Below, one piece after another: positions 1 to 64,000 of a stretch of DNA of 64,000 bases (positions are counted from its first letter, which is position 1; every line of letters starts with the position of its first letter). The stretch comes from an uncultured Candidatus Saccharibacteria bacterium (GTDB taxonomy: Bacteria; Patescibacteriota; Minisyncoccia; Phycocordibacterales; UBA9973). The stretch spans positions 54,856 through 118,855 of the forward strand of contig CAZIZK010000001.1 of NCBI GenBank assembly GCA_964544225.1, in the 5' to 3' direction. The notes beneath the pieces are model-generated. The model did no database searches and was not told where the DNA came from. It was given only the letters and a program-made list of their open reading frames with translations. Position numbers and translations under genes: made by a program.

Positions 1-1114
1 CAAATAATGTATCTTGAGATCTAGGCATTTGAGTATTTTTAAAGTTTTTCATTAACTCAACTTGATCAGGAAAATTTATTTTCTTAACAATTGGATTAGG
101 AAGAATATAAATCTTCATTTTCTCTCTACGACCATATACATGAGCTGAAACAATTGCAGTAAAGTCTGCCGAATCTTTAGAAGAGATGGCGAGGTCAACT
201 CCTGCATAAGTGCCACGGTATGCTTTATGTTTTGTCCCAGGTAATTCATCATAATACTGAATCCACTCAGGATAAATAACTTGATCGTCGCTTGGAATAA
301 TACGAAGTAAATATTCTCGTTGCCATGATATTTCACTAGCAACTTTCATTTTTTCATCCTCTATATCTTTCATATCTGAGTATTTCCCAGGCCATAAACA
401 GACATTATCTTCGTCGAGTAGTGGGTATTGTTTAAAGACACCTTTTGATCGTTTATTTTCTATATCATCCCTTATTCTCATGAGTAATGAATCTTCATGT
501 AAAAGGTTACCAACAGCAATAAGTCTGGTTTTGCGATCTCCTGCAGGTATTACTTCTCCATATAGCCATTGATATGTCTTATCTCGTCCCTCACGAGTTT
601 TAGTTGATTGTACGTCTTCCACGTCGTCACAGATAATCAAATCAGGTCTATGCTCATTATGTCTTATTCCTCGTATACTTTGCTCTGTTGAGGCAACAGT
701 AATACGAGCATTACTTTTATTAAACACCAATGAATATGAACCCCACTCATCACTCTGTTCTTGGAATGGTCCTAAATCTCTTTTTAGCAGATCATTACCC
801 TCAAGCTCACTTCGAATATTCATCATGTGTTGTTTTGCTTGTGTTCTTGTCTGACAGAAAATTAAACAGAACTTCTTTTGTTGTTTGCCAAGTATTGCCC
901 ATATTGGGTATGCAGTTGTAACCATTGTGGATTTACCAGATCCACGGAAAGCAACAACATATAAATTCTCTGTATCACTATTTTCTAAATGATGGATTAT
1001 TTCTTTCTGAAAATCTGCTGTCTCGTATTTTACATAATGGGCATAATAGAAATGGAAGAAATATAAGAAACTATCTCTTGTTATAGATGTTCTTACAAGT
1101 CTATCTTTCATCAT
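1..1114 (-). CDS. Phage terminase large subunit (TerL); start ATG-ATG at 1114..1109, C-terminus lies beyond the left window edge, so it is absent from the ORF track
   Basis: Manual minus-strand translation gives MMKDRLVRTSITRD...ENLYVVAFRGSGKSTMVTTAYPIW (Walker A) and ...RPDLIICDDVEDVQS (Walker B/ATPase coupling), typical of T4 gp17-like terminases. The open frame runs through position 1. Confidence 0.7.
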   Translation of the reverse strand, partial: MMKDRLVRTSITRDSFLYFFHFYYAHYVKYETADFQKEIIHHLENSDTENLYVVAFRGSGKSTMVTTAYPIWAILGKQQKKFCLIFCQTRTQAKQHMMNIRSELEGNDLLKRDLGPFQEQSDEWGSYSLVFNKSNARITVASTEQSIRGIRHNEHRPDLIICDDVEDVQSTKTREGRDKTYQWLYGEVIPAGDRKTRLIAVGNLLHEDSLLMRIRDDIENKRSKGVFKQYPLLDEDNVCLWPGKYSDMKDIEDEKMKVASEISWQREYLLRIIPSDDQVIYPEWIQYYDELPGTKHKAYRGTYAGVDLAISSKDSADFTAIVSAHVYGRREKMKIYILPNPIVKKINFPDQVELMKNFKNTQMPRSQDTLF

Positions 1115-1142
1115 CCTGTTTACTAAACCGTTTTCAATGATT

Positions 1143-1559
1143 TTATTCATGGCTTTTCTTTTCGTTAATATTTTTAATAGATTTCGACTTAGTAATTGAG
1201 GCAAGCTTAAGTGCCTGTTTTACTATTTTTGCTTGTGATGGAGTAAGTTCTTCTTTGTCTTCTTTTGTTGTGATTTCTATCTTGTCTCGGTAGTTATCAT
1301 TTCTGTGTTTTAACCAAAAAGAAATTGCTGACCAATTTTTCTCTTTGATCATTGTCAGGAGTTGGCTTTCACTCATATCATTCACAAAGGCAACACCCTC
1401 AGACATAGCTTTATCCATTTTGGCAGAGAAAGATTTATCATCTTTTTTCCAACGATATACACTATTTCTAGATACTCCTGTTTTCTCACATGCTACTTGC
1501 ACGATAGGAACTTTTTTCAATTCTTCAAAGAATTGATCTTGTGATTTATTTTTCTTCAT
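1143..1559 (-). CDS. Terminase small subunit-like HTH DNA-binding protein
   Basis: 138 aa with N-terminal HTH (ACEKTGVSRNSVYRWKK), lysine-rich, immediately upstream of terL in the same orientation (TerS-TerL order). Confidence 0.45.
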   Translation of the reverse strand: MKKNKSQDQFFEELKKVPIVQVACEKTGVSRNSVYRWKKDDKSFSAKMDKAMSEGVAFVNDMSESQLLTMIKEKNWSAISFWLKHRNDNYRDKIEITTKEDKEELTPSQAKIVKQALKLASITKSKSIKNINEKKSHE

Positions 1560-2829
1560 AAGATTTTATCTGAGCTTTTTTACCAGTAAATAATTCATAA
1601 CGTTTTATAATCAAATCACAAAACTTTGGCTCTAGCTCTAAGCCATACACTCTTCGACCTAATTGTTCACCTGCAAGGAGAGTGCTACCTGAACCCAAGA
1701 AACTATCTAAGATTATGTCATTTGGCTTTGTACAGCGTTTTATAGCCTTTTCATGGAGGGTTATAGGCTTAGAAGTTGCATGTTCATAATCTTTAGCGGA
1801 AAGTCTTTTAGCAGTCCAAATCTCAAGAAAGTCATCGACTTGTGCTACAAGTTCATTTCCTGTTCCGAATTCTTTATTTAATACCTCATTAAGGGTTGTT
1901 ACTGATTCAGCAAGATAAGGTCGTCCACGAATACCATACACCGCAGGTTCATATGCTTTATTGCAGAATATTTTAGGGACAGGATTTTGCGAATTTTTTA
2001 GCCATAGGCATACTCGTTTATTAGATATACCAAGTGATCTGTATATATCCTGAATTAATCCTATGTAGACTTGATCACAATAATAGAAAACGTGCGTACT
2101 CGGATTAGATACAGTAAGTGCCGATTCTAAACTTTCTCGAATAAATGTTTTATATTCTTCAAAAGTTCTAGAATCTTTTACACTTCCGCCATATTCTTTA
2201 TTTCCACCAATCCCGCCATCATAGTCTATATCTAAGTTATACACTGGGTCTGAATAGATCATTGAAACTTTCTCTTCGCCTAATAACCTTTTTAGATTTT
2301 CAGGTTTAGTTGAATCACCACAAAGAATTTTGTGTTTCCCGAGAATAATAATATCTCCTAATTTTGTTTTAGGTTCCTTTATTTTCTTTAATTCCTTTTC
2401 AACATCGAAAGAATCATTTTTAACTTCTGCATCTTCATCCCAAAATTTTGCAATTTCCATATCTTCAAATCCTGCGAGTTGAAGAAGCTCCATATCAAAA
2501 GATTTAAGAGCTTCAAAGTCCCAAGACCCACCCAATTTATTTGAGGCAATAAGATATTGTTTGGATTCTGATTCTGTGAGTTTACGATTAGGTATCCTTA
2601 CATCAATTATTTCTTCTCCACGATCTAATAGTTGCAAAGCCCTTATTCTTTGATGTCCTGCTAGTATCATTCCATCACTATCAATAGCAGGAATCTCGAC
2701 TAAATTATATTTCTGCAAACTTTTCTTAATATCTGACATTTGCTTGTCAGAAATTTTACGAGGATTGATCTTTTGAGGAATAAGATCGTTAACCTTTCTT
2801 TGGACCGTAGTCCATATGAGTTTACTCAT
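1546..2829 (-). CDS. ParB-like nuclease domain fused to beta-class DNA N6-adenine/N4-cytosine methyltransferase
   Basis: N-terminal ParB-like segment (ILAGHQRIRAL), MTase motif IV-like SDPVYN (DPPY variant) and motif I LDSFLGSGST. Paralogous to 26189..27457. Confidence 0.75.
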   Translation of the reverse strand: MSKLIWTTVQRKVNDLIPQKINPRKISDKQMSDIKKSLQKYNLVEIPAIDSDGMILAGHQRIRALQLLDRGEEIIDVRIPNRKLTESESKQYLIASNKLGGSWDFEALKSFDMELLQLAGFEDMEIAKFWDEDAEVKNDSFDVEKELKKIKEPKTKLGDIIILGKHKILCGDSTKPENLKRLLGEEKVSMIYSDPVYNLDIDYDGGIGGNKEYGGSVKDSRTFEEYKTFIRESLESALTVSNPSTHVFYYCDQVYIGLIQDIYRSLGISNKRVCLWLKNSQNPVPKIFCNKAYEPAVYGIRGRPYLAESVTTLNEVLNKEFGTGNELVAQVDDFLEIWTAKRLSAKDYEHATSKPITLHEKAIKRCTKPNDIILDSFLGSGSTLLAGEQLGRRVYGLELEPKFCDLIIKRYELFTGKKAQIKSYEEK

Positions 2830-2984
2830 ATTATTTTATTAATAAATTTAATAAAATGTATAGAGATAGAAAAAGCCTATTCCGTACACGAAATAAATAA
2901 AAGTCCGATATAACTTCGATCTATTTCTTGCGCGGAATAGGCATGGCTTTTAGGGCGCTACACTACTCGCTTTTTACTACGCAC

Positions 2985-3431
2985 TTATATTTTACCAACC
3001 TGTTCTTGTTTTTCAAGTCTTCTCAATATGCGCCTACCTTTTTTGCTATCCATGAATTCAACTGTATCTTTTCCAAGGAAAACTGGTAATCCTTTTGGCT
3101 TTCTTATAAAAACCCTTTTTCCTTGTTCTCTGTAACGTTGAATCAAAGGCAACATTTCATCTGGATTAAAGATTGGCATTGAAAAAATCACTGTATTGTT
3201 TTCTAAAACCCTGGCATGGTTATTAGGAAAAGTGATTCTCCCAGGTTGATTTGCTTCTATGGAATGTTCAATAGTTTTACTCATCGATTGAGTAACTCGT
3301 GCATTAGTATGGAGTTGAAAGTCAGTCAACTCAATAATAATATCGCCATTGCACGGATCATGAATCGCTGGATGTATTACTAATTTTTCTTCCATACCTA
3401 GAGTATATAATAGGGTGGTGTAAAATGTCAA
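2985..3431 (-). CDS. Hypothetical protein (probable true start at internal MEEKLVIH), divergent from the repressor gene
   Basis: ORF of 148 aa with no recognisable motif. It sits between the MTase and the repressor. Confidence 0.35.
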   Translation of the reverse strand: MTFYTTLLYTLGMEEKLVIHPAIHDPCNGDIIIELTDFQLHTNARVTQSMSKTIEHSIEANQPGRITFPNNHARVLENNTVIFSMPIFNPDEMLPLIQRYREQGKRVFIRKPKGLPVFLGKDTVEFMDSKKGRRILRRLEKQEQVGKI

Positions 3432-3465
3432 ATCTTTATTGCAAAATCGTTTAAACTATGCTATA

Positions 3466-3481
3466 CTGTATCTATGCACAT
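3466..3481 (+). promoter_or_regulatory. Candidate SOS-box-like operator CTGT-N8-ACAT overlapping the repressor start codon
   Basis: ctgtatctatgcacat is one mismatch from the gamma-proteobacterial CTGT-N8-ACAG; tatact (-10-like) lies just upstream. This is a weak call. Confidence 0.2.
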
Positions 3482-4112
3482 AATACAAAAACAACTTTTA
3501 GACTTAATAGCGACACATGAGGACTTTGGATCTTATAGCCTTAGGAAGATAGCTGAAATGGTTGGAGCCAAGGGAAAACCCCAAACTGCCAAATATCACT
3601 TACAACAGCTTGAGAAAGATGGACTAATTCAATTAAACCTTGAGGCTGGAATCATAAAGCTAGTTAAAAGAGGTTATGCTAAAGCTTCTACTAGCCCTAT
3701 CTACTCCCTACCAATAGTGGGATCTGCTAATTGTGGTCCTGCTACTATATTTGCAGAACAGAATGTTGATCAATATTTAAAAATATCTTCATCAATGCTA
3801 CCAAGAAACAAAAGTAATCTGTATGCCCTTATTGCTGATGGAGATTCAATGAATAATGCAGAGGTTGAAGGAAAAACTATTAAAAGCGGAGACTTCGTTT
3901 TGGTCGATAGTGAATATAAGAACTATAAGACTGGTGATATCGTAGTTGCTGTTATAGACAACATGGCAACTATAAAAAGATTCCGAGAAGATAAACCCAA
4001 TAATAGAATTATCCTTGAGGCTGATTCAACAGAAAAATATCTCCCTATATTTATTCATGAAGGTGACAATTTCTTATTAAGTGGAAAAGTAGTCGGTATT
4101 ATTAAAAGTTAA
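3474..4112 (+). CDS. LexA/phage CI-like repressor (N-terminal winged HTH plus C-terminal S24 self-cleaving peptidase)
   Basis: GDSM serine nucleophile and the lysine in TIKRF match the LexA Ser/Lys dyad. The N-terminal segment is HTH-like. It is the first gene of a six-gene operon with 5-23 nt gaps. Confidence 0.8.
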   Translation: MHIIQKQLLDLIATHEDFGSYSLRKIAEMVGAKGKPQTAKYHLQQLEKDGLIQLNLEAGIIKLVKRGYAKASTSPIYSLPIVGSANCGPATIFAEQNVDQYLKISSSMLPRNKSNLYALIADGDSMNNAEVEGKTIKSGDFVLVDSEYKNYKTGDIVVAVIDNMATIKRFREDKPNNRIILEADSTEKYLPIFIHEGDNFLLSGKVVGIIKS

Positions 4113-4125
4113 TTTATAAAAATAT

Positions 4126-4368
4126 ATGTCAAATTATCATGTAACAAACCCAAAAGGTTCAAATGATTGGAAAGTAATAAAAGAAAAAGCAGAAAGAGCT
4201 TCTGTAATAGTAAGCACTCAAAGAGAAGCGGAGAAAATAGCAAAAGAATTATCAGGTAATTCTGGTGGTGGAGAGGTTGTAATCCATAAACCAAACGGTG
4301 GTCCAATAAGAGATAAAGATACTGTAGCCCCAGGTCGAGAAAGTTCAGTTATAGACAAAAAACATTAA
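4126..4368 (+). CDS. Small DUF2188-like protein
   Basis: 80 aa; the pattern YHV..DWKV...A.RASV..T..EA..IA...A...GGGEV.IH resembles DUF2188. Confidence 0.35.
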   Translation: MSNYHVTNPKGSNDWKVIKEKAERASVIVSTQREAEKIAKELSGNSGGGEVVIHKPNGGPIRDKDTVAPGRESSVIDKKH

Positions 4369-4385
4369 AAAATAAATATAAAATT

Positions 4386-4757
4386 ATGAAAAGAATATTT
4401 ATTAGTTTTGCGATTGAAGATAAATTATATAGAGATTTTCTTGTTGGACAATCTAAGAAAGAAGAATCCCCGTTTGAATTTGTTGATATGTCAGTAAAAG
4501 AACCCTGGAAATCTGATTGGAAAGATAAATGTTATTCAAAAATAATAGGTTGTGATGGAGTAATTGGTTTAATAAGCAAAAATACTCCTAAGGCTTCTGG
4601 AGAATTATTTGAGTTAGAATGTGCATATGACGAAAATGTGCCTGTGATGCTAATGTATATTAATGATGATAGACCTGCTCTTCCGTCATTTTTAAACAGC
4701 AAAAGAGTAAACATATGGAGTTGGAGTAACTTAAAATCTTTTATTAGTAACCTTTAA
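4386..4757 (+). CDS. TIR-like domain protein (DUF1863 / ThsB-like)
   Basis: Begins with RIFISFAIED... (FISF plus an acidic residue) and has a conserved Glu in ELECA, as in MTH538/ThsB-type TIR-like domains. Length 123 aa. Confidence 0.5.
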   Translation: MKRIFISFAIEDKLYRDFLVGQSKKEESPFEFVDMSVKEPWKSDWKDKCYSKIIGCDGVIGLISKNTPKASGELFELECAYDENVPVMLMYINDDRPALPSFLNSKRVNIWSWSNLKSFISNL

Positions 4758-4762
4758 TATAT

Positions 4763-5731
4763 ATGCGTAAAGCTCTAATTGTTGGTATTAATAATTACCC
4801 AGGTAATCCACTCAAAGGGTGTATAAATGATGCATCATCATTTAAAACTGTTATTGAGAAAAACGGTGACGGATCACCTAATTTTTCTACAAGGCTAGAA
4901 ACTGATGTTCCTACAAAATCTCAACTCAAAACAATGCTAAAGGAATTATTTGAGGGTGATAGTGACATAGCTTTATTTTATTTTTCAGGACATGGATCTT
5001 TTAATGAATTTGGTGGTTATGTAGTTACCCCAGATCATCAAGAAAACGATGAGGGAGTTTCTATGGATGAAATTTTATTGCTTGCCAATAAGTCAAAAGC
5101 AAAAGATAAAATTATTATATTAGACTGCTGTCATTCAGGTGCATTTGGTTCTCCTGCAAGTACTGGTGGTACATCTTGTCAGATAATCGAAGGTGTTGTT
5201 GTTCTAACTGCAAGCAAATCCAGTGAAAGTGCTATTGAAATTAATGGTCATGGTATTTTCACAAATTTATTGATTGATGCATTGCAAGGTGGTGCAGCTG
5301 ATCTTCGTGGTCATATAACCCCTGGTAGTGTTTATGCATATATAGATCAAGCATTAGGACCTTGGGATCAAAGACCAGTATTTAAGACAAATGTAACTAG
5401 GTTTACATCTCTAAGAACAATAAATCCACAAGTTCCAACTGAAACACTTAGAAAAATAACTGAGTATTTTCAAACAGCTGAGCAAGATTACTCTCTAAAT
5501 CCATCTTATGAAGACACGAATTCGGAAGATATTAAACATTCTATTATTGAACCTCTCGCTAAAACAGAAAATGTTGCAGTATTTAAAGATTTGCAAAAGT
5601 TCCAGAGTGTAGGTTTGGTTATTCCAGTAGACGCACCTTACATGTATTTTGCTGCGATGGAGTCAAAATCATGTAAATTAACAGCACTTGGTTATCATTA
5701 TTGGAGACTTGTTAAAGACGGTAAAATATAA
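4763..5731 (+). CDS. Caspase-like cysteine peptidase (Peptidase C14 / metacaspase-like) with a C-terminal domain of unknown function
   Basis: ALIVGINNY...NDA...FYFSGHG (catalytic His) and IIILDCCHSG (catalytic Cys), the canonical caspase-fold dyad order. The remaining ~150 aa are unassigned. Confidence 0.7.
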   Translation: MRKALIVGINNYPGNPLKGCINDASSFKTVIEKNGDGSPNFSTRLETDVPTKSQLKTMLKELFEGDSDIALFYFSGHGSFNEFGGYVVTPDHQENDEGVSMDEILLLANKSKAKDKIIILDCCHSGAFGSPASTGGTSCQIIEGVVVLTASKSSESAIEINGHGIFTNLLIDALQGGAADLRGHITPGSVYAYIDQALGPWDQRPVFKTNVTRFTSLRTINPQVPTETLRKITEYFQTAEQDYSLNPSYEDTNSEDIKHSIIEPLAKTENVAVFKDLQKFQSVGLVIPVDAPYMYFAAMESKSCKLTALGYHYWRLVKDGKI

Positions 5732-5740
5732 TAATTAATA

Positions 5741-6394
5741 ATGCGGTCTTTGGAACAAGTAGCAAGAAAAATAAACTTCCATATTGAAAAGAAAAAACCA
5801 CCAGTTATTAATGAAAAATGGATTAAAGTAAATTCTCCAGCTTCTTATAAATTCATAATTGAAAATTCTATTGATTGGGACACGGTAACAATAAATCTTG
5901 ATAAGTCATACCAAGGAAAGTGGAATAAGTGTTCTAAAAGAAAAAGATACTTAGATCAAGAATTTTATAAAGATGAGGAAGAACTAAATCAAATATTAAA
6001 TACTCATAAAGATAAACTTTATACTTTTGTAAGTAGAATAAACAAAGAAGATGAACTTGTTTGTGACAGAATAAGTATTTTATTAGTTAGACTAGCTCAA
6101 AAAGGTAATACTCTTGCTTTGATAGAAATTAAAAGCCTATATGTTTTTATAATAGATAAGTGGCTAGAAGAAAGTAAATATTTAAAAAGATGGCGTGGCT
6201 ATGAAGAGGAATTAGTAGCACTACTAGAGAGGTGTATTTTCAGATATAGATACTCTGGTACATTTATTGGTTATTTATATAGAACTCTCCAGTTAAGTGC
6301 TTTAGCTTTAGAGCCATTAGAAGCATATTCACTAAATGACAAGGTCTTTGATGGGAATAAAACCAGAATAGACTTTATATCCTGTGAAAATTAA
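5741..6394 (+). CDS. Hypothetical lysine-rich protein in the repressor/TIR/caspase operon
   Basis: 217 aa, no recognisable motifs; 9 nt after the caspase gene. Confidence 0.4.
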   Translation: MRSLEQVARKINFHIEKKKPPVINEKWIKVNSPASYKFIIENSIDWDTVTINLDKSYQGKWNKCSKRKRYLDQEFYKDEEELNQILNTHKDKLYTFVSRINKEDELVCDRISILLVRLAQKGNTLALIEIKSLYVFIIDKWLEESKYLKRWRGYEEELVALLERCIFRYRYSGTFIGYLYRTLQLSALALEPLEAYSLNDKVFDGNKTRIDFISCEN

Positions 6395-6417
6395 CAGGCT
6401 TTTGATACAATAAACCA

Positions 6418-6921
6418 ATGACTATACTAATTATTTTTGTAATCTTAATGGCGGTTGTTTTTATTGTTTTAAAGAAATTTTTCCCAGATATATTTAATGG
6501 CGAGGAGAAAGTAATTAAGTCTCCATATAATTACAAAAAGAAAGACTTTTTAATGAGTCGTGCTGAACATGAGTTTTTTGATATTCTCATTGAGGTTGTA
6601 GGAAATCAATATTATGTATTTCCACAAATACATCTATCAACTATTTTAGATAATAAGGTTGTGGGACAAAACTGGAGAGGAGCATTCCGTCATATTGATG
6701 AAAAGTCAGTTGATTTCGTTATTTGTGATAAAGCATATATCAAACCAATTCTTGCTATTGAACTTGATGATAAAACACACGAAAGAGAAGACAGAAAAGG
6801 ACGAGATGGAGAAGTAGAACGTATTCTTAAAGAATCAGGTCTGTCTCTTTTAAGGTTTGGTAACAATGGGAGCTTTAATAAAGAAGAAATAAAGCGTTTG
6901 ATCTTAGAGAAATTAAGGTAG
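6418..6921 (+). CDS. Membrane-anchored DUF2726-family protein (PD-(D/E)xK-like nuclease fold)
   Basis: N-terminal TM helix followed by MSRAEHEFFDIL...YYVFPQIHL...VDFVICDK...ILAIELDDKTH...RD..VERIL.ESGL.LLRF, which matches the DUF2726 core. Confidence 0.6.
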   Translation: MTILIIFVILMAVVFIVLKKFFPDIFNGEEKVIKSPYNYKKKDFLMSRAEHEFFDILIEVVGNQYYVFPQIHLSTILDNKVVGQNWRGAFRHIDEKSVDFVICDKAYIKPILAIELDDKTHEREDRKGRDGEVERILKESGLSLLRFGNNGSFNKEEIKRLILEKLR

Positions 6922-7160
6922 GTTTTATATAGAAAAGTTACAGTTGAATGTAACCTTTAACCTCAATCCCGTGTCACTTTTGTCACTTTTCTAATTCGCA
7001 CGAGATACGTCGATTTGATATAATAAAATTATTGGAAATAACGTTACAGGGCTTGTCAGTGAAAAGTCCTAACACGAGTGTCCCCGCATTGACAACCTGT
7101 TAGTTTTGATGACCCATTTAGTTATGTACTAAGTGCGACCCACAAAGCTTCATGTTGCAG

Positions 7161-7191
7161 AAAAAAGAACGACGGTTGTCGTTCTTTTTTT
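7161..7191. terminator. Bidirectional intrinsic terminator
   Basis: aaaaaa-GAACGAC-ggtt-GTCGTTC-ttttttt lies between the convergent genes ending at 6921 (+) and 7200 (-). Confidence 0.8.
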
Positions 7192-7199
7192 GCAAATAA

Positions 7200-8444
7200 T
7201 TAATGCATATCCATAGATTCAGGCATGCTCGTACTACTTTTAATTTCCTTAAATATACTTGGATTTTCATCTCCTGTTACATCAAGTACTGCCCAAGCAC
7301 CTTTATTCATTCTTGCTAGTGCGTGATCTACAAGTAAATATTTACCTGGAACATCAACAGTGAATTCTACAATACTCGCTCCACCAGGAAGTACAGCGGT
7401 TGCTTGTGTATTGTGTTCCATCGCACCACCTATACTTGCATTTGGATACACGGTATCAAAAATCTCACCAATTACATGGAAAGAAGAGATCAGATTTACT
7501 CCACCATTGCCGACATACATACGAATTTTATCACCAACTTTTGCTTGCATTCGTGGTGTTGTTTCGATACGGCCATTGAAAGTTACATAGTTAGGATGAC
7601 CATCGAGAAGGGCATCAGGATCAAATGGCACCAACCCTTTTTTACCAAGCTGTCCAATGGTGTATAGCTCTCCTTGCATAACATAAAATTCTTTATCGAC
7701 TTCTGTAAACCCTTCTTTTGGATCAACTAAAATCATTCCATATTGTCCATGTGAATTGTGTGTAGAAACATTTGGCGTTGCGCAGTGATAAATATAAAGA
7801 CCTGGGTTTAATGCTTTCCATCTGAATGTTTTTGTTTCTCCAGGTGCTACATGAGTAACTGACGCTCCACCTCCTGGACCTGTAACTGCGTGTAGATCTA
7901 TGTTGTGGTCATGTAGACTTGATGGGTCATTTGTCAGTGTTAATTCTACCGTATCCCCCTCGCGTATACGAAGCATTGGACCAGGAACTTGTTTGTTGTA
8001 TGTCCAGTAGTTGAAATAAATTCCAGGAGATATCTCTCCGAGGACTTCTTGTGCAGTCAAACTAATACGCACAATACCGTCTGCGTCAGGTGCTTGTGGT
8101 TTTTCTGGAACAGCTGTCGGATCTGCACCAATATCTGCGACTTTATCGAAACGATTTTCATATCTAAAAAAGTCTATAATTTTAGCAAATGGGATAGATG
8201 GAGGGAGTCCACCCGGAGCGTGTGAATGCACAAATGCTGGCATAGCAAAATCAGGAGGATAAGTTTTGTTTGCCACTAGTCCTGTGAAAAAAGAAATCAC
8301 AATTAGAGCCACTGGAATGTAAAGCCATTTTTGCTTAAAAATTGAATGGAAATGACCTTGTTTCCATATATATCGCACAATTATGACAAAGGCTATAAAA
8401 CCTACTATTCCAGATATCATTTCAAAAATAAGGTATTTAAACAT
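7200..8444 (-). CDS. Copper-containing nitrite reductase (NirK)-like two-domain multicopper oxidase, membrane-anchored
   Basis: N-terminal TM helix; cupredoxin-type ligand motifs HDHNIDLH, YIYHCATP (Cys) and HGQYGM (Met). Confidence 0.55.
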   Translation of the reverse strand: MFKYLIFEMISGIVGFIAFVIIVRYIWKQGHFHSIFKQKWLYIPVALIVISFFTGLVANKTYPPDFAMPAFVHSHAPGGLPPSIPFAKIIDFFRYENRFDKVADIGADPTAVPEKPQAPDADGIVRISLTAQEVLGEISPGIYFNYWTYNKQVPGPMLRIREGDTVELTLTNDPSSLHDHNIDLHAVTGPGGGASVTHVAPGETKTFRWKALNPGLYIYHCATPNVSTHNSHGQYGMILVDPKEGFTEVDKEFYVMQGELYTIGQLGKKGLVPFDPDALLDGHPNYVTFNGRIETTPRMQAKVGDKIRMYVGNGGVNLISSFHVIGEIFDTVYPNASIGGAMEHNTQATAVLPGGASIVEFTVDVPGKYLLVDHALARMNKGAWAVLDVTGDENPSIFKEIKSSTSMPESMDMH

Positions 8445-8665
8445 ATAAAATATTTGTTAACTAATAATGCTTATTAAGACTGGACTAATTAAAATAACTC
8501 TTGCCAAGCAGTAGAGGCCTGTTTCATTATAGCAAAAAATACTTATCCACCGTTGCGCAAAACATAAAAACTTTTGTATAATGGTTTAATAGTTGCGAAA
8601 CTATGCAACTACTCTATTATACACCCCGCTTGTAGTGTTGCCAAGCGGTTTTAACAACTTTCATT

Positions 8666-9211
8666 ATGAATACTATACAAAAGAATTGGTTTAAATATGT
8701 TGTAGGATTTGTTGCATGTCTTCTGATTCGACTTATTCCATTTCGCCCTCCAAATATTGAGCCAATACTCGCAACACAAATGCCATTCTCTAAAGCGTAC
8801 GGGAAGATTGCAGGATTTTTATTCGCATTTTTAAGTATGGTTATATTTGACATTATAACTGGGAAAGTCGGTATGTGGACTTTTATAACAGCTAGTGCTT
8901 ATGGTCTTTTGGGGTTATGGGCATCAATATATTTTAAAAACAAAAATAATAGCTCATGGAATTACGCAAAATTTGCTGTCATGGGAACATTGGCTTTTGA
9001 TATTGTTACAGGACTTTCTGTTGGACCTCTATTTTTTCACCAACCATTTATGGAAGCATTGATCGGGCAGATTCCTTTTACGGCACTTCATTTAATTGGG
9101 AATATTGGTTTTGCAGTAGTATTTAGCCCTCTCTTGTATAAATATGTTATTGAAAATAAAAAGTTTGAAAGTGAATCACTTATAGCAATCTTTAACCCGA
9201 AACAAGCATGA
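8666..9211 (+). CDS. Small polytopic membrane protein, possibly an ECF-transporter substrate-specific (S) component
   Basis: 181 aa, about five or six hydrophobic helices, directly upstream of nrdJ and the cobalamin adenosyltransferase. Substrate unknown. Confidence 0.35.
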   Translation: MNTIQKNWFKYVVGFVACLLIRLIPFRPPNIEPILATQMPFSKAYGKIAGFLFAFLSMVIFDIITGKVGMWTFITASAYGLLGLWASIYFKNKNNSSWNYAKFAVMGTLAFDIVTGLSVGPLFFHQPFMEALIGQIPFTALHLIGNIGFAVVFSPLLYKYVIENKKFESESLIAIFNPKQA

Positions 9212-11490
9212 AAAATACCCTAAACAGAAAAAAATATTTCTCACTTGTACATATACAAAAACGTGACGGAACAATAGTTCCCTTTGATCAAAAACGCATT
9301 GCTCGAGCAATTTTTCGTGCGATGCAATCAGTAAAAGAGGGTGATGAGATACATGCGGAAAAAGTAATGCTGAAAGTGTTAGATTCACTTCTTGAACTCA
9401 AAAAAGAAAACAAAACAAAACAGTTTATTCCTCATGTTGAAACAATACAAGACATTGTAGAAAATGAACTTGTTGCTTCAAGTTTTCTACAAACCGCAAA
9501 AGCATATATCCTTTATCGAAAAGAAAGATCGTTGGTACGAGAAAGATCTGGTTTTGTGCCAGAAAAGGTTAAAGAACTTGTTATGGAAGGTAAAAAGTAT
9601 TTTAGGAATCCTCTAGCTGAATTTGTATACTATCGTACATATGCAAAATGGATAGACGAAGAGGGTCGTCGAGAAACATGGACTGAAACGGTTGGTCGCT
9701 ATGTTGATTTTATGCGCGATAACATAAATGGAAAACTTACGGAATCTGAATATAAAGAAATTCGAGAAACAATTCTAAGTCAAGAATCAATGCCATCTAT
9801 GAGACTTCTGCAATTTGCAGGTAAAGCTACAAGACGAACAAATGTCTGTGCATATAACTGCTCTTTTATTGCTCCAAGAAATTTCCAAGACTTTGCTGAA
9901 ATTATGTATATTTCAATGTGCGGAACTGGTGTTGGTTGGTCAGTAGAAAGTGAAAATATTCAAGCACTCCCACAAGTCAAAAAACAAAAAAACACGAAGG
10001 TCTCTACTTTAGTTATTCCTGACAGTAAGGAAGGTTGGGCAGATGCATTTTCACTTGGACTTAAAACATGGTTTGATGGAGATGATATTGTTTTTGATTA
10101 TTCTCTCATTCGTCCTGCCGGATCACGCCTAAAGACTATGGGTGGCAAAAGTTCTGGACCCGCTCCGCTTCAATCATTACTTTTATTTACTCGCGAACGT
10201 GTACTAAGTCGCCAAGGTAGACATTTATCAAACTTAGATGCACATGACATCATTTGTAAAATTGGTGAATGTGTCGTGGCGGGTGGTGTTCGAAGAAGTG
10301 CCATGATATCCCTTTCTGATTTAGACGATGAAATGATTCGTGATTCAAAGAAAGGTCAATTTTATATTTCGGAAGGACAAAGAATGCTTGCAAACAATTC
10401 TGCTGTATATCTTTCAAAACCCAGCACAACTGAGTTTCTTGATGAATGGGTTGCCTTGATGAAAAGCGGTAGTGGTGAACGAGGTATATTTAATCGTGGA
10501 GGACTTTCTGGAACATTGCCAAAAAGAAGACTTGATCAATTCAAAGGTGGTATATATCCTGCTTGGGGAACAAATCCTTGTGGTGAAATTATTTTGCAAT
10601 CAAAACAATTCTGCAATCTTTCCGAAGTTATCGCAAGAGCAGATGATACTGAAGAGAGTTTGCTCAAAAAAATTCGTATTGCGACAATAATAGGTACTTA
10701 CCAGTCAACACTTACCTATTTCCCATATTTGTCGAAAGAATGGAAAAAGAATTGCGAAAAAGAAAGACTACTTGGGGTGTCTATAACTGGACAATGGGAT
10801 TGTGAGCTTGTTCGTAATGGAGATATATTGGAGAAAATGAAACGAATGGCAATCGAAACAAATAAAAAATACGCAAAACGTTTTGGTGTGGAGCAATCAA
10901 CATGTATCACATGTGTAAAACCTTCAGGAACAGTTTCTCAAACCGTAGATTGCGCTTCAGGTATGCATCCTCGCCATGCACCGTATTATATTCGACGTGT
11001 CCGCATTTCAGCGACAGACGCTTTGTTTAAAATGCTTAAAGATCAAGGAGTGCCGTACTATCCAGAAGTCGGGCAAACCTTCGAAAATGCATCGACCTTT
11101 GTACTTGAATTTCCAGTCAAAGCCCCTGAGGGAGCTATCTGCAAAGATGATGTGGACGCAATTGCACAATTAGAGCATTGGAAAATAGTTAAGCAACATT
11201 TCACTGAACACAATCCTTCTGTAACTGTATCAGTTTCAGACGATGAATGGTTAAAAGTTGCAAATTGGGTTTACCAAAACTGGGATTTAGTCGGTGGATT
11301 ATCATTTCTACCTCGATCAAAACATGTATATCAACTTGCACCGTACGAATCAATTACAAAGGTAAAATATGAGGAAATGAAAAAACGTCTTGGTGATTTA
11401 GATTTTTCTAAAATTGTTACTTATGAAAAAGAAGACGAAACAGAGGTAAAAAAAGAATTAGCTTGTGTTGGAGGACTGTGTGAAATATAA
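9208..11490 (+). CDS. nrdJ: Ribonucleotide reductase, class II (adenosylcobalamin-dependent, NrdJ-like) with N-terminal ATP-cone
   Basis: ATP-cone (VQKRDGTIVPFDQKRIARAI), active-site GTNPCGEI, C-terminal Cys pair CVGGLCEI. No nrdB is nearby and a PduO adenosyltransferase is adjacent. Confidence 0.75.
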   Translation: MKNTLNRKKYFSLVHIQKRDGTIVPFDQKRIARAIFRAMQSVKEGDEIHAEKVMLKVLDSLLELKKENKTKQFIPHVETIQDIVENELVASSFLQTAKAYILYRKERSLVRERSGFVPEKVKELVMEGKKYFRNPLAEFVYYRTYAKWIDEEGRRETWTETVGRYVDFMRDNINGKLTESEYKEIRETILSQESMPSMRLLQFAGKATRRTNVCAYNCSFIAPRNFQDFAEIMYISMCGTGVGWSVESENIQALPQVKKQKNTKVSTLVIPDSKEGWADAFSLGLKTWFDGDDIVFDYSLIRPAGSRLKTMGGKSSGPAPLQSLLLFTRERVLSRQGRHLSNLDAHDIICKIGECVVAGGVRRSAMISLSDLDDEMIRDSKKGQFYISEGQRMLANNSAVYLSKPSTTEFLDEWVALMKSGSGERGIFNRGGLSGTLPKRRLDQFKGGIYPAWGTNPCGEIILQSKQFCNLSEVIARADDTEESLLKKIRIATIIGTYQSTLTYFPYLSKEWKKNCEKERLLGVSITGQWDCELVRNGDILEKMKRMAIETNKKYAKRFGVEQSTCITCVKPSGTVSQTVDCASGMHPRHAPYYIRRVRISATDALFKMLKDQGVPYYPEVGQTFENASTFVLEFPVKAPEGAICKDDVDAIAQLEHWKIVKQHFTEHNPSVTVSVSDDEWLKVANWVYQNWDLVGGLSFLPRSKHVYQLAPYESITKVKYEEMKKRLGDLDFSKIVTYEKEDETEVKKELACVGGLCEI

Positions 11491-12064
11491 ACATATGCTA
11501 TACACCAGAAAAGGAGACAACGGAACAACAAAACTTTTTGATTGCCCTCAAGGCAAACGAGTCAGTAAATCTGATTTTGTTTTCGAAGTACTTGGAACAG
11601 TTGATGAACTGAATTCTTCTATTGGATATGCAAAAGTGCTTTCAAAAAAAAGTAACGATACTCTTTCAATAGAAACACAAAAAATCTCTTACGAAAAAAT
11701 CATTGAAATACTTCAACAAAATTTGTTTTGCATCCAAGCTGAACTTGGAGGGTCAGATATACACCTAGATAAAAATCACATTCTTTATCTCGAAAAAGTT
11801 ATTTATGAAACAGAGACTGTCTTGCCTCCTATTACATCTTTTATTGTACCTGGAGGTGGAGAAACTGGGTCTTATTTAGATGTTGCTCGAACAATTGCTC
11901 GCAGAGCAGAACGACAATTAGTAACGCTCCGACATACAAAAGAACGAGTAGTTACAAATGAAAGTATAACTTTCATGAATCGTCTTTCAAGTGTTTTGTA
12001 TGCCATGGCTCGCTTTGCAAATTATCAGGAAGGATATTCTGAAGGAAAGCCAGATTATCAGTAA
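11465..12064 (+). CDS. ATP:cob(I)alamin adenosyltransferase, PduO-type (likely true start ATG near 11495, MLYTRKGDNGTT)
   Basis: YTRKGDNGTT, FIVPGG and RTIARRAER are PduO/MMAB family motifs. Confidence 0.8.
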   Translation: MLEDCVKYKHMLYTRKGDNGTTKLFDCPQGKRVSKSDFVFEVLGTVDELNSSIGYAKVLSKKSNDTLSIETQKISYEKIIEILQQNLFCIQAELGGSDIHLDKNHILYLEKVIYETETVLPPITSFIVPGGGETGSYLDVARTIARRAERQLVTLRHTKERVVTNESITFMNRLSSVLYAMARFANYQEGYSEGKPDYQ

Positions 12065-12081
12065 TTGCTTTTTAAGTTTAC

Positions 12082-12405
12082 TTGTTGCATACTTTAGAAA
12101 CTATGAAGATTAAACAACCACTCCCTCGTAAAGCCTACGAGAAAAATGCCGAAATATATAAGATTCTTGCTAACCCGAAACGGTTAGAGATTTTGAACTT
12201 GCTTCGCGAACAGGAAATGCCAGTAGAAGAACTAGTAAAAACACTGGGGATCCCAAAAGCAAATGTGTCCCAACATTTAGCACTACTTCGTCATGCAAAA
12301 CTTGTCACCGTGCGACGTAATGGACTAAATGGTTATTACAATATCATTGATCCGCGTATTGTTGAACCATGCAGAATTCTTCACGAACTTGCTAAGCGCA
12401 AATAA
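12082..12405 (+). CDS. ArsR/SmtB-family metalloregulator
   Basis: HTH_20 pattern ANPKRLEILNLL...VEELV...SQHLALLRHAKLV...RNG...YY. Confidence 0.75.
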   Translation: MLHTLETMKIKQPLPRKAYEKNAEIYKILANPKRLEILNLLREQEMPVEELVKTLGIPKANVSQHLALLRHAKLVTVRRNGLNGYYNIIDPRIVEPCRILHELAKRK

Positions 12406-12486
12406 TAGAAAATAATTTATTTAAAAGTTGCAAACAAAGACAATGATTGATTTCATTGTTTATATCAAAAGTTTCTTCAGCATGAA

Positions 12487-12888
12487 TTAAGTAAAATTAA
12501 CCACGAAGTTAAACATTCCCATACTACATAGACCTTGGAGTGGAACTCCAGCTTTTGGTGTACCGATATCGATAACTTCTTCCCCAGTTTGAGCTAATAT
12601 TTTTTGATAGCCAATTGATCTGATAACTAAAGATGATGAACAGTCGTACGTTCCATTTGTTTTGACAATTAGTTTAGTTGGGATCCCTGCTTTTGCAGTA
12701 GACATTTCTGGAGAATATCCACCTTTTGCATCTATGGTTACATACTGAATACCATCTCTAATTTCTACATTTTGTACTGTCTGTACTGAAACTGCATTAG
12801 AGTTTTTAGACTTTGATCCACCCCAAAATACAATGGCAAGTCCAACCACAAGAGCTAAGGTAACAATGATTAAAGAAGTTTTGTTCAT
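12487..12888 (-). CDS. Secreted/anchored cupredoxin-like copper-binding protein (putative)
   Basis: N-terminal signal/TM; C-terminal Cys/Met-containing QGLCSMGMFNF; position in the cop operon. Confidence 0.35.
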   Translation of the reverse strand: MNKTSLIIVTLALVVGLAIVFWGGSKSKNSNAVSVQTVQNVEIRDGIQYVTIDAKGGYSPEMSTAKAGIPTKLIVKTNGTYDCSSSLVIRSIGYQKILAQTGEEVIDIGTPKAGVPLQGLCSMGMFNFVVNFT

Positions 12889-12905
12889 AATGTAATTATA
12901 TCAAA

Positions 12906-13913
12906 TTAAATATTAAATAAAGGATTAATAATACCGAGCCCTGCAAGTCCTGCGAGAAGTGCAAATATTCCAAGACCTATGACTACAACTCCTGCTGACT
13001 TAAAGAAAAGTGGTGCATGTTTTCCATGAGCAAGTGATGCTCCACCAAATGAGAGAAGTAAAAGTACCGGAAGAGTACCGAGAGCAAAGGCAAGCATTAT
13101 AAACATTCCAGATATAAATGACCCACTAGAGAGTGCCACAACTTGCATAGACTGAGTGAAGCCACAAGGCAAGAAGAATGTACCAAAACCTATAATTAAT
13201 GGTGTTAGAGTTTTGTGTTCAATTTTACGAAAAAAATTGAAGATTCCTGAAGGCAGTGCAATTTTATTCTTTTCAAACACTCCGACTAAATTGAGTCCTA
13301 AAAGGAGCATTACTGTTGAGGCTACAATTCCTAAAATTGCAGTAAATGTAAAACTAATACCAATTGCATTACCGAGCAATCCAAGTACTCCACCAAGCAT
13401 TGCAAAACTAACGAGTCTCCCAACATGGAAAAGTACAAATGTTTTCTTGTCACTTACATCATCTTGTGAGATCTTTGCTGAGAGTGAAAGCACAAACCCT
13501 CCGACTACAGCAAGACAGCTAGATACAGAAGCGATGAGTCCAATAATGAAGCTCGTAACTGGTGTAGCATTCCCACCAATACCAAGGTTTAGTAGTCCTG
13601 ACTTTTGTAATATAAAGAAAAGTATTAAAAATCCTAAACCTATAGGTAATGCTTTCCAGATAACATCATCTTTTTGTTTCTCTTTTAAAACTTTTTCTAT
13701 TGATACCGTATATCCATTTGGTCTTATCTTTTCAGTTAGAATACCTGCTAATTCTTCTTGTGACCTTTCACTACTAGTTTCTACTTGTAAGGTTTGACTC
13801 TTTAAGTTTACCTGTGCATTTTTAATGTAATCTTGCTCGCTCAAAATATCCTCGATCAAGATTTTACAGGATGCACAATGGGTACCTGAAACATGGAATG
13901 TGTATGTTTTCAT
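12906..13913 (-). CDS. Heavy-metal-associated (HMA) domain fused to a DsbD_2/CcdA-like polytopic membrane protein
   Basis: N-terminal GTHCASC HMA motif, then about 6-8 TM helices including an FLPCG motif. Confidence 0.6.
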   Translation of the reverse strand: MKTYTFHVSGTHCASCKILIEDILSEQDYIKNAQVNLKSQTLQVETSSERSQEELAGILTEKIRPNGYTVSIEKVLKEKQKDDVIWKALPIGLGFLILFFILQKSGLLNLGIGGNATPVTSFIIGLIASVSSCLAVVGGFVLSLSAKISQDDVSDKKTFVLFHVGRLVSFAMLGGVLGLLGNAIGISFTFTAILGIVASTVMLLLGLNLVGVFEKNKIALPSGIFNFFRKIEHKTLTPLIIGFGTFFLPCGFTQSMQVVALSSGSFISGMFIMLAFALGTLPVLLLLSFGGASLAHGKHAPLFFKSAGVVVIGLGIFALLAGLAGLGIINPLFNI

Positions 13914-13915
13914 AA

Positions 13916-16186
13916 TTATAATTTCTTCGCCTTAATTCTTAATGAGTTCGATACTACAGAGACACTTGAGAATGCCATAGCAAGTCCTGCGAATGCTGGA
14001 TTTAACAACCATCCAAATACTGGATAGAAAAGTCCTGCGGCGAGAGGAATACCAACCACATTGAATATAAAAGCCCAAAAAAGATTTTGTTTAATACCTC
14101 GCATTGTCATCTTCGACAGCTTTATTGCTTGTGAAATCTTTGAAACATCACCACCAAGAAGTGTGATACCTGCTGATTCAATAGCAACATCTGTACCTGT
14201 GCCCATAGCGATACCAACATCCGCTTGAACAAGAGCTGGGGCATCATTTATACCATCACCAACCATTGCAACAATTGCACCACCATCTTGTAACTCTTTT
14301 ATCTTTCCTGCTTTTTCTTGAGGTATCACTTCTGCAATAACAGCATCAATGCCTGCGAGTTTTGCTATATAGCTTGCTGCTAAATAGTTATCTCCTGTGA
14401 GCATTATTACTTTAATATTTCTTGCATGGAGTTTTGCTACAGCTTCTTTTGACTCTTCTTTTAGAGTATCTGAAAGTGCGATAAGTCCGATCTGTTTTTT
14501 ATCAACTTCTATGATAACAACTGTCTTACCTTGTTCTTGTAGTTCTTTGATATTATCTGTAGCAGGGACACCTTTAGATGGCTTATGGATTGCTATATGT
14601 TTATTACCAATCACTCCTTCTACCCCGACACCTTCGAGTGCTTGGAAATTTGTAACCGTTTCAAGAGGTATGTTTTGTTCGGTTGCCTTAACAACAACAG
14701 CATCTGCGAGAGGGTGTTCAGAAAGCTTTTCTACACTAGCACTTGCTCGTAGTATATCTGTTCCTGTCCATGCAGTATCAAGAGAGATAATATCGGTTAC
14801 TTCGGGTTTTCCTTTAGTGATTGTTCCTGTTTTATCAAGGACAACGGTATCTACATGACTAAGCTTTTCTAGGGCTTCAGCATTACGAATAAGGATTCCA
14901 TATTCTGCTCCTTTTCCAACACCGACAATGATTGCCGTTGGAGTAGCAAGACCAAGTGCACAAGGACAAGCAATAACAAGGACACCAACGAAAGAGAGAA
15001 TGCCGTATGAAAGAGCAGTCGAGAAACCGAGCGCTGATGCACCTACAGTAAGCCAAAGAATGAGAGTGATTACTGCTATACCTAGGACAATTGGCACAAA
15101 GACGCTGGAAATTTTGTCAGCGAGCGCCTGTATAGGAGCTTTTGATCCTTGTGCATCTTCAACCATTTTTATGATTTGAGCGAGTACAGTATCGGAGCCG
15201 ATTTTTGTCGCTTTAAATTTAAAATTACCTTGTTTATTGATTGTTGCACCTACAACAAAGTCTCCAGTCTTTTTATCAACAGGAATTGGCTCGCCTGTAA
15301 TCATTGATTCGTCAATAGATGAATATCCTTCAACGATAACTCCATCAACAGGAATTTTAGATCCTGGCTTTACGATAAGAATATCGTCGATTTGTACTTC
15401 GCTTACAGGTACTTCCACCTCAGCACCATTACGCCATAGTAAGGCGGTTTTTGCTTGAAGACCAAGAAGTTTTTCTATTGCTTCACCAGTACGAAGCTTT
15501 GAGCGTGCTTCGAGATATTTTCCCAATATCACGAAACCAATTACTACAATAGTTACATCAAAATAAGTGGTTTCAGGAAGTTTCAAGGCTATCCTCATTA
15601 AAGGGAAGAGCATAATGCTGATACTGTACAGATACGCAACAAGTGTTCCAATACCAATGAGGGTATCCATATTAGCGACACGATATTTAGTAAATTTTAC
15701 TACTCCTTGTAAAAAGGGTTGTCCAATCCAAAACAATACAACGCTCGCAAGTACCATAGAGATGGTGTTGAAGATAAACATTGGTAACGGAAGATTTGGA
15801 ATTGAAGTAAATAACTTTGCACCGATATCCCACATCATTAAAATAAAAACAAGAAGAGCTATTGGTAACACGAACTGTGTTTTTGTCTTCATAATAATAA
15901 GCTCTTTCATTTTTTCATCTTTTGATTGATTGATACCTGTATGCATACTATGGTCTTCCATGGTATGAGAGTTGGTTTCCTCAATGAACATATAACCCAA
16001 CTTTTCAATTTCATTGTTCATTTGGGGTACAGTAACAACATTGTCATCAAAAGAAACAATTGCTTTTTCCGTCGCGAAGTTAACATTAACAGTATCTACT
16101 CCTTCAAGTTTAGAAACCTTATTGGTGATAATAGTTGCACAACTAGCACAGTGCATCCCTTTAATTTTTAGTGTTTTATTTGTCAT
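13916..16186 (-). CDS. copA: Copper-translocating P1B-type ATPase
   Basis: HMA GMHCASC, membrane CPC ([11 protein letters not shown]), DKTGTIT phosphorylation site, [10 protein letters not shown] hinge. Confidence 0.9.
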
Positions 16187-16200
16187 ATAGGGATTTGATA

Positions 16201-16764
16201 TTAAATGTTATACCATTGTGTTCTCCAATCTTTGAAGAGTTTTAATGTTGTTGTAAGGAATATATCAACCGCATCGGCATTGTTCAAAATTTCAGTTCTA
16301 CTTGATTTTGTTTTTATTTCTTTTGTCATGAGTAATCCTGACTCATGGTGTGCAATAAGTGCATTAAGAAAACGGAGGTCAAATTTCTCATCATACGTCC
16401 CAAGGTTTGAGACAATTGGATCTTTGACTTGCTTTGTATCCCCATACCAGTCTTTTTTCCATGTGTATAGCTCAGCAATTGCTTTTGGTTCATCTCGAAG
16501 AATCATTACGGAGAGGTCTTTCATTTCTTGTCGCTGTGTCTGTGTGCTTGCTTGTGTAGCTAAAAGCATGGCTCCTCTGTGGTGAGCAATCATTGCATTG
16601 ATATAACGAAGATCGAGTGTTCGATCTGGACGACCTAAATCCATAGTTGTTTTGTCGTACATACTCACTTTGTAGTCGGTGGTACTGGCATACCCAGCAA
16701 CCCACCCCAAAACGCCTGTCACTACCATAAGAGAAATTGCTAATGTGGTTGAAATTTTAGACAT
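16201..16764 (-). CDS. DUF305 family protein (copper-resistance associated)
   Basis: Two repeats carrying the IAHH motif ([22 protein letters not shown]); N-terminal TM. Confidence 0.7.
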
Positions 16765-16802
16765 AATTTTTTATATAAATTTAATAATAAAACACTAAAA
16801 AC

Positions 16803-17078
16803 CTACTGCATGTTGTAGATTTTTAACAATTCTTTGATTGAACCTTCCTTGTCGGTCTTTAACCTTTCAGCAAGGCAAGACTCTAAGTGACCCTTTAGTA
16901 ATTCTTTTCGTGCGCTATGCAAAAGACCTACGACACTATCGATCTGCTGAATAATTTCAGGGCAGTATCGTCCATCGTCGACCATCTCAGGAATCTTAGC
17001 TACACTTCCTATTGCCATATTAATAACTTTGCGAGCCTTTGTGTTTGGCTCACCGTGCTTGTGTGTTTGTTTTACCAT
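16803..17078 (-). CDS. csoR: CsoR/RcnR-family copper-sensing repressor
   Basis: 91 aa DUF156 with YCPEII...H...C ligand pattern; heads the cop operon. Confidence 0.75.
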   Translation of the reverse strand: MVKQTHKHGEPNTKARKVINMAIGSVAKIPEMVDDGRYCPEIIQQIDSVVGLLHSARKELLKGHLESCLAERLKTDKEGSIKELLKIYNMQ

Positions 17079-17101
17079 ATACCCTATAGTATAGGGTATA
17101 T
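17077..17101. promoter_or_regulatory. Perfect 25-bp palindrome ATATACCCTATA-G-TATAGGGTATAT overlapping the csoR start; candidate CsoR operator
   Basis: Exact dyad symmetry; the TACCC/GGGTA half-sites resemble known CsoR operators. Confidence 0.6.
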
Positions 17102-17120
17102 GGTTTTGAGAGTCAACTTA

Positions 17121-18449
17121 TTATTTTACCAATGTAATCTTCTTATCATTCAGCACCAACCTACTCCTCAAATGTCCCATCAGTTCACGCTTCTCTAGTG
17201 GTGTGCCTTCCCTCAGCACATACTTGGCATACTCTCTTGTATTCACGTCATCTTCGTTGATGTTGTATTTTGGCGTTCCCTTGGTTGCCAGTCGTTGCAG
17301 TCTATTAAATCGCTTGATTTCTTCTTCAAGCTTGATTCGCATACCTAGTTCGTTGATGCTTACTTTATCTATGACTTTGAATAGCTCCTCAATCAGTTCT
17401 TCCTCTCGTATATATTTATTCTTGCAATTCCTGTCTCTTGCCTTTGAACAGGAGTAGTAGACATACTTGGCGGTCGTTCCATCTTTGAGTTCCTTGTACT
17501 TCTCCTGTGCCGTTATACCTGACTCACACATTCCGCAGGTAAATAGTTTAGTAAATGCGAACTCTCTGTTTTCTCTCACAATCCTATCTCGCTTTAAATG
17601 TGATTGGGCTTTTTCAAATAATTCTTTGGTGATGATTGGTGTATGACTTCCTTGATACCAGTTGTCACTATTTCTCGGATATTCAAATGGTCCATAATAG
17701 ATTGGCATTTCAAATATTCGATACACTCCTGATAGTGTAAGGGGCTTATTTCCTCGAGTGTAGAAATTCAGATCGAATCGCAACCAGTTATATACCTTTC
17801 TTCCGCTCCATCCATCGTATGCAACTTTCTCAAACATTTGTTTGATTACATGAGCCCGATCTGGGTCAATAATTATCTGACACTTCCTATCCATTAACTT
17901 TTGATTCAAATATCCAAGCGGTGCCATTCCAGGCCATAGCCCCATCTCTACTCTCGTTCGCAATCCTCGCTTTACATTGATGCCTCTGTTGTCGTTCTCA
18001 AGTTTCGCTTGGCTTCCCAATATCATCAGGAGAAACTTCTCGTTTGGATTGTTTCCGAATGTCTGCCCGAAGGTTCGTATCATGTGCAATTTTCCTGCAT
18101 CCATCAGGTCTACGATTTTTCCCAAGTCTCCTGCATTTCTTGAGATACGATCTGGTGCCCAAGTAAGTATCGCATTGAATTTCTCTTGCTTGAGTTCCTC
18201 AATGATTTCGTTGAAGACTGGTCGCTGTCCTGTTTCCTTTGCACTATGACTCTCACGCTTCATGGTTACTACTTCAAGCCCCTCACGATCCGCTAATTGG
18301 AGCATCTCGCTAATCTGGCTATCAATACTCAATACCTGCCGTTCCTCAGACTCTGTTGATTTTCTTGCGTATAAGCAATATCTGATCTTCTTTGGTTCGA
18401 CTACTACTTTTGCTACACCTTGCTCCATATTTGGGTTTTCTATCTTCAT
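17121..18449 (-). CDS. Large serine recombinase (resolvase/invertase N-terminal domain plus recombinase and zinc-ribbon domains)
   Basis: N-terminal YARKSTESEE...SIDSQ (catalytic Ser region), C-terminal Cys cluster CGMCESG...YSCSKARDRNC. Confidence 0.85.
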   Translation of the reverse strand: MKIENPNMEQGVAKVVVEPKKIRYCLYARKSTESEERQVLSIDSQISEMLQLADREGLEVVTMKRESHSAKETGQRPVFNEIIEELKQEKFNAILTWAPDRISRNAGDLGKIVDLMDAGKLHMIRTFGQTFGNNPNEKFLLMILGSQAKLENDNRGINVKRGLRTRVEMGLWPGMAPLGYLNQKLMDRKCQIIIDPDRAHVIKQMFEKVAYDGWSGRKVYNWLRFDLNFYTRGNKPLTLSGVYRIFEMPIYYGPFEYPRNSDNWYQGSHTPIITKELFEKAQSHLKRDRIVRENREFAFTKLFTCGMCESGITAQEKYKELKDGTTAKYVYYSCSKARDRNCKNKYIREEELIEELFKVIDKVSINELGMRIKLEEEIKRFNRLQRLATKGTPKYNINEDDVNTREYAKYVLREGTPLEKRELMGHLRSRLVLNDKKITLVK

Positions 18450-18592
18450 ATCTACATTGATGACGCAAATCGTCCAAGGAGCCTAGAGCGTCCCATTGCC
18501 ATAGTGTTGGTAACTAAAACGCCTTTATTTAAGGGTCATTTTTTGGTAAAATGTATTTACTGGCGTAAGAAACTTATGCCTAATATTAAAGT

Positions 18593-21112
18593 ATGAAAAT
18601 TTTTATTCGCAATAATTTATATCGCTCAAAAAAATTTTGGCTCATAAAAAAATGGTTTGAAGAAAAACCAATTTTTAGCTTTTGGGCAAAGATCTTTAAA
18701 CTCGACTTTAATATAAATAAGGGTAAATATTCGGCACGCTTATTGTGGCCTTCAATTTTTCCATTCATTCGGACACTTATCTATTCTATTTTTATAATCG
18801 CAATTTTTGAAACGTACAGTTACTTTTTTCCAGTGGATCAAAAAATATTTAGTGATCAGGTTACTGATACACTACTTTCGGCGATTGCCAGTGTATCCGG
18901 TGTATTCCTTGGTCTTTATTTTACGGCTGTTTCCAGTATCGCAAGTAATTTTTTATTACGTGCCACTCAAAATATAAGGCGCTACTTCCTTTCGACTCCA
19001 ATTGGAGAACAATACGTTAGGACCGTAGCCCTTACGGGTATCATAAGTATTTTTTATCTGTTGGCAAAATCGTTTGGACACCCAATACACCCAGTTGGCT
19101 TAGTATTTCTTTGTATTGCTGGAGCATATATCATAATCAGATTTTGGAGTGTTGGATCAAATGTTTTCTATTCATTGGAACCAACTGTTGCCCTGCCTTC
19201 AATCGGTAAAAACATTGCAGACCTATTGAAGGGGGTTACGCCACCGGGTTTTAAATGGGATAAACCAGCAATACAAAATCATCAAAGACGCCTAGTGTCA
19301 GACAATTTGGAGCTTGCTAAAGACCTTATTGATTTTGGAATTAAAGAGATAAAGCTTTCAAATGAACAATTACATATTGCTCTTCGTTATTTAGGTGGTT
19401 TGCTTTTTTTATATCCTCAATACAAGAAGAAGATACCGACTAATAGCTTTTGGTTCAAAACAAAAAATCAGTACGATAGTTGGACCTTAGCGGATTCAAC
19501 ACAAATCGCGCTTGCCTTAAACACTGGCACAAGTTTGCAACCCAAGACAATCAAAGATTTTACTTGGTTTGAAGAAGAAACTTTGGATATGAGTGTAAAG
19601 ATTTTTGAGTTTTACGCCAAAGAGAAAAATGTTGCCTCTGTATTCCAAGGACTAGAACTTTTTGTAGAAATCGCTGAAGTTTATGCGAGTGAGTTTGATG
19701 AGGAAGGACTAAAGCTTCTTTTACAGAAAACAGAAAAGGTTGCAGGATTGGTCGACCTAGAAAAAGTAGCAGATCCAAAAAATGTTCGGTACAAAGAACA
19801 AATGGCTTTTATTGATACTCAAGGCCGGTTAGCTATAGGGGCGGTGCTTGGATTGGCTAGGTATCTTGATACTGCTTCTGCGGAAAGCTTATCCACGACT
19901 ATTTCAAATATTAAGTGGTATTCAAATAAAAACATTTATCTTACAGGGCTACCTTTGTCGGTTCTATCGCGTCTGGAATCTACTGCAAGTGATTTAAAAG
20001 CTGAAATGCTAATTGAGGGTAGGCAGCTTTCCCCTGAGTGGTATATACGCACTCTTTGCGTTCAGAAATACTTATTCGCACTCTTAGGTTATTTCAAATA
20101 TCTAAAAACCCTTCATTCAACTTACTTTGAACCAAAGCTTGGAAAATTGCTTGCCGAGGATCAATTAGGTCTTGCTGTTCAATTGGTGCAACGCTGGATC
20201 GAGTTTACTCACAAATATAATCGGCTCGTTGGATTGATTGCAAAACATATTGAAGATTGTGTACCTTATCACCAAGTCAAAGATCTTTCTTGGATAGAGT
20301 TTAGTGCAGACGAAGAGTATAAAACCGCAAGGGACCGCGAAAAAGAAGTAGCCGATAAAATGATTAGATTGTTGCCTCGATTAATGACAATGCCTACCGA
20401 AAGCGATATGCCAGACTACTTTGGGCAAGCTCTTACGCAAGGCGTTCAGGCCTGTTATGAGGCGTGTGAGGAGAACGACCCAGTCAGGTTGAAAGCAATA
20501 TTCCCGGTTGTTTTTATAGCTTCACTTTCGGCTTTTGATATGACGAGAGTGAGAGTTCAAAACTGGTCCGAAGAACAAAGCAAAATAATCTATTCAACAG
20601 AACCTCTTATAAATCTCTACGAACTAAGTGGATTTGCTAAATTGTATTCAGAGCTCTACCAAAACACGGAGCTTTGGAATGTTGTGCAAACACCGTGGGA
20701 CACTTATTTGGGTGGTATCGATGCCGTACAAGAAATTACACGCATCGCGGCCATTACTAACTATCGACGTGGACTTTTCATGATCATGCCACAAGCAACC
20801 TTACGAACAAACTGGCAAATGCGATTTAGTAATAAAATGAGAGAACAAGGTTTAGCTGTTTTCCCCGATAGTAGAAGCTATGACTATGTAAATGGCCGAG
20901 AAGATCCTGCGCATGCGAGCGCGATTATTCGTGTAGTTACTCGATCAGGTGGTTTGAGTTTATCTACAGGTCAGACCGTATTTTTCGTAACATATTTATC
21001 CCAACACCCAGGGGCAACAGGAATTGATCTACCAGACCAACGCGACATGAGAGAACAAATACAACGAGAAGAAGAAAGATCTAATGAGGAAGAAAATAAT
21101 GACTATGAATAA
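18593..21112 (+). CDS. Large hypothetical protein (839 aa), N-terminal multi-TM anchor plus large soluble region, acidic C-terminal tail
   Basis: Long intact ORF with four predicted N-terminal helices and no recognisable catalytic motif. Visibly GC-richer than its neighbours. Confidence 0.5.
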   Translation: MKIFIRNNLYRSKKFWLIKKWFEEKPIFSFWAKIFKLDFNINKGKYSARLLWPSIFPFIRTLIYSIFIIAIFETYSYFFPVDQKIFSDQVTDTLLSAIASVSGVFLGLYFTAVSSIASNFLLRATQNIRRYFLSTPIGEQYVRTVALTGIISIFYLLAKSFGHPIHPVGLVFLCIAGAYIIIRFWSVGSNVFYSLEPTVALPSIGKNIADLLKGVTPPGFKWDKPAIQNHQRRLVSDNLELAKDLIDFGIKEIKLSNEQLHIALRYLGGLLFLYPQYKKKIPTNSFWFKTKNQYDSWTLADSTQIALALNTGTSLQPKTIKDFTWFEEETLDMSVKIFEFYAKEKNVASVFQGLELFVEIAEVYASEFDEEGLKLLLQKTEKVAGLVDLEKVADPKNVRYKEQMAFIDTQGRLAIGAVLGLARYLDTASAESLSTTISNIKWYSNKNIYLTGLPLSVLSRLESTASDLKAEMLIEGRQLSPEWYIRTLCVQKYLFALLGYFKYLKTLHSTYFEPKLGKLLAEDQLGLAVQLVQRWIEFTHKYNRLVGLIAKHIEDCVPYHQVKDLSWIEFSADEEYKTARDREKEVADKMIRLLPRLMTMPTESDMPDYFGQALTQGVQACYEACEENDPVRLKAIFPVVFIASLSAFDMTRVRVQNWSEEQSKIIYSTEPLINLYELSGFAKLYSELYQNTELWNVVQTPWDTYLGGIDAVQEITRIAAITNYRRGLFMIMPQATLRTNWQMRFSNKMREQGLAVFPDSRSYDYVNGREDPAHASAIIRVVTRSGGLSLSTGQTVFFVTYLSQHPGATGIDLPDQRDMREQIQREEERSNEEENNDYE

Positions 21113-22151
21113 ATACTTTAAAAAAATTAAAGAGGTGGTGTTGGCCTACTTAAAAGATCCTCTTTTATTGCGAAAGTGGGATCAACCAGATTATTACCGA
21201 TATAGAGGACGTGGTGATAATAATAATCAGTTGTCATTCAGGAGTTCACGAAACAGACGTCACAGGTACCATTATCACGGTACGTCTTCAATGTTCATTG
21301 AAGATATGTTTAGCGGAATAATGCCGTTTATGATTTATAGCGGCGTTAGAGAAAAGTATCCTGCAAAAATTGAACCAGCCGCACCCGATAAAGAAGCAAT
21401 AATTGCTCAAGGTCTTTCTGGTCGCAGGCATCGAACAGCATTAGGTGAAGGTCTTTGTGATTTTGTGCGTGATACAGCACATGTGCTTTTTCAAGACGGC
21501 TTAGCAATATACGAAATTATTTATAAAAAGAACGAAACTGGAGAAACCGAAAGCTATAGCTTTGAATTAATGGATCATTATGGTCTATATAGATTTTTTG
21601 GTAATTACTATCAATTTGTTTCTTGGGCTGATGCAAAGGCTTCACATACCAAAGTTCAAATAATCAAAATACCAAAAGAAAAAGTATTACGCATCGAGTT
21701 CCCAAAAGAACTCGGCGGGCAAAAACGTATCAATAAAATATTAAAGCGATCATGGGAACTCGGACAAGAGATTATTCCTAAGTTTCAAATGGACGCAATG
21801 GAAAAACAAGAAAACATTGGCTTTGATTCAAAGATATATACGGAAGCAAAGTATTTAGAAATTGCGACTCTTACAAAAGACTTGGGATGGAACCAGCGCC
21901 AGTTATCAACCAACCATATTACGGAATATTATGCCCTTCTACGTCTTCTTAGGCAGAAAAAAGTAGAAGCTACTGTTCGAGAAAAGATTTTTACCAAACT
22001 TAATGAAGTCTTAAATGGATCAGTTTTAAACTTTGACGCTCAAGTTTCAATGGATAATCTTTTTACAGCTTCTGATATTGATGCACGTGTCAAAAAACTT
22101 ACAGAAGGTAACACAACTTTTATTGATTTGTTTACTGATACAAGTTTTTAA
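21084..22151 (+). CDS. Hypothetical protein (355 aa) overlapping the preceding gene by 29 nt; Arg/His-rich low-complexity N-terminal region
   Basis: The overlapping start implies translational coupling with the 839-aa gene. Confidence 0.45.
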   Translation: MRKKIMTMNKYFKKIKEVVLAYLKDPLLLRKWDQPDYYRYRGRGDNNNQLSFRSSRNRRHRYHYHGTSSMFIEDMFSGIMPFMIYSGVREKYPAKIEPAAPDKEAIIAQGLSGRRHRTALGEGLCDFVRDTAHVLFQDGLAIYEIIYKKNETGETESYSFELMDHYGLYRFFGNYYQFVSWADAKASHTKVQIIKIPKEKVLRIEFPKELGGQKRINKILKRSWELGQEIIPKFQMDAMEKQENIGFDSKIYTEAKYLEIATLTKDLGWNQRQLSTNHITEYYALLRLLRQKKVEATVREKIFTKLNEVLNGSVLNFDAQVSMDNLFTASDIDARVKKLTEGNTTFIDLFTDTSF

Positions 22152-22244
22152 GATTTGAAATTTAGCTGTTGGTAACTCTACTACACAATGAACTCAATCT
22201 AAGCTAAAGTACAAAAATGCCCCTGAAAATGGTATAATTCGTTC

Positions 22245-22447
22245 ACAATTTAATAACAGACCTAACCCCTCAATTTATTGAGGATATGGTCGCAAAATCC
22301 GTCCAAAGTAAAGAACTCCTAGTCAGAGTCTACTTTGGACGGTCATATCTGGAAACGGGTATGGGTATACCTCACGGGGTATATCGGATCTGGCTAGGAG
22401 CTTTTTGCTACCTATACGGTCCTTCATAACAAAACCGTCCAAAGTTT
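22245..22447 (+). other. Structured 5' leader or candidate ncRNA with an extended -10 (tggtataat), a perfect 12-bp inverted repeat and a direct repeat of ccgtccaaagt
   Basis: ccgtccaaagta-N20-tactttggacgg; a second ccgtccaaagt lies 10 nt before the ATG of the 22448 gene; cctcaa-ttta-ttgagg hairpin. Confidence 0.3.
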
Positions 22448-23365
22448 ATGAAAAATCTTTTAGAAAAGTTTAAACAATTATCTCTTTTTAAGCAGATAAT
22501 TATTGTTCTTGTTGTTCTTACTATTGTTATAGTTAATTTTGATTTATTTAAAAACCTCGTTTACATAGGTCTTGTTGTTGGTGCAATTTATCTTTTATTT
22601 ACTAAAGTATTCAGATCACCAAAAAGAAAAGGACTGGATCTATATTCTCAAAAAATCAAAGAACTTTTAATTGATGGCAATTTGTCAGAGGAAGACAAAA
22701 TAATCCTAGAACAGATTAAAAAAGAGAATAATCTAAACGATAAAGATGTCGAGAAATACAACTTGGCAGGATTCAAAACTTTCTTCGATAAAATTACAGA
22801 TGATTCACGAATTTCAGAAGAAGAAAGAAAAGAACTTGTTAAGATATATTCTGATCTAAATCTGCCAACAGATAAACTCGCATACAGTCAAAGTGATTTT
22901 AATAAATACCATACGCTTCATTTGATAGATCAAGGGACACTTCCAACTATTGATGTACCCAATCTAAATGTTAATTTAAAGGCAGACGAAAAACTGCATT
23001 ATGTAAATAAGGCATTTATTGTTAAAAATAAATCTATAACTACAGGTATTAATTATAGTGGTCTTTCTGGTTCTATTAAGATTGCAAAAGGAATACGCTA
23101 TAGAATCGGAAGTATGAAAATTGCTCCACAGAAAGTAAATGTAATGATGACTGATGATGCAGGTACTTTCTATTTAACAACAGAGAATCTTGGTTATATT
23201 GGTCTTAACAAGCACTTCAGTATGTCATACGACAAAATATCTTCTCTAGATGTTAGAGAAGGATTTTTGTACCTATACAAGAAAGGAAAAGAAGGACCAT
23301 TTATTATTTCAATGGATGATTTTGAACTACCGCTTGCGATTGTTTCTTTCAAGATAAATGAGTAA
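22448..23365 (+). CDS. Hypothetical membrane-anchored protein (two N-terminal TM helices)
   Basis: 305 aa ORF, no recognisable motifs. Confidence 0.4.
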   Translation: MKNLLEKFKQLSLFKQIIIVLVVLTIVIVNFDLFKNLVYIGLVVGAIYLLFTKVFRSPKRKGLDLYSQKIKELLIDGNLSEEDKIILEQIKKENNLNDKDVEKYNLAGFKTFFDKITDDSRISEEERKELVKIYSDLNLPTDKLAYSQSDFNKYHTLHLIDQGTLPTIDVPNLNVNLKADEKLHYVNKAFIVKNKSITTGINYSGLSGSIKIAKGIRYRIGSMKIAPQKVNVMMTDDAGTFYLTTENLGYIGLNKHFSMSYDKISSLDVREGFLYLYKKGKEGPFIISMDDFELPLAIVSFKINE

Positions 23366-23373
23366 GTTTTGTT

Positions 23374-24870
23374 CTATCTTTCCATCTCTTTAAACTTCTC
23401 AGAATATTTTTTAGTAATGTCGTCGACATCTTCGCTAACACCAAGATCAAACATAAAACACCCCTCTGTAATTTCAAGAGTATATAGAAAAGATTCCTCT
23501 ATATAAAAGCACTCCATTGCTGTATCTAGAAGCATACTTAAGCTGTTATTAAGTAGTAATACTTCATCTTGATATGAATCAATGAAACTTTTATAGTGTT
23601 CAGTCATATCAATATCAAATATAGACGAGACTTTTTGAGCCAATTCTTTGAACTCACATAGTGTTCGGTAATTCTTGATTGGCATTGCATGCTTTTTTAC
23701 GAAAAGGAACATGTTTGAAATCGGCATAAGTAATTCGACTTGCTGTTTGTATTCTTTAACAAAGTCAATATTTTCTTTGCAGTTATATAAACTAATGCCA
23801 GTTATAATCTGAACTTGTCTCTGCATCCCCAAGAAATCCTTTTCAATTGTTTGTTCCGTAAGCGAGTCAGTATCAAATAATTTTTGAAAATACTGTTTTG
23901 ATTTTTGCAGTTCAGTATACCAAGCTATAAATAATTCTTTGTGATTATTTTTTGTGTTTCCATTCCATGTATCAAATCTTTCACTCATAAAAATCGTTGA
24001 ATATTCTTTTGTAAACAAACCGTCATCTAGCCATAGAAATATCTTTTCTTTAATAAGAGATTCTATGCTTGTATTTTTACTCTTTGCATATAATTCAATT
24101 GCAGATAATAGTCTTTCTTCAAATTTCTCATCTTTGTCCATGTACGCAATATGAAGATCATCAGCTAGTTTGATGAAAATCTCTTTAATAGGAAGTTCAG
24201 CAAAGAAAACATGGAGTAAGAAGCCATCTTTTTCTGCTGTACTGCGTTTTATCTTCTTTGCTCCCTCATAATACATACGCGAATAAATACGATCTATGAT
24301 TAGGTCTTTGTCTTGTTTAGTGAGAGTATCTCCATTTTTAAATCTTTCATAAAGAAAAACCTGCTCACTAAGGTAGTTATGATCACTGGCTGATCCTTCA
24401 TCTAAAAGAAGCAAATCACTTTGAATGTCTTTTGGAAGATTATTGAAGGTAAATATATGCAGTACTTTTGCGTATTCTAGATAGGTTTGTGCCGTAACGA
24501 ACTTTATACTTTCTTCATGGGAAATGTCTTTTAAAAATTCAGTCTCAACTTTTTCTTTAAATTTTCTCGCGTGAGAGAGGAGGCTATCAACAACTCTCTG
24601 ATTTCGCAAGAGAGATACTTCGGATCTATACAAAAACATTTGAGCATCCATTTTCATGGCATCTTCAAGCTGAACAATATTTATGTATTTGTTGTATTCA
24701 ATTGCTTCTAATCTACTCGGCATCCATCCTTTAGTTAGAATATATAAATCAGATTCCGAAAGGTGTCCCTTACCAGTCTTTTCTCTGTGAATATCATTAT
24801 GAACAAGTGCTTTCACTCGTTCAAATGGAGTTATGTTTGATCTTCTTAAAATATTGGTGAGACTTTTCAT
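23374..24870 (-). CDS. Hypothetical protein (498 aa)
   Basis: Long AT-rich ORF with no recognisable motifs. Confidence 0.4.
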   Translation of the reverse strand: MKSLTNILRRSNITPFERVKALVHNDIHREKTGKGHLSESDLYILTKGWMPSRLEAIEYNKYINIVQLEDAMKMDAQMFLYRSEVSLLRNQRVVDSLLSHARKFKEKVETEFLKDISHEESIKFVTAQTYLEYAKVLHIFTFNNLPKDIQSDLLLLDEGSASDHNYLSEQVFLYERFKNGDTLTKQDKDLIIDRIYSRMYYEGAKKIKRSTAEKDGFLLHVFFAELPIKEIFIKLADDLHIAYMDKDEKFEERLLSAIELYAKSKNTSIESLIKEKIFLWLDDGLFTKEYSTIFMSERFDTWNGNTKNNHKELFIAWYTELQKSKQYFQKLFDTDSLTEQTIEKDFLGMQRQVQIITGISLYNCKENIDFVKEYKQQVELLMPISNMFLFVKKHAMPIKNYRTLCEFKELAQKVSSIFDIDMTEHYKSFIDSYQDEVLLLNNSLSMLLDTAMECFYIEESFLYTLEITEGCFMFDLGVSEDVDDITKKYSEKFKEMER

Positions 24871-24871
24871 A

Positions 24872-25069
24872 TCATTTGTTTTTTCTTAGTGCATTTTCCA
24901 AGAACTCGACCCGTTCTTTAAGTTCTGTGTTGACTATATTTTTTGAAAGCGTAGAAGTAAGCTTAGCAATCATAGATGCCTGCTTGAGTGACATTTCCTT
25001 ATTCATCACTTTACGGATGGTGTCCGAAAGAATGTTATTTATCTCTTCTAGATTAATTGGTTTAGTCAT
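24872..25069 (-). CDS. Small hypothetical protein (65 aa)
   Basis: One nucleotide from the neighbouring gene. Confidence 0.3.
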   Translation of the reverse strand: MTKPINLEEINNILSDTIRKVMNKEMSLKQASMIAKLTSTLSKNIVNTELKERVEFLENALRKNK

Positions 25070-25070
25070 A

Positions 25071-25445
25071 CTAGTTATTTTCTACGATTTCAAACCAAGC
25101 TCTCACTTCATGAGCCTTGCCACTTTTAATAATGTTTTTGTAGAGTGCAAAGATAACATTTGGGGTTAACTTTCTTGCCCAAGAATTTATATCCTGAACT
25201 AATCCGTCTTTCTCAAGTCTTTTGTTCCAATCGGTAAGCGTTCCGACATCGATGTTATATTTTTTTGAGAATTCTAGTTGTGTTTTAATTGCGAGTAATT
25301 CAAACACAGTTTCTTCTTCAATGCCAAATTTCTCGAGTGCTACTCTTGGTTGCCCCTTAAGAAACGAAGGAAGGGACTTCCAAAGAGCGTAAGTCTCGTA
25401 GACTTGCTTTTTATATGGATCTTTAGAAAAATCTTCTTCCTGCAT
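25071..25445 (-). CDS. Small HTH-containing protein, possibly terminase-small-subunit-like or a regulator
   Basis: 124 aa; an HTH-like segment directly upstream of the two MTase genes, mirroring the TerS/MTase arrangement at 1.1-2.8 kb. Confidence 0.3.
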   Translation of the reverse strand: MQEEDFSKDPYKKQVYETYALWKSLPSFLKGQPRVALEKFGIEEETVFELLAIKTQLEFSKKYNIDVGTLTDWNKRLEKDGLVQDINSWARKLTPNVIFALYKNIIKSGKAHEVRAWFEIVENN

Positions 25446-25452
25446 ATATCAC

Positions 25453-26202
25453 TTAAAGCTTTATAGCAGTCTCGCCAGTGAGCTTCTCAAGCCTTGTGAG
25501 GGATGTTTGTACATATGCCTCATCAAGCTCTATTCCGATACACTTTCGACCCAAGTGCTGACATGCGACCCCTGTTGATCCACTTCCAAGAAATGGGTCA
25601 TATACAACATCACCAACTCTTGTTGAGTTAGGAATTATCTTTCTCAATAGTCCAATTGGTTTTTGTGTGGGGTGGAGTTTAGATTTATGAGGTCTAGGAT
25701 GAAAGATAACATTTCTCGCTTTAGACTGTTCCATTTTGTGTTTGCCAAACCATCCGTATGCAATCAGTTCATACATCGACAAATAATCCTTTCTGCTCAT
25801 GACTGGCTGATTCTTCAGCCAAATAATCATTTGGCTGTAATAAAAACCAGCAGACTTCATTCCCAAGCGTAAACTTGGAAACATTAAGTCGGCATTGAAA
25901 ATATATACCGCATTGTATTCTTCAAGATACGGAATAGTCGCACCTAAATATTTGCGAGTGAAATTTTCGTATTCCTCTTCTGATTGCAGGTGGTCATTAG
26001 CGATAATTTTTTCATTATTAACACCGAGTTTTGATAGTCCTATTTTATTTTCTACATAAGCAACGCCGTAGGGAGGATCGGTCACCACTGCTCGTATTTT
26101 ATTGTTACCTATAACCTTTGCGACAAATTCTTTATCCAGAGAATCGCCACATCCGATAATGTGATTTCCGACTCTAAAAATATCTCCTTTATTTATTTTC
26201 AT
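25453..26202 (-). CDS. DNA N6-adenine/N4-cytosine methyltransferase (beta class, stand-alone)
   Basis: Motif IV TDPPYG and motif I YDPFLGSGST. Confidence 0.8.
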   Translation of the reverse strand: MKINKGDIFRVGNHIIGCGDSLDKEFVAKVIGNNKIRAVVTDPPYGVAYVENKIGLSKLGVNNEKIIANDHLQSEEEYENFTRKYLGATIPYLEEYNAVYIFNADLMFPSLRLGMKSAGFYYSQMIIWLKNQPVMSRKDYLSMYELIAYGWFGKHKMEQSKARNVIFHPRPHKSKLHPTQKPIGLLRKIIPNSTRVGDVVYDPFLGSGSTGVACQHLGRKCIGIELDEAYVQTSLTRLEKLTGETAIKL

Positions 26203-27457
26203 AGATTTTATTCGCCTTAAGATTGGTAAATTTTTCCCAACGATCTATGATAATCGTCGCGAAGAGTAAATCTTTTTCGACCCCACGCCATACACGATTT
26301 AATTCTTCACATGCAATCAAATCAGATCCGCTTCCAGCGAAGCCAGAAAAGATGATATGCCCAGGTGCAGAGCATCGTTTGAAAGGCTTTTCATTTAAAG
26401 AAATCGGTTTCTGCGTCGGATGTAAATAGCTTTGAGTGTTATCTCTTTTAACAAGCCAAAGGTCTATCATGTCCTGCAATTCATCCAGAACCTGATTACC
26501 AGTTGTTACTTCTTGATTAAGAATTTCATTTGCATTCCTGAAGTTTGGATTTAAGTATGGCTTACCAAGCGTGCCGTAAGTACATGGCTCATAGAGTCTA
26601 TTCCAAGCAATTTTCGGAGTGCAGTTCTGGTTCGATTTTATCCAAAGGCATACTCTTCTTTTCTTGATTTGGTATTTATCGTATAGAGATTGAGTTAATC
26701 CTATACTATTTGGGTCTGACCAGTAAAAGAAGTGTGAGTCTGGTTTTGCAAATTTTTTAGCTGTCTCCATGCTCTTACTAATAAATTCAGAGTATTCCTC
26801 TTCGCTTTTATTATCTTTGTATTCTCCGCCGTATTTTCCTCCGTATTCCCAAGAAATATTATAGGGCGGATCACAGAAGACAATATCCGCTAGATCATCT
26901 TTCATGAGTTCTTTAACCTGATCTTCGTTAGTGGAATCTCCGACTAAGAGACGATGCTTCCCGAGTTCCCAAACTTCTCCTAATTTCACTTTTGGTGCCA
27001 CTGTTTCTTTAATGGCTTTTCCAACATCAAAATCATCTTCAACAAGATCCACGTCATCAAATAGATTCTGTAATTCTTCATCTCCAAAACCAACATCAAG
27101 AAGCATGTCCATATCGAACTCTTTCAAGAGTTCTTCATCCCATGAACCAGTATTCTTATTAAGTCTCAAGTTGAGTTCTTTTTCTTCTTCGAGTGTTAAT
27201 TCCCGTGAAGGAATCATGCACTCAATTTCTTCAATACCAAGATCCGCATACACTTTTATGCGTTGTTCACCTCCAATAATTATATTGGCTCGTGAGCCTA
27301 TATTTAGAACTATTGGCACGACTGTACCAAATTCTTTAACAGACTTTTCCAAGTCTCTTCGCTCACTCTCGCTTAACTTTCGCGGATTGTATCCGTTTTT
27401 GATCAGATCACTAAGTTTGCGAGAACTATGTGACCATGTGGGCTTTTGTTTTGCCAT
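26189..27457 (-). CDS. ParB-like nuclease domain fused to DNA methyltransferase (paralog of 1546..2829)
   Basis: N-terminal ParB-like IIGGEQRIKV, motif IV CDPPYN, motif I FSGFAGSGS; same architecture as the first fusion. Confidence 0.8.
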   Translation of the reverse strand: MAKQKPTWSHSSRKLSDLIKNGYNPRKLSESERRDLEKSVKEFGTVVPIVLNIGSRANIIIGGEQRIKVYADLGIEEIECMIPSRELTLEEEKELNLRLNKNTGSWDEELLKEFDMDMLLDVGFGDEELQNLFDDVDLVEDDFDVGKAIKETVAPKVKLGEVWELGKHRLLVGDSTNEDQVKELMKDDLADIVFCDPPYNISWEYGGKYGGEYKDNKSEEEYSEFISKSMETAKKFAKPDSHFFYWSDPNSIGLTQSLYDKYQIKKRRVCLWIKSNQNCTPKIAWNRLYEPCTYGTLGKPYLNPNFRNANEILNQEVTTGNQVLDELQDMIDLWLVKRDNTQSYLHPTQKPISLNEKPFKRCSAPGHIIFSGFAGSGSDLIACEELNRVWRGVEKDLLFATIIIDRWEKFTNLKANKIYENK

Positions 27458-27632
27458 AGTGTTAATTCAGAAGAGGGTCTTAATAATGCTCTTCTACCCT
27501 TATTCGTCATTGAATGACAAAATGACAATTTCTTTTTATTATCTAAAATGAATTACTGAAAAATCCTTAATACAAAAGACCTTTTGCTCTTTGGAACAAA
27601 AGGTCTTTATTTCGTCATTTAAAACCAGATGA

Positions 27633-28328
27633 CTATATTTCTCCTTTAAGTAAAAAGAGAGCTTGATAACCGTTCTTCTTGGTGTAGTGAGGAATTGGAT
27701 TTGAATTCATGCCAAAGAATTTCTTCAATCCTTCATTTAGTTCGTACTTTACATTTCTACCAAACTTTTTATTCCAGTTAGACTTCGTTAGTGCTCCGCC
27801 ATGTTCAGCCATCACTTGTAGTAGTGTCCATTTAAGATCATGTTTATTTGTTTTAGTATTCATAAAACCCATATCTTTATAATCAAACTTTTGTGACTTC
27901 ATTCCTGGGTAAGAAACCTTTACAAGGTGCCCATCCAAAAACTTAATACTTAGACTTTCCCAAGTTGCTTTCTTTGGTAGGATGTATGATGCAACCACAA
28001 CAGTCTTTTCTTTTTTATTTGATCCAGACCCAATATCTTCGGTGTTAACAATCCGAACATTCTGAACCCTTCTTTCGGGAATAATATAATTTTCTTGAAC
28101 TAGTTTGTTTATCTCAGCGATTCTTTCTAGCTGTGGAGCTATATTCCCGTATACAGATTTAACTGTTTCAAGTTGTTTCAGAAGTGGCTTTTCTATCTTT
28201 TCTTTCATATCAGCTAGCGATTTTAGAGCTTCTTTAGCCCCAACAGGAATACTCCCTTCAGGGAAGGTTACAGAGCTTTTCTCGTCTTTCATTTGTTTTG
28301 CCACTAATTCGCCAACTGTCATTTTCAT
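27633..28328 (-). CDS. Hypothetical protein (231 aa)
   Basis: ORF only. Confidence 0.4.
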   Translation of the reverse strand: MKMTVGELVAKQMKDEKSSVTFPEGSIPVGAKEALKSLADMKEKIEKPLLKQLETVKSVYGNIAPQLERIAEINKLVQENYIIPERRVQNVRIVNTEDIGSGSNKKEKTVVVASYILPKKATWESLSIKFLDGHLVKVSYPGMKSQKFDYKDMGFMNTKTNKHDLKWTLLQVMAEHGGALTKSNWNKKFGRNVKYELNEGLKKFFGMNSNPIPHYTKKNGYQALFLLKGEI

Positions 28329-28409
28329 ACCCTAATTATATCAAAAATTGGCATTTGTTGGCATTTGCCTATCCCTGTTTACTCTCGGATTTTAAACCCC
28401 AAATGAGTC

Positions 28410-28856
28410 TTACTTTTGAGTAGGCCAAGAAACAATTTGTCCGTAGTAGTAATCTGCGATTTGTTCCATATCCTCATTAAATGCTTTTTCGTTGTCTACT
28501 ACTTCTCCTAATCCAAAAAATAGAGAGTCTGGTTCGTGATTGATAAAGAAGTCGCCTTGAACACTGTCACAACTTGGACAAACATTTGCCCAGTAAGTTT
28601 CATCGCTCATTGCAGTATGTCTTTGTTTAAGAGTTGCAGGAATTGGTGCTGGTGGCTCGCTAATTTCGCCCGCTAGTAGCGAATCAGTCCATTTAAAGAT
28701 AATGATCTCCTTACCGCATTTCCAGCAGTTATAAGGGGCGTATCTATACTGATACCTTTGGGGAAGCGTAGTATTGGTCTCAGAAGCTATCTTGGCAATT
28801 AACTTCTTAAATTCAGTAGTTTTGTCCATTTCTTTATTATAAAAAATACAAACCAT
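28410..28856 (-). CDS. Zinc-ribbon-containing hypothetical protein
   Basis: Two Cys pairs, CWKCGKE and CPSCDS. Confidence 0.4.
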   Translation of the reverse strand: MVCIFYNKEMDKTTEFKKLIAKIASETNTTLPQRYQYRYAPYNCWKCGKEIIIFKWTDSLLAGEISEPPAPIPATLKQRHTAMSDETYWANVCPSCDSVQGDFFINHEPDSLFFGLGEVVDNEKAFNEDMEQIADYYYGQIVSWPTQK

Positions 28857-28899
28857 TAAAACAATTAGCGACCCACAAAGCTAAACTTCTACACCCAGA

Positions 28900-29130
28900 A
28901 CGTGCTAGAATATCCTTACAAGGGTTGAGCCTACGGGTACCATACCCGAGTACACCGCCAAAAAAAATAAAAACCTGAAAGGGTTTTATTTTTTGCGGGC
29001 GAGAAAGAGAACTGCTTCTCTTTCTTGTGAGATTCGAAAGACTTTTCCTTACGAGCATAGCGAGGTGGAAAAGTACCAGCCGTAGTATCGGCGAATCTCA
29101 CCGCCTCCGCAAAATTCATATTTTATTAAA
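28900..29130. other. GC-rich, highly structured non-coding region (candidate ncRNA, strand undetermined)
   Basis: Nested helices: gtgagattcg/cgaatctcac (10 bp, about 47 nt apart), agaaagagaa-ctgc-ttctctttct (10 bp hairpin), acttttcc/ggaaaagt (8 bp), and outer gcggaggcg/cgcccgc. No protein signal; the ORF-track ORFs here are short and overlapping. Confidence 0.3.
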
Positions 29131-29149
29131 ATAGTTATATAATATATTT

Positions 29150-30103
29150 ATGAAAAAGATATATTATGTTTTGGCATTATTATTAGCACTCCCAGCTACA
29201 GCCTTTGCCCATGTAAAATGGTTTGCAAAACCTATTGGGATAGAAGAGCCTTATAAACTCACTGATACGATAGTTATTGTATGGATTATTGTTTCAATCA
29301 TATTGATCACAATAGGGGTAGTGCTAGAAAAGAAATTAAAAATTCCAAAATGGTTCGGTTCCCATATTAATAATTGGAAGGCCGGAGCATTGTCTATCGC
29401 AAGTATTGGCTTTGGTTTATCATTTCTAATATTTTCACTAAAAGGATTTATATTTGCTCCGAACTTAGCACCGGTGGGCACTATTGGCATGTGGATGCTA
29501 CTTATCCAGGCAGTAGCTGGAGCTATGATATTACTAGGGTTTTATGAAAGGGTTGGTGGGTTCCTAATAATATTATTATTTATGTTGGGTGTAAAAGTCT
29601 ATGGAGGAATAGAAATGTTAGACACTATGGAGATGCTAGGCTTTGCCTTTTATGCAATCATTATCGGTAGGCCAAAATGGAAGATACGGGATTTAAATAT
29701 ATCTACTGACCGCCTAAAGCCTTATGGATTGCCAATACTTCGAATAGGAACAGGATTGAATCTTATCATACTTGGCTTTACCGAGAAGATACTGGCTACA
29801 CCTTTAACTAGCGACTTCCTAAGTCATTATAATTGGAATTTTATGCAGACTTTAGGATTCAGTAGCTTTACAAATCACTGGTTTGCATTCTCTGCGGGAA
29901 TGGTAGAGGTCCTGTTTGGAATATTCTTCCTACTTGGGCTTGTTACCAGGACAACTACGTTAGTTCTGGCAGTGTTCCTTATAAGCACACTCATACTTCT
30001 AGGACCACTAGAGTTAATAGGTCACCTACCCCACTTCTCTATCGCTATCGTATTATTAATACTAGGGTCTGGGTCTAAATTAATTCTAGTCAAAAATAAA
30101 TAA
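29150..30103 (+). CDS. DoxX-family polytopic membrane protein
   Basis: Signal peptide plus multiple TM helices; DoxX/DoxD-like hydrophobic pattern. Confidence 0.5.
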   Translation: MKKIYYVLALLLALPATAFAHVKWFAKPIGIEEPYKLTDTIVIVWIIVSIILITIGVVLEKKLKIPKWFGSHINNWKAGALSIASIGFGLSFLIFSLKGFIFAPNLAPVGTIGMWMLLIQAVAGAMILLGFYERVGGFLIILLFMLGVKVYGGIEMLDTMEMLGFAFYAIIIGRPKWKIRDLNISTDRLKPYGLPILRIGTGLNLIILGFTEKILATPLTSDFLSHYNWNFMQTLGFSSFTNHWFAFSAGMVEVLFGIFFLLGLVTRTTTLVLAVFLISTLILLGPLELIGHLPHFSIAIVLLILGSGSKLILVKNK

Positions 30104-30163
30104 ATTAATAAGCAAATAAAAAAGACTTCCGAAAGGAAGCCTTTTTAAAAAAATTAAATGTTT

Positions 30164-30613
30164 TCATGAACCTATTCCTAAGCCGTGCCCAGAAGTTGGT
30201 TTGATCAAGCAGAATTCAAATGTGGCTATATTCGAACTCACATAATCAAGATACTTTCTTGGGCAAACCACAAGATTTACAAAGTGTCCATTTTCACAAA
30301 TGATAATTTGTTTGACTTTGATTTCGTCATCGATCCAAGCATCTCTTTTGTATGATGGTCTGGTTTGACGAATAAAAAAATCTTTGAGAATTTTACCGAA
30401 ACTTTTTGTAGGAGTTATACATTCTGCTACAATGATAGTCCCTAAGGGTTTAGAATCTTGTATTTTTTTCTGAAGTACACTGTCATTGATAGTATTTTCA
30501 GATACAAAATTTAAGAAATTAAATTCTAAATTCTCAAATTTTTCTTTTAATAAATTTACAATCTTTTCAGCCATTTCTGGCAATTGTGAGCTGGACTCTA
30601 GTTTGCTTTCCAT
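30164..30613 (-). CDS. Hypothetical protein (149 aa)
   Basis: ORF only. Confidence 0.4.
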   Translation of the reverse strand: MESKLESSSQLPEMAEKIVNLLKEKFENLEFNFLNFVSENTINDSVLQKKIQDSKPLGTIIVAECITPTKSFGKILKDFFIRQTRPSYKRDAWIDDEIKVKQIIICENGHFVNLVVCPRKYLDYVSSNIATFEFCLIKPTSGHGLGIGS

Positions 30614-30691
30614 ATTAAATTCTTTTTTCTTTAATATATCAGAAAATTGGGTATTTTCAAAGCTGGGTTTTGTTACCTATTTTTGATATAA

Positions 30692-31450
30692 TTGCCCTAT
30701 ATGGATACAGAAGACATAAAGAAAGAGAACGAGCATCTAAAGAGTATCAATGCTGTTAAAAGCGATTTGATATCTATATCATCTCATCAATTACGCACAT
30801 CACTATCTGCACTAAAGTGGATGATAAAAATGTTCCAAGACAAGGATCTAGGCCCCCTTTCCAACGAGCAAGGTGAGTTTCTGTCCAAGATGTCCGACAG
30901 TAACGAACGCATGATAAAGCTCGTAAACAATATGCTAACACTGAACCATGCCGAGGACACAGCATTGAAGTTCGACATACAAACAACTGATATAAAGGAA
31001 CTCTTGGATGAAACAATATTTGAATTCCTAGGTGAGTCACACAAGAAAAGTATCGAGCTTGTATACATAAACAAAGATAGCAAAGTTCCTGATATAAAGT
31101 GCGACAAGGAAATGGTGCGTGTTGTGTTACAGAACTTAGTAGAGAACGCTATTAAATATAGTGACCCAAATGACAAAGTATTTATCTCTACAAAGCTTGC
31201 AGATAATATGCTTGAGATCTCTGTCCACGACACAGGTATCGGTATCAATGAAATGGACAAGGGTCATATATTCGACAAATTCTATCGTGCAGACAATGCA
31301 AAGGATAAAGACTCGGTTGGTTCCGGGCTTGGCCTGTTTACAGCAAAGAAGATCATCGAATATCACCATGGGCGTATGTGGTTCGAGTCAGAGAAAGACA
31401 TGGGGACAACCTTCTTTATAGCATTGCCTACTAATACAAGCGTGGTATAA
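30692..31450 (+). CDS. Cytoplasmic sensor histidine kinase (HisKA plus HATPase_c, no TM)
   Basis: H-box SHQLRTSLSAL, N-box NLVENAIKYS, G-boxes DTGIGI and GSGLGL. Confidence 0.8.
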   Translation: MPYMDTEDIKKENEHLKSINAVKSDLISISSHQLRTSLSALKWMIKMFQDKDLGPLSNEQGEFLSKMSDSNERMIKLVNNMLTLNHAEDTALKFDIQTTDIKELLDETIFEFLGESHKKSIELVYINKDSKVPDIKCDKEMVRVVLQNLVENAIKYSDPNDKVFISTKLADNMLEISVHDTGIGINEMDKGHIFDKFYRADNAKDKDSVGSGLGLFTAKKIIEYHHGRMWFESEKDMGTTFFIALPTNTSVV

Positions 31451-31457
31451 TTGTCAT

Positions 31458-31826
31458 ATGAGCAAAATACTTGTAATTGAAGACGACACATTTCTACAGA
31501 CTTTGGAAGTTAGTAAGTTGAAGAAGGAGAATCACGAAATATATTCTGCTGCCTCTGGTGAAGACGCAATGAAGAAGATCAATACTCCGGGTATCGAGCT
31601 TGTATTACTAGATCTAGTACTTCCTAACTTTGACGGGTTCGAAATATTGAAAAAGATCCGCGAGACAGAAGCGATAAAGGCTATACCTGTTATTGTGTTC
31701 TCCAACTTATCAGAAGAGTCCGATGTAAAGAAAGCAAAAGAGTTAGGAGCAACCGACTTTATGGTCAAATCCAACTTTACTCTAGACGAATTGATGGAGC
31801 GTATCAGGCTCGTATTGAAGAAATAG
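31458..31826 (+). CDS. Single-domain response regulator (CheY-like receiver)
   Basis: ILVIEDD, DLVLP (phospho-accepting Asp), conserved Lys near the C-terminus. No output domain. Confidence 0.8.
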   Translation: MSKILVIEDDTFLQTLEVSKLKKENHEIYSAASGEDAMKKINTPGIELVLLDLVLPNFDGFEILKKIRETEAIKAIPVIVFSNLSEESDVKKAKELGATDFMVKSNFTLDELMERIRLVLKK

Positions 31827-31986
31827 ATATATAATAAAATCCCCTCTTTTACAAAAGAGGGGATTTATTTATGTAGTGTTATAATACTTTTATGCAAGAC
31901 AATACAGTAACAAGAAAGGAAAAGGCCCGGGCCATACTACTGTTAATATTACTTATTATAATAGGAGGGCTTGTAATGTATAGCAA

Positions 31987-34158
31987 ATGAAACTAAACGA
32001 TAATATCGAAATACATTTTCGTATTGATATAAACCAAAAGAAAGCTTTGGCTCGTTTAGGTATCCATACTATACATGATCTACTATACTTCTTCCCTACT
32101 CGATACACCGACATATCACAGATACGCAGTATCAACACCCTTGCAGACGGCGATACAGCTACAATCATAGGTTCCATATCTAAACTTGAAACAAAGAAAA
32201 GCTTCAAGAGTAAAGTCGCAATGGGTAAAGCCACATTGTCTGACATGTCTGGTCATATCAATATTGTTTGGTTCCACCAACCATATCTGGCAAAAATGAT
32301 GAAAGATGGTCAGACAGTATCGGTAACAGGGCGTGTAACCATGCACAAGACTTATGGCCTAACACTCACCAACCCAGAGATATCCAAGACCGACATACTT
32401 CCAATAGATACTCACAATTCAATATTTGCAAAGGAAGATAATATAAAGAGCAACTTTGGCTACCCTGTTTATCCAGAGACAAAGGGTATAACAAGCAAGT
32501 GGATATATCATGCAATACAGAAGATATTGAAGGATGAGAGTATAAAGAATATTAATGAATATATCCCAGACAAAATAATAAACAAATACAAGTTACCACA
32601 TATATACACAGCCCTTGTGTGGATACATATGCCAAACAAAAAGGAACATGCCGATGTTGCCCGCAAGCGTTTTGCGTTCGAAGAAGTATTCCTAATACAA
32701 CTAGCCCGATGGCAGGAACGTAAGGCTTATGAAGAACTATTCTCTTACAAACTACAAGTACCCGAGAAGGATGTAGCAGACTTTGTATCCCATTTCCCTT
32801 TTACCCCGACCAATTCACAAACCAATGCACTAAACGCAATCCTTGAAGACATCAAAATGGATAAACCCATGTCACGCCTGGTAGAGGGTGATGTAGGTAG
32901 TGGCAAGACATTCGTAGCAGCAACTGTTGCCTATGCGGTTATAAAGAACAGGCCTGTGGGCCAGAATTTCGGCAACTTGCAAGTAGCCTATATGGCCCCG
33001 ACCGAAGTATTGGCGACACAACTGTTTGAAAGCTTTATCGAATACTTCAAACATACAGGCATATCTATAGGCCTGGTTACCGGCTCGGGGTGTCGCAAGT
33101 TCCCTACCAAAGTGGCCTCGGCCCAAACACCGTGGACCAATATATCAAAGAGTCAGTTACTCAAATGGGTGGAGAATGGTGAAATACCGATCCTGATAGG
33201 AACCCATGCATTGATATCAAAGAGTGTAAAGTTCGAGGATTTGGCCCTAGTGATTATCGACGAGCAACACCGCTTCGGTACTAATCAGCGCATGAAGCTC
33301 GCAAAGAAGGAAGGTCATGCCCCACACTACCTATCAATGACAGCCACCCCTATCCCCCGTACATTGGCACTGACTATATACGGTGACTTGGACTTGTCGA
33401 TCATAGATGAGATGCCAGCTGGAAGAAAAAAAGTGATCACTGAGATAATTACCGAAAATAAAAGGAATAATGCTTACGAAAATATAAAAAAAGAATTAAA
33501 AGAAGGCCGTCAAGCTTATGTTATATGCCCACGTATCGATGCCCCAGATGAAGACGAGGAAAATAAATTGAATGTAAAGTCAGTCACATCGGAAGCAACA
33601 CGTCTACAGAAAGATGTATTTCCTAATTACCGTATCGGCATTATGCACAGCAAGATGACCAAGCAAAAGAAGGAGGATATAATGCAGGAATTCAAAGATC
33701 ATGAAATAGATATATTGGTATCCACATCAGTTATAGAAGTGGGGGTCAATGTACCGAATGCAACTTCGATAATTATCGAGGGTGCAGAACGATTTGGCCT
33801 AGCCCAGCTACACCAGCTTCGTGGACGTGTGATACGTAGTAATCACCAATCATATTGTTACTTATTTGCCGACGCAAAGACTGAGAAGACTTTAGATAGG
33901 CTAAAGGCTATGACAAGTGCATCGAACGGCTTTGAACTTGCCGAGCTTGATCTAGCACAGCGTGGAGCCGGAATACTCTCTGGAGGCAAGCAATGGGGTA
34001 TCACCGATTTAGGGATGGAAGCTATAAAGAATATTAAATTGGTCGAGGCTGCCCGCACCGAAGCCCACCAACTTATCGATATCGACACTCACCTAGACTC
34101 GTACCCACACTTGCGCCAAACCCTAGCATCCAAAGAGTTCACTTTGCACTTTGAATAA
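31987..34158 (+). CDS. recG: ATP-dependent DNA helicase RecG
   Basis: Wedge/OB N-terminus, helicase motifs GDVGSGKT, DEQHRFG, TATPIPRTL. Confidence 0.9.
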   Translation: MKLNDNIEIHFRIDINQKKALARLGIHTIHDLLYFFPTRYTDISQIRSINTLADGDTATIIGSISKLETKKSFKSKVAMGKATLSDMSGHINIVWFHQPYLAKMMKDGQTVSVTGRVTMHKTYGLTLTNPEISKTDILPIDTHNSIFAKEDNIKSNFGYPVYPETKGITSKWIYHAIQKILKDESIKNINEYIPDKIINKYKLPHIYTALVWIHMPNKKEHADVARKRFAFEEVFLIQLARWQERKAYEELFSYKLQVPEKDVADFVSHFPFTPTNSQTNALNAILEDIKMDKPMSRLVEGDVGSGKTFVAATVAYAVIKNRPVGQNFGNLQVAYMAPTEVLATQLFESFIEYFKHTGISIGLVTGSGCRKFPTKVASAQTPWTNISKSQLLKWVENGEIPILIGTHALISKSVKFEDLALVIIDEQHRFGTNQRMKLAKKEGHAPHYLSMTATPIPRTLALTIYGDLDLSIIDEMPAGRKKVITEIITENKRNNAYENIKKELKEGRQAYVICPRIDAPDEDEENKLNVKSVTSEATRLQKDVFPNYRIGIMHSKMTKQKKEDIMQEFKDHEIDILVSTSVIEVGVNVPNATSIIIEGAERFGLAQLHQLRGRVIRSNHQSYCYLFADAKTEKTLDRLKAMTSASNGFELAELDLAQRGAGILSGGKQWGITDLGMEAIKNIKLVEAARTEAHQLIDIDTHLDSYPHLRQTLASKEFTLHFE

Positions 34159-35319
34159 TCAATGAATGTGAGAGTGGGCATGCTCTCCATTATTTTTAAA
34201 CTTTCTACCATGTAACATATATACAGATATAGCAGTAGTGATAGGCACAGCCAGGACAAGACCAATAGAACCGATGATTGCACGAATTATCTCAGATGCA
34301 AACATTTCTCTATTTATGAGTGTCACAAACGAACCTTGAGTGGGAAAAGCAAACAATACAAGTAGTGGTAAGGCTGCTCCGACATAAGCAATAGCTAAAG
34401 TATTGACCAAAGCCCCAATATGTTCACGGCCAATACGTAAAGATCTAGTAAAAACATATTTTTTAGAAAGTTTTCCATCTGCACGCCACAACTCTTCCAC
34501 AGATATAGCCTGCCCTATCGCGGAATCATATAAAACTCCCAACAAGCCAATAATTATACTTCCTAATAATAAACCTTGCAGGTCTATTGCTCCACGACTG
34601 TTAAGTGTTAGATATATAGCCTCTTCAGAATCAAGTCCAGACAAAGTGGTAACTTTGACTGCAATATATGATAATAATCCAGTAATAATTACCGTTGTGA
34701 CCATACCAACAACAGCGCTAGATGTTGTCCTATTAAAACCATGTGTTATATAAGAACCTACAATACTAATAAGTGACGCCACGACACAACTAATCAATAA
34801 AGGTGATGTTCCTTGTACAATCTGTGGCAATAATAAATAGAATATCAAAAACAAACCTCCGAGCAATGACAATAAACCTCGTATACCTTGTATACCTCCA
34901 AAGATAATAACAAGTACAATAAACAATAAAACAAAGAATATAATCCAAGGTATCCTGTTTACATCCGATACCGCGTATGTAATACGGCCATCATCACCAC
35001 GAGTTATTTTAAGTAGATAGAACCTCTGCCCTTCTTTTAGTTGTATATAATCATTATCAAATGAGACAACCTCATCTGTATTGTCACCACTTAATATTTT
35101 GGCTTTTACTTTTTGGTATTTTGTAACAGTATCAGTTCCTAGTACATCTTTCTGACCCAAATCCTCGACACTAATAACTTTGGCCTTCAATGATTCTTGT
35201 TTGTCTTGGATAACACTGTTAGCACAAGCGGTATTACTAAACAAACTAAATAAAAATAAAAATAATATAATCTTTTTCATATTATTTACTACATTCTTTA
35301 CATAAACCGAATAATTCAA
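34159..35319 (-). CDS. YibE/F-family membrane protein (likely true start at internal MKKIILFLF)
   Basis: Signal peptide plus a periplasmic segment followed by about eight TM helices, typical of YibE/F. Confidence 0.55.
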   Translation of the reverse strand: MNYSVYVKNVVNNMKKIILFLFLFSLFSNTACANSVIQDKQESLKAKVISVEDLGQKDVLGTDTVTKYQKVKAKILSGDNTDEVVSFDNDYIQLKEGQRFYLLKITRGDDGRITYAVSDVNRIPWIIFFVLLFIVLVIIFGGIQGIRGLLSLLGGLFLIFYLLLPQIVQGTSPLLISCVVASLISIVGSYITHGFNRTTSSAVVGMVTTVIITGLLSYIAVKVTTLSGLDSEEAIYLTLNSRGAIDLQGLLLGSIIIGLLGVLYDSAIGQAISVEELWRADGKLSKKYVFTRSLRIGREHIGALVNTLAIAYVGAALPLLVLFAFPTQGSFVTLINREMFASEIIRAIIGSIGLVLAVPITTAISVYMLHGRKFKNNGEHAHSHIH

Positions 35320-35713
35320 AAGAGTGTGTTGTGACTGATTTAAAATCTTTTGTTTGTTGTAAAGCTTTTCTTATTAGATTGTCGGATCCACAACCTACAA
35401 AATCATTTATTTTTTTACACATGGTACACACTATATGATGGTGATCATGCTTCGCATCTACTATCTCAAAGTATGGAACAGAGTCCTGTAAGTCTATCTG
35501 CTTTACCAAGTTAGCATCCTTGAACATAGCCAATATACGGTACAATGTCACTTCGTGTGCACCAGAGAACTTGATCTTCTTCACAAGATCTTTGAGTGTC
35601 ACTGGTTTGGAACTATTAGATAATAATGCTAATAACTCTACCCTCTGGCTAGTTGCCTTTATATTAGCTTGGTTTAAAATATTTTTATATTTTTCTATTT
35701 CAGATGATTTCAT
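35282..35713 (-). CDS. Fur-family metalloregulator (Zur-like)
   Basis: N-terminal DNA-binding helix TSQRVELL; C-terminal HDHHH and CxxC...CxxC metal sites; divergent from zupT. Confidence 0.75.
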   Translation of the reverse strand: MKSSEIEKYKNILNQANIKATSQRVELLALLSNSSKPVTLKDLVKKIKFSGAHEVTLYRILAMFKDANLVKQIDLQDSVPYFEIVDAKHDHHHIVCTMCKKINDFVGCGSDNLIRKALQQTKDFKSVTTHSFELFGLCKECSK

Positions 35714-35760
35714 ATACTAACTATATATTACTGTACAATAATTACAATATAGCATGTGTA

Positions 35761-35793
35761 TAAACTACTTGCAAATTATTTGCAAGTAGTTTA
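35761..35793. promoter_or_regulatory. Perfect 33-bp palindrome TAAACTACTTGCAAAT-T-ATTTGCAAGTAGTTTA in the zur/zupT intergenic region; candidate Fur-family (Zur) operator
   Basis: Exact dyad symmetry between the divergent Fur-family gene and the ZIP transporter gene. Confidence 0.6.
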
Positions 35794-35829
35794 TATTAAA
35801 AATATATCCATATTAAACAAATAAATTTT

Positions 35830-36543
35830 ATGACAACAACATTATTAGCGTTATCGGGAGTTTCTATAATACCAATACTAATTACTCTAATGTTCCCTAA
35901 AAATAGAGCTTTCTTCGAGCGTAGTAGTGTTCGGGGGTTCGGATTGGGTGTATATCTTATATTGGTAGTTATCCTGTTGCGTGAAGCAATAGAACAGAGC
36001 GGTGTTTTAACTGGTAGTGGTTGGTTCTTTGCTGGCCTAGTTATAAGTTTATTAATAGGTGTCGTATTTAAAGAGTTCCATCATCATCACAATAGTGAAG
36101 AAAAAGTACATAGCCACAACAAAAGTAGTATGTGGAGAATATTGATATCTGATTTTTTCCACAATATTGTCGATGGTATAGCAATTATAGCCGGCTTTGC
36201 TGTGAACCCAAGTGTGGGGTTAGCCTCATTTTTAGGCATCTTGGGGCACCAAACAATACAACAAGCAGGCCAACAGATACTATTGGTTGAAAGTGGCACA
36301 AAAACCAATAAAGCAATATTTATATCTTTTCTTGTATCCCTCAGTATCTTTCTTGGATTTGTATTTCAACATAATGCAAGTCTCGAAGTAATATTTATGG
36401 CTTTATCTGCTGGTATAGTTGCATGGAAATTAATAGCCGATATTTCACACGCAAAATGGAACAAGAATATGGTATTAGGATTTGCTTTTGGTGCATTTAT
36501 ATTGGCACTTATATTGGTTGTTGTACCTCATGTCCATGAATAA
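35830..36543 (+). CDS. zupT: ZIP-family zinc transporter (ZupT-like)
   Basis: His-rich loop EFHHHHNSEEKVHSHN, HNIVDGIAI motif, eight TM helices. Confidence 0.75.
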   Translation: MTTTLLALSGVSIIPILITLMFPKNRAFFERSSVRGFGLGVYLILVVILLREAIEQSGVLTGSGWFFAGLVISLLIGVVFKEFHHHHNSEEKVHSHNKSSMWRILISDFFHNIVDGIAIIAGFAVNPSVGLASFLGILGHQTIQQAGQQILLVESGTKTNKAIFISFLVSLSIFLGFVFQHNASLEVIFMALSAGIVAWKLIADISHAKWNKNMVLGFAFGAFILALILVVVPHVHE

Positions 36544-36661
36544 ATAAAGCTTTAGCTTTTTGTCGTCACAGATAATTTCTCGCCGTCGCTCGAAATTTCC
36601 GCGACCCCGGCTCGCTATTTTTTCTACTAAAAAAATAAAGCTTCGCCTCGGACAAGTATAG

Positions 36662-36689
36662 AAAAAAGTGGAGTCATCCACTTTTTTCA
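36662..36689. terminator. Bidirectional intrinsic terminator
   Basis: aaaaaa-GTGGA-gtca-TCCAC-tttttt. Confidence 0.7.
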
Positions 36690-36694
36690 TATTG

Positions 36695-36768
36695 TCCGCC
36701 TTCATGGATTCGAACCATGGACCCCAGAGGTATAAGCTCTGTGCTCTAACCAACTGAGCTAAAGGCGG
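36695..36768 (-). tRNA. tRNA with anticodon UAU (reads AUA; tRNA-Ile2-type), 74 nt, no encoded CCA
   Basis: Minus strand CCGCCTT-TA-GCTC-AGTTGGTTA-GAGC-A-CAGAG-CTTATAC-CTCTG-GGGTC-CATGG-TTCGAAT-CCATG-AAGGCGG-A. Canonical U8, A14, G18G19, U33, A37 and the T-loop TTCGAAT are present; the 1:72 pair is C:G. Confidence 0.7.
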
Positions 36769-36810
36769 ATTGGTTTTTATATACTACCTGAAAATCGACT
36801 CACTTGCAAA

Positions 36811-38055
36811 CTACCCTGTCCTACTTACCATAGCCCCATCTTCTATATCATTCTTTGCTATTTCGTTCATTATAATCAGGAAGTACTCGGGTTTGATCAT
36901 GCGATAGAACTGGTCAGCCCCATCCCCCAATTTACCTTCTTTGTGCAACTTTTGTAACATCAGATAATGCTCCTTTGTAAATGTGTCGCCATATTTCTTT
37001 ACCCCTAATTTTTCTAATTCGTATTCCAATTCTTTTTTGCGCGCATCTATTTCTGTAGGGCGACCATAATAAGTCATGTTGTATTCCTTCTTGTATTTGG
37101 ATTCTATCTCTATTTCATCTTTTTTGTTCAACATACTACTATCGAAAGCAGTTCGATACAAACTATCTGCCTTGGAAGATAAGAGGCTGTCACCATCGGT
37201 AGACTCGTGAGTAAATTCGTGAACACCTACTGTATGTATGTCTCTAGGATCACTAGATGCAGAAAAGTGCGTATTTCTACCTTCAAAAGAATAAAAAGCG
37301 TTAGCGTTACCCATAGCATTTGGTGCATCTTTTACAACAAAGTTAGAATCCTTCTCTACATTCTGTATCCTTTCTGATATGTCATATGGAATATGACCAC
37401 CATACTCCTTTGCAAGCCGTGCTTGGTACTCGGGTGACTTCATAATACCTAGTAGCCACTGCCTCTGCACCTCGTATTGCTTGAATATATACTCGAGTCT
37501 TTCTTGCTCTTCTTTATAGAACTTGATCTTGTCCTTCTGGCCCATATCCTCTACTGTAGAATATGCATTCATAAATTCGTTTAAACCATTCTGGAAAGTG
37601 ACCAGGCTTGTAGATAGAAATTCGAGCTCGGCAGAATCGCCAGTCTTTGGGTTGAAATTCTTTTTATAATCTTCAATCTTTTTTATATTGACCTTGATTT
37701 CATTTATCTTGGCTTTATACATATCAAGCTGTTCTTGCCTCCACTGTTTAAATTCATTATCGTGATCCATTAGTTTTGTAAATGTTGCAAAGTCTTTTAC
37801 TTCGGACAATACATACTCGTGCTTGTTAGACACATCGACATTATTTTTAACATTACTATTCTGAGCTTCTGCAGATGTAGCAAATGCGGATACAGCAGAT
37901 AGAACACCGATCTTTATCAGATCTTTTATCCTTTGTCTTGATTCAGTTGGGTTCTTCACCTCACCTTTTGGAAGCTCGATAAAGTCTGGGGCCTTTTCGC
38001 CTTTTGATTCGTTAACCGTATTAGTATTTGGTGTGGACTCAAAAGAAAACTTCAT
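36811..38055 (-). CDS. Hypothetical secreted/anchored protein with an HExxH zinc-metallopeptidase-like motif
   Basis: VGVHEFTHE motif; coiled-coil-rich middle region; N-terminal hydrophobic segment. Confidence 0.4.
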   Translation of the reverse strand: MKFSFESTPNTNTVNESKGEKAPDFIELPKGEVKNPTESRQRIKDLIKIGVLSAVSAFATSAEAQNSNVKNNVDVSNKHEYVLSEVKDFATFTKLMDHDNEFKQWRQEQLDMYKAKINEIKVNIKKIEDYKKNFNPKTGDSAELEFLSTSLVTFQNGLNEFMNAYSTVEDMGQKDKIKFYKEEQERLEYIFKQYEVQRQWLLGIMKSPEYQARLAKEYGGHIPYDISERIQNVEKDSNFVVKDAPNAMGNANAFYSFEGRNTHFSASSDPRDIHTVGVHEFTHESTDGDSLLSSKADSLYRTAFDSSMLNKKDEIEIESKYKKEYNMTYYGRPTEIDARKKELEYELEKLGVKKYGDTFTKEHYLMLQKLHKEGKLGDGADQFYRMIKPEYFLIIMNEIAKNDIEDGAMVSRTG

Positions 38056-38068
38056 AATATATTATAAA

Positions 38069-39964
38069 TTATTTTATTTCTTCAACTTCTTTTGTGCGAG
38101 GTTTGATACCATGTGACATTATCAATTTATTGTATTCATCTTGTTCAAGTGTCTCTACTTCTATGAGCTTATTAGCTATTGCATCTAGAACCTCGCGCTT
38201 CTCGGTGATAACACGCTTTGCAGTAGCAAGTGCATTGGTCATGATCATCTTTACTTCTTCACCTATTATGTTGGCAACTGCTGGTGGAAGACCCTCTTCA
38301 TTCTGATACCTTGGGTTATCGCTCTCTACAGCTACTGGACCAATAGCATCACTCATACCCCAGCGTGTTACCATAGCGCGAGCCAAGTTAGTAGCCACTT
38401 GTAGATCATTTGAAGGACCAGTAGTTATATCACCAAACACCAACTCTTCCGCAGCATAGCCACCCATAGACATAGCCAAGTCGTCGATGAATTCCTTCTT
38501 GCTCTGTAACTTCCTCTCATCAAGTGGTAGCTTCAGTGTGTAACCACCGGCACTGCCACGTGATACGATAGTTACTTTGTGTACAGGGTCCGCATTTGGC
38601 AACATAGATGCCACTAGTGCATGCCCTGCTTCGTGGTATGCGGTTATCCTCTTCTCCTCTTTTGACATTAGGTGGCTCTTGCGTTCAGGACCCATCATCA
38701 CCTTCTCTATTGATCGGATCAAGTCCATCTGGGCCACCCTCTTCCTATCTTTACGTGCAGCGAGTATTGCCGCCTCGTTCATAAGTGAGTATAGGTCGGC
38801 TCCAGAGAAGCCTGGAGTCCTCTCAGCTATCAACTTTATATTTACATCACTTTCAAGTGGCTTCTTGCGTGAGTGTATAGCCATTATTTCTTCGCGGTCT
38901 TGCCTGTCTGGTAAATCCAATTTTACCCTACGGTCGAAACGCCCTGGGCGAAGAAGCGCTGGGTCCAATACATCGGCTCTGTTTGTTGCTGCCATTACTA
39001 TTACCTTCTCTGTTGGTTCGAAGCCGTCCATCTCTACTAGTATCTGGTTTAATGTCTGCTCGCGTTCATCGTTGCCACCACCTGTACCAGTACCACGTAC
39101 ACGGCCCACTGCATCGATCTCATCAATAAACACTATCGATGGTGAAGCCTTCTTTGCCATCTTGAACAAGTCACGTACACGTGATGCACCCACACCTACA
39201 AACATCTCTACGAACTCACTTCCTGAAAGGTGGAAGAACGGCACACCAGCCTCGCCTGCAACTGCACGAGCCAACAATGTCTTACCTGTACCCGGTGCAC
39301 CTGTGAGCATGACGCCCTTTGGTATCTGTGCGCCGATGTCTAGAAACTTCTTTGGGTTGCGTAGGAAGTCTACTATCTCCTCTAGCTCTATCTTTGCCTC
39401 TTTATTACCAGCAACGTCTTTGAATACTACTTTGTTCTTCTTGTCATCGGGTGTTGTGATACGAGCTTTTGACTGGCCAAAGTTCATAGCCTGCATGCCC
39501 TGCCCTTTTACCTGGCGAGTTAGCATCCATACTAGAAACAACACCATTAGTACTGGTAGTGCAAATGGCAATATATTTAGTAACCAATATCCGAAACCAC
39601 TTTCGTTCTTTATCTCTATCGGAGTGTTGGCAAGTTGCTCTACAGTCACACCATAACGCACGAGTGTGTCTGACAGTGCGCTCTCGGGTTCCTTCTTTGC
39701 AGTGGCTTTGGTGCCGTCTTTCATTTCTAGATTTACATCTTCACCGGCTACAACTATCTTGGTCACCTCACCTTTTTGGACGCTCTTTGCAATATCAGAA
39801 ATAGCGTACTTTTTTACTTCACTAGGGCTACCAGAAAGTACAGAATATAGGGCTGTTATAGCCATAAATATAAGGACCGCTGTTATAAGCTGGCTACCTA
39901 TCTTTAGGGGCTTTTTACTTTTATTTAAAGGCTTTTTTGTCATTTTCATATGGTTATTATACAT
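38069..39964 (-). CDS. ftsH: ATP-dependent zinc metalloprotease FtsH
   Basis: TM anchors, AAA Walker A GAPGTGKT, second region of homology, HEAGHA zinc site. Confidence 0.95.
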
Positions 39965-40239
39965 GAAAGGGCTTTGATTTTCTAGGATTTTACCTATTTG
40001 ACTTTTCTATAAAAAATGATATAATACCAAAGAATGTTTGCGCAATTAATTTTAATTGCGTTCGCGCTGGGAGGGCCGAAACGCAAAAAAGAAGAAGAAG
40101 TTTTTGAAGACAATTTAAATAAACTCATTGAGGTTGAAAAAAGATTGTCAGAGATTGAAACATGTTTCCCGAATTTATCGGAAATACAACATTTACAATC
40201 CATCGCCCACAGGCAGGGTGATAAATAATTTCTTTTTTA

Positions 40240-40761
40240 ATGAAAACCGGAGGGGCACATGTTAGCATGTGTACCCTTTTCTTTTGCCTAAAATGTATTA
40301 TCTGCTACCATACATGTATGACTACCTTTATAGACAACCGCAAAGCCCACTTCAATTATGCTGTAGATGATAAATACGAGGCAGGTATCGAGCTACTCGG
40401 CTTTGAAGTAAAAGCTCTGAAGGCTGGTATGGGCAACCTGGCTGGCGCATTCTGCGTGATACGTGGTGGTGAAGCATTTGTCGTAAATATGCATATCACT
40501 CCGTACCAAGCCGGCAACACCCCAGTAACTTATGACCCAGACCGTACTCGCAAGTTGCTATTGAAGAAGAAAGAATTGGCAGAATTGGCCGTCATTGATA
40601 AAGCGAAAGGTTTGACCCTCATTCCCCTTTCGGTGTATAGTAAGGGTCGCAGGATCAAGATGGAGCTTGGTGTTGCAAAAGGTAAAAAGCTTCATGATAA
40701 ACGCGAGTCTATCAAGAAGCGCGATACTGATCGCGAGATCCGTAGAACATTGAAAGAATAA
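40240..40761 (+). CDS. smpB: SsrA-binding protein SmpB (likely true start at internal MTTFIDNRK)
   Basis: FNYAVDDKYEAGIELLGFEVK...AFCVIRGGEAFVVNMHI...YDPDRTRKLLL is the SmpB signature; directly upstream of the tmRNA. Confidence 0.9.
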   Translation: MKTGGAHVSMCTLFFCLKCIICYHTCMTTFIDNRKAHFNYAVDDKYEAGIELLGFEVKALKAGMGNLAGAFCVIRGGEAFVVNMHITPYQAGNTPVTYDPDRTRKLLLKKKELAELAVIDKAKGLTLIPLSVYSKGRRIKMELGVAKGKKLHDKRESIKKRDTDREIRRTLKE

Positions 40762-40771
40762 TAAATACATG

Positions 40772-41161
40772 GGGGTGACGGGCTTCGATGGGGGCTGTTA
40801 TCTTTTATGTGCGTGTAAAGTACTCAGGAATCTTTTAAAACTTCTTGGAAAAGACTAAGTGCAAACAAAGTCGCTTCAGTAAAGTCACCTTACGCTTTTG
40901 CGTTTAGTGGCTCTGCTCTCTCATTCGCTTAATTTAAGCCAATGGAGTGTCTATGCTATCTACATCCGATAAATAGTATGGGCATAATTAATCGGGTTAC
41001 GAAACAATTACCGCTTGAATTTGTTTCCGACAATTAAAAGCTCGGTGATATAGTGTTTTGTCTGTTCTCTAGCTATATCATTTAAAACCAATGAACATAC
41101 TACACACGTAGACTCATATAAGAGCGTCCTTCACATGGCGGTTCAACTCCGCCCACTTCCA
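40772..41161 (+). ncRNA. ssrA: tmRNA (ssrA), about 390 nt
   Basis: 5' GGGGGUGACGGGCUUCGAUGGGGG (tRNA-like 5' half), 3' GGCGG-UUCAACU-CCGCC T-arm and CACUUCC-A acceptor strand giving a G3:U70 wobble. An internal tag reading frame GCA AAC AAA ... GCT CTC TCA TTC GCT TAA encodes a tag ending ALSFA. Confidence 0.85.
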
Positions 41162-41167
41162 CAATTT

Positions 41168-41194
41168 AAAAAACCACCTATTAGGTGGTTTTTT
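41168..41194. terminator. Bidirectional intrinsic terminator after ssrA and purB
   Basis: aaaaaa-CCACCT-att-AGGTGG-tttttt. Confidence 0.8.
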
Positions 41195-41198
41195 AAAT

Positions 41199-42566
41199 TT
41201 ACATCTTTGCTAGCTTACTTGCGATGCCGGTGTAGGATAGTGGGGTGAATTTCTTTAATTCTTTTTTGATTTCGGGTGAGACTTTTAGACCATCGATAAA
41301 TTGTGCAAAATCTTCCATAGTCACAACCTTGCCACGGGTTATAGCCTTCAAAGCTTCGTATGGGACTGGCAAGCCTTCCCTCCTCATTACTGTCTGGATA
41401 GCTTCGGCCACTACCTCGGGGTGGGCCAATAGGTCCTCCTTTATTTTATTTTCATTTATAGATATTTTACTCAACCCTTTCAGACACATTACATATCCTA
41501 GATACGCGTGGCCAAATGCAGTTCCAAAAGCGCGTGATACTGTAGAGTCGGACAAGTCGCGCTGTAGGCGTGACACTGGTAGCTTGCGTGCGAAGAATTC
41601 AAAGAGTGCGTTCGCAATACCTAGGTTCCCTTCACTGTTCTCGAAATCGATCGGGTTTACTTTGTGTGGCATTGTACTTGAGCCCACTTCCCCGGCCTTT
41701 GGCTTCTGAGTTATATAACTATCTGATATGTAGCGCCAGATGTCCTGATTGAAATCAATAAGGATAGTGTTGGCACGGCGGATATTGTCGGCAAGCTCGG
41801 CATAAGTATCGTGTGGTTCGATCTGAGTAGTTAATAAATTTGGGCACAATTTAACACCGGCAACCTTACCAATATGCGCAATATACTTCTTTGTAAATGC
41901 TGGCCAGTTCACCTTTGGATATGCAGCGACAAATGCATTGTAGTTACCAGTAGCACCATTTAGCTTTGCCATTACTTTGAATTGCTTCAGGAAATATATT
42001 TGTCTGCGTAACCTGTCGGCAAATACGGCAAACTCTTTACCCACTGTTGTTGGGCTAGCTGACTGTCCATGAGTACGAGCAAGCATTGGAGTATGGGCAT
42101 ATTTTGTAGCATAACTTTTCATAACAGAGTGTATTTCCAACATGCTTGGGACCATGACACTCTTCACACTGTTCGCAAGCATAAGAGCATACGAAACATT
42201 GTTGGTGTCTTCAGATGTGAGGCCAAAGTGCACCCACTCGATAGAGTCCTTCAGGCTTGTTTTAGCTAGAGATTCTTTTATAAAATATTCTACCGCTTTT
42301 ACATCATGGTTCGTTGTAGCCTCGAACTTCTTTATAGCTTTGTATGATGCATCATTCCAAGTTTCATAAAGCCCACGTATGGCCTTTACCTCATTTGTTG
42401 TAAATTTGCGAAGCTTGGTTACCTTGGCTTCGGAAAGGCATATTAGGAATTCGCACTCCATCATGACCCTATATTTCATAAGGCTACTCTCGGAGAAGTA
42501 TGGGGCTAGTGCCCTTGTCCTATCATAGTATCGTCCATCTAGTGGATTTATTGCATCGTTTATCAT
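41199..42566 (-). CDS. purB: Adenylosuccinate lyase
   Basis: Fumarate-lyase signature GSSTMPHKVNP. Confidence 0.9.
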   Translation of the reverse strand: MINDAINPLDGRYYDRTRALAPYFSESSLMKYRVMMECEFLICLSEAKVTKLRKFTTNEVKAIRGLYETWNDASYKAIKKFEATTNHDVKAVEYFIKESLAKTSLKDSIEWVHFGLTSEDTNNVSYALMLANSVKSVMVPSMLEIHSVMKSYATKYAHTPMLARTHGQSASPTTVGKEFAVFADRLRRQIYFLKQFKVMAKLNGATGNYNAFVAAYPKVNWPAFTKKYIAHIGKVAGVKLCPNLLTTQIEPHDTYAELADNIRRANTILIDFNQDIWRYISDSYITQKPKAGEVGSSTMPHKVNPIDFENSEGNLGIANALFEFFARKLPVSRLQRDLSDSTVSRAFGTAFGHAYLGYVMCLKGLSKISINENKIKEDLLAHPEVVAEAIQTVMRREGLPVPYEALKAITRGKVVTMEDFAQFIDGLKVSPEIKKELKKFTPLSYTGIASKLAKM

Positions 42567-42654
42567 ATAGCGATTATATGCAATTTCACCCCAATCTGCA
42601 AATAAAAAACTCGACCAAAAAAGGCCGAGTTTTTAATGAATTAAAATAGCTATT

Positions 42655-43623
42655 TTACGAATCGATCTTCAAATTACTTTTTATACGATCGTTAGATGAC
42701 ATTGTAAAATCGTGTTCGAAAACTTTACCTGTCAGTGTATCGTATATCTCGATATACCTATGGGAAAGTTCGGCCACCATGTCGGCTGGGATTTCTGGAA
42801 GAACTTCTACAGTATATGGGTCACACTTCTGGCTGAGCCATATACGTACAAACTCTTTGTCGAAATATTCCGGCTCCATGCCAGCGTCAATACGTTCCTG
42901 ATAGGTACCAGCCTTCCAGTATCGTGAAGAGTCGGGAGTATGGATCTCGTCTATCAGATATATCTCATCATTTTCATCGGTGCCGAACTCGTACTTTGTA
43001 TCTACAAGTATCAAGCCTTTTGAAAGTGCAATTTCTTGCCCACGGATAAATAGTGCGGTAGCATATCTCTCAACTTTATCTAAAATCTCTTGAGATATTA
43101 TCCCTTTCTCCACCATCTCTTGTGGAGACATAGTCACATCGTGATCATCACTTTTCGTAGATGGTGTAAATACTGGTTTATCAAGTTTGTGATTCTTCTT
43201 TAACCCATCTGGTAATATAAAATTACCAAAGTCACGCTTGCCATCCTTGTAGTGTGTCCACACCGAAGTGTTAGTAGTGCCAGTCAGGTACCCGCGCATA
43301 ACAGCCTCGATAGGTAGTGGCTTCAACTTCTTCGCCACCAATACCGCAGGGTCCGGGACCCTGATTACATGGTTCTGCACAATATCCTTTGTTTGTTCGA
43401 ACCACCATGCACTGATAAGGTTGAGCACCTCCCCTTTGAAAGGTATGTGTGCAATGATGCGGTCGAAAGATGAATGGCGGTCGGTAGATACAAGTGTAAT
43501 AGTATCGTCGGCAATATAAATATCGCGGACTTTACCTACCACCTTCTTACCTAGGCCTTGAAAGTCTGTGCCTTTCAATACATCCCCTACATGTTGTTTG
43601 ATTGTTTCTAATTCCATAGTCAT
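42655..43623 (-). CDS. purC: SAICAR synthetase (long form)
   Basis: GKVRDIY...LVSTDRHSSFD and C-terminal SAICAR_synt motifs. Confidence 0.85.
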   Translation of the reverse strand: MTMELETIKQHVGDVLKGTDFQGLGKKVVGKVRDIYIADDTITLVSTDRHSSFDRIIAHIPFKGEVLNLISAWWFEQTKDIVQNHVIRVPDPAVLVAKKLKPLPIEAVMRGYLTGTTNTSVWTHYKDGKRDFGNFILPDGLKKNHKLDKPVFTPSTKSDDHDVTMSPQEMVEKGIISQEILDKVERYATALFIRGQEIALSKGLILVDTKYEFGTDENDEIYLIDEIHTPDSSRYWKAGTYQERIDAGMEPEYFDKEFVRIWLSQKCDPYTVEVLPEIPADMVAELSHRYIEIYDTLTGKVFEHDFTMSSNDRIKSNLKIDS

Positions 43624-43653
43624 AAATATTTTTCTTTTGATTATACAGATATA

Positions 43654-44694
43654 TTACCGTAATACAACCTTGCCGTTGCCTTTTATAATCTGGCCGATTT
43701 CGTACATTTTAAATTCTGGATATTTTGCAAGAACTGATTCTATCTTTGCCTTTTCACTTTGTGGAACAATTAGTACAAGTCCAATACCCATATTGAACAC
43801 GCGGTACATCTCGTTCTGTTCTACATTACCCACCTTTTGCATATATGGGAATATTGGCAACATTGGCCAAGTATTCAAATTGATTTGTGCATCTAGACTC
43901 TCGGGCAATACACGTGGAATGTTCTCGATAAATCCCCCACCTGTTATATGTGCGATACCACGGATGTCCACACCAGTTGATAACATCTCCAGAACTGGTA
44001 CAGAATAATTTACATGAACTTTTAGTAATGCTTCGCCAACACTTTCACCGAGCTCGTCTACGACAGTATTTACATCGTGGCCGGCAATATCAAAAAGTAT
44101 TTTACGTGCAAGTGAGAATCCGTTAGTGTGCAACCCTGAAGATGGAAGCCCGATCAGGATATCACCTTCTTCAATCCTCTCGCCTGTTATGATGCCGTCT
44201 TTCTCTACCACACCTGTTATACACCCTGCTATGTCATGTTCGCCTTTCATATACACACCCGGCATCTCGGCTGTCTCGCCACCTATTAATGCGACACCAT
44301 TGTCCCTACATGCTTTGGCCATACCAGCCACCATATCCGCCATTACAATCGGGTCCAGTTTGTCATGTGCTACATAGTCCAGGAATGTAAGCGACTTGGC
44401 ACCCATGGCTAGCAAGTCATCACAACAGTGGTTAACTATATCCTGGCCTACTGTATCGTACTTATTCATCATACGTGCAACAGAAAGCTTTGTCCCGACA
44501 CCGTCGATACTCTGGACCAATACAGGATTCTTATAATTCTTTATTATGTCACCCAAGTCATAAAGCCCACCAAAACTTCCGATACCTGTCAGAACCGCAC
44601 TCGTATGAGTACTAGCTACATTGCCCTTCATTAGCTTCACCGCCTCATTCCCTGCATCAATATTTACCCCTGATTGTGTATATAAATCTGACAT
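43654..44694 (-). CDS. purM: Phosphoribosylformylglycinamidine cyclo-ligase (AIR synthetase)
   Basis: VQSIDGVGTK, GGETAEMPG motifs. Confidence 0.9.
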   Translation of the reverse strand: MSDLYTQSGVNIDAGNEAVKLMKGNVASTHTSAVLTGIGSFGGLYDLGDIIKNYKNPVLVQSIDGVGTKLSVARMMNKYDTVGQDIVNHCCDDLLAMGAKSLTFLDYVAHDKLDPIVMADMVAGMAKACRDNGVALIGGETAEMPGVYMKGEHDIAGCITGVVEKDGIITGERIEEGDILIGLPSSGLHTNGFSLARKILFDIAGHDVNTVVDELGESVGEALLKVHVNYSVPVLEMLSTGVDIRGIAHITGGGFIENIPRVLPESLDAQINLNTWPMLPIFPYMQKVGNVEQNEMYRVFNMGIGLVLIVPQSEKAKIESVLAKYPEFKMYEIGQIIKGNGKVVLR

Positions 44695-44715
44695 GATTTT
44701 ATAAATGAAATTAAA

Positions 44716-45264
44716 TTACATATTTTTTAAATATTCTTCGTAACCTTGGTCTAATAATTTCTTTGCTTTACCCTTTACCTCTTTATTCATACTGTCCTTG
44801 TAGTCAAAAATCTTTTTATCCAACTTCTTGTCTGACATGGCCAACATCTGGCAAGCAAGTAGCCCAGCATTCTTTGCACCATTTACCGCCACACTTGCCA
44901 CAGGTACACCTGGTGGCATCTGAGCGATAGAAAGGAGTGAGTCCAGTCCATCCATAGACTTTGTCTTTATAGGTACACCTATTACTGGCAGTGTCGTCAT
45001 CGAAGCCACCATGCCTGGTAAGTGCGCAGAACCACCAGCACCAGCAATGATTACCTTGATCCCACGGGCCTTGGCCTTCACCGCATACTTTACCAACACG
45101 TCCGGTGTACGGTGTGCAGAGACAACAGTCATCTCATACGGCACGCCAAACTCGGCAAGTATCTTGCCTGCGTCTTGCATCACACCCAAATCTGAATCGG
45201 AACCCATTATTATTGATACGTTTACTTTTTTCATAATTTTATATTTCAATACTCTTCCTTGCAT
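44716..45264 (-). CDS. purE: N5-CAIR mutase
   Basis: IMGSDSD and [13 protein letters not shown] motifs. Confidence 0.9.
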
Positions 45265-46360
45265 TCAATGCCCTCTCTTCTGCCTCTTCCAATGTGTCGG
45301 CAAGGGCTGTAATATGGCCCATCTTCCTCTCCTTGCGTGTCTCCAGTTTACCATAAATATGAACATTTGCATTCCCGTCTGGGTGAACATAATCCACCTT
45401 TAAAAGGGCCTCGCCATCGCGCTCGCCAAGTATGTTTACCATTACGGCATAGTCACTTACAGGCTCGATATCTATCAGGTGCATGCCTGTTACAGCACGT
45501 ACGTGCGCTTCGAATTGCGACATGTTGAAGCCTTCGATAGTATGGTGGCCCGAGTTGTGGACCCTTGGGGCTATCTCATTTACAAATACTTCGCCATCAG
45601 CTGTTAGGAATATTTCCACAGCACACACTCCTACAAAAGAAAGTGCATCCAGAACCTTCTGTGCTAAATCTTGAGCCTTTGATTTTACTTCATCATCTAC
45701 AGGTGCTGGTGATCGGACAATATGACAAATATTGTTCCTGTGCACTGTCTCTACTACTGGGTAGGAAACAATCTTGCCAAACATGTCGCGGGCAGACACT
45801 ACAGCCAGTTCCTTTACAAATGGTACAAACTTCTCGGCATACAGAGTACTGTTCGCAAGCTTTTCAAATGCTTCATCAATATCGCACTCGTTCTTCACGA
45901 CAAAGTTACCACGCCCATCGTACGCATCAAAGCGCGCCTTTAATAGGAACGGGTAGCCAAATATCTCACCCTGCTTCGAGGCATCGTCTTTATTAGTAAC
46001 GATAGCAAAATCGGCAACGGGTATATTGTGATTGGTCAGGTACACCTTCTGCTCGAATTTATCTTTAATTATTTTTAGTATCGATGGGTTTGGGTGTACT
46101 GGCAGATCACGAGCGACGAGCTCGTCCAGGGCATCAGCATTGGCCGACTCTATTTCAAATGTTATATAGTCTGCCACTTGTGCAAGCTCTAGTATCTTAC
46201 CCTTATCTTTAAAGCTTCCTATAATCTGCTCATCTGCTACATATGATGCTGGGCAGTTCTCGGTGGGGTCCAGGACCACCACACGCAAACCAAACCTATG
46301 CGCCCCTGACGCTAGCATCTTGCCTAACTGCCCTCCCCCAACTATCCCGATTGTTTTCAT
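45239..46360 (-). CDS. purK: N5-carboxyaminoimidazole ribonucleotide synthetase
   Basis: [11 protein letters not shown]-terminus, ATP-grasp fold. Confidence 0.85.
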
Positions 46361-46371
46361 ATAATTTAATT

Positions 46372-46788
46372 TTAAAAGTCAAAATAATTCTTATCTGTTT
46401 TGTACGCTTCTATTGCATATTTGCAGGCTTCAAAAAGCTCGCCAGGTAAATTGTCTACATCGTACCAATCCCAACCATCACACTTTTCTGGTTCGAGATT
46501 TTTTGGTTCACCACTTGCCCAATCAGCTATTAAACCAATATGCACATAGTGTTTCGGTGCATAAGTCTTTAGATTCATTAGAAACTGGAATTGTATGTTT
46601 GATATTTCTATACCACATTCCTCCATTACCTCCCTCTTGGCAGTTTCTGTAAAAGACTCCATATATTCAAGATGCCCTCCAGGAAATGCGTATTGGTGGG
46701 CCCCATGCGACCCCTCCCTTCTACCAAATAGGACTTTGCCGTCTTTTAATATCATAACCCCAACACCAACTTTAGTTTTGTTCTCCAT
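46372..46788 (-). CDS. NUDIX hydrolase
   Basis: Nudix box GGHLEYMESFTETAKREVMEECGI. Confidence 0.8.
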   Translation of the reverse strand: MENKTKVGVGVMILKDGKVLFGRREGSHGAHQYAFPGGHLEYMESFTETAKREVMEECGIEISNIQFQFLMNLKTYAPKHYVHIGLIADWASGEPKNLEPEKCDGWDWYDVDNLPGELFEACKYAIEAYKTDKNYFDF

Positions 46789-46848
46789 AAAATGAGTATA
46801 ACAAAAAACAGGTGTAAAGCAATTTACATTACTTTACACCTGTTACCT

Positions 46849-47433
46849 TTAATACATAAAATATCTGATGCTCTCCTCAGTCCTATCAAAGGCACCTTGT
46901 TGATCATCGTCAAAATTAGAAATTATACTGAAATCCTTTTTATATCTATTCATTGCATCGCAAAAATCTAATGCTGGAGAAGGTTCGTTGGAAAGCAAAA
47001 TTCTTGCTTGTTCCATTGTCTTATCTTCACGAGTCATAACCCTTTGAAGACGTTCGTCCTCTTCAGCAAAGACAAATATATTCCAAACTCTTGGAAAAGA
47101 TTTCCTGGCCAAAAGTGCACCTTCGACAGTTATGTCTATAATGCCGTATTTATGCCTCTGAAGTTCAGAATATTGTGTCCCAGAGAAATAGTGATTTGGG
47201 TCATCTTTATTTCCGATCATCCCCCAATAAAACAAATCATTGGAGGCCTTGAGTTTAAAAAATTCTTCCTTGGAAATAAAATAATATTCCCTGCCATGTT
47301 GTTCACTTTTACGCATTGCACGCGTAGTAAAAGGTACGACACGAGACAATCCTAGATTTAAACCCAGAGCATGATTAACTATTGTCTCCTTCCCCGCTCC
47401 GCGAGGACCAGAAACGGTTATGAGCTTTTCCAT
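46849..47433 (-). CDS. Guanylate kinase-like P-loop kinase
   Basis: P-loop GPRGAGKET and FTTRAMRKSEQHGREYYF, resembling Gmk's TTRPPR..E.DG..Y.F. Confidence 0.55.
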   Translation of the reverse strand: MEKLITVSGPRGAGKETIVNHALGLNLGLSRVVPFTTRAMRKSEQHGREYYFISKEEFFKLKASNDLFYWGMIGNKDDPNHYFSGTQYSELQRHKYGIIDITVEGALLARKSFPRVWNIFVFAEEDERLQRVMTREDKTMEQARILLSNEPSPALDFCDAMNRYKKDFSIISNFDDDQQGAFDRTEESIRYFMY

Positions 47434-47486
47434 TGTTTGTTATAGTATTTTTCTTGACTATAACACACACAATGCAATAAGCAATG

Positions 47487-48770
47487 TTACATATTTAATG
47501 CCTTCTTGCCTATATCATGGCGGTAGTACATGCCTTCGAAATTTATTTTTGTACAAGCTTTGTACGCTTTTACTAAAGCTTCTTCAAGCGTTGCACCTGT
47601 GGCAGACACACCGAGGACTCGGCCACCATTGGTAACCAATTCACCCTTATCATTTAGTTTTGTTCCTGCGTGAAATACCACAATATCAGTATCAAGTTCG
47701 GCTTCATCGATACCAGTTATCACTTTACCCTTTTCATAATTCTCGGGGTAGCCACCCGATGCAAGGACTATCGTACAAGCGTAGCCCTCCTTCCAATTTA
47801 TCTCGAGCTCTACCAACTTGTGATCAATAACTGCATCGACAATATCAAGCAGGTCAGTATCTAAAAGGCGCATATAGCTCTGTGTCTCGGGGTCGCCGAA
47901 TCGGGCATTGTATTCCAATATCTTTGGACCATCACTTGTCAGCATGAGTCCTGGATACAAGACGCCTTCGTAATTGTTGCTGTCATGCTCCATACCGACA
48001 AGAGTTGGCAACATTATTGTATTCTTTATCATTGCAAATAGTGCTTCGTCTACAAACGGAACTGGTGCGATAGTACCCATGCCCCCAGTGTTCAGCCCCT
48101 CATCACCCTCGCCTATCTTCTTATGGTCCTGTGCAGTTGGGAAAGCTTTGTATGTTACCCCGTCGGAAAATGCATGAGTGGAAACTTCCGGACCTGTCAT
48201 GAACTCCTCTATCACTACTTCGCTACCAGCCTCACCGAAAACTTTCTTTACCATCATATTTTCCAATGCTTCATTTGCTTCATCTAAAGTCTCGGCAATT
48301 ATCACCCCCTTACCAAGTGCCAAGCCGGAAGCCTTCACCACTATTGGAACACTTTGTTTATTTAAATATTCTTTTGCTTCATCATAATTTGTAAAAGTTG
48401 CAAACTTTGCAGTTGGCAAATTGTGAGCTTGCATGAACTTCTTTGAAAATGCTTTTGAGGATTCGAGCTGTGCGGCCGCCTTTGTCGGGCCAAATATTCG
48501 CAAACCATTCGCGCGGAACAAGTCCACGATACCTAGTGCTAGTGGGTCGTCGGGGATAGCGAGTGTTACATCAATAGACTCCTTCTTTGCAAAGTCTAAT
48601 AGGCCTCGGATATCGGTGGCAGAAATTGCAACATTGATACCAATACTAGCTGTACCAGCATTGCCCGGTGCAAAGTATATCTGCCCAGCCCGTGGAGACT
48701 GAGCCACCTTCCACCCTATGGCATGTTCCCTACCACCTGCGCCTATTATCAATATCTTTTGCTTTTGCAT
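47487..48770 (-). CDS. purD: Phosphoribosylamine-glycine ligase (GAR synthetase)
   Basis: ATP-grasp; N-terminal ILIIGAGGREHA. Confidence 0.9.
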   Translation of the reverse strand: MQKQKILIIGAGGREHAIGWKVAQSPRAGQIYFAPGNAGTASIGINVAISATDIRGLLDFAKKESIDVTLAIPDDPLALGIVDLFRANGLRIFGPTKAAAQLESSKAFSKKFMQAHNLPTAKFATFTNYDEAKEYLNKQSVPIVVKASGLALGKGVIIAETLDEANEALENMMVKKVFGEAGSEVVIEEFMTGPEVSTHAFSDGVTYKAFPTAQDHKKIGEGDEGLNTGGMGTIAPVPFVDEALFAMIKNTIMLPTLVGMEHDSNNYEGVLYPGLMLTSDGPKILEYNARFGDPETQSYMRLLDTDLLDIVDAVIDHKLVELEINWKEGYACTIVLASGGYPENYEKGKVITGIDEAELDTDIVVFHAGTKLNDKGELVTNGGRVLGVSATGATLEEALVKAYKACTKINFEGMYYRHDIGKKALNM

Positions 48771-48818
48771 ACAATAAATATATCACAAAATGCCTTGATA
48801 AATATGTGTTTATAAAGT

Positions 48819-49337
48819 TTGACTTACTTAATATTTAATGTTATGTTAAAAGAAAAAATATTAAAAAACATGAAAAAACAGATAGAAACTCTCGTAAAAG
48901 GTAAATTTTCTAACGAAATTATTGCCTTGTTGGAAAAAAACTTAGAAGAACATTCTGAGAAACCATTCTCTAGCCAAATAATTCTTTCTTTTAATTTTGG
49001 AGAAATTCTGGAATATAAAATTAATAAATCTACTACAAAAATTCTGAAAAATCTTAAACCGCAGAATTTAGAAAAAATTGAATCACCTGAAATTTTTTCT
49101 ACTATAATTAAAAAACTTTTGGAAAAAAGTGATTCCTACGCGGAAAGTTATTTAGAGGTTATTAGAATTATTAAAAAAGATGGCGAAATATTTTTTGACC
49201 CAAAAGAACATGATTCAAAAGATGTGCAAAGGACTCTTTCTGGATTAAATGCTTTTTTACTTAGTCGTGGTTTATTTTACTCTGTAAAAAATACAGGGAT
49301 AAGAAGAACTTTTACTTTGTACAAATTAAAATTTTAA
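48819..49337 (+). CDS. Hypothetical protein (172 aa), AT-rich, inserted between purD and purN on the opposite strand
   Basis: ORF only; composition more AT-rich than the flanking pur genes. Confidence 0.35.
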   Translation: MTYLIFNVMLKEKILKNMKKQIETLVKGKFSNEIIALLEKNLEEHSEKPFSSQIILSFNFGEILEYKINKSTTKILKNLKPQNLEKIESPEIFSTIIKKLLEKSDSYAESYLEVIRIIKKDGEIFFDPKEHDSKDVQRTLSGLNAFLLSRGLFYSVKNTGIRRTFTLYKLKF

Positions 49338-49343
49338 AAACAG

Positions 49344-49386
49344 TCCACAATATTGGAGAAAATCCAACTTGTGGATTTTCTTTTTA
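49344..49386. terminator. Intrinsic terminator (convergent genes)
   Basis: TCCACAA-N18-TTGTGGA followed by ttttcttttt. Confidence 0.55.
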
Positions 49387-50103
49387 CCCTTTTGGGTATT
49401 TTTCTATAGCTTTCTTTTTACATTCTTCCAAGATTACCTCTTCCACACTTTGTACAAGTGGTATATCACGATGAAATTCGGAAACAGTATTATTTATAAA
49501 ATCTTTCAAAAGTTCTATCTGCACTTCGTGTTCCACTGGCAACATACGAGCCTGCAAAGTTTCTGCGGTATCGTCTGGCAATATCACAACTCTTTTATTT
49601 TTTAGTACAACTCCTTCATCAAAGTTTACAGTCACACGGTGGGCTGTAGCCTCGCTATACCAGTCATGATTTGTTTTACGCACGAATTGTAGCCGTGCTT
49701 CATGCACACGCATGCCATACATACCCACACCACCAAAGTCGGGCCTGCTAGTATCTAGTGGGCCTGGGTGTTGGTTCACTATCATGCCTTTATAAACTTC
49801 GCAGACATTTGCTGGGGTCTTGGCTAGCCATCCATACTGGCCTATAAACTCTACATTCCTCTTTTTACATTCTTCTATTATCCTCTCGCCAAATTCCTCT
49901 TCTGTATCAAAATCCTTTCTTTTTATTATTACTATATCTTCGTCTTTTATAGCCAATGCTTTCGCCTTGGCTATACCACCAGCATCCTCCCTACTTGCTA
50001 TTACAAGCACCGGTTCCACACCAGAAAGTACGCCACTTTGTGTGGCTTTTATAATAGACTGCATTGTGGTTCCCCCTCCTGATATTAATAGTGCGATTTT
50101 CAT
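49384..50103 (-). CDS. purN: Phosphoribosylglycinamide formyltransferase with C-terminal extension
   Basis: MKIALLISGGGTTMQSII formyl-transferase N-terminus; 239 aa. Confidence 0.8.
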   Translation of the reverse strand: MKIALLISGGGTTMQSIIKATQSGVLSGVEPVLVIASREDAGGIAKAKALAIKDEDIVIIKRKDFDTEEEFGERIIEECKKRNVEFIGQYGWLAKTPANVCEVYKGMIVNQHPGPLDTSRPDFGGVGMYGMRVHEARLQFVRKTNHDWYSEATAHRVTVNFDEGVVLKNKRVVILPDDTAETLQARMLPVEHEVQIELLKDFINNTVSEFHRDIPLVQSVEEVILEECKKKAIEKYPKG

Positions 50104-50123
50104 AATTTTTATGGAACCAAATT

Positions 50124-50212
50124 AGTACTTTCCGAACACCCTCTTCGCAGGCCGACTGGGCCGAGAAAAGCAATTTTCTAGCAAGAAAATATGCGGGGGT
50201 TGAGGGGAGTAG
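50124..50212 (-). repeat. Copy 1 of a roughly 77-nt conserved leader element, about 21 nt upstream of the purN start
   Basis: Near-identical to 51669..51755 (about 72/77 nt). In the sense orientation it contains the hairpin UUUUCU-UGCU-AGAAAA. Confidence 0.6.
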
Positions 50213-50240
50213 CTAATTTTGTGGAATAAAAAATTCATAA

Positions 50241-51728
50241 TTAGTTCTTCGGAACATCATAACTCACCTCGCTTTTCCTCTCCAATATATCTATTGGGTA
50301 CTCGCCAGTAAAGAATGATGTAGATAGATGATCAGCTGGGATACCCACAGCCCTAACCAACCCGTCTAGTGACAAGTAGTGCAGTGATGTAGCACCTAGA
50401 TACTCACGAATCTCCTCGACTGTTTTATGTGATGCTATCAGGTCGGACTGCTTTGGAGTATCGATACCGTAAAAGTCTGGGAACTTCACCGCCGGTGAAG
50501 AAACCAGGAAGTGAACCTCCGCGGCGCCTGCTTTGAACAAGCTTTCCACCAGCCTCTTACTAGTTGTACCACGCACAATAGAGTCGTCGATAACAGCAAC
50601 CCTCTTACCTTGTAGCATTTCTGGCATAGGGATCAATTTGAGTGCGACAGAATGTTCGCGTGACTTCTGAGTAGGCTCGATAAATGTTCGGTGCACATAG
50701 CGGTTCTTGATCAGTGCCATCTCCATAGGGATGCCAGACTCTTCGGAATACCCTATCGCCACCGACATAGCAGTATCTGGAACTGGCACGACAATATCGA
50801 CATCGATCTTGTATTCACGAGCAAGCTCGACACCAAAGTTCTTGCGAACTTCGTAAATTAATTTGCCATTCATTACAGAGTCGGGTCGGGCAAAATAAAC
50901 GTATTCAAATATATCATGCTTCGGTGTTGCAGGTGCAAGAGTTACACTCTCCATACAACCACCAGTAAACACGAGCATCTCACCAGGGGCAACGTCGCGC
51001 AACACTTTTGCGCCAACAGTTTTAATAGCACAAGTTTCTGAAGCTACCATATAACTACCATCATCTATCTGCCCTAGTGTAAGTGGGCGCATGCCGTATG
51101 AGTCGCGGATAGCTACGAGTTCCCCCTTGTTCATCATGACAATAGCAAAGGCACCAGTAAGAAGTGGGTAGACTTTTGTTACTGCATCCTTCAGGCTCAA
51201 ACCTTGGGATAGTAGTAACTGTACTGCATCGAATACAAGCTCGGAATCACTACGGTCAGGAACAAGTGCATTATTAGACTGCAAGAAATCTTGCAAAGCT
51301 TTTACTGAAGGCAAGTTACCATTGTGAGCAAGAGAAAAGTCGCCACCATTGATAACAGGTTGTGCATGGTCCAGTGCCCCACCCCCAGATGTAGAGTACC
51401 TGTTGTGGCCGATACCTATGTGGCCTGGTAGTTTATCGATATCTTCTTCTTTGTAGACATTGGATACGAGGCCGGCACCTTTGTGTGTATACATATTGTT
51501 ACCGTCGCAAGTTACAATACCTGAAGCTTCTTGCCCACGGTGTTGCAATGCAAACAAGCCAAAAAATATCATACGTGCCAATGGCAGATCATTACCATAT
51601 ATACCGACAATTCCACATTTCTCTTTTAAGTGTTCCATAATAAATTTTGTATTAATGATTTGAAATAAAATAAACCTTTCGAACACCCTCTTCACAGGCC
51701 GACTGGGCCGAGAAAAGCAATTTTTCAC
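50241..51728 (-). CDS. purF: Amidophosphoribosyltransferase; true start probably the internal Met at 51638 (MEHLKEKCGIVG). The ORF-track N-terminal 30 aa come from translating the leader repeat
   Basis: Ntn-glutaminase Cys in KEKCGIVGIYG, PRTase domain motifs. Confidence 0.9.
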   Translation of the reverse strand: MKNCFSRPSRPVKRVFERFILFQIINTKFIMEHLKEKCGIVGIYGNDLPLARMIFFGLFALQHRGQEASGIVTCDGNNMYTHKGAGLVSNVYKEEDIDKLPGHIGIGHNRYSTSGGGALDHAQPVINGGDFSLAHNGNLPSVKALQDFLQSNNALVPDRSDSELVFDAVQLLLSQGLSLKDAVTKVYPLLTGAFAIVMMNKGELVAIRDSYGMRPLTLGQIDDGSYMVASETCAIKTVGAKVLRDVAPGEMLVFTGGCMESVTLAPATPKHDIFEYVYFARPDSVMNGKLIYEVRKNFGVELAREYKIDVDIVVPVPDTAMSVAIGYSEESGIPMEMALIKNRYVHRTFIEPTQKSREHSVALKLIPMPEMLQGKRVAVIDDSIVRGTTSKRLVESLFKAGAAEVHFLVSSPAVKFPDFYGIDTPKQSDLIASHKTVEEIREYLGATSLHYLSLDGLVRAVGIPADHLSTSFFTGEYPIDILERKSEVSYDVPKN

Positions 51729-51755
51729 CAGAAAAATATGCGGGGGTTGAGAAAG
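51669..51755 (-). repeat. Copy 2 of the conserved leader element, about 31 nt upstream of the probable purF start
   Basis: Same as copy 1. The hairpin here is UUUUUC-UGGU-GAAAAA, compensatory relative to copy 1. Confidence 0.6.
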
Positions 51756-51777
51756 GTTGTATTTTATGCAGAATCAT

Positions 51778-52563
51778 TTATTCCTTAAAATAATTAATTG
51801 CGTTTTTGAATAAAGTTAAACTGTTGCCGTATTTCTCGAGCTTCTTGCCCTTCCTCTTTGCTTCCTCTTTCTTCATCTGCCAAAGCGGACTATGGTGTGT
51901 AAATACTGCGCGCTCTGGGTGTGGCATAAGGCCGAGGATCCTGCCATTTGCAGATGTAACCCCAGCTATGTCATGCATAGCACCGTTTGGGTTAGACTCT
52001 AGATTCTGGAAATTACATACCTCACCCTTTGTATAAACAAATGCAATCTGCTTGTTCTTTACCATTGCATTATACTCCTTCTTTTCTATTATGTATCGGC
52101 CTTCACCATGAGCGATAGGTAGTGATATCTTCTTTATACCTTTTAACCATGGGCTTGAGCCTTTCACCTCAAGGTCCACCCACCTGTCGATATACTGTGC
52201 ACTTTTATTGTGGGCAAGCGCACCTGGCACAATACCGAGGGCTGTGATGATCTGGAAGCCATTACAAATACCTATGATCAAAGTATCACGAGCGATAAAT
52301 GCATCGATTTCTTTCTGTAAGTGATTGCGGAATTTATTGGCAAATGCTTTACCACTACCTGTGTCATCCCCATACGAGAACCCGCCAGGGAATGCCATAA
52401 TGTCGTATTTGTTCATCATCTCAGGACTCTTGATCAAATCATTAATATGTACGATATCGGCACGGCCACCTGCAAGCTCGAATACGAACTTGGTCTCCTC
52501 TTCGCAGTTGATACCATACCCTGCTAGCACTAACACCTTTGGTTTTGATTTTGTCTTTTTCAT
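51778..52563 (-). CDS. purQ: FGAM synthase, glutamine amidotransferase subunit
   Basis: Class I GATase with catalytic Cys in ICNGFQ and His near the C-terminus. Confidence 0.9.
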   Translation of the reverse strand: MKKTKSKPKVLVLAGYGINCEEETKFVFELAGGRADIVHINDLIKSPEMMNKYDIMAFPGGFSYGDDTGSGKAFANKFRNHLQKEIDAFIARDTLIIGICNGFQIITALGIVPGALAHNKSAQYIDRWVDLEVKGSSPWLKGIKKISLPIAHGEGRYIIEKKEYNAMVKNKQIAFVYTKGEVCNFQNLESNPNGAMHDIAGVTSANGRILGLMPHPERAVFTHHSPLWQMKKEEAKRKGKKLEKYGNSLTLFKNAINYFKE

Positions 52564-52567
52564 ATAA

Positions 52568-53431
52568 TTACATATTATCTATTTGGCCAGCTTTATTTCT
52601 CAACATACTTCTTGCTTCATCTATACTATTTTTTACTTTATTTACTAATGAAGCCACTTCACCCTTTTCTTGTTCGTTTTGAATTTTTGAAGGAATTACT
52701 TCAATAGCTGAATATACTCCATTTAATTGTTGTGCCATTTTCCTTAGGCTATCAGTATTTTCACTAAAACGCCCTTTCCCACGATAATTAATATTAAATC
52801 CTGCACTTAATTTATTTAAATATTCTGGTAAATTTTTAATATCATTTACAGATTCCAAGTTTTGCATTGCACTACCTATCAAGTTTTCATTATCAAAAAC
52901 CTGGTTTAATCCACGACCCTCTCTTTCACGCAATTCTCCCATTAATTGTCTTAAACGACTAGTAACTTCTTCTAAAGAACCCTTTAAGTGATGCATTTCT
53001 AATTTACTATCTTCAGCATCACTATTCTCCTTTATGTTTATTTGTTTTTCTTTATCTTTTAATTTAGCTTCTAAATCATCTTGTACAAATTTTAAGTCTT
53101 CCAATTTTGCTTTTTTGTCCATCAACGACGGGATATCCTCAGAAGGTTCCATGCCTAATTGTGCACGCAATTCATTTAACTTACGAGTATTTTCTTCTAT
53201 TTCACGCTGAACTTTATCAATTTCTGCATCAACCTTTTCTTTTTCTTGTTTCAGTTTTTCTGGTTCTTCGCTATTTTCAATATTAGGTTTATCCATATTT
53301 TCCTTTGATGTTGCAAGCTCACGGTATTGATCTATATTTTCTGCTTTTGCGTTATCTTGCATTGCAATAGCCTCTTGTTTTTCAATTTCAAGATTCTTTT
53401 CTTGTTTAGGTTGTATATATTCTTCTTTCAT
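52568..53431 (-). CDS. Hypothetical coiled-coil protein inserted between purQ and purL
   Basis: 287 aa, Glu/Lys-rich heptad-like sequence. Confidence 0.4.
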   Translation of the reverse strand: MKEEYIQPKQEKNLEIEKQEAIAMQDNAKAENIDQYRELATSKENMDKPNIENSEEPEKLKQEKEKVDAEIDKVQREIEENTRKLNELRAQLGMEPSEDIPSLMDKKAKLEDLKFVQDDLEAKLKDKEKQINIKENSDAEDSKLEMHHLKGSLEEVTSRLRQLMGELREREGRGLNQVFDNENLIGSAMQNLESVNDIKNLPEYLNKLSAGFNINYRGKGRFSENTDSLRKMAQQLNGVYSAIEVIPSKIQNEQEKGEVASLVNKVKNSIDEARSMLRNKAGQIDNM

Positions 53432-53433
53432 AA

Positions 53434-56409
53434 TTATAATTTATTTGCGAGGTTATGGTAAGCATCGGATAATTTTGTAACTGTTGTATCTACCACTTTA
53501 TCCTTGCCGTTCTTTATTACAATATTCTTGCCACCCACAGTTCCAATCTTACTAAGTGCTACGCCTTTCATCATGCCCTCGAACTTGTTCATATCCTTCT
53601 TTGCTACTGTTACCAATATTCTTCCTTGAGATTCAGAGAAAAGCTTCGCATCTACATGTGTGGCAGTTCCAGCGAGTTTACTAATATCGATATTCATACC
53701 CAAGGTTCCACCCACACTTGCACGAGCCAATGCCACTGCAAGTCCGCCAGAGTTTAATGATATTGACGATGCTATTATGCCTTTGCTGATTATACTTTCT
53801 AAAGCTTTGTAAGTTTTCAAATTCTTCTTTATATCCACCTTTGGCACATTGTTACCAATAGCACCAGTGTTACCGTATTTATTTATATAATACTCACTTG
53901 CACCCAATTCATCATGAGTCTCGCCTATTAGGTACACCACATCCCCTGCATATTTAAAGTCTGGGGTAACAGCTTTGTTGATATCTTTGATCACACTGAT
54001 AGATGATACAAGTAGTGTCGGTGGGATAGAGATAGCTACAGGTTCCCCCTTTTCATCATAGCCTTTGAAGTCGTTGAACATACTGTCCTTGCCAGATATA
54101 AGTGGCGCACTATAACCCACAGCCCCGTCATAACAAGCCTGCACTGCGCGAACCAATTCATATAGTCGAGCCTTATCGTACGATGAACACCAGCAAAAGT
54201 TGTCGAGTATCGCCATATGCTTCATCGCCCCACCCACAGCTACGTTGTTGCGGATAGCAGTATCAAGCGATGCAAGTGCCATATGATATGTGTCTATGTC
54301 TGAATACGATGGGTAAAGTCCATACGACAACACCACCCCACGCTCGCTATCAAGTACTGGGCGGATCACTTGCGCATCGGTATTAATACTACCCTTCCCC
54401 TCCAAAGGCTTTACTACAGAGCCTGCCTGGACCTCGTGATCATACTGAGTAGATATATTGGAATAGCCGGCAACATTCTTGCCTTTTAATAAATCAATAA
54501 ATTCTTTTGTTCGGTTTGTTGCAAATGAAAGTTTTGGTTCTTTGTGAATATTCTTTACCTCGCGACTTTCCAATTTTGTTTTTGGAAGTCCGTTGTGGAG
54601 GAACTCCATATCGATATCCATGATAACCTTGCCATTGTCACGCACCACACAGTGCCCACTGTTTGTAAATTCACCAATTATAGTTGCCTCTACTCCGCGA
54701 CTAATCATAAGATTGTTGAATTGATTCCATTTATTTTTTGGCACTGACAATGTCATGCGTTCTTGTGATTCAGATATCCATATCTCCCAAGGTGTAAGGC
54801 CTGGGTATTTTGTAGGAACTTTATCGATATCTACGATTGCACCTCCACACTCCTTTGCCATCTCGGCTACTGAACAAGATATACCACCAGCACCATTGTC
54901 GGTAACACTGTTGTATAGTTCCATATCACGAGCTTCTTTTACTATTGCATCACTCAATTTTTTCTGAGTTATCGGGTCGCCGATCTGCACGGCTGTGGCG
55001 GGGCTTGATGAATCCATCACAACCGATGAAAATGTCGCTCCGTGTATACCGTCGGCACCTACACGTCCACCAACTACTACTATATAGTCGCCCTTCTTTG
55101 CCTCCTTCTCCCAAGAATTGTGGCCTTTGATTTTATTTGGTATCAACCCTACTGTTCCCACGAACACTAGTGGTTTGCCACGGAAACGGTCATCGTATCG
55201 CACGAAGCCTGTTGTAGTAGGTATACCAGAACAATTACCCCCAACATTTACCCCTTTTATAACTCCATCCATAATACGCTTTGGAGGTAGCATCTTTATT
55301 GTCTTGTCTTTGTTTCTATATAGTGGGCGTGTATCAAAAGGATCGCCGAAACAATAACCATACATGTTGGCCACAGGCTTCGCACCAAGACCGAATCCGA
55401 TAGTGTCGCGATTCACCCCCACAATACCAGTAATAGCACCACCAAATGGGTCAAGGGCTGAAGGGCTATTGTGAGTCTCCACTTTGTGAGTGACAATGTA
55501 TTTATTATCAAACACTATTCCACCTGCATTGTCGGAAAATACTGATACACAGAAGTCGCCCTTGCCCATATCCTTCCTGATCTTATTTGTGGCACCTTTG
55601 ATATAAGTCTTGTACAAGCCATCTTTGATATCGTCTATCGGGTTTGCAAATATTGTATGCTTGCAGTGTTCGCTCCATGTCTGGGCTAGACTCTCCAGTT
55701 CGATATCGGTCGGCTTGCGGTGTAAACTTTTGAAATATTTCTGTATCACTTTCATACTTTCCAAGTCCAGTGCTAGTGGGCCACGGCGAGAACCATTTGG
55801 ATCCATGATCCCCTGCTTGCCGATATTTACCAACTCTTCGTCGGAAATATTTAAGGACACATCTATCACGCTCTTCTTCTTTGGTAATATAACAGCTGGA
55901 ACTTCGAGTGGAAGATTGAACCCCTGTTTATTATTGACTTTACTTAGTAACACAATACGAGCACGCTCGATCAAAGAGTTGTGGTTCGCCTGGGCTATCT
56001 TGTTTACATCTTCGATATTCAACTTGCCAGCAAGTAAATAAACTTTAGAAGTGTATACAGCATCGCTACCGGCGAATGGCTTCTTTAGTGTTTCAGATAT
56101 TTCCTCCATCACTGTACGAGCTACGTTGTCGGTAACACCTGGTGCATAACCCACTTCCAATACATAAGAAAAGCCTGAGACATCAGGCATAGTGTTGATA
56201 GAGTAAGACTCTAGGTTCTTGTTTGTAAGAAGTGTACCAATAGTATGAAGTTCATTATTATTAAAATGGGCATCAATAAGATACGAATCGATAACTTCTA
56301 CATTGGTAACTTTGGACTTCAATCCAAGTGCATTGAAAGATTTACAGAGGACCTTGCCTCTGCTGTCAGATACCTTCGGTGCGACATATACGCGATTTAT
56401 CATATACAT
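53434..56409 (-). CDS. purL: FGAM synthase II with N-terminal PurS-like domains (PurS-PurL fusion, 991 aa)
   Basis: N-terminal roughly 200 aa PurS-like, then canonical small-PurL motifs (AQTWSEHCKHTIF, AIR-synthase-related domains). Confidence 0.85.
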   Translation of the reverse strand: MYMINRVYVAPKVSDSRGKVLCKSFNALGLKSKVTNVEVIDSYLIDAHFNNNELHTIGTLLTNKNLESYSINTMPDVSGFSYVLEVGYAPGVTDNVARTVMEEISETLKKPFAGSDAVYTSKVYLLAGKLNIEDVNKIAQANHNSLIERARIVLLSKVNNKQGFNLPLEVPAVILPKKKSVIDVSLNISDEELVNIGKQGIMDPNGSRRGPLALDLESMKVIQKYFKSLHRKPTDIELESLAQTWSEHCKHTIFANPIDDIKDGLYKTYIKGATNKIRKDMGKGDFCVSVFSDNAGGIVFDNKYIVTHKVETHNSPSALDPFGGAITGIVGVNRDTIGFGLGAKPVANMYGYCFGDPFDTRPLYRNKDKTIKMLPPKRIMDGVIKGVNVGGNCSGIPTTTGFVRYDDRFRGKPLVFVGTVGLIPNKIKGHNSWEKEAKKGDYIVVVGGRVGADGIHGATFSSVVMDSSSPATAVQIGDPITQKKLSDAIVKEARDMELYNSVTDNGAGGISCSVAEMAKECGGAIVDIDKVPTKYPGLTPWEIWISESQERMTLSVPKNKWNQFNNLMISRGVEATIIGEFTNSGHCVVRDNGKVIMDIDMEFLHNGLPKTKLESREVKNIHKEPKLSFATNRTKEFIDLLKGKNVAGYSNISTQYDHEVQAGSVVKPLEGKGSINTDAQVIRPVLDSERGVVLSYGLYPSYSDIDTYHMALASLDTAIRNNVAVGGAMKHMAILDNFCWCSSYDKARLYELVRAVQACYDGAVGYSAPLISGKDSMFNDFKGYDEKGEPVAISIPPTLLVSSISVIKDINKAVTPDFKYAGDVVYLIGETHDELGASEYYINKYGNTGAIGNNVPKVDIKKNLKTYKALESIISKGIIASSISLNSGGLAVALARASVGGTLGMNIDISKLAGTATHVDAKLFSESQGRILVTVAKKDMNKFEGMMKGVALSKIGTVGGKNIVIKNGKDKVVDTTVTKLSDAYHNLANKL

Positions 56410-56456
56410 ATATTAGACTATTTATAGAGCTGTGACAAATATGGTATTATCCATAC

Positions 56457-57783
56457 ATGACAACGCCAAAACTTACAGTTTCTGGGTACCGAGGTGTATG
56501 GGGCGAGAGCCTCAATACCGATATCGCCACACGCTATGCAAGAGCGTTTGGGATATTTATCTTAGAGCATCATCATAGCTATAAAGATAGTAGTGTAAAA
56601 CCCGAATTATTAGTAGCGCGCGATGGGCGCGAAAGTGGGGAGATGATAAGTGATGCCATAATACCTGTGTTGGAAGACTTAGGTATATCTGTAATAGATG
56701 GCGACATCCTGCCAACACCCACTATCATACTTGCCGTAAAAGAAAATAATTACGACGGAGCGATAATCATCACCGCCAGCCACAACCCAATACAATACAA
56801 CGGATTGAAATTCGTAACAGATGAAGCCCGAAGTATCAATGAACAAGAAGTAGCCGAAATAAAAAAACACTATGAATAAAACAAACTTTGTAAAGAACCA
56901 TGTAGACAAGATATTGGAACATATCGATGCCGAAGCTATTCGCAATCGGAAATTTAAAGTGGCTGTCGACATGATCAATGCGTCAGCGTGTGTGGTGGAC
57001 CCATACCTGTTCGAACAGTTAGGTATTGAATACGTAGCTATCAACAATACTCCCGATGGCAAATTCGCACACACTCCAGAACCGATAAAAGAAAACTTAA
57101 AAGATATTTGTGAGCTGGTGGCATCATCGGGTGCGGATATTGGATTCGCCCATGATCCAGATGCGGACCGCCTAGTAATAATAAATGAGAAGGGTGAATA
57201 TATTTCCGAGGAATACACACTAGGGTTCGGAGTAGAAGCAGTGTTGTCGAAGAACCTTGGCTCCAACGTAGCTATCAATATGTCGACATCACAGATGTGT
57301 ACCGATATCACAGAGAAGTATGGCGGTAAATGTTACCGAACCAAAGTCGGCGAGTCCAATGTGTTTGCTGGTATTGAACAATACAATGCCATTATAGGTG
57401 GCGAGGGTGGCAGTGGTGTTATATACCCTACTATCAACAACTGCAGGGATGGATTTGTCAGTATGTGCCTGGCCCTGGAGCTACTTGCAAAGCGCGGGAT
57501 GACAGTCAGCGAGCTTGTAAACAGCCTCCCGAAATATTTCATGCATAAAGATAAAGCAAGTATCGAAGGCAAGAACCTAGATGAATTGTATGCAAAATTA
57601 AAATCATACTTCCCAACAGGGTTAGTAAATGACCTAGATGGTATCCGCCTCGACTTCCCTGACAGATCATGGATACACCTACGCCCTTCAAACACCGAGC
57701 CTATCATCCGACTATTTGGCGAGGCAACAACCAAAGAAAGAATTGAACAACTCTTTAATGAGGCAAAAGAAATACTGAGATAA
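56457..57783 (+). pseudogene. GlmM/phosphoglucomutase/phosphomannomutase-family gene split into two ORFs (56457..56879 and 56872..57783) by a +1 frameshift at an A7 run (56861..56867)
   Basis: ORF1 carries the active-site ITASHNP; ORF2 carries domains II-IV. Deleting one A from the A7 run gives a continuous roughly 443-aa protein. Confidence 0.65.
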
Positions 57784-57856
57784 AATAAAAAAGGCCCTAA
57801 CTCTAATTCAGGAAAGAGTTCAGGGTCTTTTATAAAAATTTGCGAAGTTAAAGGAT

Positions 57857-58462
57857 CTAAGATTTAATTCGTAATAAACGAGACATTTTAATACGAAATA
57901 AAATAAGACTTTTTATTAAGAATTGTGAAATAATACTTTTTGACGAGCCTTTCGAAAAAAAGTAATGGTTACTAAACCAAAATACATGATCAACTTCACG
58001 ACAATGTAACCCCCACATATTACCAAAAGGACCGTAGGCACAGCTCACCGCACGAATAACACCATCATAACACCTGACATACCATGTGTTATACGTATCA
58101 TGGTTTTTAATTACATGATTCTGGTCTTCAAGTTGTTGGAAAATTAAATATTTCCAGGTTGCCCACAATTCTTCAGGAGTAATGATTTGATTACCAATTT
58201 GTGCGCGGATTTCTCGGTCGTAGAGATTTATCTTGTTTTGGTATTTGATAAATCTCTGCAAGGGTACATTACCAACTAGCTGGGCCGGGACAAAAAAGTG
58301 TTCAATAAAACCATTGTCATGGAAAAACTCCATACAATGATGTTTACCTGTCGCAAACCATTCATGCGGATGGAAAGATTCATTAACGTCAGGTATTTCA
58401 ACATCAGATATTTTAATAATCATTAAATTTTTATTAAGAGTAGTTTGAAAGCATTTAAACAT
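57857..58462 (-). CDS. Hypothetical protein (201 aa), His/aromatic-rich
   Basis: ORF only. Confidence 0.4.
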   Translation of the reverse strand: MFKCFQTTLNKNLMIIKISDVEIPDVNESFHPHEWFATGKHHCMEFFHDNGFIEHFFVPAQLVGNVPLQRFIKYQNKINLYDREIRAQIGNQIITPEELWATWKYLIFQQLEDQNHVIKNHDTYNTWYVRCYDGVIRAVSCAYGPFGNMWGLHCREVDHVFWFSNHYFFSKGSSKSIISQFLIKSLILFRIKMSRLLRIKS

Positions 58463-58477
58463 TTTTAATAATTATTG

Positions 58478-59233
58478 TCAAGCATTAAAATTTCCGATTT
58501 GAGTGCGGAGGATGTGCATAGCCAGGGCCGGAGTGCCTAGGGACTGGCCCAGCTCGTGTGCAATAGCGCGCACATATGTACCCGAGCTACAAGATATAAC
58601 TAATTTTACTATTTGGAATTCTTTATCTGGATCACCATCCAATACTTCATGCCACTTTGCCAGTATCTCCTCTTGACGAAAGTCGCCTTTTACCTGACCG
58701 ATACTATCGGTAATATATTTCATCAATTTCTTTCCTGTAATTTCTTTTGTCTTTTTTATTTCGATATTTTCTACAAAAACATCGTGGCTCGGGATTTCTA
58801 TCTCACCCAGTCTCCCCTCGCGAGCCCATTGGAACAATGGCTTGCCGGCAACGGTGCGTGAAGAGTATGGTGGGTATTTCTGATTTATCTTTCCGGTGAA
58901 ATTTTGTAGAATTCTAGGAATCTCATCCCCGGGATGTAGGGCTTCTTTCATCCCGGGGATGGACTCCTCAACTAACCCCAACAAATCATAAGTATCTGTG
59001 GCGAAGCCGAAGAGGACCTCTACCTCGTAAGTCTTTGGCATATTGTTGTATTGGTCCTTCTTTTGGCATTCATCGCCTGCCAATATGATCATAAGGCCCT
59101 CGGCCATAGGGTCCAGACGGCCAGCATAGGTCATGGGTACATGGGCATAGGATTTATCTTTATTTTTCACCCTATTTATACAGTCCAATGGGGTCTCGCC
59201 GGGCTTTTTATACTCTAATAGATATTTCTCCAT
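58478..59233 (-). CDS. truB: tRNA pseudouridine(55) synthase
   Basis: Catalytic Asp motif AGRLDPMAEGL. Confidence 0.85.
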   Translation of the reverse strand: MEKYLLEYKKPGETPLDCINRVKNKDKSYAHVPMTYAGRLDPMAEGLMIILAGDECQKKDQYNNMPKTYEVEVLFGFATDTYDLLGLVEESIPGMKEALHPGDEIPRILQNFTGKINQKYPPYSSRTVAGKPLFQWAREGRLGEIEIPSHDVFVENIEIKKTKEITGKKLMKYITDSIGQVKGDFRQEEILAKWHEVLDGDPDKEFQIVKLVISCSSGTYVRAIAHELGQSLGTPALAMHILRTQIGNFNA

Positions 59234-59339
59234 ATCCTTATACTACCACAATAAATAAGCCATACCGGGATTGACTTTATGGGGTAAATAGGCTAATATT
59301 AGCCCCAGGTAGGTACATTATCTCTATCGTTACAAATAT

Positions 59340-59861
59340 TTGAAAGAACGCATAAACAATCAAATAAGGGCAAAAGAGCTCCGAGTTATATCAAGCACAG
59401 GTGAGAACCTAGGTGTTTTAAGTTTCAAAGATGCTCTAGATAAAGCTCAAGCCGAGGGGTTGGACTTGATAGAAGTTACTTCTACTACAGTTCCACCCAT
59501 CGCAAAGATAATGGATCATGGTAAGTACCAGTACGAGAAGAACAAAAAGCAAAAGAAGATGCGTACAGGGGCAAAACCTACTGAAACCAAATCAATCCAA
59601 ATAAAGATAGCTACAGGTGAGAACGACTTGTCCCTCAAAGCAAAAAAGGCAAGCGAGTGGATGAAGGAAGGCCACCGCATAAAGATAGAACTATTTCTAT
59701 CCGGAAGAGCAAAGTATATGGAGGAAAAGTTTCTAAGGGAAAGGCTTGATAGAGTTCTGCAATTCATAACAGAACCATACAAGATAGCCGAGGAATATAA
59801 GAAGGGTCCAAAAGGTCCAACTATTACAATAGAGAAGGATAATAAAAAAGTAATTAATTAA
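59340..59861 (+). CDS. infC: Translation initiation factor IF-3 (non-ATG TTG start)
   Basis: INNQIRAKELRVI...LGVLS...AL..A...GLDLIEV; linked to rpmI and rplT. Confidence 0.9.
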   Translation: MKERINNQIRAKELRVISSTGENLGVLSFKDALDKAQAEGLDLIEVTSTTVPPIAKIMDHGKYQYEKNKKQKKMRTGAKPTETKSIQIKIATGENDLSLKAKKASEWMKEGHRIKIELFLSGRAKYMEEKFLRERLDRVLQFITEPYKIAEEYKKGPKGPTITIEKDNKKVIN

Positions 59862-59865
59862 TTTT

Positions 59866-60054
59866 ATGAAAACAAACAAATCACTTACAAAGCGTTTGAA
59901 GGTTACAAGAAATGGCAAGATCCTAGCACGTGCTCCAGGGTTCAACCACTTCAATGCAAAGCAGTCACGTACAAAGCAACTAGGTGCTCGCAAGGGTAAG
60001 GCTATAAAGCTTTCAAACAAAGATATCAATACACACTTCCAAAGTGCAAATTAA
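59866..60054 (+). CDS. rpmI: 50S ribosomal protein L35
   Basis: MKTNKSLTKRLKVTRNGKILARAPGFNHF... Confidence 0.9.
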   Translation: MKTNKSLTKRLKVTRNGKILARAPGFNHFNAKQSRTKQLGARKGKAIKLSNKDINTHFQSAN

Positions 60055-60078
60055 TAGGTTTAATATAATTTAAATACA

Positions 60079-60423
60079 ATGACAAGAGTAAAAAGAGGAG
60101 TAATGAAGAATAAGAAGCGCAAGAACGTTCTAGCCCAGACAAAAGGCTTTCGTTTTGGACGCAGTACAAAGGAGGCTCAGGCAAAGGAAGCAATCCTTCA
60201 CGCAGGGTCATACGCTTTTGCACACCGCAAGGACAAGAAGGCCGACGCACGTAGCCTATGGACTACACGTATCAACGCTGCTATCCGCACATTTGACATG
60301 TCATACAGTAAGTTCATCGACGTACTGAAGAAGAAGAACATAATGATCGACCGCAAAATACTCTCAACTCTTGCAAAGGAGAACCCAGAGACATTCGCAA
60401 GAATCGTATCACAAGTTAAATAA
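60079..60423 (+). CDS. rplT: 50S ribosomal protein L20
   Basis: MTRVKRGV...KGFRFGRSTKEAQAKEAILHAGSYAFAHRKDKK... Confidence 0.9.
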   Translation: MTRVKRGVMKNKKRKNVLAQTKGFRFGRSTKEAQAKEAILHAGSYAFAHRKDKKADARSLWTTRINAAIRTFDMSYSKFIDVLKKKNIMIDRKILSTLAKENPETFARIVSQVK

Positions 60424-60468
60424 ATACAAATAAAAATACCACCTTGTCGGTGGTATTTTTATTTGTAT

Positions 60469-61851
60469 TTATTTACAGTCGATTATTACACTCTCCCCTG
60501 CAAGAGGGGTCACAGCAGTGATACCTAGATTATCCTTTATCCTTTGAGCTAGAAACATTGCAGACTTTGGCTCGCCCATTACTACGAATACTTTCTTCAA
60601 TGTCTTTGCAGAGTTACTGACGAATTCTAATAGGTGTGCTGAGTCCTTGTGTCCAGAGTATCCATGAATGTCGACAACCTTTGCATTTAGTGGTATATCC
60701 TGACCCAGTATGTGTAGCTTCTTCTTTCCATCGGCAATAGCACGACCAAGTGTACCTACTGACTGGTACCCCACGAGGAGTATGGTATTGTTCGGGTCAG
60801 ATAGGTAGTTGTGCTCGTGGTGAACAATACGCCCGCCATTGCTCATACCGCTACCTGCCATGATCACCTTTGGGTTTGGAGTACGTAGTATGGCCTTTGA
60901 GTCCTCTGTCTCTTGGGTAAAGTGGAGTCCTGGAAAGTTGAATATGTCATCACCCTTTGCTATCATTGCGCGAGTCTCGTCGTTGAAATACTGTTCATAC
61001 TTCTTGTAAACCTTGGTCAATTTTATAGCCAATGGTGAGTCTAGGAATATTGGCATCTTTGGGATCTTGCCTTCGTTGGACATTTCGTTTAACTCGTACA
61101 ATACCTCCTGAGTACGCTCGAGTGAGAACATCGGTACAACCAGTACCCCCTTCCTCTCAAAGTTGTCATTGATAACTTTTGCTAGGTTATCGCGCCTTGT
61201 CTCGCGCCCCTCGTGATTTCTGTCGCCATATACTGACTCCATGATCATATAATCGGCATCATTGATAACTTCTGTGTCGTGTAATAGTGGTGCTGGGGAA
61301 TTGCCCAGGTCGCCTGTAAAGACTATCTTCTTGCCATTGTAAACTACCTCTACCATGCCAGCCCCTAATATATGGCCAGAGTCTTTGTATGAGAATTGGA
61401 AGCCATGATCCACATTGATAGCCTGGTGGTACTCTACCCCCTCCCACATAGACATGACCTTCTTTATATTCTCCTCATTGTATATCTTGCTGAGCTTGTG
61501 TTCCTTGTCGTGTGAAAGAATATTCATTGTATCTTCGAGCATGAATGCAGAGAGTTCCTTTGTGGGTATTGTAGATATGATACGGCCATTGAAGCCTTCG
61601 GCCACCACCTTTGGCAAACGACCAATATGGTCGATATGCGCATGAGTAATAAATATTATGTCTATTTCATTTGCCGGGTATTTAAAAGCTTCCCAGTTTA
61701 CATCGTCGGCCAATTTCTCGCCCTGGATCAAACCACAGTCAATAATGAACTTCTTGCCATTCCCTTCTATTAAAAAGTTGGCGCCAGTAACAGTACCGGC
61801 CCCAGATGCAAATGTAATCTTTAACTTTGTGTCTTTTATTTCTTCACTCAT
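60469..61851 (-). CDS. Metallo-beta-lactamase / beta-CASP ribonuclease (RNase J-like)
   Basis: HAHIDHIG motif, beta-CASP region, C-terminal RMMBL-like region. Confidence 0.7.
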   Translation of the reverse strand: MSEEIKDTKLKITFASGAGTVTGANFLIEGNGKKFIIDCGLIQGEKLADDVNWEAFKYPANEIDIIFITHAHIDHIGRLPKVVAEGFNGRIISTIPTKELSAFMLEDTMNILSHDKEHKLSKIYNEENIKKVMSMWEGVEYHQAINVDHGFQFSYKDSGHILGAGMVEVVYNGKKIVFTGDLGNSPAPLLHDTEVINDADYMIMESVYGDRNHEGRETRRDNLAKVINDNFERKGVLVVPMFSLERTQEVLYELNEMSNEGKIPKMPIFLDSPLAIKLTKVYKKYEQYFNDETRAMIAKGDDIFNFPGLHFTQETEDSKAILRTPNPKVIMAGSGMSNGGRIVHHEHNYLSDPNNTILLVGYQSVGTLGRAIADGKKKLHILGQDIPLNAKVVDIHGYSGHKDSAHLLEFVSNSAKTLKKVFVVMGEPKSAMFLAQRIKDNLGITAVTPLAGESVIIDCK

Positions 61852-61859
61852 ATTTATTA

Positions 61860-62258
61860 TTATACAGCTTTTGTAGGCTTTAAACTATCTTTTATTATGA
61901 ACAAGCCCATTATGCCCCCAGCCATGTCGAAACAAATATCGGAAACTGTATCGAGCTTGTTCCACACCTGCCCTGCGTATACATTGTTCACTAGGTATTC
62001 AAACACTTCCCACCCTACTCCTATGATCAATACTGCGAGCATGATGGCAGATACTGGTAGCATAGAGTACCTAGAAATAGCCCTGTAGAATATATAACCC
62101 ACCAACAACATGACCACTACCCCACCGAGGAAGTGCATAGGCATATCAAAATACCAGAATATGTAATACCACATAGCCTTCATGGCTATAAAGTTAATAA
62201 TAGCGACAAATATTATGAGTGTAGCGAGTATGGAGAGTATTTGTTTGCGAGGAATCAT
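61860..62258 (-). CDS. Hypothetical small membrane protein (four TM helices)
   Basis: 132 aa, hydrophobic. Confidence 0.4.
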   Translation of the reverse strand: MIPRKQILSILATLIIFVAIINFIAMKAMWYYIFWYFDMPMHFLGGVVVMLLVGYIFYRAISRYSMLPVSAIMLAVLIIGVGWEVFEYLVNNVYAGQVWNKLDTVSDICFDMAGGIMGLFIIKDSLKPTKAV

Positions 62259-62568
62259 AAATATATTATACCAGAAAATAAAAAATCCTCTTCCTTGCGG
62301 AAAAGAATCGTTTATTTAGGGCTACTCCCGGAAATATTACCATAGCGTTACGCTAAGTGGGTGTGTTGCAATTAAAACCAAAGCTTCATTTGACGGACGC
62401 TCCCCTAAAAAATGTGTTCTAGGTAATACGCCGTAATAACCCTACATAAATTATACCTGAATGATGAACCTATGCAAGTATTTTTACAATAAACCACACC
62501 TTTGACACGTATACAAATGTGGTTTAGAAGAAGTTTGACTAAAAATCTGAAAGATATATATTAAGAAG

Positions 62569-63015
62569 ATGAGTAACTCAGAAAAAAATTGTGTCTATTG
62601 TACAAAAGAAGATATAAAAGCTCGTGAAATTGTGGGCAACGAGCATGCTTGGGTATTCCCTACCAATATTCCTATTGTGCCAGGGCATGTATTGATAGCC
62701 CCACGTAGGTGTGTAACTAAATACGAAGACTTGAATGATAATGAAAAAGAATCTATAGAAAAATTAAGGGTGCAAATAATAAATGCACTTCGTAAAACAT
62801 TTGGAGCTTGCGGGTTCAACTATGCTTGGAATGAAGAACCTGTGGCTGGCCAATCTGTGCCACACTTTCACCTACACGTACTACCCCGCAAAGAAGGTGA
62901 TGAGGGTATCACAGAGTACGAACCTCGTAAATTCCTCTACCGCCCTGGTAGCCGTGAAGCGACTCCTGAAGAAGAACTAGCAGAAGTAGTAAAAATAATA
63001 AAAGATAATCTGTAA
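62569..63015 (+). CDS. HIT-family (histidine triad) hydrolase
   Basis: Histidine triad HFHLHVLPR. Confidence 0.85.
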   Translation: MSNSEKNCVYCTKEDIKAREIVGNEHAWVFPTNIPIVPGHVLIAPRRCVTKYEDLNDNEKESIEKLRVQIINALRKTFGACGFNYAWNEEPVAGQSVPHFHLHVLPRKEGDEGITEYEPRKFLYRPGSREATPEEELAEVVKIIKDNL

Positions 63016-63051
63016 AACAAAAATCCCCCATATAGGGGATTTTTGTTTTAA

Positions 63052-63525
63052 TTATTTCTTGTGTTCAGCGTAGATAAAGTCTGCGTCTATCTTCTGATAT
63101 TCAAAAATTTCATCAGCTTTAAAGAAACGCTTTACTTCTACTTCACCGTTCTCTACAGAGTCAGATGCGTGTACAATGTTTGATTGTGTAGAAAGTGAAA
63201 AGTCGCCACGGATAGTACCAGCATTTGCCTCCCAAGCTTTTGTAGGACCAACAAGCAAGCGTAGTGCAGAGATAGCATTGATACCCTCAACTGCCATAAC
63301 TACAACTGGACATGCCTTCATAAAATCACGGATACCAGGGAAAAATGGCTTGTCTTTGATATGTGCATAGTGTTCTTCTAGAACTGCATCTTCTATACTC
63401 ATCATCTTCATACCGATAACTTTCAAACCTTTCTTTTCAACACGGCTAACTATCTCACCTATTAGGTTCCTCTGCACTGCATCGGGCTTGATAATAATCA
63501 GAGACTTTTCAAATGTAGGATTCAT
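63052..63525 (-). CDS. ndk: Nucleoside diphosphate kinase
   Basis: ERSLIIIKPDAV...NIVHASDS active-site His motif. Confidence 0.9.
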   Translation of the reverse strand: MNPTFEKSLIIIKPDAVQRNLIGEIVSRVEKKGLKVIGMKMMSIEDAVLEEHYAHIKDKPFFPGIRDFMKACPVVVMAVEGINAISALRLLVGPTKAWEANAGTIRGDFSLSTQSNIVHASDSVENGEVEVKRFFKADEIFEYQKIDADFIYAEHKK

Positions 63526-63595
63526 ATAATTTAATCAAAATATTAATAAATAATAAGGTTATCTTAGCAAAAAAACCCTTAAAAATCAACCGTTA

Positions 63596-64000
63596 TTACT
63601 TCTTGTATTTATTCATGATTTCCTCTTCGACTTCGTCGCGGTCGCGACCATACTTTAGATATGATAGTTCTTTCAAACTCTCTACAATTGCCGGGTTACC
63701 CTGTGGTGGCATGAATGTCTTGATATTGAACGGCTTTGTGGGCTGGCCTTTTACGAGCATCGATACATACGCATTGTAGTTATCGATCTTCATTATGTCT
63801 TGTTTGGTAAAGACTGGCTTGAACTTGCTCTCTAGGAATTCGGCATCCTCGGCAGACACGCGGAACACAGCCATAGAACCCACGTTACCGAAGACTGCGT
63901 TCTTTATCTTTTCCTCCAGCTGGCTTATGTATTGGTGGGCAACAGTAAGTGATAGACGGTATTTACGAGCCTCGGAAAGGATCGATGAGATAGAGTCTGT
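63596..64000 (-). CDS. C-terminal part of a VirB4/VirD4(TraG)/HerA-FtsK-superfamily ATPase (N-terminus beyond the right window edge)
   Basis: Manual extension of the frame upstream of the listed ORF gives ...SEARKYRLSLTVAHQYISQLEEKIKNAVFGNVGSMAVF..., an RK..L.L.TQ...QL arginine-finger/C-terminal motif typical of these ATPases. Confidence 0.35.
   Translation of the reverse strand, partial: TDSISSILSEARKYRLSLTVAHQYISQLEEKIKNAVFGNVGSMAVFRVSAEDAEFLESKFKPVFTKQDIMKIDNYNAYVSMLVKGQPTKPFNIKTFMPPQGNPAIVESLKELSYLKYGRDRDEVEEEIMNKYKK

Follow-up and report, generated by a model that had tools for sequence, protein, structure and literature searches.

What role do two adjoining genes have that lie between a large serine recombinase gene and a methyltransferase (MTase)/ParB-MTase pair in an uncultured Candidatus Saccharibacteria bacterium? 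Do they serve the mobile element, derive from a virus or protect the cell? The genes, termed A and B, were analysed in the window, i.e. the whole stretch of 64,000 nt presented here, and compared with relatives in about 52 loci.

Gene calls and the A-B junction

The original prediction, made from the DNA alone, placed two open reading frames of 839 and 355 aa between the recombinase and the MTase genes, and these are real, as are the flanking genes (Table 1). It also described the stretch as GC-richer than its surroundings, which is not the case: the GC content of A-B is 0.376, the same as in the 10 kb upstream (0.376) and close to the window mean (0.383), and it stands at the 42nd percentile among windows of the same length. 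Solely in relation to the two genes directly downstream (0.29-0.32) is it GC-richer, and the argument from a shift in composition was dropped. The island that contains the pair (17121 to ~28856) also carries unannotated genes of 498, 305, 231 and 148 aa and phage-type ParB-MTases.

Table 1. Genes and sequence features in and around the A-B pair (window coordinates)
Feature	Position	Strand	Description
Gene A	18593-21112	+	839 aa; predicted N-in, 4 TM, ~650-aa cytoplasmic helical solenoid, acidic C-terminal tail
Gene B	21105-22151	+	348 aa; predicted portal fold; start probably at ATG 21105
Longest open reading frame of B	21084-22151	+	355 aa
Large serine recombinase	17121-18449	-	Pfam Resolvase + Recombinase + Zn_ribbon_recom; divergently oriented
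MTase/ParB-MTase pair	25453-27457	-	other flank of A-B
LOOT sRNA gene (Rfam RF03000)	22259-22385	+	108 nt 3' of B; cmscan 83.7 bits vs gathering score 46.4
A-stop/B-start overlap	21105-21112	+	junction ATGAATAA; likely translational coupling
TM module of A	18752-19150	+	aa ~54-186; from hydropathy and AlphaFold2 helices
Acidic C-terminal tail of A	21035-21109	+	aa ~815-839; from sequence

That the two genes overlap was correctly predicted, but the 29 nt given for the overlap is an artefact of the longest open reading frame, and the overlap is probably 8 nt. The consensus start of the B family is M8 (MNxxxKKIK). In related loci A and B overlap by 8 nt (L001, L004, L006, L008 and L010) or 4 nt (L007), and longer overlaps occur as called in L002 (29 nt) and L003 (41 nt). 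The family consensus and these gene calls indicate that B most likely begins at the later ATG. An overlap of 4-8 nt is also present in L067 and L068. Such a persisting overlap fits translational coupling of A and B, which is likely from the gene arrangement.

The pairing itself is close. B is found within 60 nt after A in 43 of 44 non-redundant loci, which bears out the notion of a tightly coupled two-gene module; one A-B fusion protein exists, and two distant B representatives, picked regardless of A, have an A-family gene upstream with an overlap of 4-8 nt. Downstream, a LOOT sRNA is situated at the matching position in L001 and L003 (by cmscan and our own CM search), and the block of high identity between the window and L001 terminates within this sRNA.

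Distribution, mobility and neighbours

A and B are sporadically distributed over more than 10 phyla, the sources including CPR bacteria, Acidobacteria, Bacteroidota, Verrucomicrobia and Firmicutes. Plasmids of Burkholderia and Paenibacillus carry them as well, with IS66 and VapBC in the flanks. Cultivable carriers are Dendrosporobacter, Paenibacillus lautus, where A-B lies at 216907-220373 of pAZOPL1 (NZ_CP032413), and Burkholderia glumae, with A-B at 142013-145551 of a plasmid (NZ_CP021077). The flanks differ in every locus, and among the ~52 loci no third conserved gene was found beside the pair. When the window is compared with L001, a comparison of two Nomurabacteria genomes, A has a dS of 0.13 and B one of 0.10, whereas for adjacent genes it is 1.0-3.5; this difference points to a recent horizontal exchange. 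The dN/dS ratios of 0.04-0.16 indicate purifying selection on both genes, and the protein lengths of both families are tightly conserved.

Are these core genes? Conserved core synteny, named in the original prediction as grounds against it, was not found, and with differing flanks, a sporadic phyletic pattern and a dS of ~0.1 against 1-3.5 in the flanks, the core-gene reading was rejected. The pair is accessory and mobile, as had been supposed. There is strong support for A and B as an accessory module of two genes, complete in itself, that spreads horizontally and whose members are inherited together.

Only one neighbour is recurrent, a large serine recombinase at a distance of 6 kb or less in 11 of the ~52 loci. 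An orthologue of this recombinase is located directly upstream of A in L001, L003 and L030, even where A is 37% identical, and the recombinase-A-B block is better conserved than its flanks. In some loci this mobility gene is linked to the pair, but the module also exists without it. Could A and B nevertheless serve the element that carries them, B forming a ring on the A anchor that acts as a DNA conduit, or handles DNA, when integrative elements of the serine-recombinase type and plasmids are transferred, taken up or maintained? The recurrent recombinase, the conserved block and the plasmid loci speak for this, and portals, whose fold is predicted for B, are DNA channels. Most loci, however, have no recombinase, relaxase or motor ATPase nearby, and a channel by itself cannot move DNA without an ATPase. 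In addition, the recombinases of the window and L001 differ with a dS of 1.0, against 0.1 for A-B, and do not share the recent history of the pair. A service to the mobile element is unlikely.

Other neighbours are diverse. L010 has the pair immediately after a type I RM system with ThsB-TIR, within a serine-recombinase element, and elsewhere SocA/Panacea, MNT-HEPN, NERD, PemK/PIN and Imm_superinfect genes are close by. In a census of 150 neighbouring proteins the top families, by raw counts, are recombinases, SNF2/ResIII and MTases. Many neighbours are housekeeping genes. The original prediction saw in the location a setting typical of defence or accessory cargo, and the pair does often adjoin recombinases, RM systems, TA modules and MTases. 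Sporadic occurrence, variable flanks, horizontal transfer and nearby RM, TA and recombinase genes are the marks of mobile accessory or defence-island cargo, and the pair shows them all, the neighbours being taken as raw counts.

Predicted structures of A and B

Neither A nor B, relatives included, has a match above threshold in Pfam, NCBIfam, PHROGs or PADLOC, in accordance with the predicted absence of a described family; nor was a match to a housekeeping family obtained, the second of the grounds that the original prediction had named against itself. In PADLOC-DB v2.0.0 (Kiwa, Zorya, Abi and PDC candidates) no model matches A or B at E <=1, and the relatives searched, 29 of A and 112 of B, give isolated weak matches only. 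No recognisable effector enzyme domain or nucleic-acid-binding signature is present in A or B.

That A is an inner-membrane protein is strongly supported. The N-terminal TM helices and the acidic tail (…REEERSNEEENNDYE) noted earlier are both seen. There are 3-4 hydrophobic helices, with Kyte-Doolittle peaks at aa 54-72, 95-116 and 164-182 and AlphaFold2 helices at aa 55-78, 88-121, 136-160 and 167-193, and the acidity of the tail is retained by most members of the family. The AlphaFold2 model is confident and consists of a 4-TM anchor, an all-alpha cytoplasmic solenoid and the tail. Its basic N-terminus and the charges in its loops point to four TM helices with both termini inside (N-in/C-in), such that the solenoid of ~650 residues and the acidic tail would face the cytoplasm. 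Best conserved in the family is the motif GVFLGLYFTA in TM2, where G103, L108 and Y109 are invariant across phyla. Further invariant residues of A are E327, E471, E537, K541 and D608. A search with the AlphaFold2 model of A revealed no specific structural relative and no viral structural counterpart.

The TM region shows a weak similarity to DUF2254 of Pfam in 4 of 29 A-family members, all below threshold (best match E 0.0038, profile positions 10-168, 16.5 bits vs a gathering score of 28.8); the A protein of the window has no match. The PADLOC candidate PDC-S39 matches one of the 29 (E 3.7e-5). In both cases the similarity is confined to the 4-TM module and, as far as tested, those families include neither the large cytoplasmic domain nor a B partner. 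Nothing relevant on DUF2254 was found in the literature.

B has the basic N-terminus that was predicted, rich in Arg, Tyr and His at aa 37-66. Invariant in the B family are Q177 and R299, as numbered in the 355-aa open reading frame. At the level of sequence it remains true that no motif is recognisable, but the predicted structure of B is a phage-portal fold with wing, stem, clip and crown, which makes this a different kind of system than first pictured. The AlphaFold2 model of B is confident (pTM 0.82, five concordant models). The nearest known proteins are the portals of tailed phages, archaeal tailed viruses and gene transfer agents (GTAs), e.g. HK97 gp3 (PF04860), the RcGTA portal (6tba) and those of phage Chi (8vhx) and 80alpha (8v8b).

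Could structure prediction have produced the resemblance artificially, or could an unrelated fold have converged on a similar alpha/beta arrangement? B has no match to the portal families of Pfam and PHROGs, and PF04860 is matched by one of 112 B relatives (E 0.0014). Sequence-profile searches of the PDB gave no match for B, and PDB profiles gave nothing overall. A comparison by hhalign of the B family with an HK97-portal alignment, which is shallow (74-96% identity, best 120 matches listed), yields a probability <1%. The evidence for the portal relationship is solely the predicted structure, profile comparisons with portals being not significant, and the match comes from one model and one search method. 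On the other hand, the five concordant models were obtained from 52 sequences with no templates, and chance or convergence is not expected to single out one family so exclusively. An artefact is extremely improbable.

Might B be the genuine portal of a virus-like or GTA-like particle that has escaped recognition, its other parts being encoded elsewhere in the genome or too divergent to be detected, and A assisting assembly at the membrane? The predicted fold agrees with this, GTA genes can be scattered across the genome, and the unannotated genes and phage-type ParB-MTases of the island could belong to such a particle. Yet more than 50 loci in over 10 phyla share A and B only. No capsid, terminase or tail family recurs near the pair in the ~52 loci, and B is not surrounded by a head-morphogenesis module (terminase, capsid, protease) or accompanied by a recurrent adaptor gene. 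The unannotated island genes are missing from most other loci, and the pair resides amid housekeeping genes and on plasmids. No homologue was found in 50,697 phage genomes, nor in IMG/VR pattern scans with narrower alignments, which are sensitive to close relatives only. B differs from known portals also in its partner, a large membrane protein lacking a viral counterpart. A virion portal is very unlikely. In the window, too, no capsid, terminase or tail gene is detectable in the island, and as the pair occurs elsewhere without the island genes, a prophage reading was rejected.

A predicted portal fold with no virus genes nearby points to a virus part that has been reused by cells. Strong support exists for B as a cytoplasmic protein with a predicted tailed-phage portal fold that was recruited outside any virion gene context.

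Possible function and significance

The A-B pair is very probably a mobile accessory module that contains an exapted portal fold. What does it do? The most likely function, suggested by the neighbourhood, is that of an anti-phage system, at somewhat less than an even chance. A little more tentative is the proposal of a domesticated phage portal in a membrane-tethered, horizontally spread two-protein machine, which might block head assembly or DNA packaging by mimicry or gate DNA at the membrane. As an anti-phage system, the pair would act late in infection. A would hold B at the membrane, possibly as a portal-like ring, and B, as a portal mimic, would engage those components of head assembly or DNA packaging for which a portal is the normal docking site; candidate targets are the large terminase-DNA complex, the scaffold and the capsid protein. 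Packaging or assembly could then be poisoned by sequestration. Alternatively, a signal might pass via the conserved TM module of A and lead to membrane collapse, i.e. abortive infection. A decoy or sensor mechanism specifically is, however, unlikely.

Among known systems, Kiwa (KwaA/KwaB) also has, in a single operon, a gene for a membrane protein with several TM helices and then one for a soluble partner, and is likewise sporadically distributed in variable or defence regions. However, A-B matches no Kiwa model of PADLOC, A is far larger with its solenoid, and B has a predicted portal fold and not DUF4868. The satellite proteins that interfere with phage assembly (SaPI CpmA/B, P4 Sid, PLE TcaP) and the portal- or terminase-sensing Avs are encoded by hosts or mobile genetic elements and act on phage head-assembly or packaging components. 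Their likeness to A-B would be conceptual only, as sequence, fold and gene context are unrelated, and we know of no satellite interference protein or Avs that is itself homologous to portals and has a membrane protein as its partner.

Alternatively, A and B might form an accessory membrane complex unconnected with defence, for instance one that deals with the envelope or with stress or that acts as a scaffold, the fold of B being an oligomeric scaffold with no phage link. The absence of enzymatic and nucleic-acid-binding signatures, the many ordinary housekeeping neighbours and the weak likeness of the TM module to DUF2254 agree with such a complex. Its probability is nonetheless rather low, given a sporadic spread driven by horizontal transfer, the recent exchange of exactly A and B, the repeated adjacency of RM, TA and recombinase genes and the lack of a conserved metabolic or envelope operon around the pair.

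Cellular descendants of capsid, tail and sheath proteins are well known, e.g. encapsulins, tailocins and the T6SS. To our knowledge no portal protein is in use outside a virion, GTA or satellite, and a full-text search of the literature found no portal-like protein in a defence or non-viral context. If the exapted portal fold is borne out, A-B would be the first such case, and portal mimicry or membrane DNA gating would be without described precedent as a principle of defence or DNA handling. As a defence system, the pair would follow a new logic, the mimicry of a conserved virion part, and would be a rare candidate from the CPR/Patescibacteria. The presence of A-B in cultivable hosts makes its function directly testable. 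The B family is large, with at least 1089 clusters at 50% identity, entirely unannotated and maintained under purifying selection.

Pairing, gene boundaries and distribution

Gene A, which encodes a predicted membrane-anchored protein, and its downstream partner B form a unit to which no other gene belongs. Scanning the species representatives of GTDB yielded 52 loci (designated L001 and so on), located in CPR bacteria (Nomura-, Staskawicz-, Moranii-, Magasanikii-, Doudna- and Saccharibacteria) and in Acidobacteria, Verrucomicrobia, Rhodothermales, Ignavibacteria, Omnitrophota, Margulisiibacteriota, Actinobacteria, a 1.48-Mb Thermodesulfobacteriota chromosome and a Dendrosporobacter isolate. 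Three plasmids were added by tblastn, one from Burkholderia glumae (predicted conjugative) and two from Paenibacillus; their copies of A and B are both annotated 'hypothetical protein'. Of the 44 non-redundant loci in which A and B could both be detected, 43 have B starting within 60 nt of the end of A; where B is missing, the locus is a contig end or a decayed copy. Two distant B representatives, picked regardless of A, are likewise each preceded by a gene of the A family that overlaps them by 4-8 nt, so the pairing is seen from the side of B as well. At 90% identity, homologues form 88 (A) and 87 (B) clusters of near-constant length (~840 and ~346 aa), nearly all from CPR/Patescibacteria MAGs; the top homologue, from Candidatus Nomurabacteria GW2011_GWE1_32_28, is 98% identical. 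The B family comprises 1089 clusters at 50% identity (E <= 1e-3).

Where does B begin? In the family consensus the first residue corresponds to the third Met of the longest ORF (MNxxxKKIK), and A and B overlap by 8 nt in the gene calls of L001, L004, L006, L008 and L010 and by 4 nt in L007; the shorter B is therefore most likely. Longer overlaps are called in L002 (29 nt) and L003 (41 nt). The genes do overlap as predicted, but the 29 nt originally given is a product of choosing the longest ORF.

Of interest is P0317 of L065, a single 1145-aa ORF joining A-family (aa 2-798, without the acidic tail) and B-family (aa 832-1143) sequences. It is either a natural fusion or a frameshift or assembly error; a natural fusion would support physical interaction of A and B.

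Features of the window and of homologous loci (window genes A and B from the ORF listing)
Locus	Feature	Position	Strand	Remarks
Window	107-nt stretch	7084-7190		92-93% identical to L001 3878-3983 and L003 93-165; not a tRNA
Window	Copper-resistance cluster	12487-17078	-	Cupredoxin-like, HMA/DsbD_2 protein, Cu P-type ATPase (756 aa), 187-aa DUF-like, CsoR-type repressor
Window	Large serine recombinase	17121-18449	-	
Window	Gene A	18593-21112	+	839 aa
Window	Gene B	21084-22151	+	Longest ORF, 355 aa; most likely start 21105, 348 aa
Window	LOOT sRNA gene (Rfam RF03000)	22259-22385	+	83.7 bits, gathering score 46.4
Window	305-aa TM protein gene	22448-23365	+	GC very low, 0.29
Window	Methyltransferase block	23374-27457	-	498-aa unknown, 65-aa, 124-aa HTH, DNA MTase (249 aa), ParB-N-fused MTase (422 aa)
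Window	tRNA-Ile (anticodon TAT)	36694-36768	-	Ordinary gene
Window	tmRNA	40771-41162	+	Tag ANKVASVKSPYAFAFSGSALSFA; ordinary gene
L001	LOOT	13664-13803		
L003	LOOT	8434-8570		
L008	LOOT	14487-14621	-	Directly adjoins large serine recombinase
L015	LOOT	8277-8404		
L021	LOOT	1476-1625		
L031	LOOT	1982-2123		
L009	Broken A	9797-12329		504 + 267 aa; Dadabacteria MAG
L038	Broken A	1818-4373		Two pieces
L060	Decayed A	4220-6459		Many fragments
L065	P0317	8001-11438		

Predicted structures

Sequence and an AlphaFold2 model place hydrophobic helices of protein A at about aa 54-72, 95-116 and 164-182, with a weaker one at 136-160, in keeping with the N-terminal TM helices first described. The acidic tail of A and the low-complexity N-terminus of B were likewise read correctly; the tail is strongly acidic, and the N-terminus is rich in Arg, Tyr and His. 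The basic N-terminus and TM2-TM3 loop of A suggest, by the positive-inside rule, an N-in/C-in topology with a large cytoplasmic C-terminal domain. The models, template-free from homologue alignments, have good confidence for both proteins and are all helical for A (pLDDT 84, pTM 0.78) and mixed alpha/beta for B (pLDDT 83, pTM 0.82).

Neither protein has a match in Pfam, NCBIfam, PHROGs or PADLOC, nor do the family profiles match PDB sequences. The TM module of A resembles DUF2254 below threshold in 4 of 29 relatives, and one A relative matches the PADLOC candidate PDC-S39. By its modelled fold, B groups with portal proteins. This proposed kinship is not visible to family profiles or hhalign: 1 of 112 B relatives touches PF04860 (E 0.0014), and comparison with a shallow HK97-portal alignment is not significant. 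The original prediction, which recognised no motif, thus stands for sequence; the portal fold emerges with structure prediction only. A mis-predicted fold is considered highly improbable.

Neighbourhood and mobility

Could B be a genuine portal, belonging to a particle that has escaped recognition? This is very unlikely, and the neighbourhood speaks against it. Capsid, terminase and tail families are absent among 150 neighbours (Pfam and PADLOC census), and the pair stands outside any virion context; a search of 50,697 phage genomes and pattern scans of IMG/VR turned up no relatives. The census is led by Resolvase/Recombinase, SWI2/SNF2-ResIII, N6_N4_Mtase, HTH_17, type I R subunits, SocA/Panacea and HNH, with housekeeping genes mixed in. 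In L010, on a serine-recombinase element, the pair is immediately preceded by a type I RM system that has a ThsB-type TIR gene; elsewhere it adjoins SocA/Panacea, MNT-HEPN, NERD helicase, PemK/PIN or Imm_superinfect genes, and in the Burkholderia plasmid copies of IS66 flank it, with VapBC next to it.

All-against-all clustering of 463 neighbouring proteins gave a single recurrent neighbour, a large serine recombinase, present at 11 loci; ParB/DNA MTases were found at 3 loci, as was type I HsdR. DNA handling by A-B for the carrying element is supported by the recombinase link, but there is no motor ATPase and most loci lack a recombinase; this role is rated unlikely. LOOT lies near the pair in seven CPR loci, six of which also have a large serine recombinase. 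The window copy follows B at a distance of 108 nt and has an extended -10-like TGGTATAAT ahead of it; the block of high identity with L001, a closely related Nomurabacteria locus, stops ~20-35 nt into this LOOT copy. Serine-recombinase elements may use LOOT as an integration target or carry it as an sRNA.

Over aa 52-146 the 305-aa TM protein encoded just after the pair matches PADLOC candidate PDC-S48 (E 3.3e-8); it also matches Pfam DUF5048 below threshold. In L001 its place is taken by two different genes, of 205 and 265 aa, and it may be separate, variable defence-type cargo. L001 keeps the methyltransferase block (~76% DNA identity), whose 498-aa protein has no family match, and beyond it has another serine recombinase, of 516 aa, that is absent from the window. 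The copper-resistance cluster, immediately left of the window recombinase, is syntenic with L001 at saturated synonymous divergence (dS 2.0).

The stretch was first called GC-richer than its surroundings, which is incorrect: A-B GC is 0.376 versus 0.383 for the window (42nd percentile of equal-sized windows), and lower values (0.29-0.32) are confined to the two genes that follow. The module is nevertheless real and accessory as predicted, with flanks that differ at every locus. Between the window and L001, A-B DNA is 91-100% identical, mostly at least 95% (100-nt windows), the recombinase 76-92%, and the outer flanks 72-76% or unalignable. Synonymous divergence is 0.13 for A and 0.10 for B versus 1.0 for the recombinase, 2.0 for the Cu ATPase, 1.8 for the ParB-MTase and 3.5 for the 498-aa gene; dN/dS for A and B is 0.04-0.16. 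A and B were therefore recently exchanged between otherwise diverged genomes and kept functional. Since A is split or decayed in L009, L038 and L060, the module is sometimes lost through pseudogenisation, as accessory cargo would be.

A putative role in phage defence

A, a membrane-anchored cytoplasmic solenoid, and B, with its predicted portal fold, are translated together, inherited together and mobile. They are tentatively regarded as an anti-phage pair, a reading held with less than even confidence; a non-defence membrane scaffold is rather unlikely. A would tether B to the membrane as an anchor and is possibly a membrane effector, because TM2 holds the family's most conserved motif, GVFLGLYFTA. 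For the CPR clade one might speculate that A and B touch through the acidic tail of the former and the basic N-terminus of the latter, or that these segments are DNA mimics. Procapsid assembly is nucleated by portals, on which the terminase-DNA complex docks; portal mimicry, by which A-B would interfere with or sense phage head assembly and packaging, is therefore rated the most likely mechanism, one that is in itself improbable.

B is like portal proteins in predicted fold but unlike them in sequence and gene context. Kiwa-like two-gene defence systems share the architecture of membrane anchor and soluble partner, but A-B has no HMM match to Kiwa or other defence systems. Full-text literature searches brought up no account of portal-like proteins outside viruses, whether in defence or elsewhere. 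On these three grounds the module is regarded as new in kind, with a putative function. A portal exapted into a widespread cassette of two genes would surprise the specialist, and cultivable carriers make A-B directly testable.

What the first reader, a model, noticed from the sequence alone, without database searches (positions are those of the whole stretch)
25071..27457. Second methyltransferase island: stand-alone beta-class MTase plus a second ParB-MTase fusion; three amino-MTases in 28 kb with no recognisable restriction enzyme
25453..26202 and 26189..27457 both carry DPPY and FxGSGS motifs. The second is a clear paralog of 1546..2829 (same ParB-like N-terminus plus MTase), but the protein sequences have diverged, so this is not a recent duplication. 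A small HTH protein precedes them, mirroring the terS/MTase arrangement at 1.1-2.8 kb. Orphan MTases with ParB-like domains are typical of phages and plasmids protecting their DNA. Two such modules 23 kb apart suggest two independent mobile-element remnants, or one element whose ends were separated by later insertions.
Basis: partly seen in the sequence, partly recalled or inferred. Interest (0 to 1): 0.5.

Follow-up and report, generated by a model that had tools for sequence, protein, structure and literature searches.

The report
Orphan methylases inside mobile recombinase islands
The two DNA methyltransferase genes are real and have no restriction partner. They form the conserved core of an 11.8-kb mobile island, driven by a serine recombinase, that is widespread in Patescibacteria and carries swappable defence cargo; a terminase-bearing cousin of the same island family sits at the window's left edge.

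Summary
ORF 26189..27457(-) is a ParB-like/beta-class amino-methyltransferase fusion, 25453..26202(-) is a stand-alone beta-class methyltransferase, and 1546..2829(-) is a 41%-identical paralogue of the fusion. No restriction enzyme was found.

The two genes head a tightly packed five-gene operon: ParB-MTase, MTase, a 124-aa HTH protein, a 65-aa protein and a 498-aa all-helical protein with no matching fold. This operon is strictly syntenic in every Patescibacteria locus with enough sequence. A large serine recombinase follows it on the same strand, after 0.2-8 kb of variable cargo (Type I and Type III R-M, DGR, unknown genes).

In the window the island spans about 17121..28958. It has a precise, invariant 24-nt left end and ends right after the recombinase stop. 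Near-identical copies lie in different flanks and in genomes whose neighbouring host proteins are only about 57% identical, so it is mobile.

The left-edge module is a second island of the same superfamily, with terS and terL in place of the 124/65/498-aa genes. In relatives the recombinase follows terL directly, with no capsid genes.

A LOOT RNA (Rfam RF03000) sits in the cargo slot as a recurrent leader of unrelated genes.

The methylases are ordinary. The island family appears undescribed.

The parts
28868..28958 (-). Conserved non-coding terminal block of island A. It starts with the invariant 24-mer GCGGTGTACTCGGGTATGGTACCC (28935..28958) and ends with GCTTTGTGGGTCGC (28868..28881).
   Evidence: The 24-mer is unique in the window. 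Fifteen loci share the block, and the sequence before it is unrelated in each. The 24-mer has 41 exact matches in metagenomes. The block is 80-92% identical across loci.
28410..28856 (-). 148-aa CxxC...CxxC protein. It is an accessory gene inserted between the terminal block and the operon promoter region.
   Evidence: Present only in the nearest relatives L003, L009 and L043. No Pfam, PHROG, PADLOC or PDB match.
27633..28328 (-). 231-aa protein of unknown function, the first gene of the conserved strand. In other islands an unrelated protein of about 370 aa takes its place.
   Evidence: 40-100% identical homologues in about 15 genome loci. No similarity to the 346-393-aa alternative. No family or PDB hit.
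26189..27457 (-). ParB-like N-terminal domain fused to a beta-class N6/N4 DNA methyltransferase (ParB-MTase #2).
   Evidence: 64-98% identical in all type-A loci.
25453..26202 (-). Stand-alone beta-class DNA methyltransferase (249 aa). It overlaps the upstream gene by 14 nt.
   Evidence: Pfam N6_N4_Mtase E 3e-33. Best solved relatives are CcrM, H. pylori DpnA-like and M.MboIIA, all adenine MTases. 74-98% identical in relatives.
25071..25445 (-). 124-aa helical HTH DNA-binding protein, a distant (transitive) relative of PF13022/terS-like proteins.
24872..25069 (-). 65-aa conserved small protein, function unknown. Proposing it as an excision directionality factor or regulator is inference only.
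   Evidence: 54-100% identical and always between the 124-aa and 498-aa genes. No family hit.
23374..24870 (-). 498-aa all-helical protein of a Patescibacteria-restricted family. It is the fast-evolving last gene of the operon.
22448..23365 (+). Cargo: 305-aa membrane protein. Its start lies 62 nt downstream of the LOOT RNA.
   Evidence: Weak PADLOC PDC-S48 hit, 3.3e-8. 39-45% identical homologues in L012, L020, L024, L036, L076 and L080.
22259..22385 (+). LOOT RNA (Rfam RF03000), antisense to the MTase operon, in the cargo slot.
   Evidence: 83.7 bits against a gathering score of 46.4. 17 further copies in related islands. An ORF starts 11-73 nt downstream in the 14 copies examined.
18593..22151 (+). 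Cargo: overlapping 839-aa and 355-aa proteins of unknown function.
   Evidence: No Pfam, PHROG or PADLOC hit. 98% and 96% identical in Nomurabacteria MAGs L012 and L036 and in metagenome locus L062.
17121..18449 (-). Large serine recombinase (442 aa). Island A ends right after its stop codon.
   Evidence: Resolvase + Recombinase + Zn_ribbon_recom. PHROG integrase 2.2e-63. 57-95% identical in relatives, on the same strand as the operon. Flanks diverge immediately after the stop.
1..1150 (-). Island B: N-terminal 383 aa of a terminase large subunit. The ORF runs off the left end of the window.
   Evidence: Walker A AFRGSGKST and LIICDD. phrog_38 terL 4.9e-64. More than 3600 homologue clusters.
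1143..1559 (-). Island B: terS-like HTH protein (138 aa).
   Evidence: PHROG terS families down to 3.1e-9. Pfam HTH_Tnp_1_2 8.5e-6. 83% identical in L082.
1546..2829 (-). Island B: ParB-MTase #1 (427 aa) with DPVY, HATSKP and FLGSGS motifs.
   Evidence: 78% identical in L082.
2985..7148 (.). Rest of island B. Contents: a 148-aa ORF (-), an S24 repressor 3474..4112, DUF2188, a TIR-like 123-aa ORF, a caspase 4763..5731, a 217-aa ORF and DUF2726 6418..6921 (all +). A second copy of GCTTTGTGGGTCGC lies at 7135..7148(-), next to the host terminator.
   Evidence: Same gene order in L082-L084. The 14-mer occurs only twice in the window.

Best explanation
Shown: the two methyltransferase genes are the first two conserved genes of a five-gene operon: ParB-MTase, MTase, a 124-aa HTH protein, a 65-aa protein and a 498-aa helical protein. 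Together with a large serine recombinase at the far end, this operon forms the backbone of an 11.8-kb integrative island (window about 17121..28958). The island family is mobile among Patescibacteria. Between the 498-aa gene and the recombinase it has a cargo slot that holds different genes in different copies.

Inferred: the backbone derives from the packaging-proximal region of temperate phages, where ParB-MTase, a second MTase, terS and terL occur in that order. The two enzymes are orphan adenine-type amino-methyltransferases. They probably methylate the island's DNA, and unavoidably the host chromosome, so that the DNA survives restriction when it reaches a new cell. That matters here because sister islands carry Type I and Type III R-M systems as cargo.

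The ParB-like domain probably acts as a nucleotide-dependent DNA-loading module for the enzyme. The recombinase integrates and excises the island.

The transfer route is not shown. The most likely route is hitch-hiking in virions of a helper phage (satellite-like), because the sister island type keeps terS and terL but has no capsid genes. The left-edge module is such a sister island.
For: Operon: gaps of -14, 7, 1 and 1 nt.

Synteny: all 24 genome loci with enough upstream sequence carry the complete five-gene cassette. The recombinase is on the same strand, 0.18-8 kb downstream (gene maps).

Precise ends: invariant 24-mer with unrelated flanks. Divergence starts immediately after the recombinase stop.

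Mobility:
- A 99.4%-identical copy sits in a different flank (L003).
- 93.6% DNA identity over 5.2 kb, and 95-98% protein identity, with Nomurabacteria MAGs whose adjacent CopA is only 56-57% identical.

Cargo diversity: Type I R-M + AAA_15, DGR, ResIII + MTase, and unknown genes.

Phage origin: 374 phage records carry the fusion, with the order ParB-MTase, MTase, terS, terL. Loci L040 and L065 have the same 24-mer end followed by ParB-MTase, MTase, terS and terL.

Sister type B: ParB-MTase, terS, terL, then the recombinase directly, with no portal or capsid. It is syntenic with window 1..7150. L085 (type B) carries the same kinds of cargo genes (bAvd, RT, ResIII/YagJ, N6_N4 MTase) as L004 (type A).

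No restriction partner: the 498-aa protein has no nuclease, ATPase, terminase or portal fold. Other neighbours have no hits.

Adenine-type chemistry: DPPY motifs, and nearest solved relatives CcrM, DpnA-like and MboIIA.

Literature: ParB-fold + N6N4 MTase fusions are enriched in prophages and proposed to act in anti-defence (PMC12704722).
Against: - No methylation data, so activity and target motifs are unknown.
- ParB-MTase #1 has DPVY instead of DPPY and may be impaired.
- No empty site and no excised circle were found.
- The island family is absent from 2.9 million IMG/VR viral contigs when searched with the 498-aa profile. That gives no support for packaging in virions.
- No replication module was recognised.
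- The 124-aa protein is only a transitive relative of terS (hhalign probability 0.3).
- Three of the five operon products have no assigned function, so the operon may do something other than self-protection.
Confidence: 0.6

Rival explanations
1. The operon is a restriction-modification-like or other methylation-dependent defence system. The MTases mark self DNA, and the 498-aa protein (or the 231-aa or 65-aa product) is an unrecognised effector.
For: The 498-aa gene is always linked to the two MTases. It evolves much faster than its neighbours, as arms-race proteins do (37-64% against 85-98%). The islands otherwise carry defence cargo.
Against: The confident model (pLDDT 89) is almost all helical. 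It has no nuclease, ATPase or other enzymatic fold match and no Pfam or PADLOC hit. Variants with the same end and recombinase keep ParB-MTase + MTase but lack the 498-aa gene (L069). The 231-aa gene is replaceable by an unrelated gene.
Confidence: 0.12
2. One reading: these are decaying remnants of two prophages or plasmids, and the MTases are leftovers with no current role.
For: No virion genes are present in either module. The phage-like gene order is retained.
Against: All backbone ORFs are intact. They are under strong conservation in dozens of genomes: the 124-aa protein is 63-99% identical in 231 clusters, and the terL relatives listed are 79-98% identical among more than 3600 clusters. 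The compact architecture recurs with precise ends. Near-identical copies occur in distant hosts and different flanks.
Confidence: 0.08
3. The island is a non-viral integrative element spread by natural transformation or another capsid-independent route. The MTases act mainly on the resident chromosome, for example as epigenetic regulation, or as protection of the host against the R-M cargo of incoming sister islands.
For: No capsid or conjugation genes are present. No relative was found in IMG/VR. Type A lacks a terminase. Sister islands carry R-M systems.
Against: Type B islands keep both terminase subunits under strong conservation, which is hard to explain without packaging. In phages the MTase sits with the packaging genes.
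Confidence: 0.2

Closest known systems
Phage ParB-like/N6_N4 DNA methyltransferase fusions (PHROG 498; for example Streptococcus Javan and phi1207.3 phages and Lachnospiraceae NatCom phages)
   Same: Same two-domain architecture. About 30% identity over 93-99% of the length. Same neighbourhood logic: a second MTase follows and terS/terL lie downstream. Known to be enriched in prophages (PMC12704722).
   Different: Here the fusion sits in a 7-12-kb island without virion genes. In type A the terminase genes are replaced by three unrelated conserved genes. The host phylum is Patescibacteria.
Beta-class adenine MTases CcrM, M.MboIIA and H. pylori DpnA-like (PDB 6pbd, 1g60, 5hek)
   Same: Motif order IV before I, DPPY and FxGxG motifs. 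These are the best solved sequence relatives of the 249-aa enzyme (E 1e-22 to 1e-11).
   Different: The target-recognition region is not alignable and the specificity is unknown. N4-cytosine enzymes also match, more weakly (8s9m, E 5e-9), so the modified base is inferred and not shown.
Plasmid leading-region orphan MTases M.EcoGIX and M.BceJIII (PMC7736820)
   Same: Orphan MTases on mobile elements, proposed to protect incoming DNA from restriction during establishment.
   Different: Those enzymes are specific for single-stranded DNA and sit on conjugative plasmids. The sequence relationship to the present enzymes was not tested.
Phage satellites (SaPI/PICI with their own terS; Vibrio PLE, which integrates with a large serine recombinase) and the defence hot spots of P4-like satellites (own knowledge, not tested here)
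   Same: Small integrative elements with an integrase, a repressor (S24 type in island B), packaging-related genes, no complete virion module, and a variable slot filled with defence genes.
   Different: No helper phage, induction or packaging is known. No replication module was recognised. Type B carries both terS and terL but no capsid genes, a combination I do not know from the described satellite families. Type A has neither.
SCC-type genomic islands mobilised by large serine recombinases (own knowledge)
   Same: Recombinase at one end, variable cargo, site-directed insertion next to a conserved host locus. Here that locus is repeatedly the csoR/copper operon.
   Different: The backbone genes are unrelated.
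LOOT RNA, Rfam RF03000
   Same: Full-length matches at 62-86 bits against a gathering score of 46.4.
   Different: Rfam lists it as an sRNA gene. Here it is consistently placed 11-73 nt upstream of unrelated ORFs inside or beside serine-recombinase islands of Patescibacteria. That looks like a cis-acting leader or a cassette-associated element.

Membership tests
Beta-class N6/N4 amino-DNA methyltransferase (Pfam PF01555) | Significant match to the family profile above the curated cut-off | tested here: met
   116.1, 69.5 and 99.6 bits against a cut-off of 26.7 for 25453..26202, 26189..27457 and 1546..2829.
Beta-class N6/N4 amino-DNA methyltransferase (Pfam PF01555) | Catalytic motif IV (D/S/N)PP(Y/F) lying N-terminal to SAM-binding motif I FxGxG | tested here: met
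   DPPY at 42-45 before FLGSGS at 204-209, and DPPY at 196-199 before FAGSGS at 373-378. Paralogue #1 has DPVY at 194-197, a departure from the consensus.
Beta-class N6/N4 amino-DNA methyltransferase (Pfam PF01555) | Methyl transfer to DNA, with a defined target sequence and base | not testable with these tools
   Needs methylome or enzyme assays.
ParB/Srx N-terminal (ParB-CTPase fold) domain | Match to PF02195 or equivalent profiles | tested here: inconclusive
   #2 scores 25.6 bits against a cut-off of 26.3 (E 1.3e-5). #1 has no Pfam hit at E 0.01. Both match PHROG ParB-like families strongly (3.9e-26 and 8e-24). Relatives have precomputed ParB_N hits.
ParB/Srx N-terminal (ParB-CTPase fold) domain | Arginine-rich box II (GERRxR) for nucleotide binding | tested here: inconclusive
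   Only GGEQR (#2, aa 62-66) and AGHQR (#1) are present, with one arginine retained. Nucleotide binding was not tested.
Restriction-modification system | A cognate restriction endonuclease encoded next to the MTase | tested here: not met
   The 498-aa product has no nuclease fold. The 231-, 148-, 148-, 124- and 65-aa products have no nuclease family or PDB match. The fold was not modelled for the 231-aa and 148-aa ORFs. The only nuclease-superfamily domain is DUF2726 at 6418..6921, six genes from MTase #1 on the other strand.
Prophage | Virion structural and lysis genes | tested here: not met
   No PHROG structural hit in island A. In relatives of island B the recombinase follows terL directly. 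The 498-aa family is absent from IMG/VR.
Island mobilised by a large serine recombinase | Recombinase with Resolvase + Recombinase + zinc-ribbon domains at one end of the element | tested here: met
   17121..18449. Same position and strand in 14 genome loci and in several metagenome loci.
Island mobilised by a large serine recombinase | Defined ends with unrelated flanks in different genomes | tested here: met
Island mobilised by a large serine recombinase | attB empty site or attP circular junction | tested here: inconclusive
   No empty site in JGI metagenomes for the window's flanks. No junction was seen among the 41 loci holding the 24-mer.
Phage satellite (PICI/SaPI/PLE-like) | Integrase plus packaging-redirecting genes, without a full virion module | tested here: inconclusive
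   Met for island B (terS + terL + predicted recombinase). For island A the terS relationship of the 124-aa protein is only transitive.
Phage satellite (PICI/SaPI/PLE-like) | Helper-dependent induction and packaging | not testable with these tools
   Needs virome, VLP or culture data.
LOOT RNA (RF03000) | Covariance-model score above Rfam's gathering threshold over the full model | tested here: met
   83.7 bits against 46.4, model positions 1-121.

The most novel reading that the evidence does not exclude
The window holds two members of an undescribed superfamily of small (7-12 kb) serine-recombinase islands of Patescibacteria that behave as phage satellites. Type B carries its own terS and terL but no capsid genes. 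Type A has replaced them with a three-gene module of unknown fold. Both pre-methylate their DNA with ParB-tethered orphan methylases. Both share a cargo slot in which unrelated genes are placed behind a common LOOT RNA leader, which would give this orphan RNA family its first biological context.
Probability: 0.3. Interest if true: 0.75.

Novelty: new variant of a known kind. Interest (0 to 1): 0.55.

Why it matters
Taken alone, the methyltransferases are ordinary phage-type orphan enzymes. The context is what matters.

Patescibacteria have tiny genomes, and little is known about how they exchange genes. A compact island family, conserved across many lineages, with exact ends and a serine recombinase would be a concrete vehicle for that exchange. 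Its cargo slot carries R-M systems, diversity-generating retroelements and unknown gene pairs.

The type-B cousins carry terS and terL but no capsid genes. That hints at a satellite strategy I do not know from the described satellite families.

The recurrent LOOT RNA in front of swapped cargo genes gives a testable role to an RNA family that I recall as known only from metagenomes (own recollection, unverified).

The fast-evolving 498-aa protein of unmatched fold and the 839/355-aa cargo pair are candidates for new defence or anti-defence functions.

Tried and rejected
1. Is the 498-aa ORF a terminase, portal or nuclease? Rejected. It has no Pfam, PHROG or PADLOC hit. A PDB profile search found nothing. 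The confident AF2 model matches only generic helical bundles and no viral structure.

2. Direct homology of the 124-aa HTH protein to the window's terS. Not found: BLASTP gave none, hhalign probability was 0.3, and PHROG terS hits were sub-threshold. Only a transitive link exists, through a PF13022 protein in L069.

3. Empty insertion site. A pattern built from the two flanks of island A had 0 matches in the metagenome collection.

4. Circular junction or tandem copies among the 41 loci with the 24-mer. None is clear.

5. tRNA or tmRNA as integration target. No tRNA abuts the left end in 28 loci. Rfam found nothing in the left flank.

6. RNA structure in the 90-nt terminal block. RNAalifold found only an invariant hairpin inside the 24-mer. 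A hairpin I thought covaried is no more stable than shuffled sequence (mean -2.9 against -3.5 kcal/mol), so I dropped it.

7. Promoter scan of the island. It is not above shuffled expectation (26 against 24).

8. Is the 14-mer at 7135..7148 a general type-B end? It is absent from L082, L083 and L085, so it is left unexplained.

9. Exact-sequence look-up of ParB-MTase #1, to read beyond the window's left edge. It is not on record.

10. Literature. No paper in the library describes such islands in Patescibacteria. The main text of the paper I recall as the source of the LOOT motif (Weinberg et al. 2017) does not mention it, and no supplement is held.
Full report
**1. Observation**

- ORF 26189..27457 (422 aa) matches Pfam N6_N4_Mtase (E 5.4e-19). 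It also matches ParB_N just below the curated cut-off (25.6 against 26.3 bits).
- It matches PHROG ParB-like families at 3.9e-26 and the phage MTase family phrog_498 at 2e-86.
- ORF 25453..26202 (249 aa) matches N6_N4_Mtase at 3e-33.
- Both proteins have DPPY N-terminal to F(L/A)GSGS, which is the beta-class order.
- The left-hand paralogue 1546..2829 is 41% identical over 429 aa but has DPVY.
- The stand-alone enzyme is 25-27% identical to either fusion.
- The nearest solved relatives of the 249-aa enzyme are adenine MTases: CcrM, an H. pylori DpnA-like enzyme and M.MboIIA. N4-cytosine enzymes match more weakly.

The 124-aa HTH ORF lies downstream of the MTases, and it is not detectably similar to the terS-like ORF at 1143..1559.

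**2. The architecture is a known phage feature**

tblastn finds the fusion in 374 phage records, at about 30% identity. In 225 of them the match covers at least 80% of the query.

- In Streptococcus phage Javan239 the fusion is followed by a second MTase, small ORFs, terS, terL and portal.
- In Coprococcus phage NatCom_24345 a 422-aa hypothetical ORF follows the fusion, and terS and terL lie about 4.4 kb further downstream.
- A 2025 survey reports that ParB-CTPase-fold + N6N4 MTase fusions are enriched in prophages, and proposes anti-defence roles (PMC12704722).
- Plasmid leading-region orphan MTases are a functional analogue (PMC7736820).

**3. What the island really is**

The 498-aa ORF downstream (23374..24870) has no family hit. 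It does have 118 homologue clusters, all about 495 aa long and named Patescibacteria or Paceibacterota where a name exists.

Gene maps around three of these homologues show the same co-oriented series: ParB-MTase, 249-aa MTase, a 123/124-aa protein, a 64/65-aa protein and a protein of about 495 aa. Variable genes follow, then a large serine recombinase.

A scan of one genome per species returned 29 loci, all of them Patescibacteria MAGs. I mapped the window's proteins onto these loci, with these results:

- The five-gene cassette is complete in all 24 loci that have enough upstream sequence.
- The recombinase is on the same strand, from 0.18 kb (L023, no cargo) to about 8 kb downstream.
- More distant members, found through the 124-aa protein (231 clusters), have the same layout.

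In the window the five genes are separated by -14, 7, 1 and 1 nt, so they form an operon. The recombinase is 17121..18449, with Resolvase, Recombinase and Zn_ribbon_recom domains and a PHROG integrase match of 2.2e-63.

**4. Ends and mobility**

DNA comparison shows that similarity to other loci starts sharply near 28958-28966 and stops at 17118-17134.

- Left end: fifteen loci aligned here all begin with GCGGTGTACTCGGGTATGGTACCC, and the sequence before it is unrelated in each. In the window this 24-mer is unique, at 28935..28958. It occurs in 41 metagenome contigs.
- Right end: the sequences diverge immediately after the recombinase stop codon.

Three observations show that the island moves:

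- L003 carries a 99.4%-identical copy in a different flank.
- The nearest relative, L009, is 95.8% identical across the operon, but its neighbouring host DNA is rearranged.
- Nomurabacteria MAGs L012 and L036 share 93.6% DNA identity over 5.2 kb, with the recombinase 95% and the cargo proteins 96-98% identical. Their adjacent CopA is only 56-57% identical.

The element is therefore horizontally mobile. Its size in the window is about 11.84 kb.

In the window, L012, L036 and L024 the right flank is the operator and gene of a CsoR-type repressor heading a copper operon (CsoR Pfam E 4.6e-16). A type-B island in L083 lies upstream of a csoR gene as well, with a LOOT copy and a 218-aa ORF in between. 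This suggests a preferred target.

I found neither an empty site nor a circular junction.

**5. Neighbours tested for a restriction enzyme**

*The 498-aa protein*

- A 52-sequence alignment gave a confident model: pLDDT 89.4, pTM 0.82, almost all helices plus one hairpin.
- BFVD returns nothing (best E 0.02, TM about 0.1).
- A PDB profile search returns nothing.
- HMMER against 1.84 billion representatives finds only 210 relatives. Distant, longer members have no Pfam domain.
- The family is absent from IMG/VR.

It is therefore not a recognisable nuclease, ATPase, terminase or portal.

It also diverges far faster than its neighbours. In L010 the neighbours are 93-97% identical and this protein is 64%. 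In L025 the recombinase is 95% and this protein is 46%. I cannot explain this.

*The 124-aa protein*

- Its only link to terS is transitive. It is 30% identical to a 131-aa protein of L069. That protein passes the PF13022 cut-off and matches terS PHROGs.

*The smaller ORFs*

The 231-aa, 65-aa and both 148-aa ORFs have no family or PDB matches. In other islands the 231-aa gene is replaced by an unrelated gene of about 370 aa.

*Conclusion on restriction*

The caveat is that the small ORFs were not modelled. The only nuclease-superfamily domain nearby is DUF2726 at 6418..6921.

**6. The left-hand module**

An ORF that runs off the window's left end (1..1150, minus strand) is a terminase large subunit. 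It has Walker A and B motifs and matches phrog_38 at 4.9e-64. Module 1 therefore reads ParB-MTase, terS, terL.

The terL fragment has more than 3600 homologue clusters. The top 120 are 79-98% identical and carry Patescibacteria names where any name exists.

Four gene maps around these homologues (L082-L085) show a compact island and not a prophage. Its layout is:

- On one strand, a repressor (S24 type, or M78 + HTH_3) plus accessory genes.
- On the other strand, a protein of about 135 aa, ParB-MTase, terS and terL.
- Then either the serine recombinase directly, or cargo followed by the recombinase.
- No portal or capsid gene.

L082 is syntenic with window 1..7150. The identities are terL 87%, terS 83%, ParB-MTase 78%, the TIR-like protein 75% and the caspase 75%. 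Its recombinase is 58% identical to that of island A.

L085 (type B) carries the same kinds of cargo genes (bAvd, RT, ResIII/YagJ, N6_N4 MTase) as L004 (type A). Loci L040 and L065 combine the type-A 24-mer end with ParB-MTase, MTase, terS and terL.

The window thus contains two islands of one superfamily, in the same orientation. Host genes separate them: a multicopper oxidase, class II RNR, PduO, ArsR and the copper operon. The reading 'one element split by insertions' is rejected. 'Remnants' is also unlikely, given the intact and strongly conserved backbones.

**7. Mechanism**

Shown:
- Orphan beta-class MTases sit in an operon at the conserved end of a mobile serine-recombinase island with a cargo slot.

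Inferred from phage biology (my own knowledge: phage orphan MTases next to packaging genes protect DNA that is about to leave the cell):
- The enzymes methylate island DNA so that it survives restriction in the next host. This is relevant here because sister islands carry Type I and Type III R-M cargo.

Inferred from PMC12704722:
- The ParB-like domain is a nucleotide-dependent DNA-engaging module. Only one box-II arginine is retained.

The transfer route is open. The terS/terL-only type B argues for satellite-like packaging. The absence from IMG/VR and the lack of a replication module argue for caution.

**8. Noticed along the way**

A LOOT RNA (RF03000) lies at 22259..22385, antisense to the operon. 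Seventeen more copies lie in related loci.

In the 14 copies I examined, an ORF starts 11-73 nt downstream, most often about 62-65 nt. The L069 and L083 copies fit the same pattern, at 58 and 18 nt.

The downstream ORFs belong to unrelated families: a bPH_2 membrane protein, T5orf172/MUG113, DUF5655/NucS-like, and various transmembrane proteins. That pattern suits a shared 5' leader or a cassette-associated element better than a free-standing sRNA.

**9. Novelty**

- The MTases are new members of a known kind.
- The island superfamily is a new variant of known kinds (recombinase-mobilised islands, and phage satellites with defence hot spots).
- I found no description of it in the paper library.

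Noticed in passing
window 22259..22385 (+); also L009, L010, L012, L014, L017, L020, L021, L022 (two copies), L024, L025, L026, L029, L036, L056, L069, L083: LOOT RNA (Rfam RF03000, 62-86 bits against a gathering score of 46.4) recurs in or beside these serine-recombinase islands. In the type-A genome loci it lies antisense to the MTase cassette. In the 14 copies examined an ORF of an unrelated family starts 11-73 nt downstream, and L069 and L083 fit the same pattern. It looks like a shared leader of swapped cargo genes.
   Followed up: partly
window 23374..24870 (-): The 498-aa helical protein diverges far faster (37-64% identity) than the flanking backbone genes (up to 98%) in the same loci. 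Its variants do not track the rest of the island. The cause could be diversifying selection or allele swapping; it is unexplained.
   Followed up: partly
window 18593..22151 (+): The cargo pair of overlapping 839-aa and 355-aa ORFs has no Pfam, PHROG or PADLOC match. The same pair is 98% and 96% identical in Nomurabacteria MAGs (L012, L036) and in metagenome locus L062. It is a candidate unknown defence or accessory system.
   Followed up: no
window 3474..6921 (+): Accessory strand of island B: an S24 (LexA/CI-like) repressor, DUF2188, a 123-aa TIR-like protein (faint ThsB_TIR in its L082 homologue), a caspase-like peptidase (Peptidase_C14; phrog_18397 5e-86), a 217-aa unknown and DUF2726 (restriction-endonuclease-like superfamily). 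The TIR-like and caspase genes are conserved together in L082-L084. This is a possible abortive-infection module.
   Followed up: partly
window 7135..7148 (-) and 28868..28881 (-): The 14-mer GCTTTGTGGGTCGC occurs exactly twice in 64 kb. One copy closes the conserved terminal block of island A. The other sits next to the host terminator at the presumed end of island B. It is not found at the ends of type-B relatives L082, L083 and L085, so its meaning is unclear.
   Followed up: partly
window 16803..17110 (-); L012, L024, L036, L083: Islands of both types lie upstream of a CsoR-type repressor gene heading a copper-resistance operon. In the window, L012, L024 and L036 the csoR operator palindrome follows the recombinase stop within about 25 nt. 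In L083 a LOOT copy and a 218-aa ORF intervene. This is a possible preferred integration target.
   Followed up: partly
window 1..1150 (-) and its homologues: The terL of island B has more than 3600 homologue clusters. The top 120 are 79-98% identical across many Patescibacteria lineages. In four contexts examined it lies in an island with a serine recombinase downstream, directly in three and after cargo in one, and with no capsid genes. This is an unusually conserved, widespread terS + terL-only element.
   Followed up: partly
window 28959..29040 (-): The host flank just outside island A's left end is 75-84% similar to the flank in L029 and L015. It contains a terminator-like hairpin and a G+C-rich stretch with no Rfam match. 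This may be the same insertion site, or an unannotated RNA.
   Followed up: no
window 28410..28856 (-): A 148-aa CxxC...CxxC ORF is wedged between the terminal block and the AAATGCCAAC/AAATGCCAAT-type repeat and promoter-like site that directly follow the block in most relatives. It is present only in the nearest relatives.
   Followed up: no
window 36694..36768 (-) and 40771..41162 (+): A tRNA-Ile with the unusual anticodon UAU, and a tmRNA with tag peptide ANKVASVKSPYAFAFSGSALSFA. A tRNA-Ile(UAU) also occurs in L005. Both are host features of this Patescibacteria genome.
   Followed up: no
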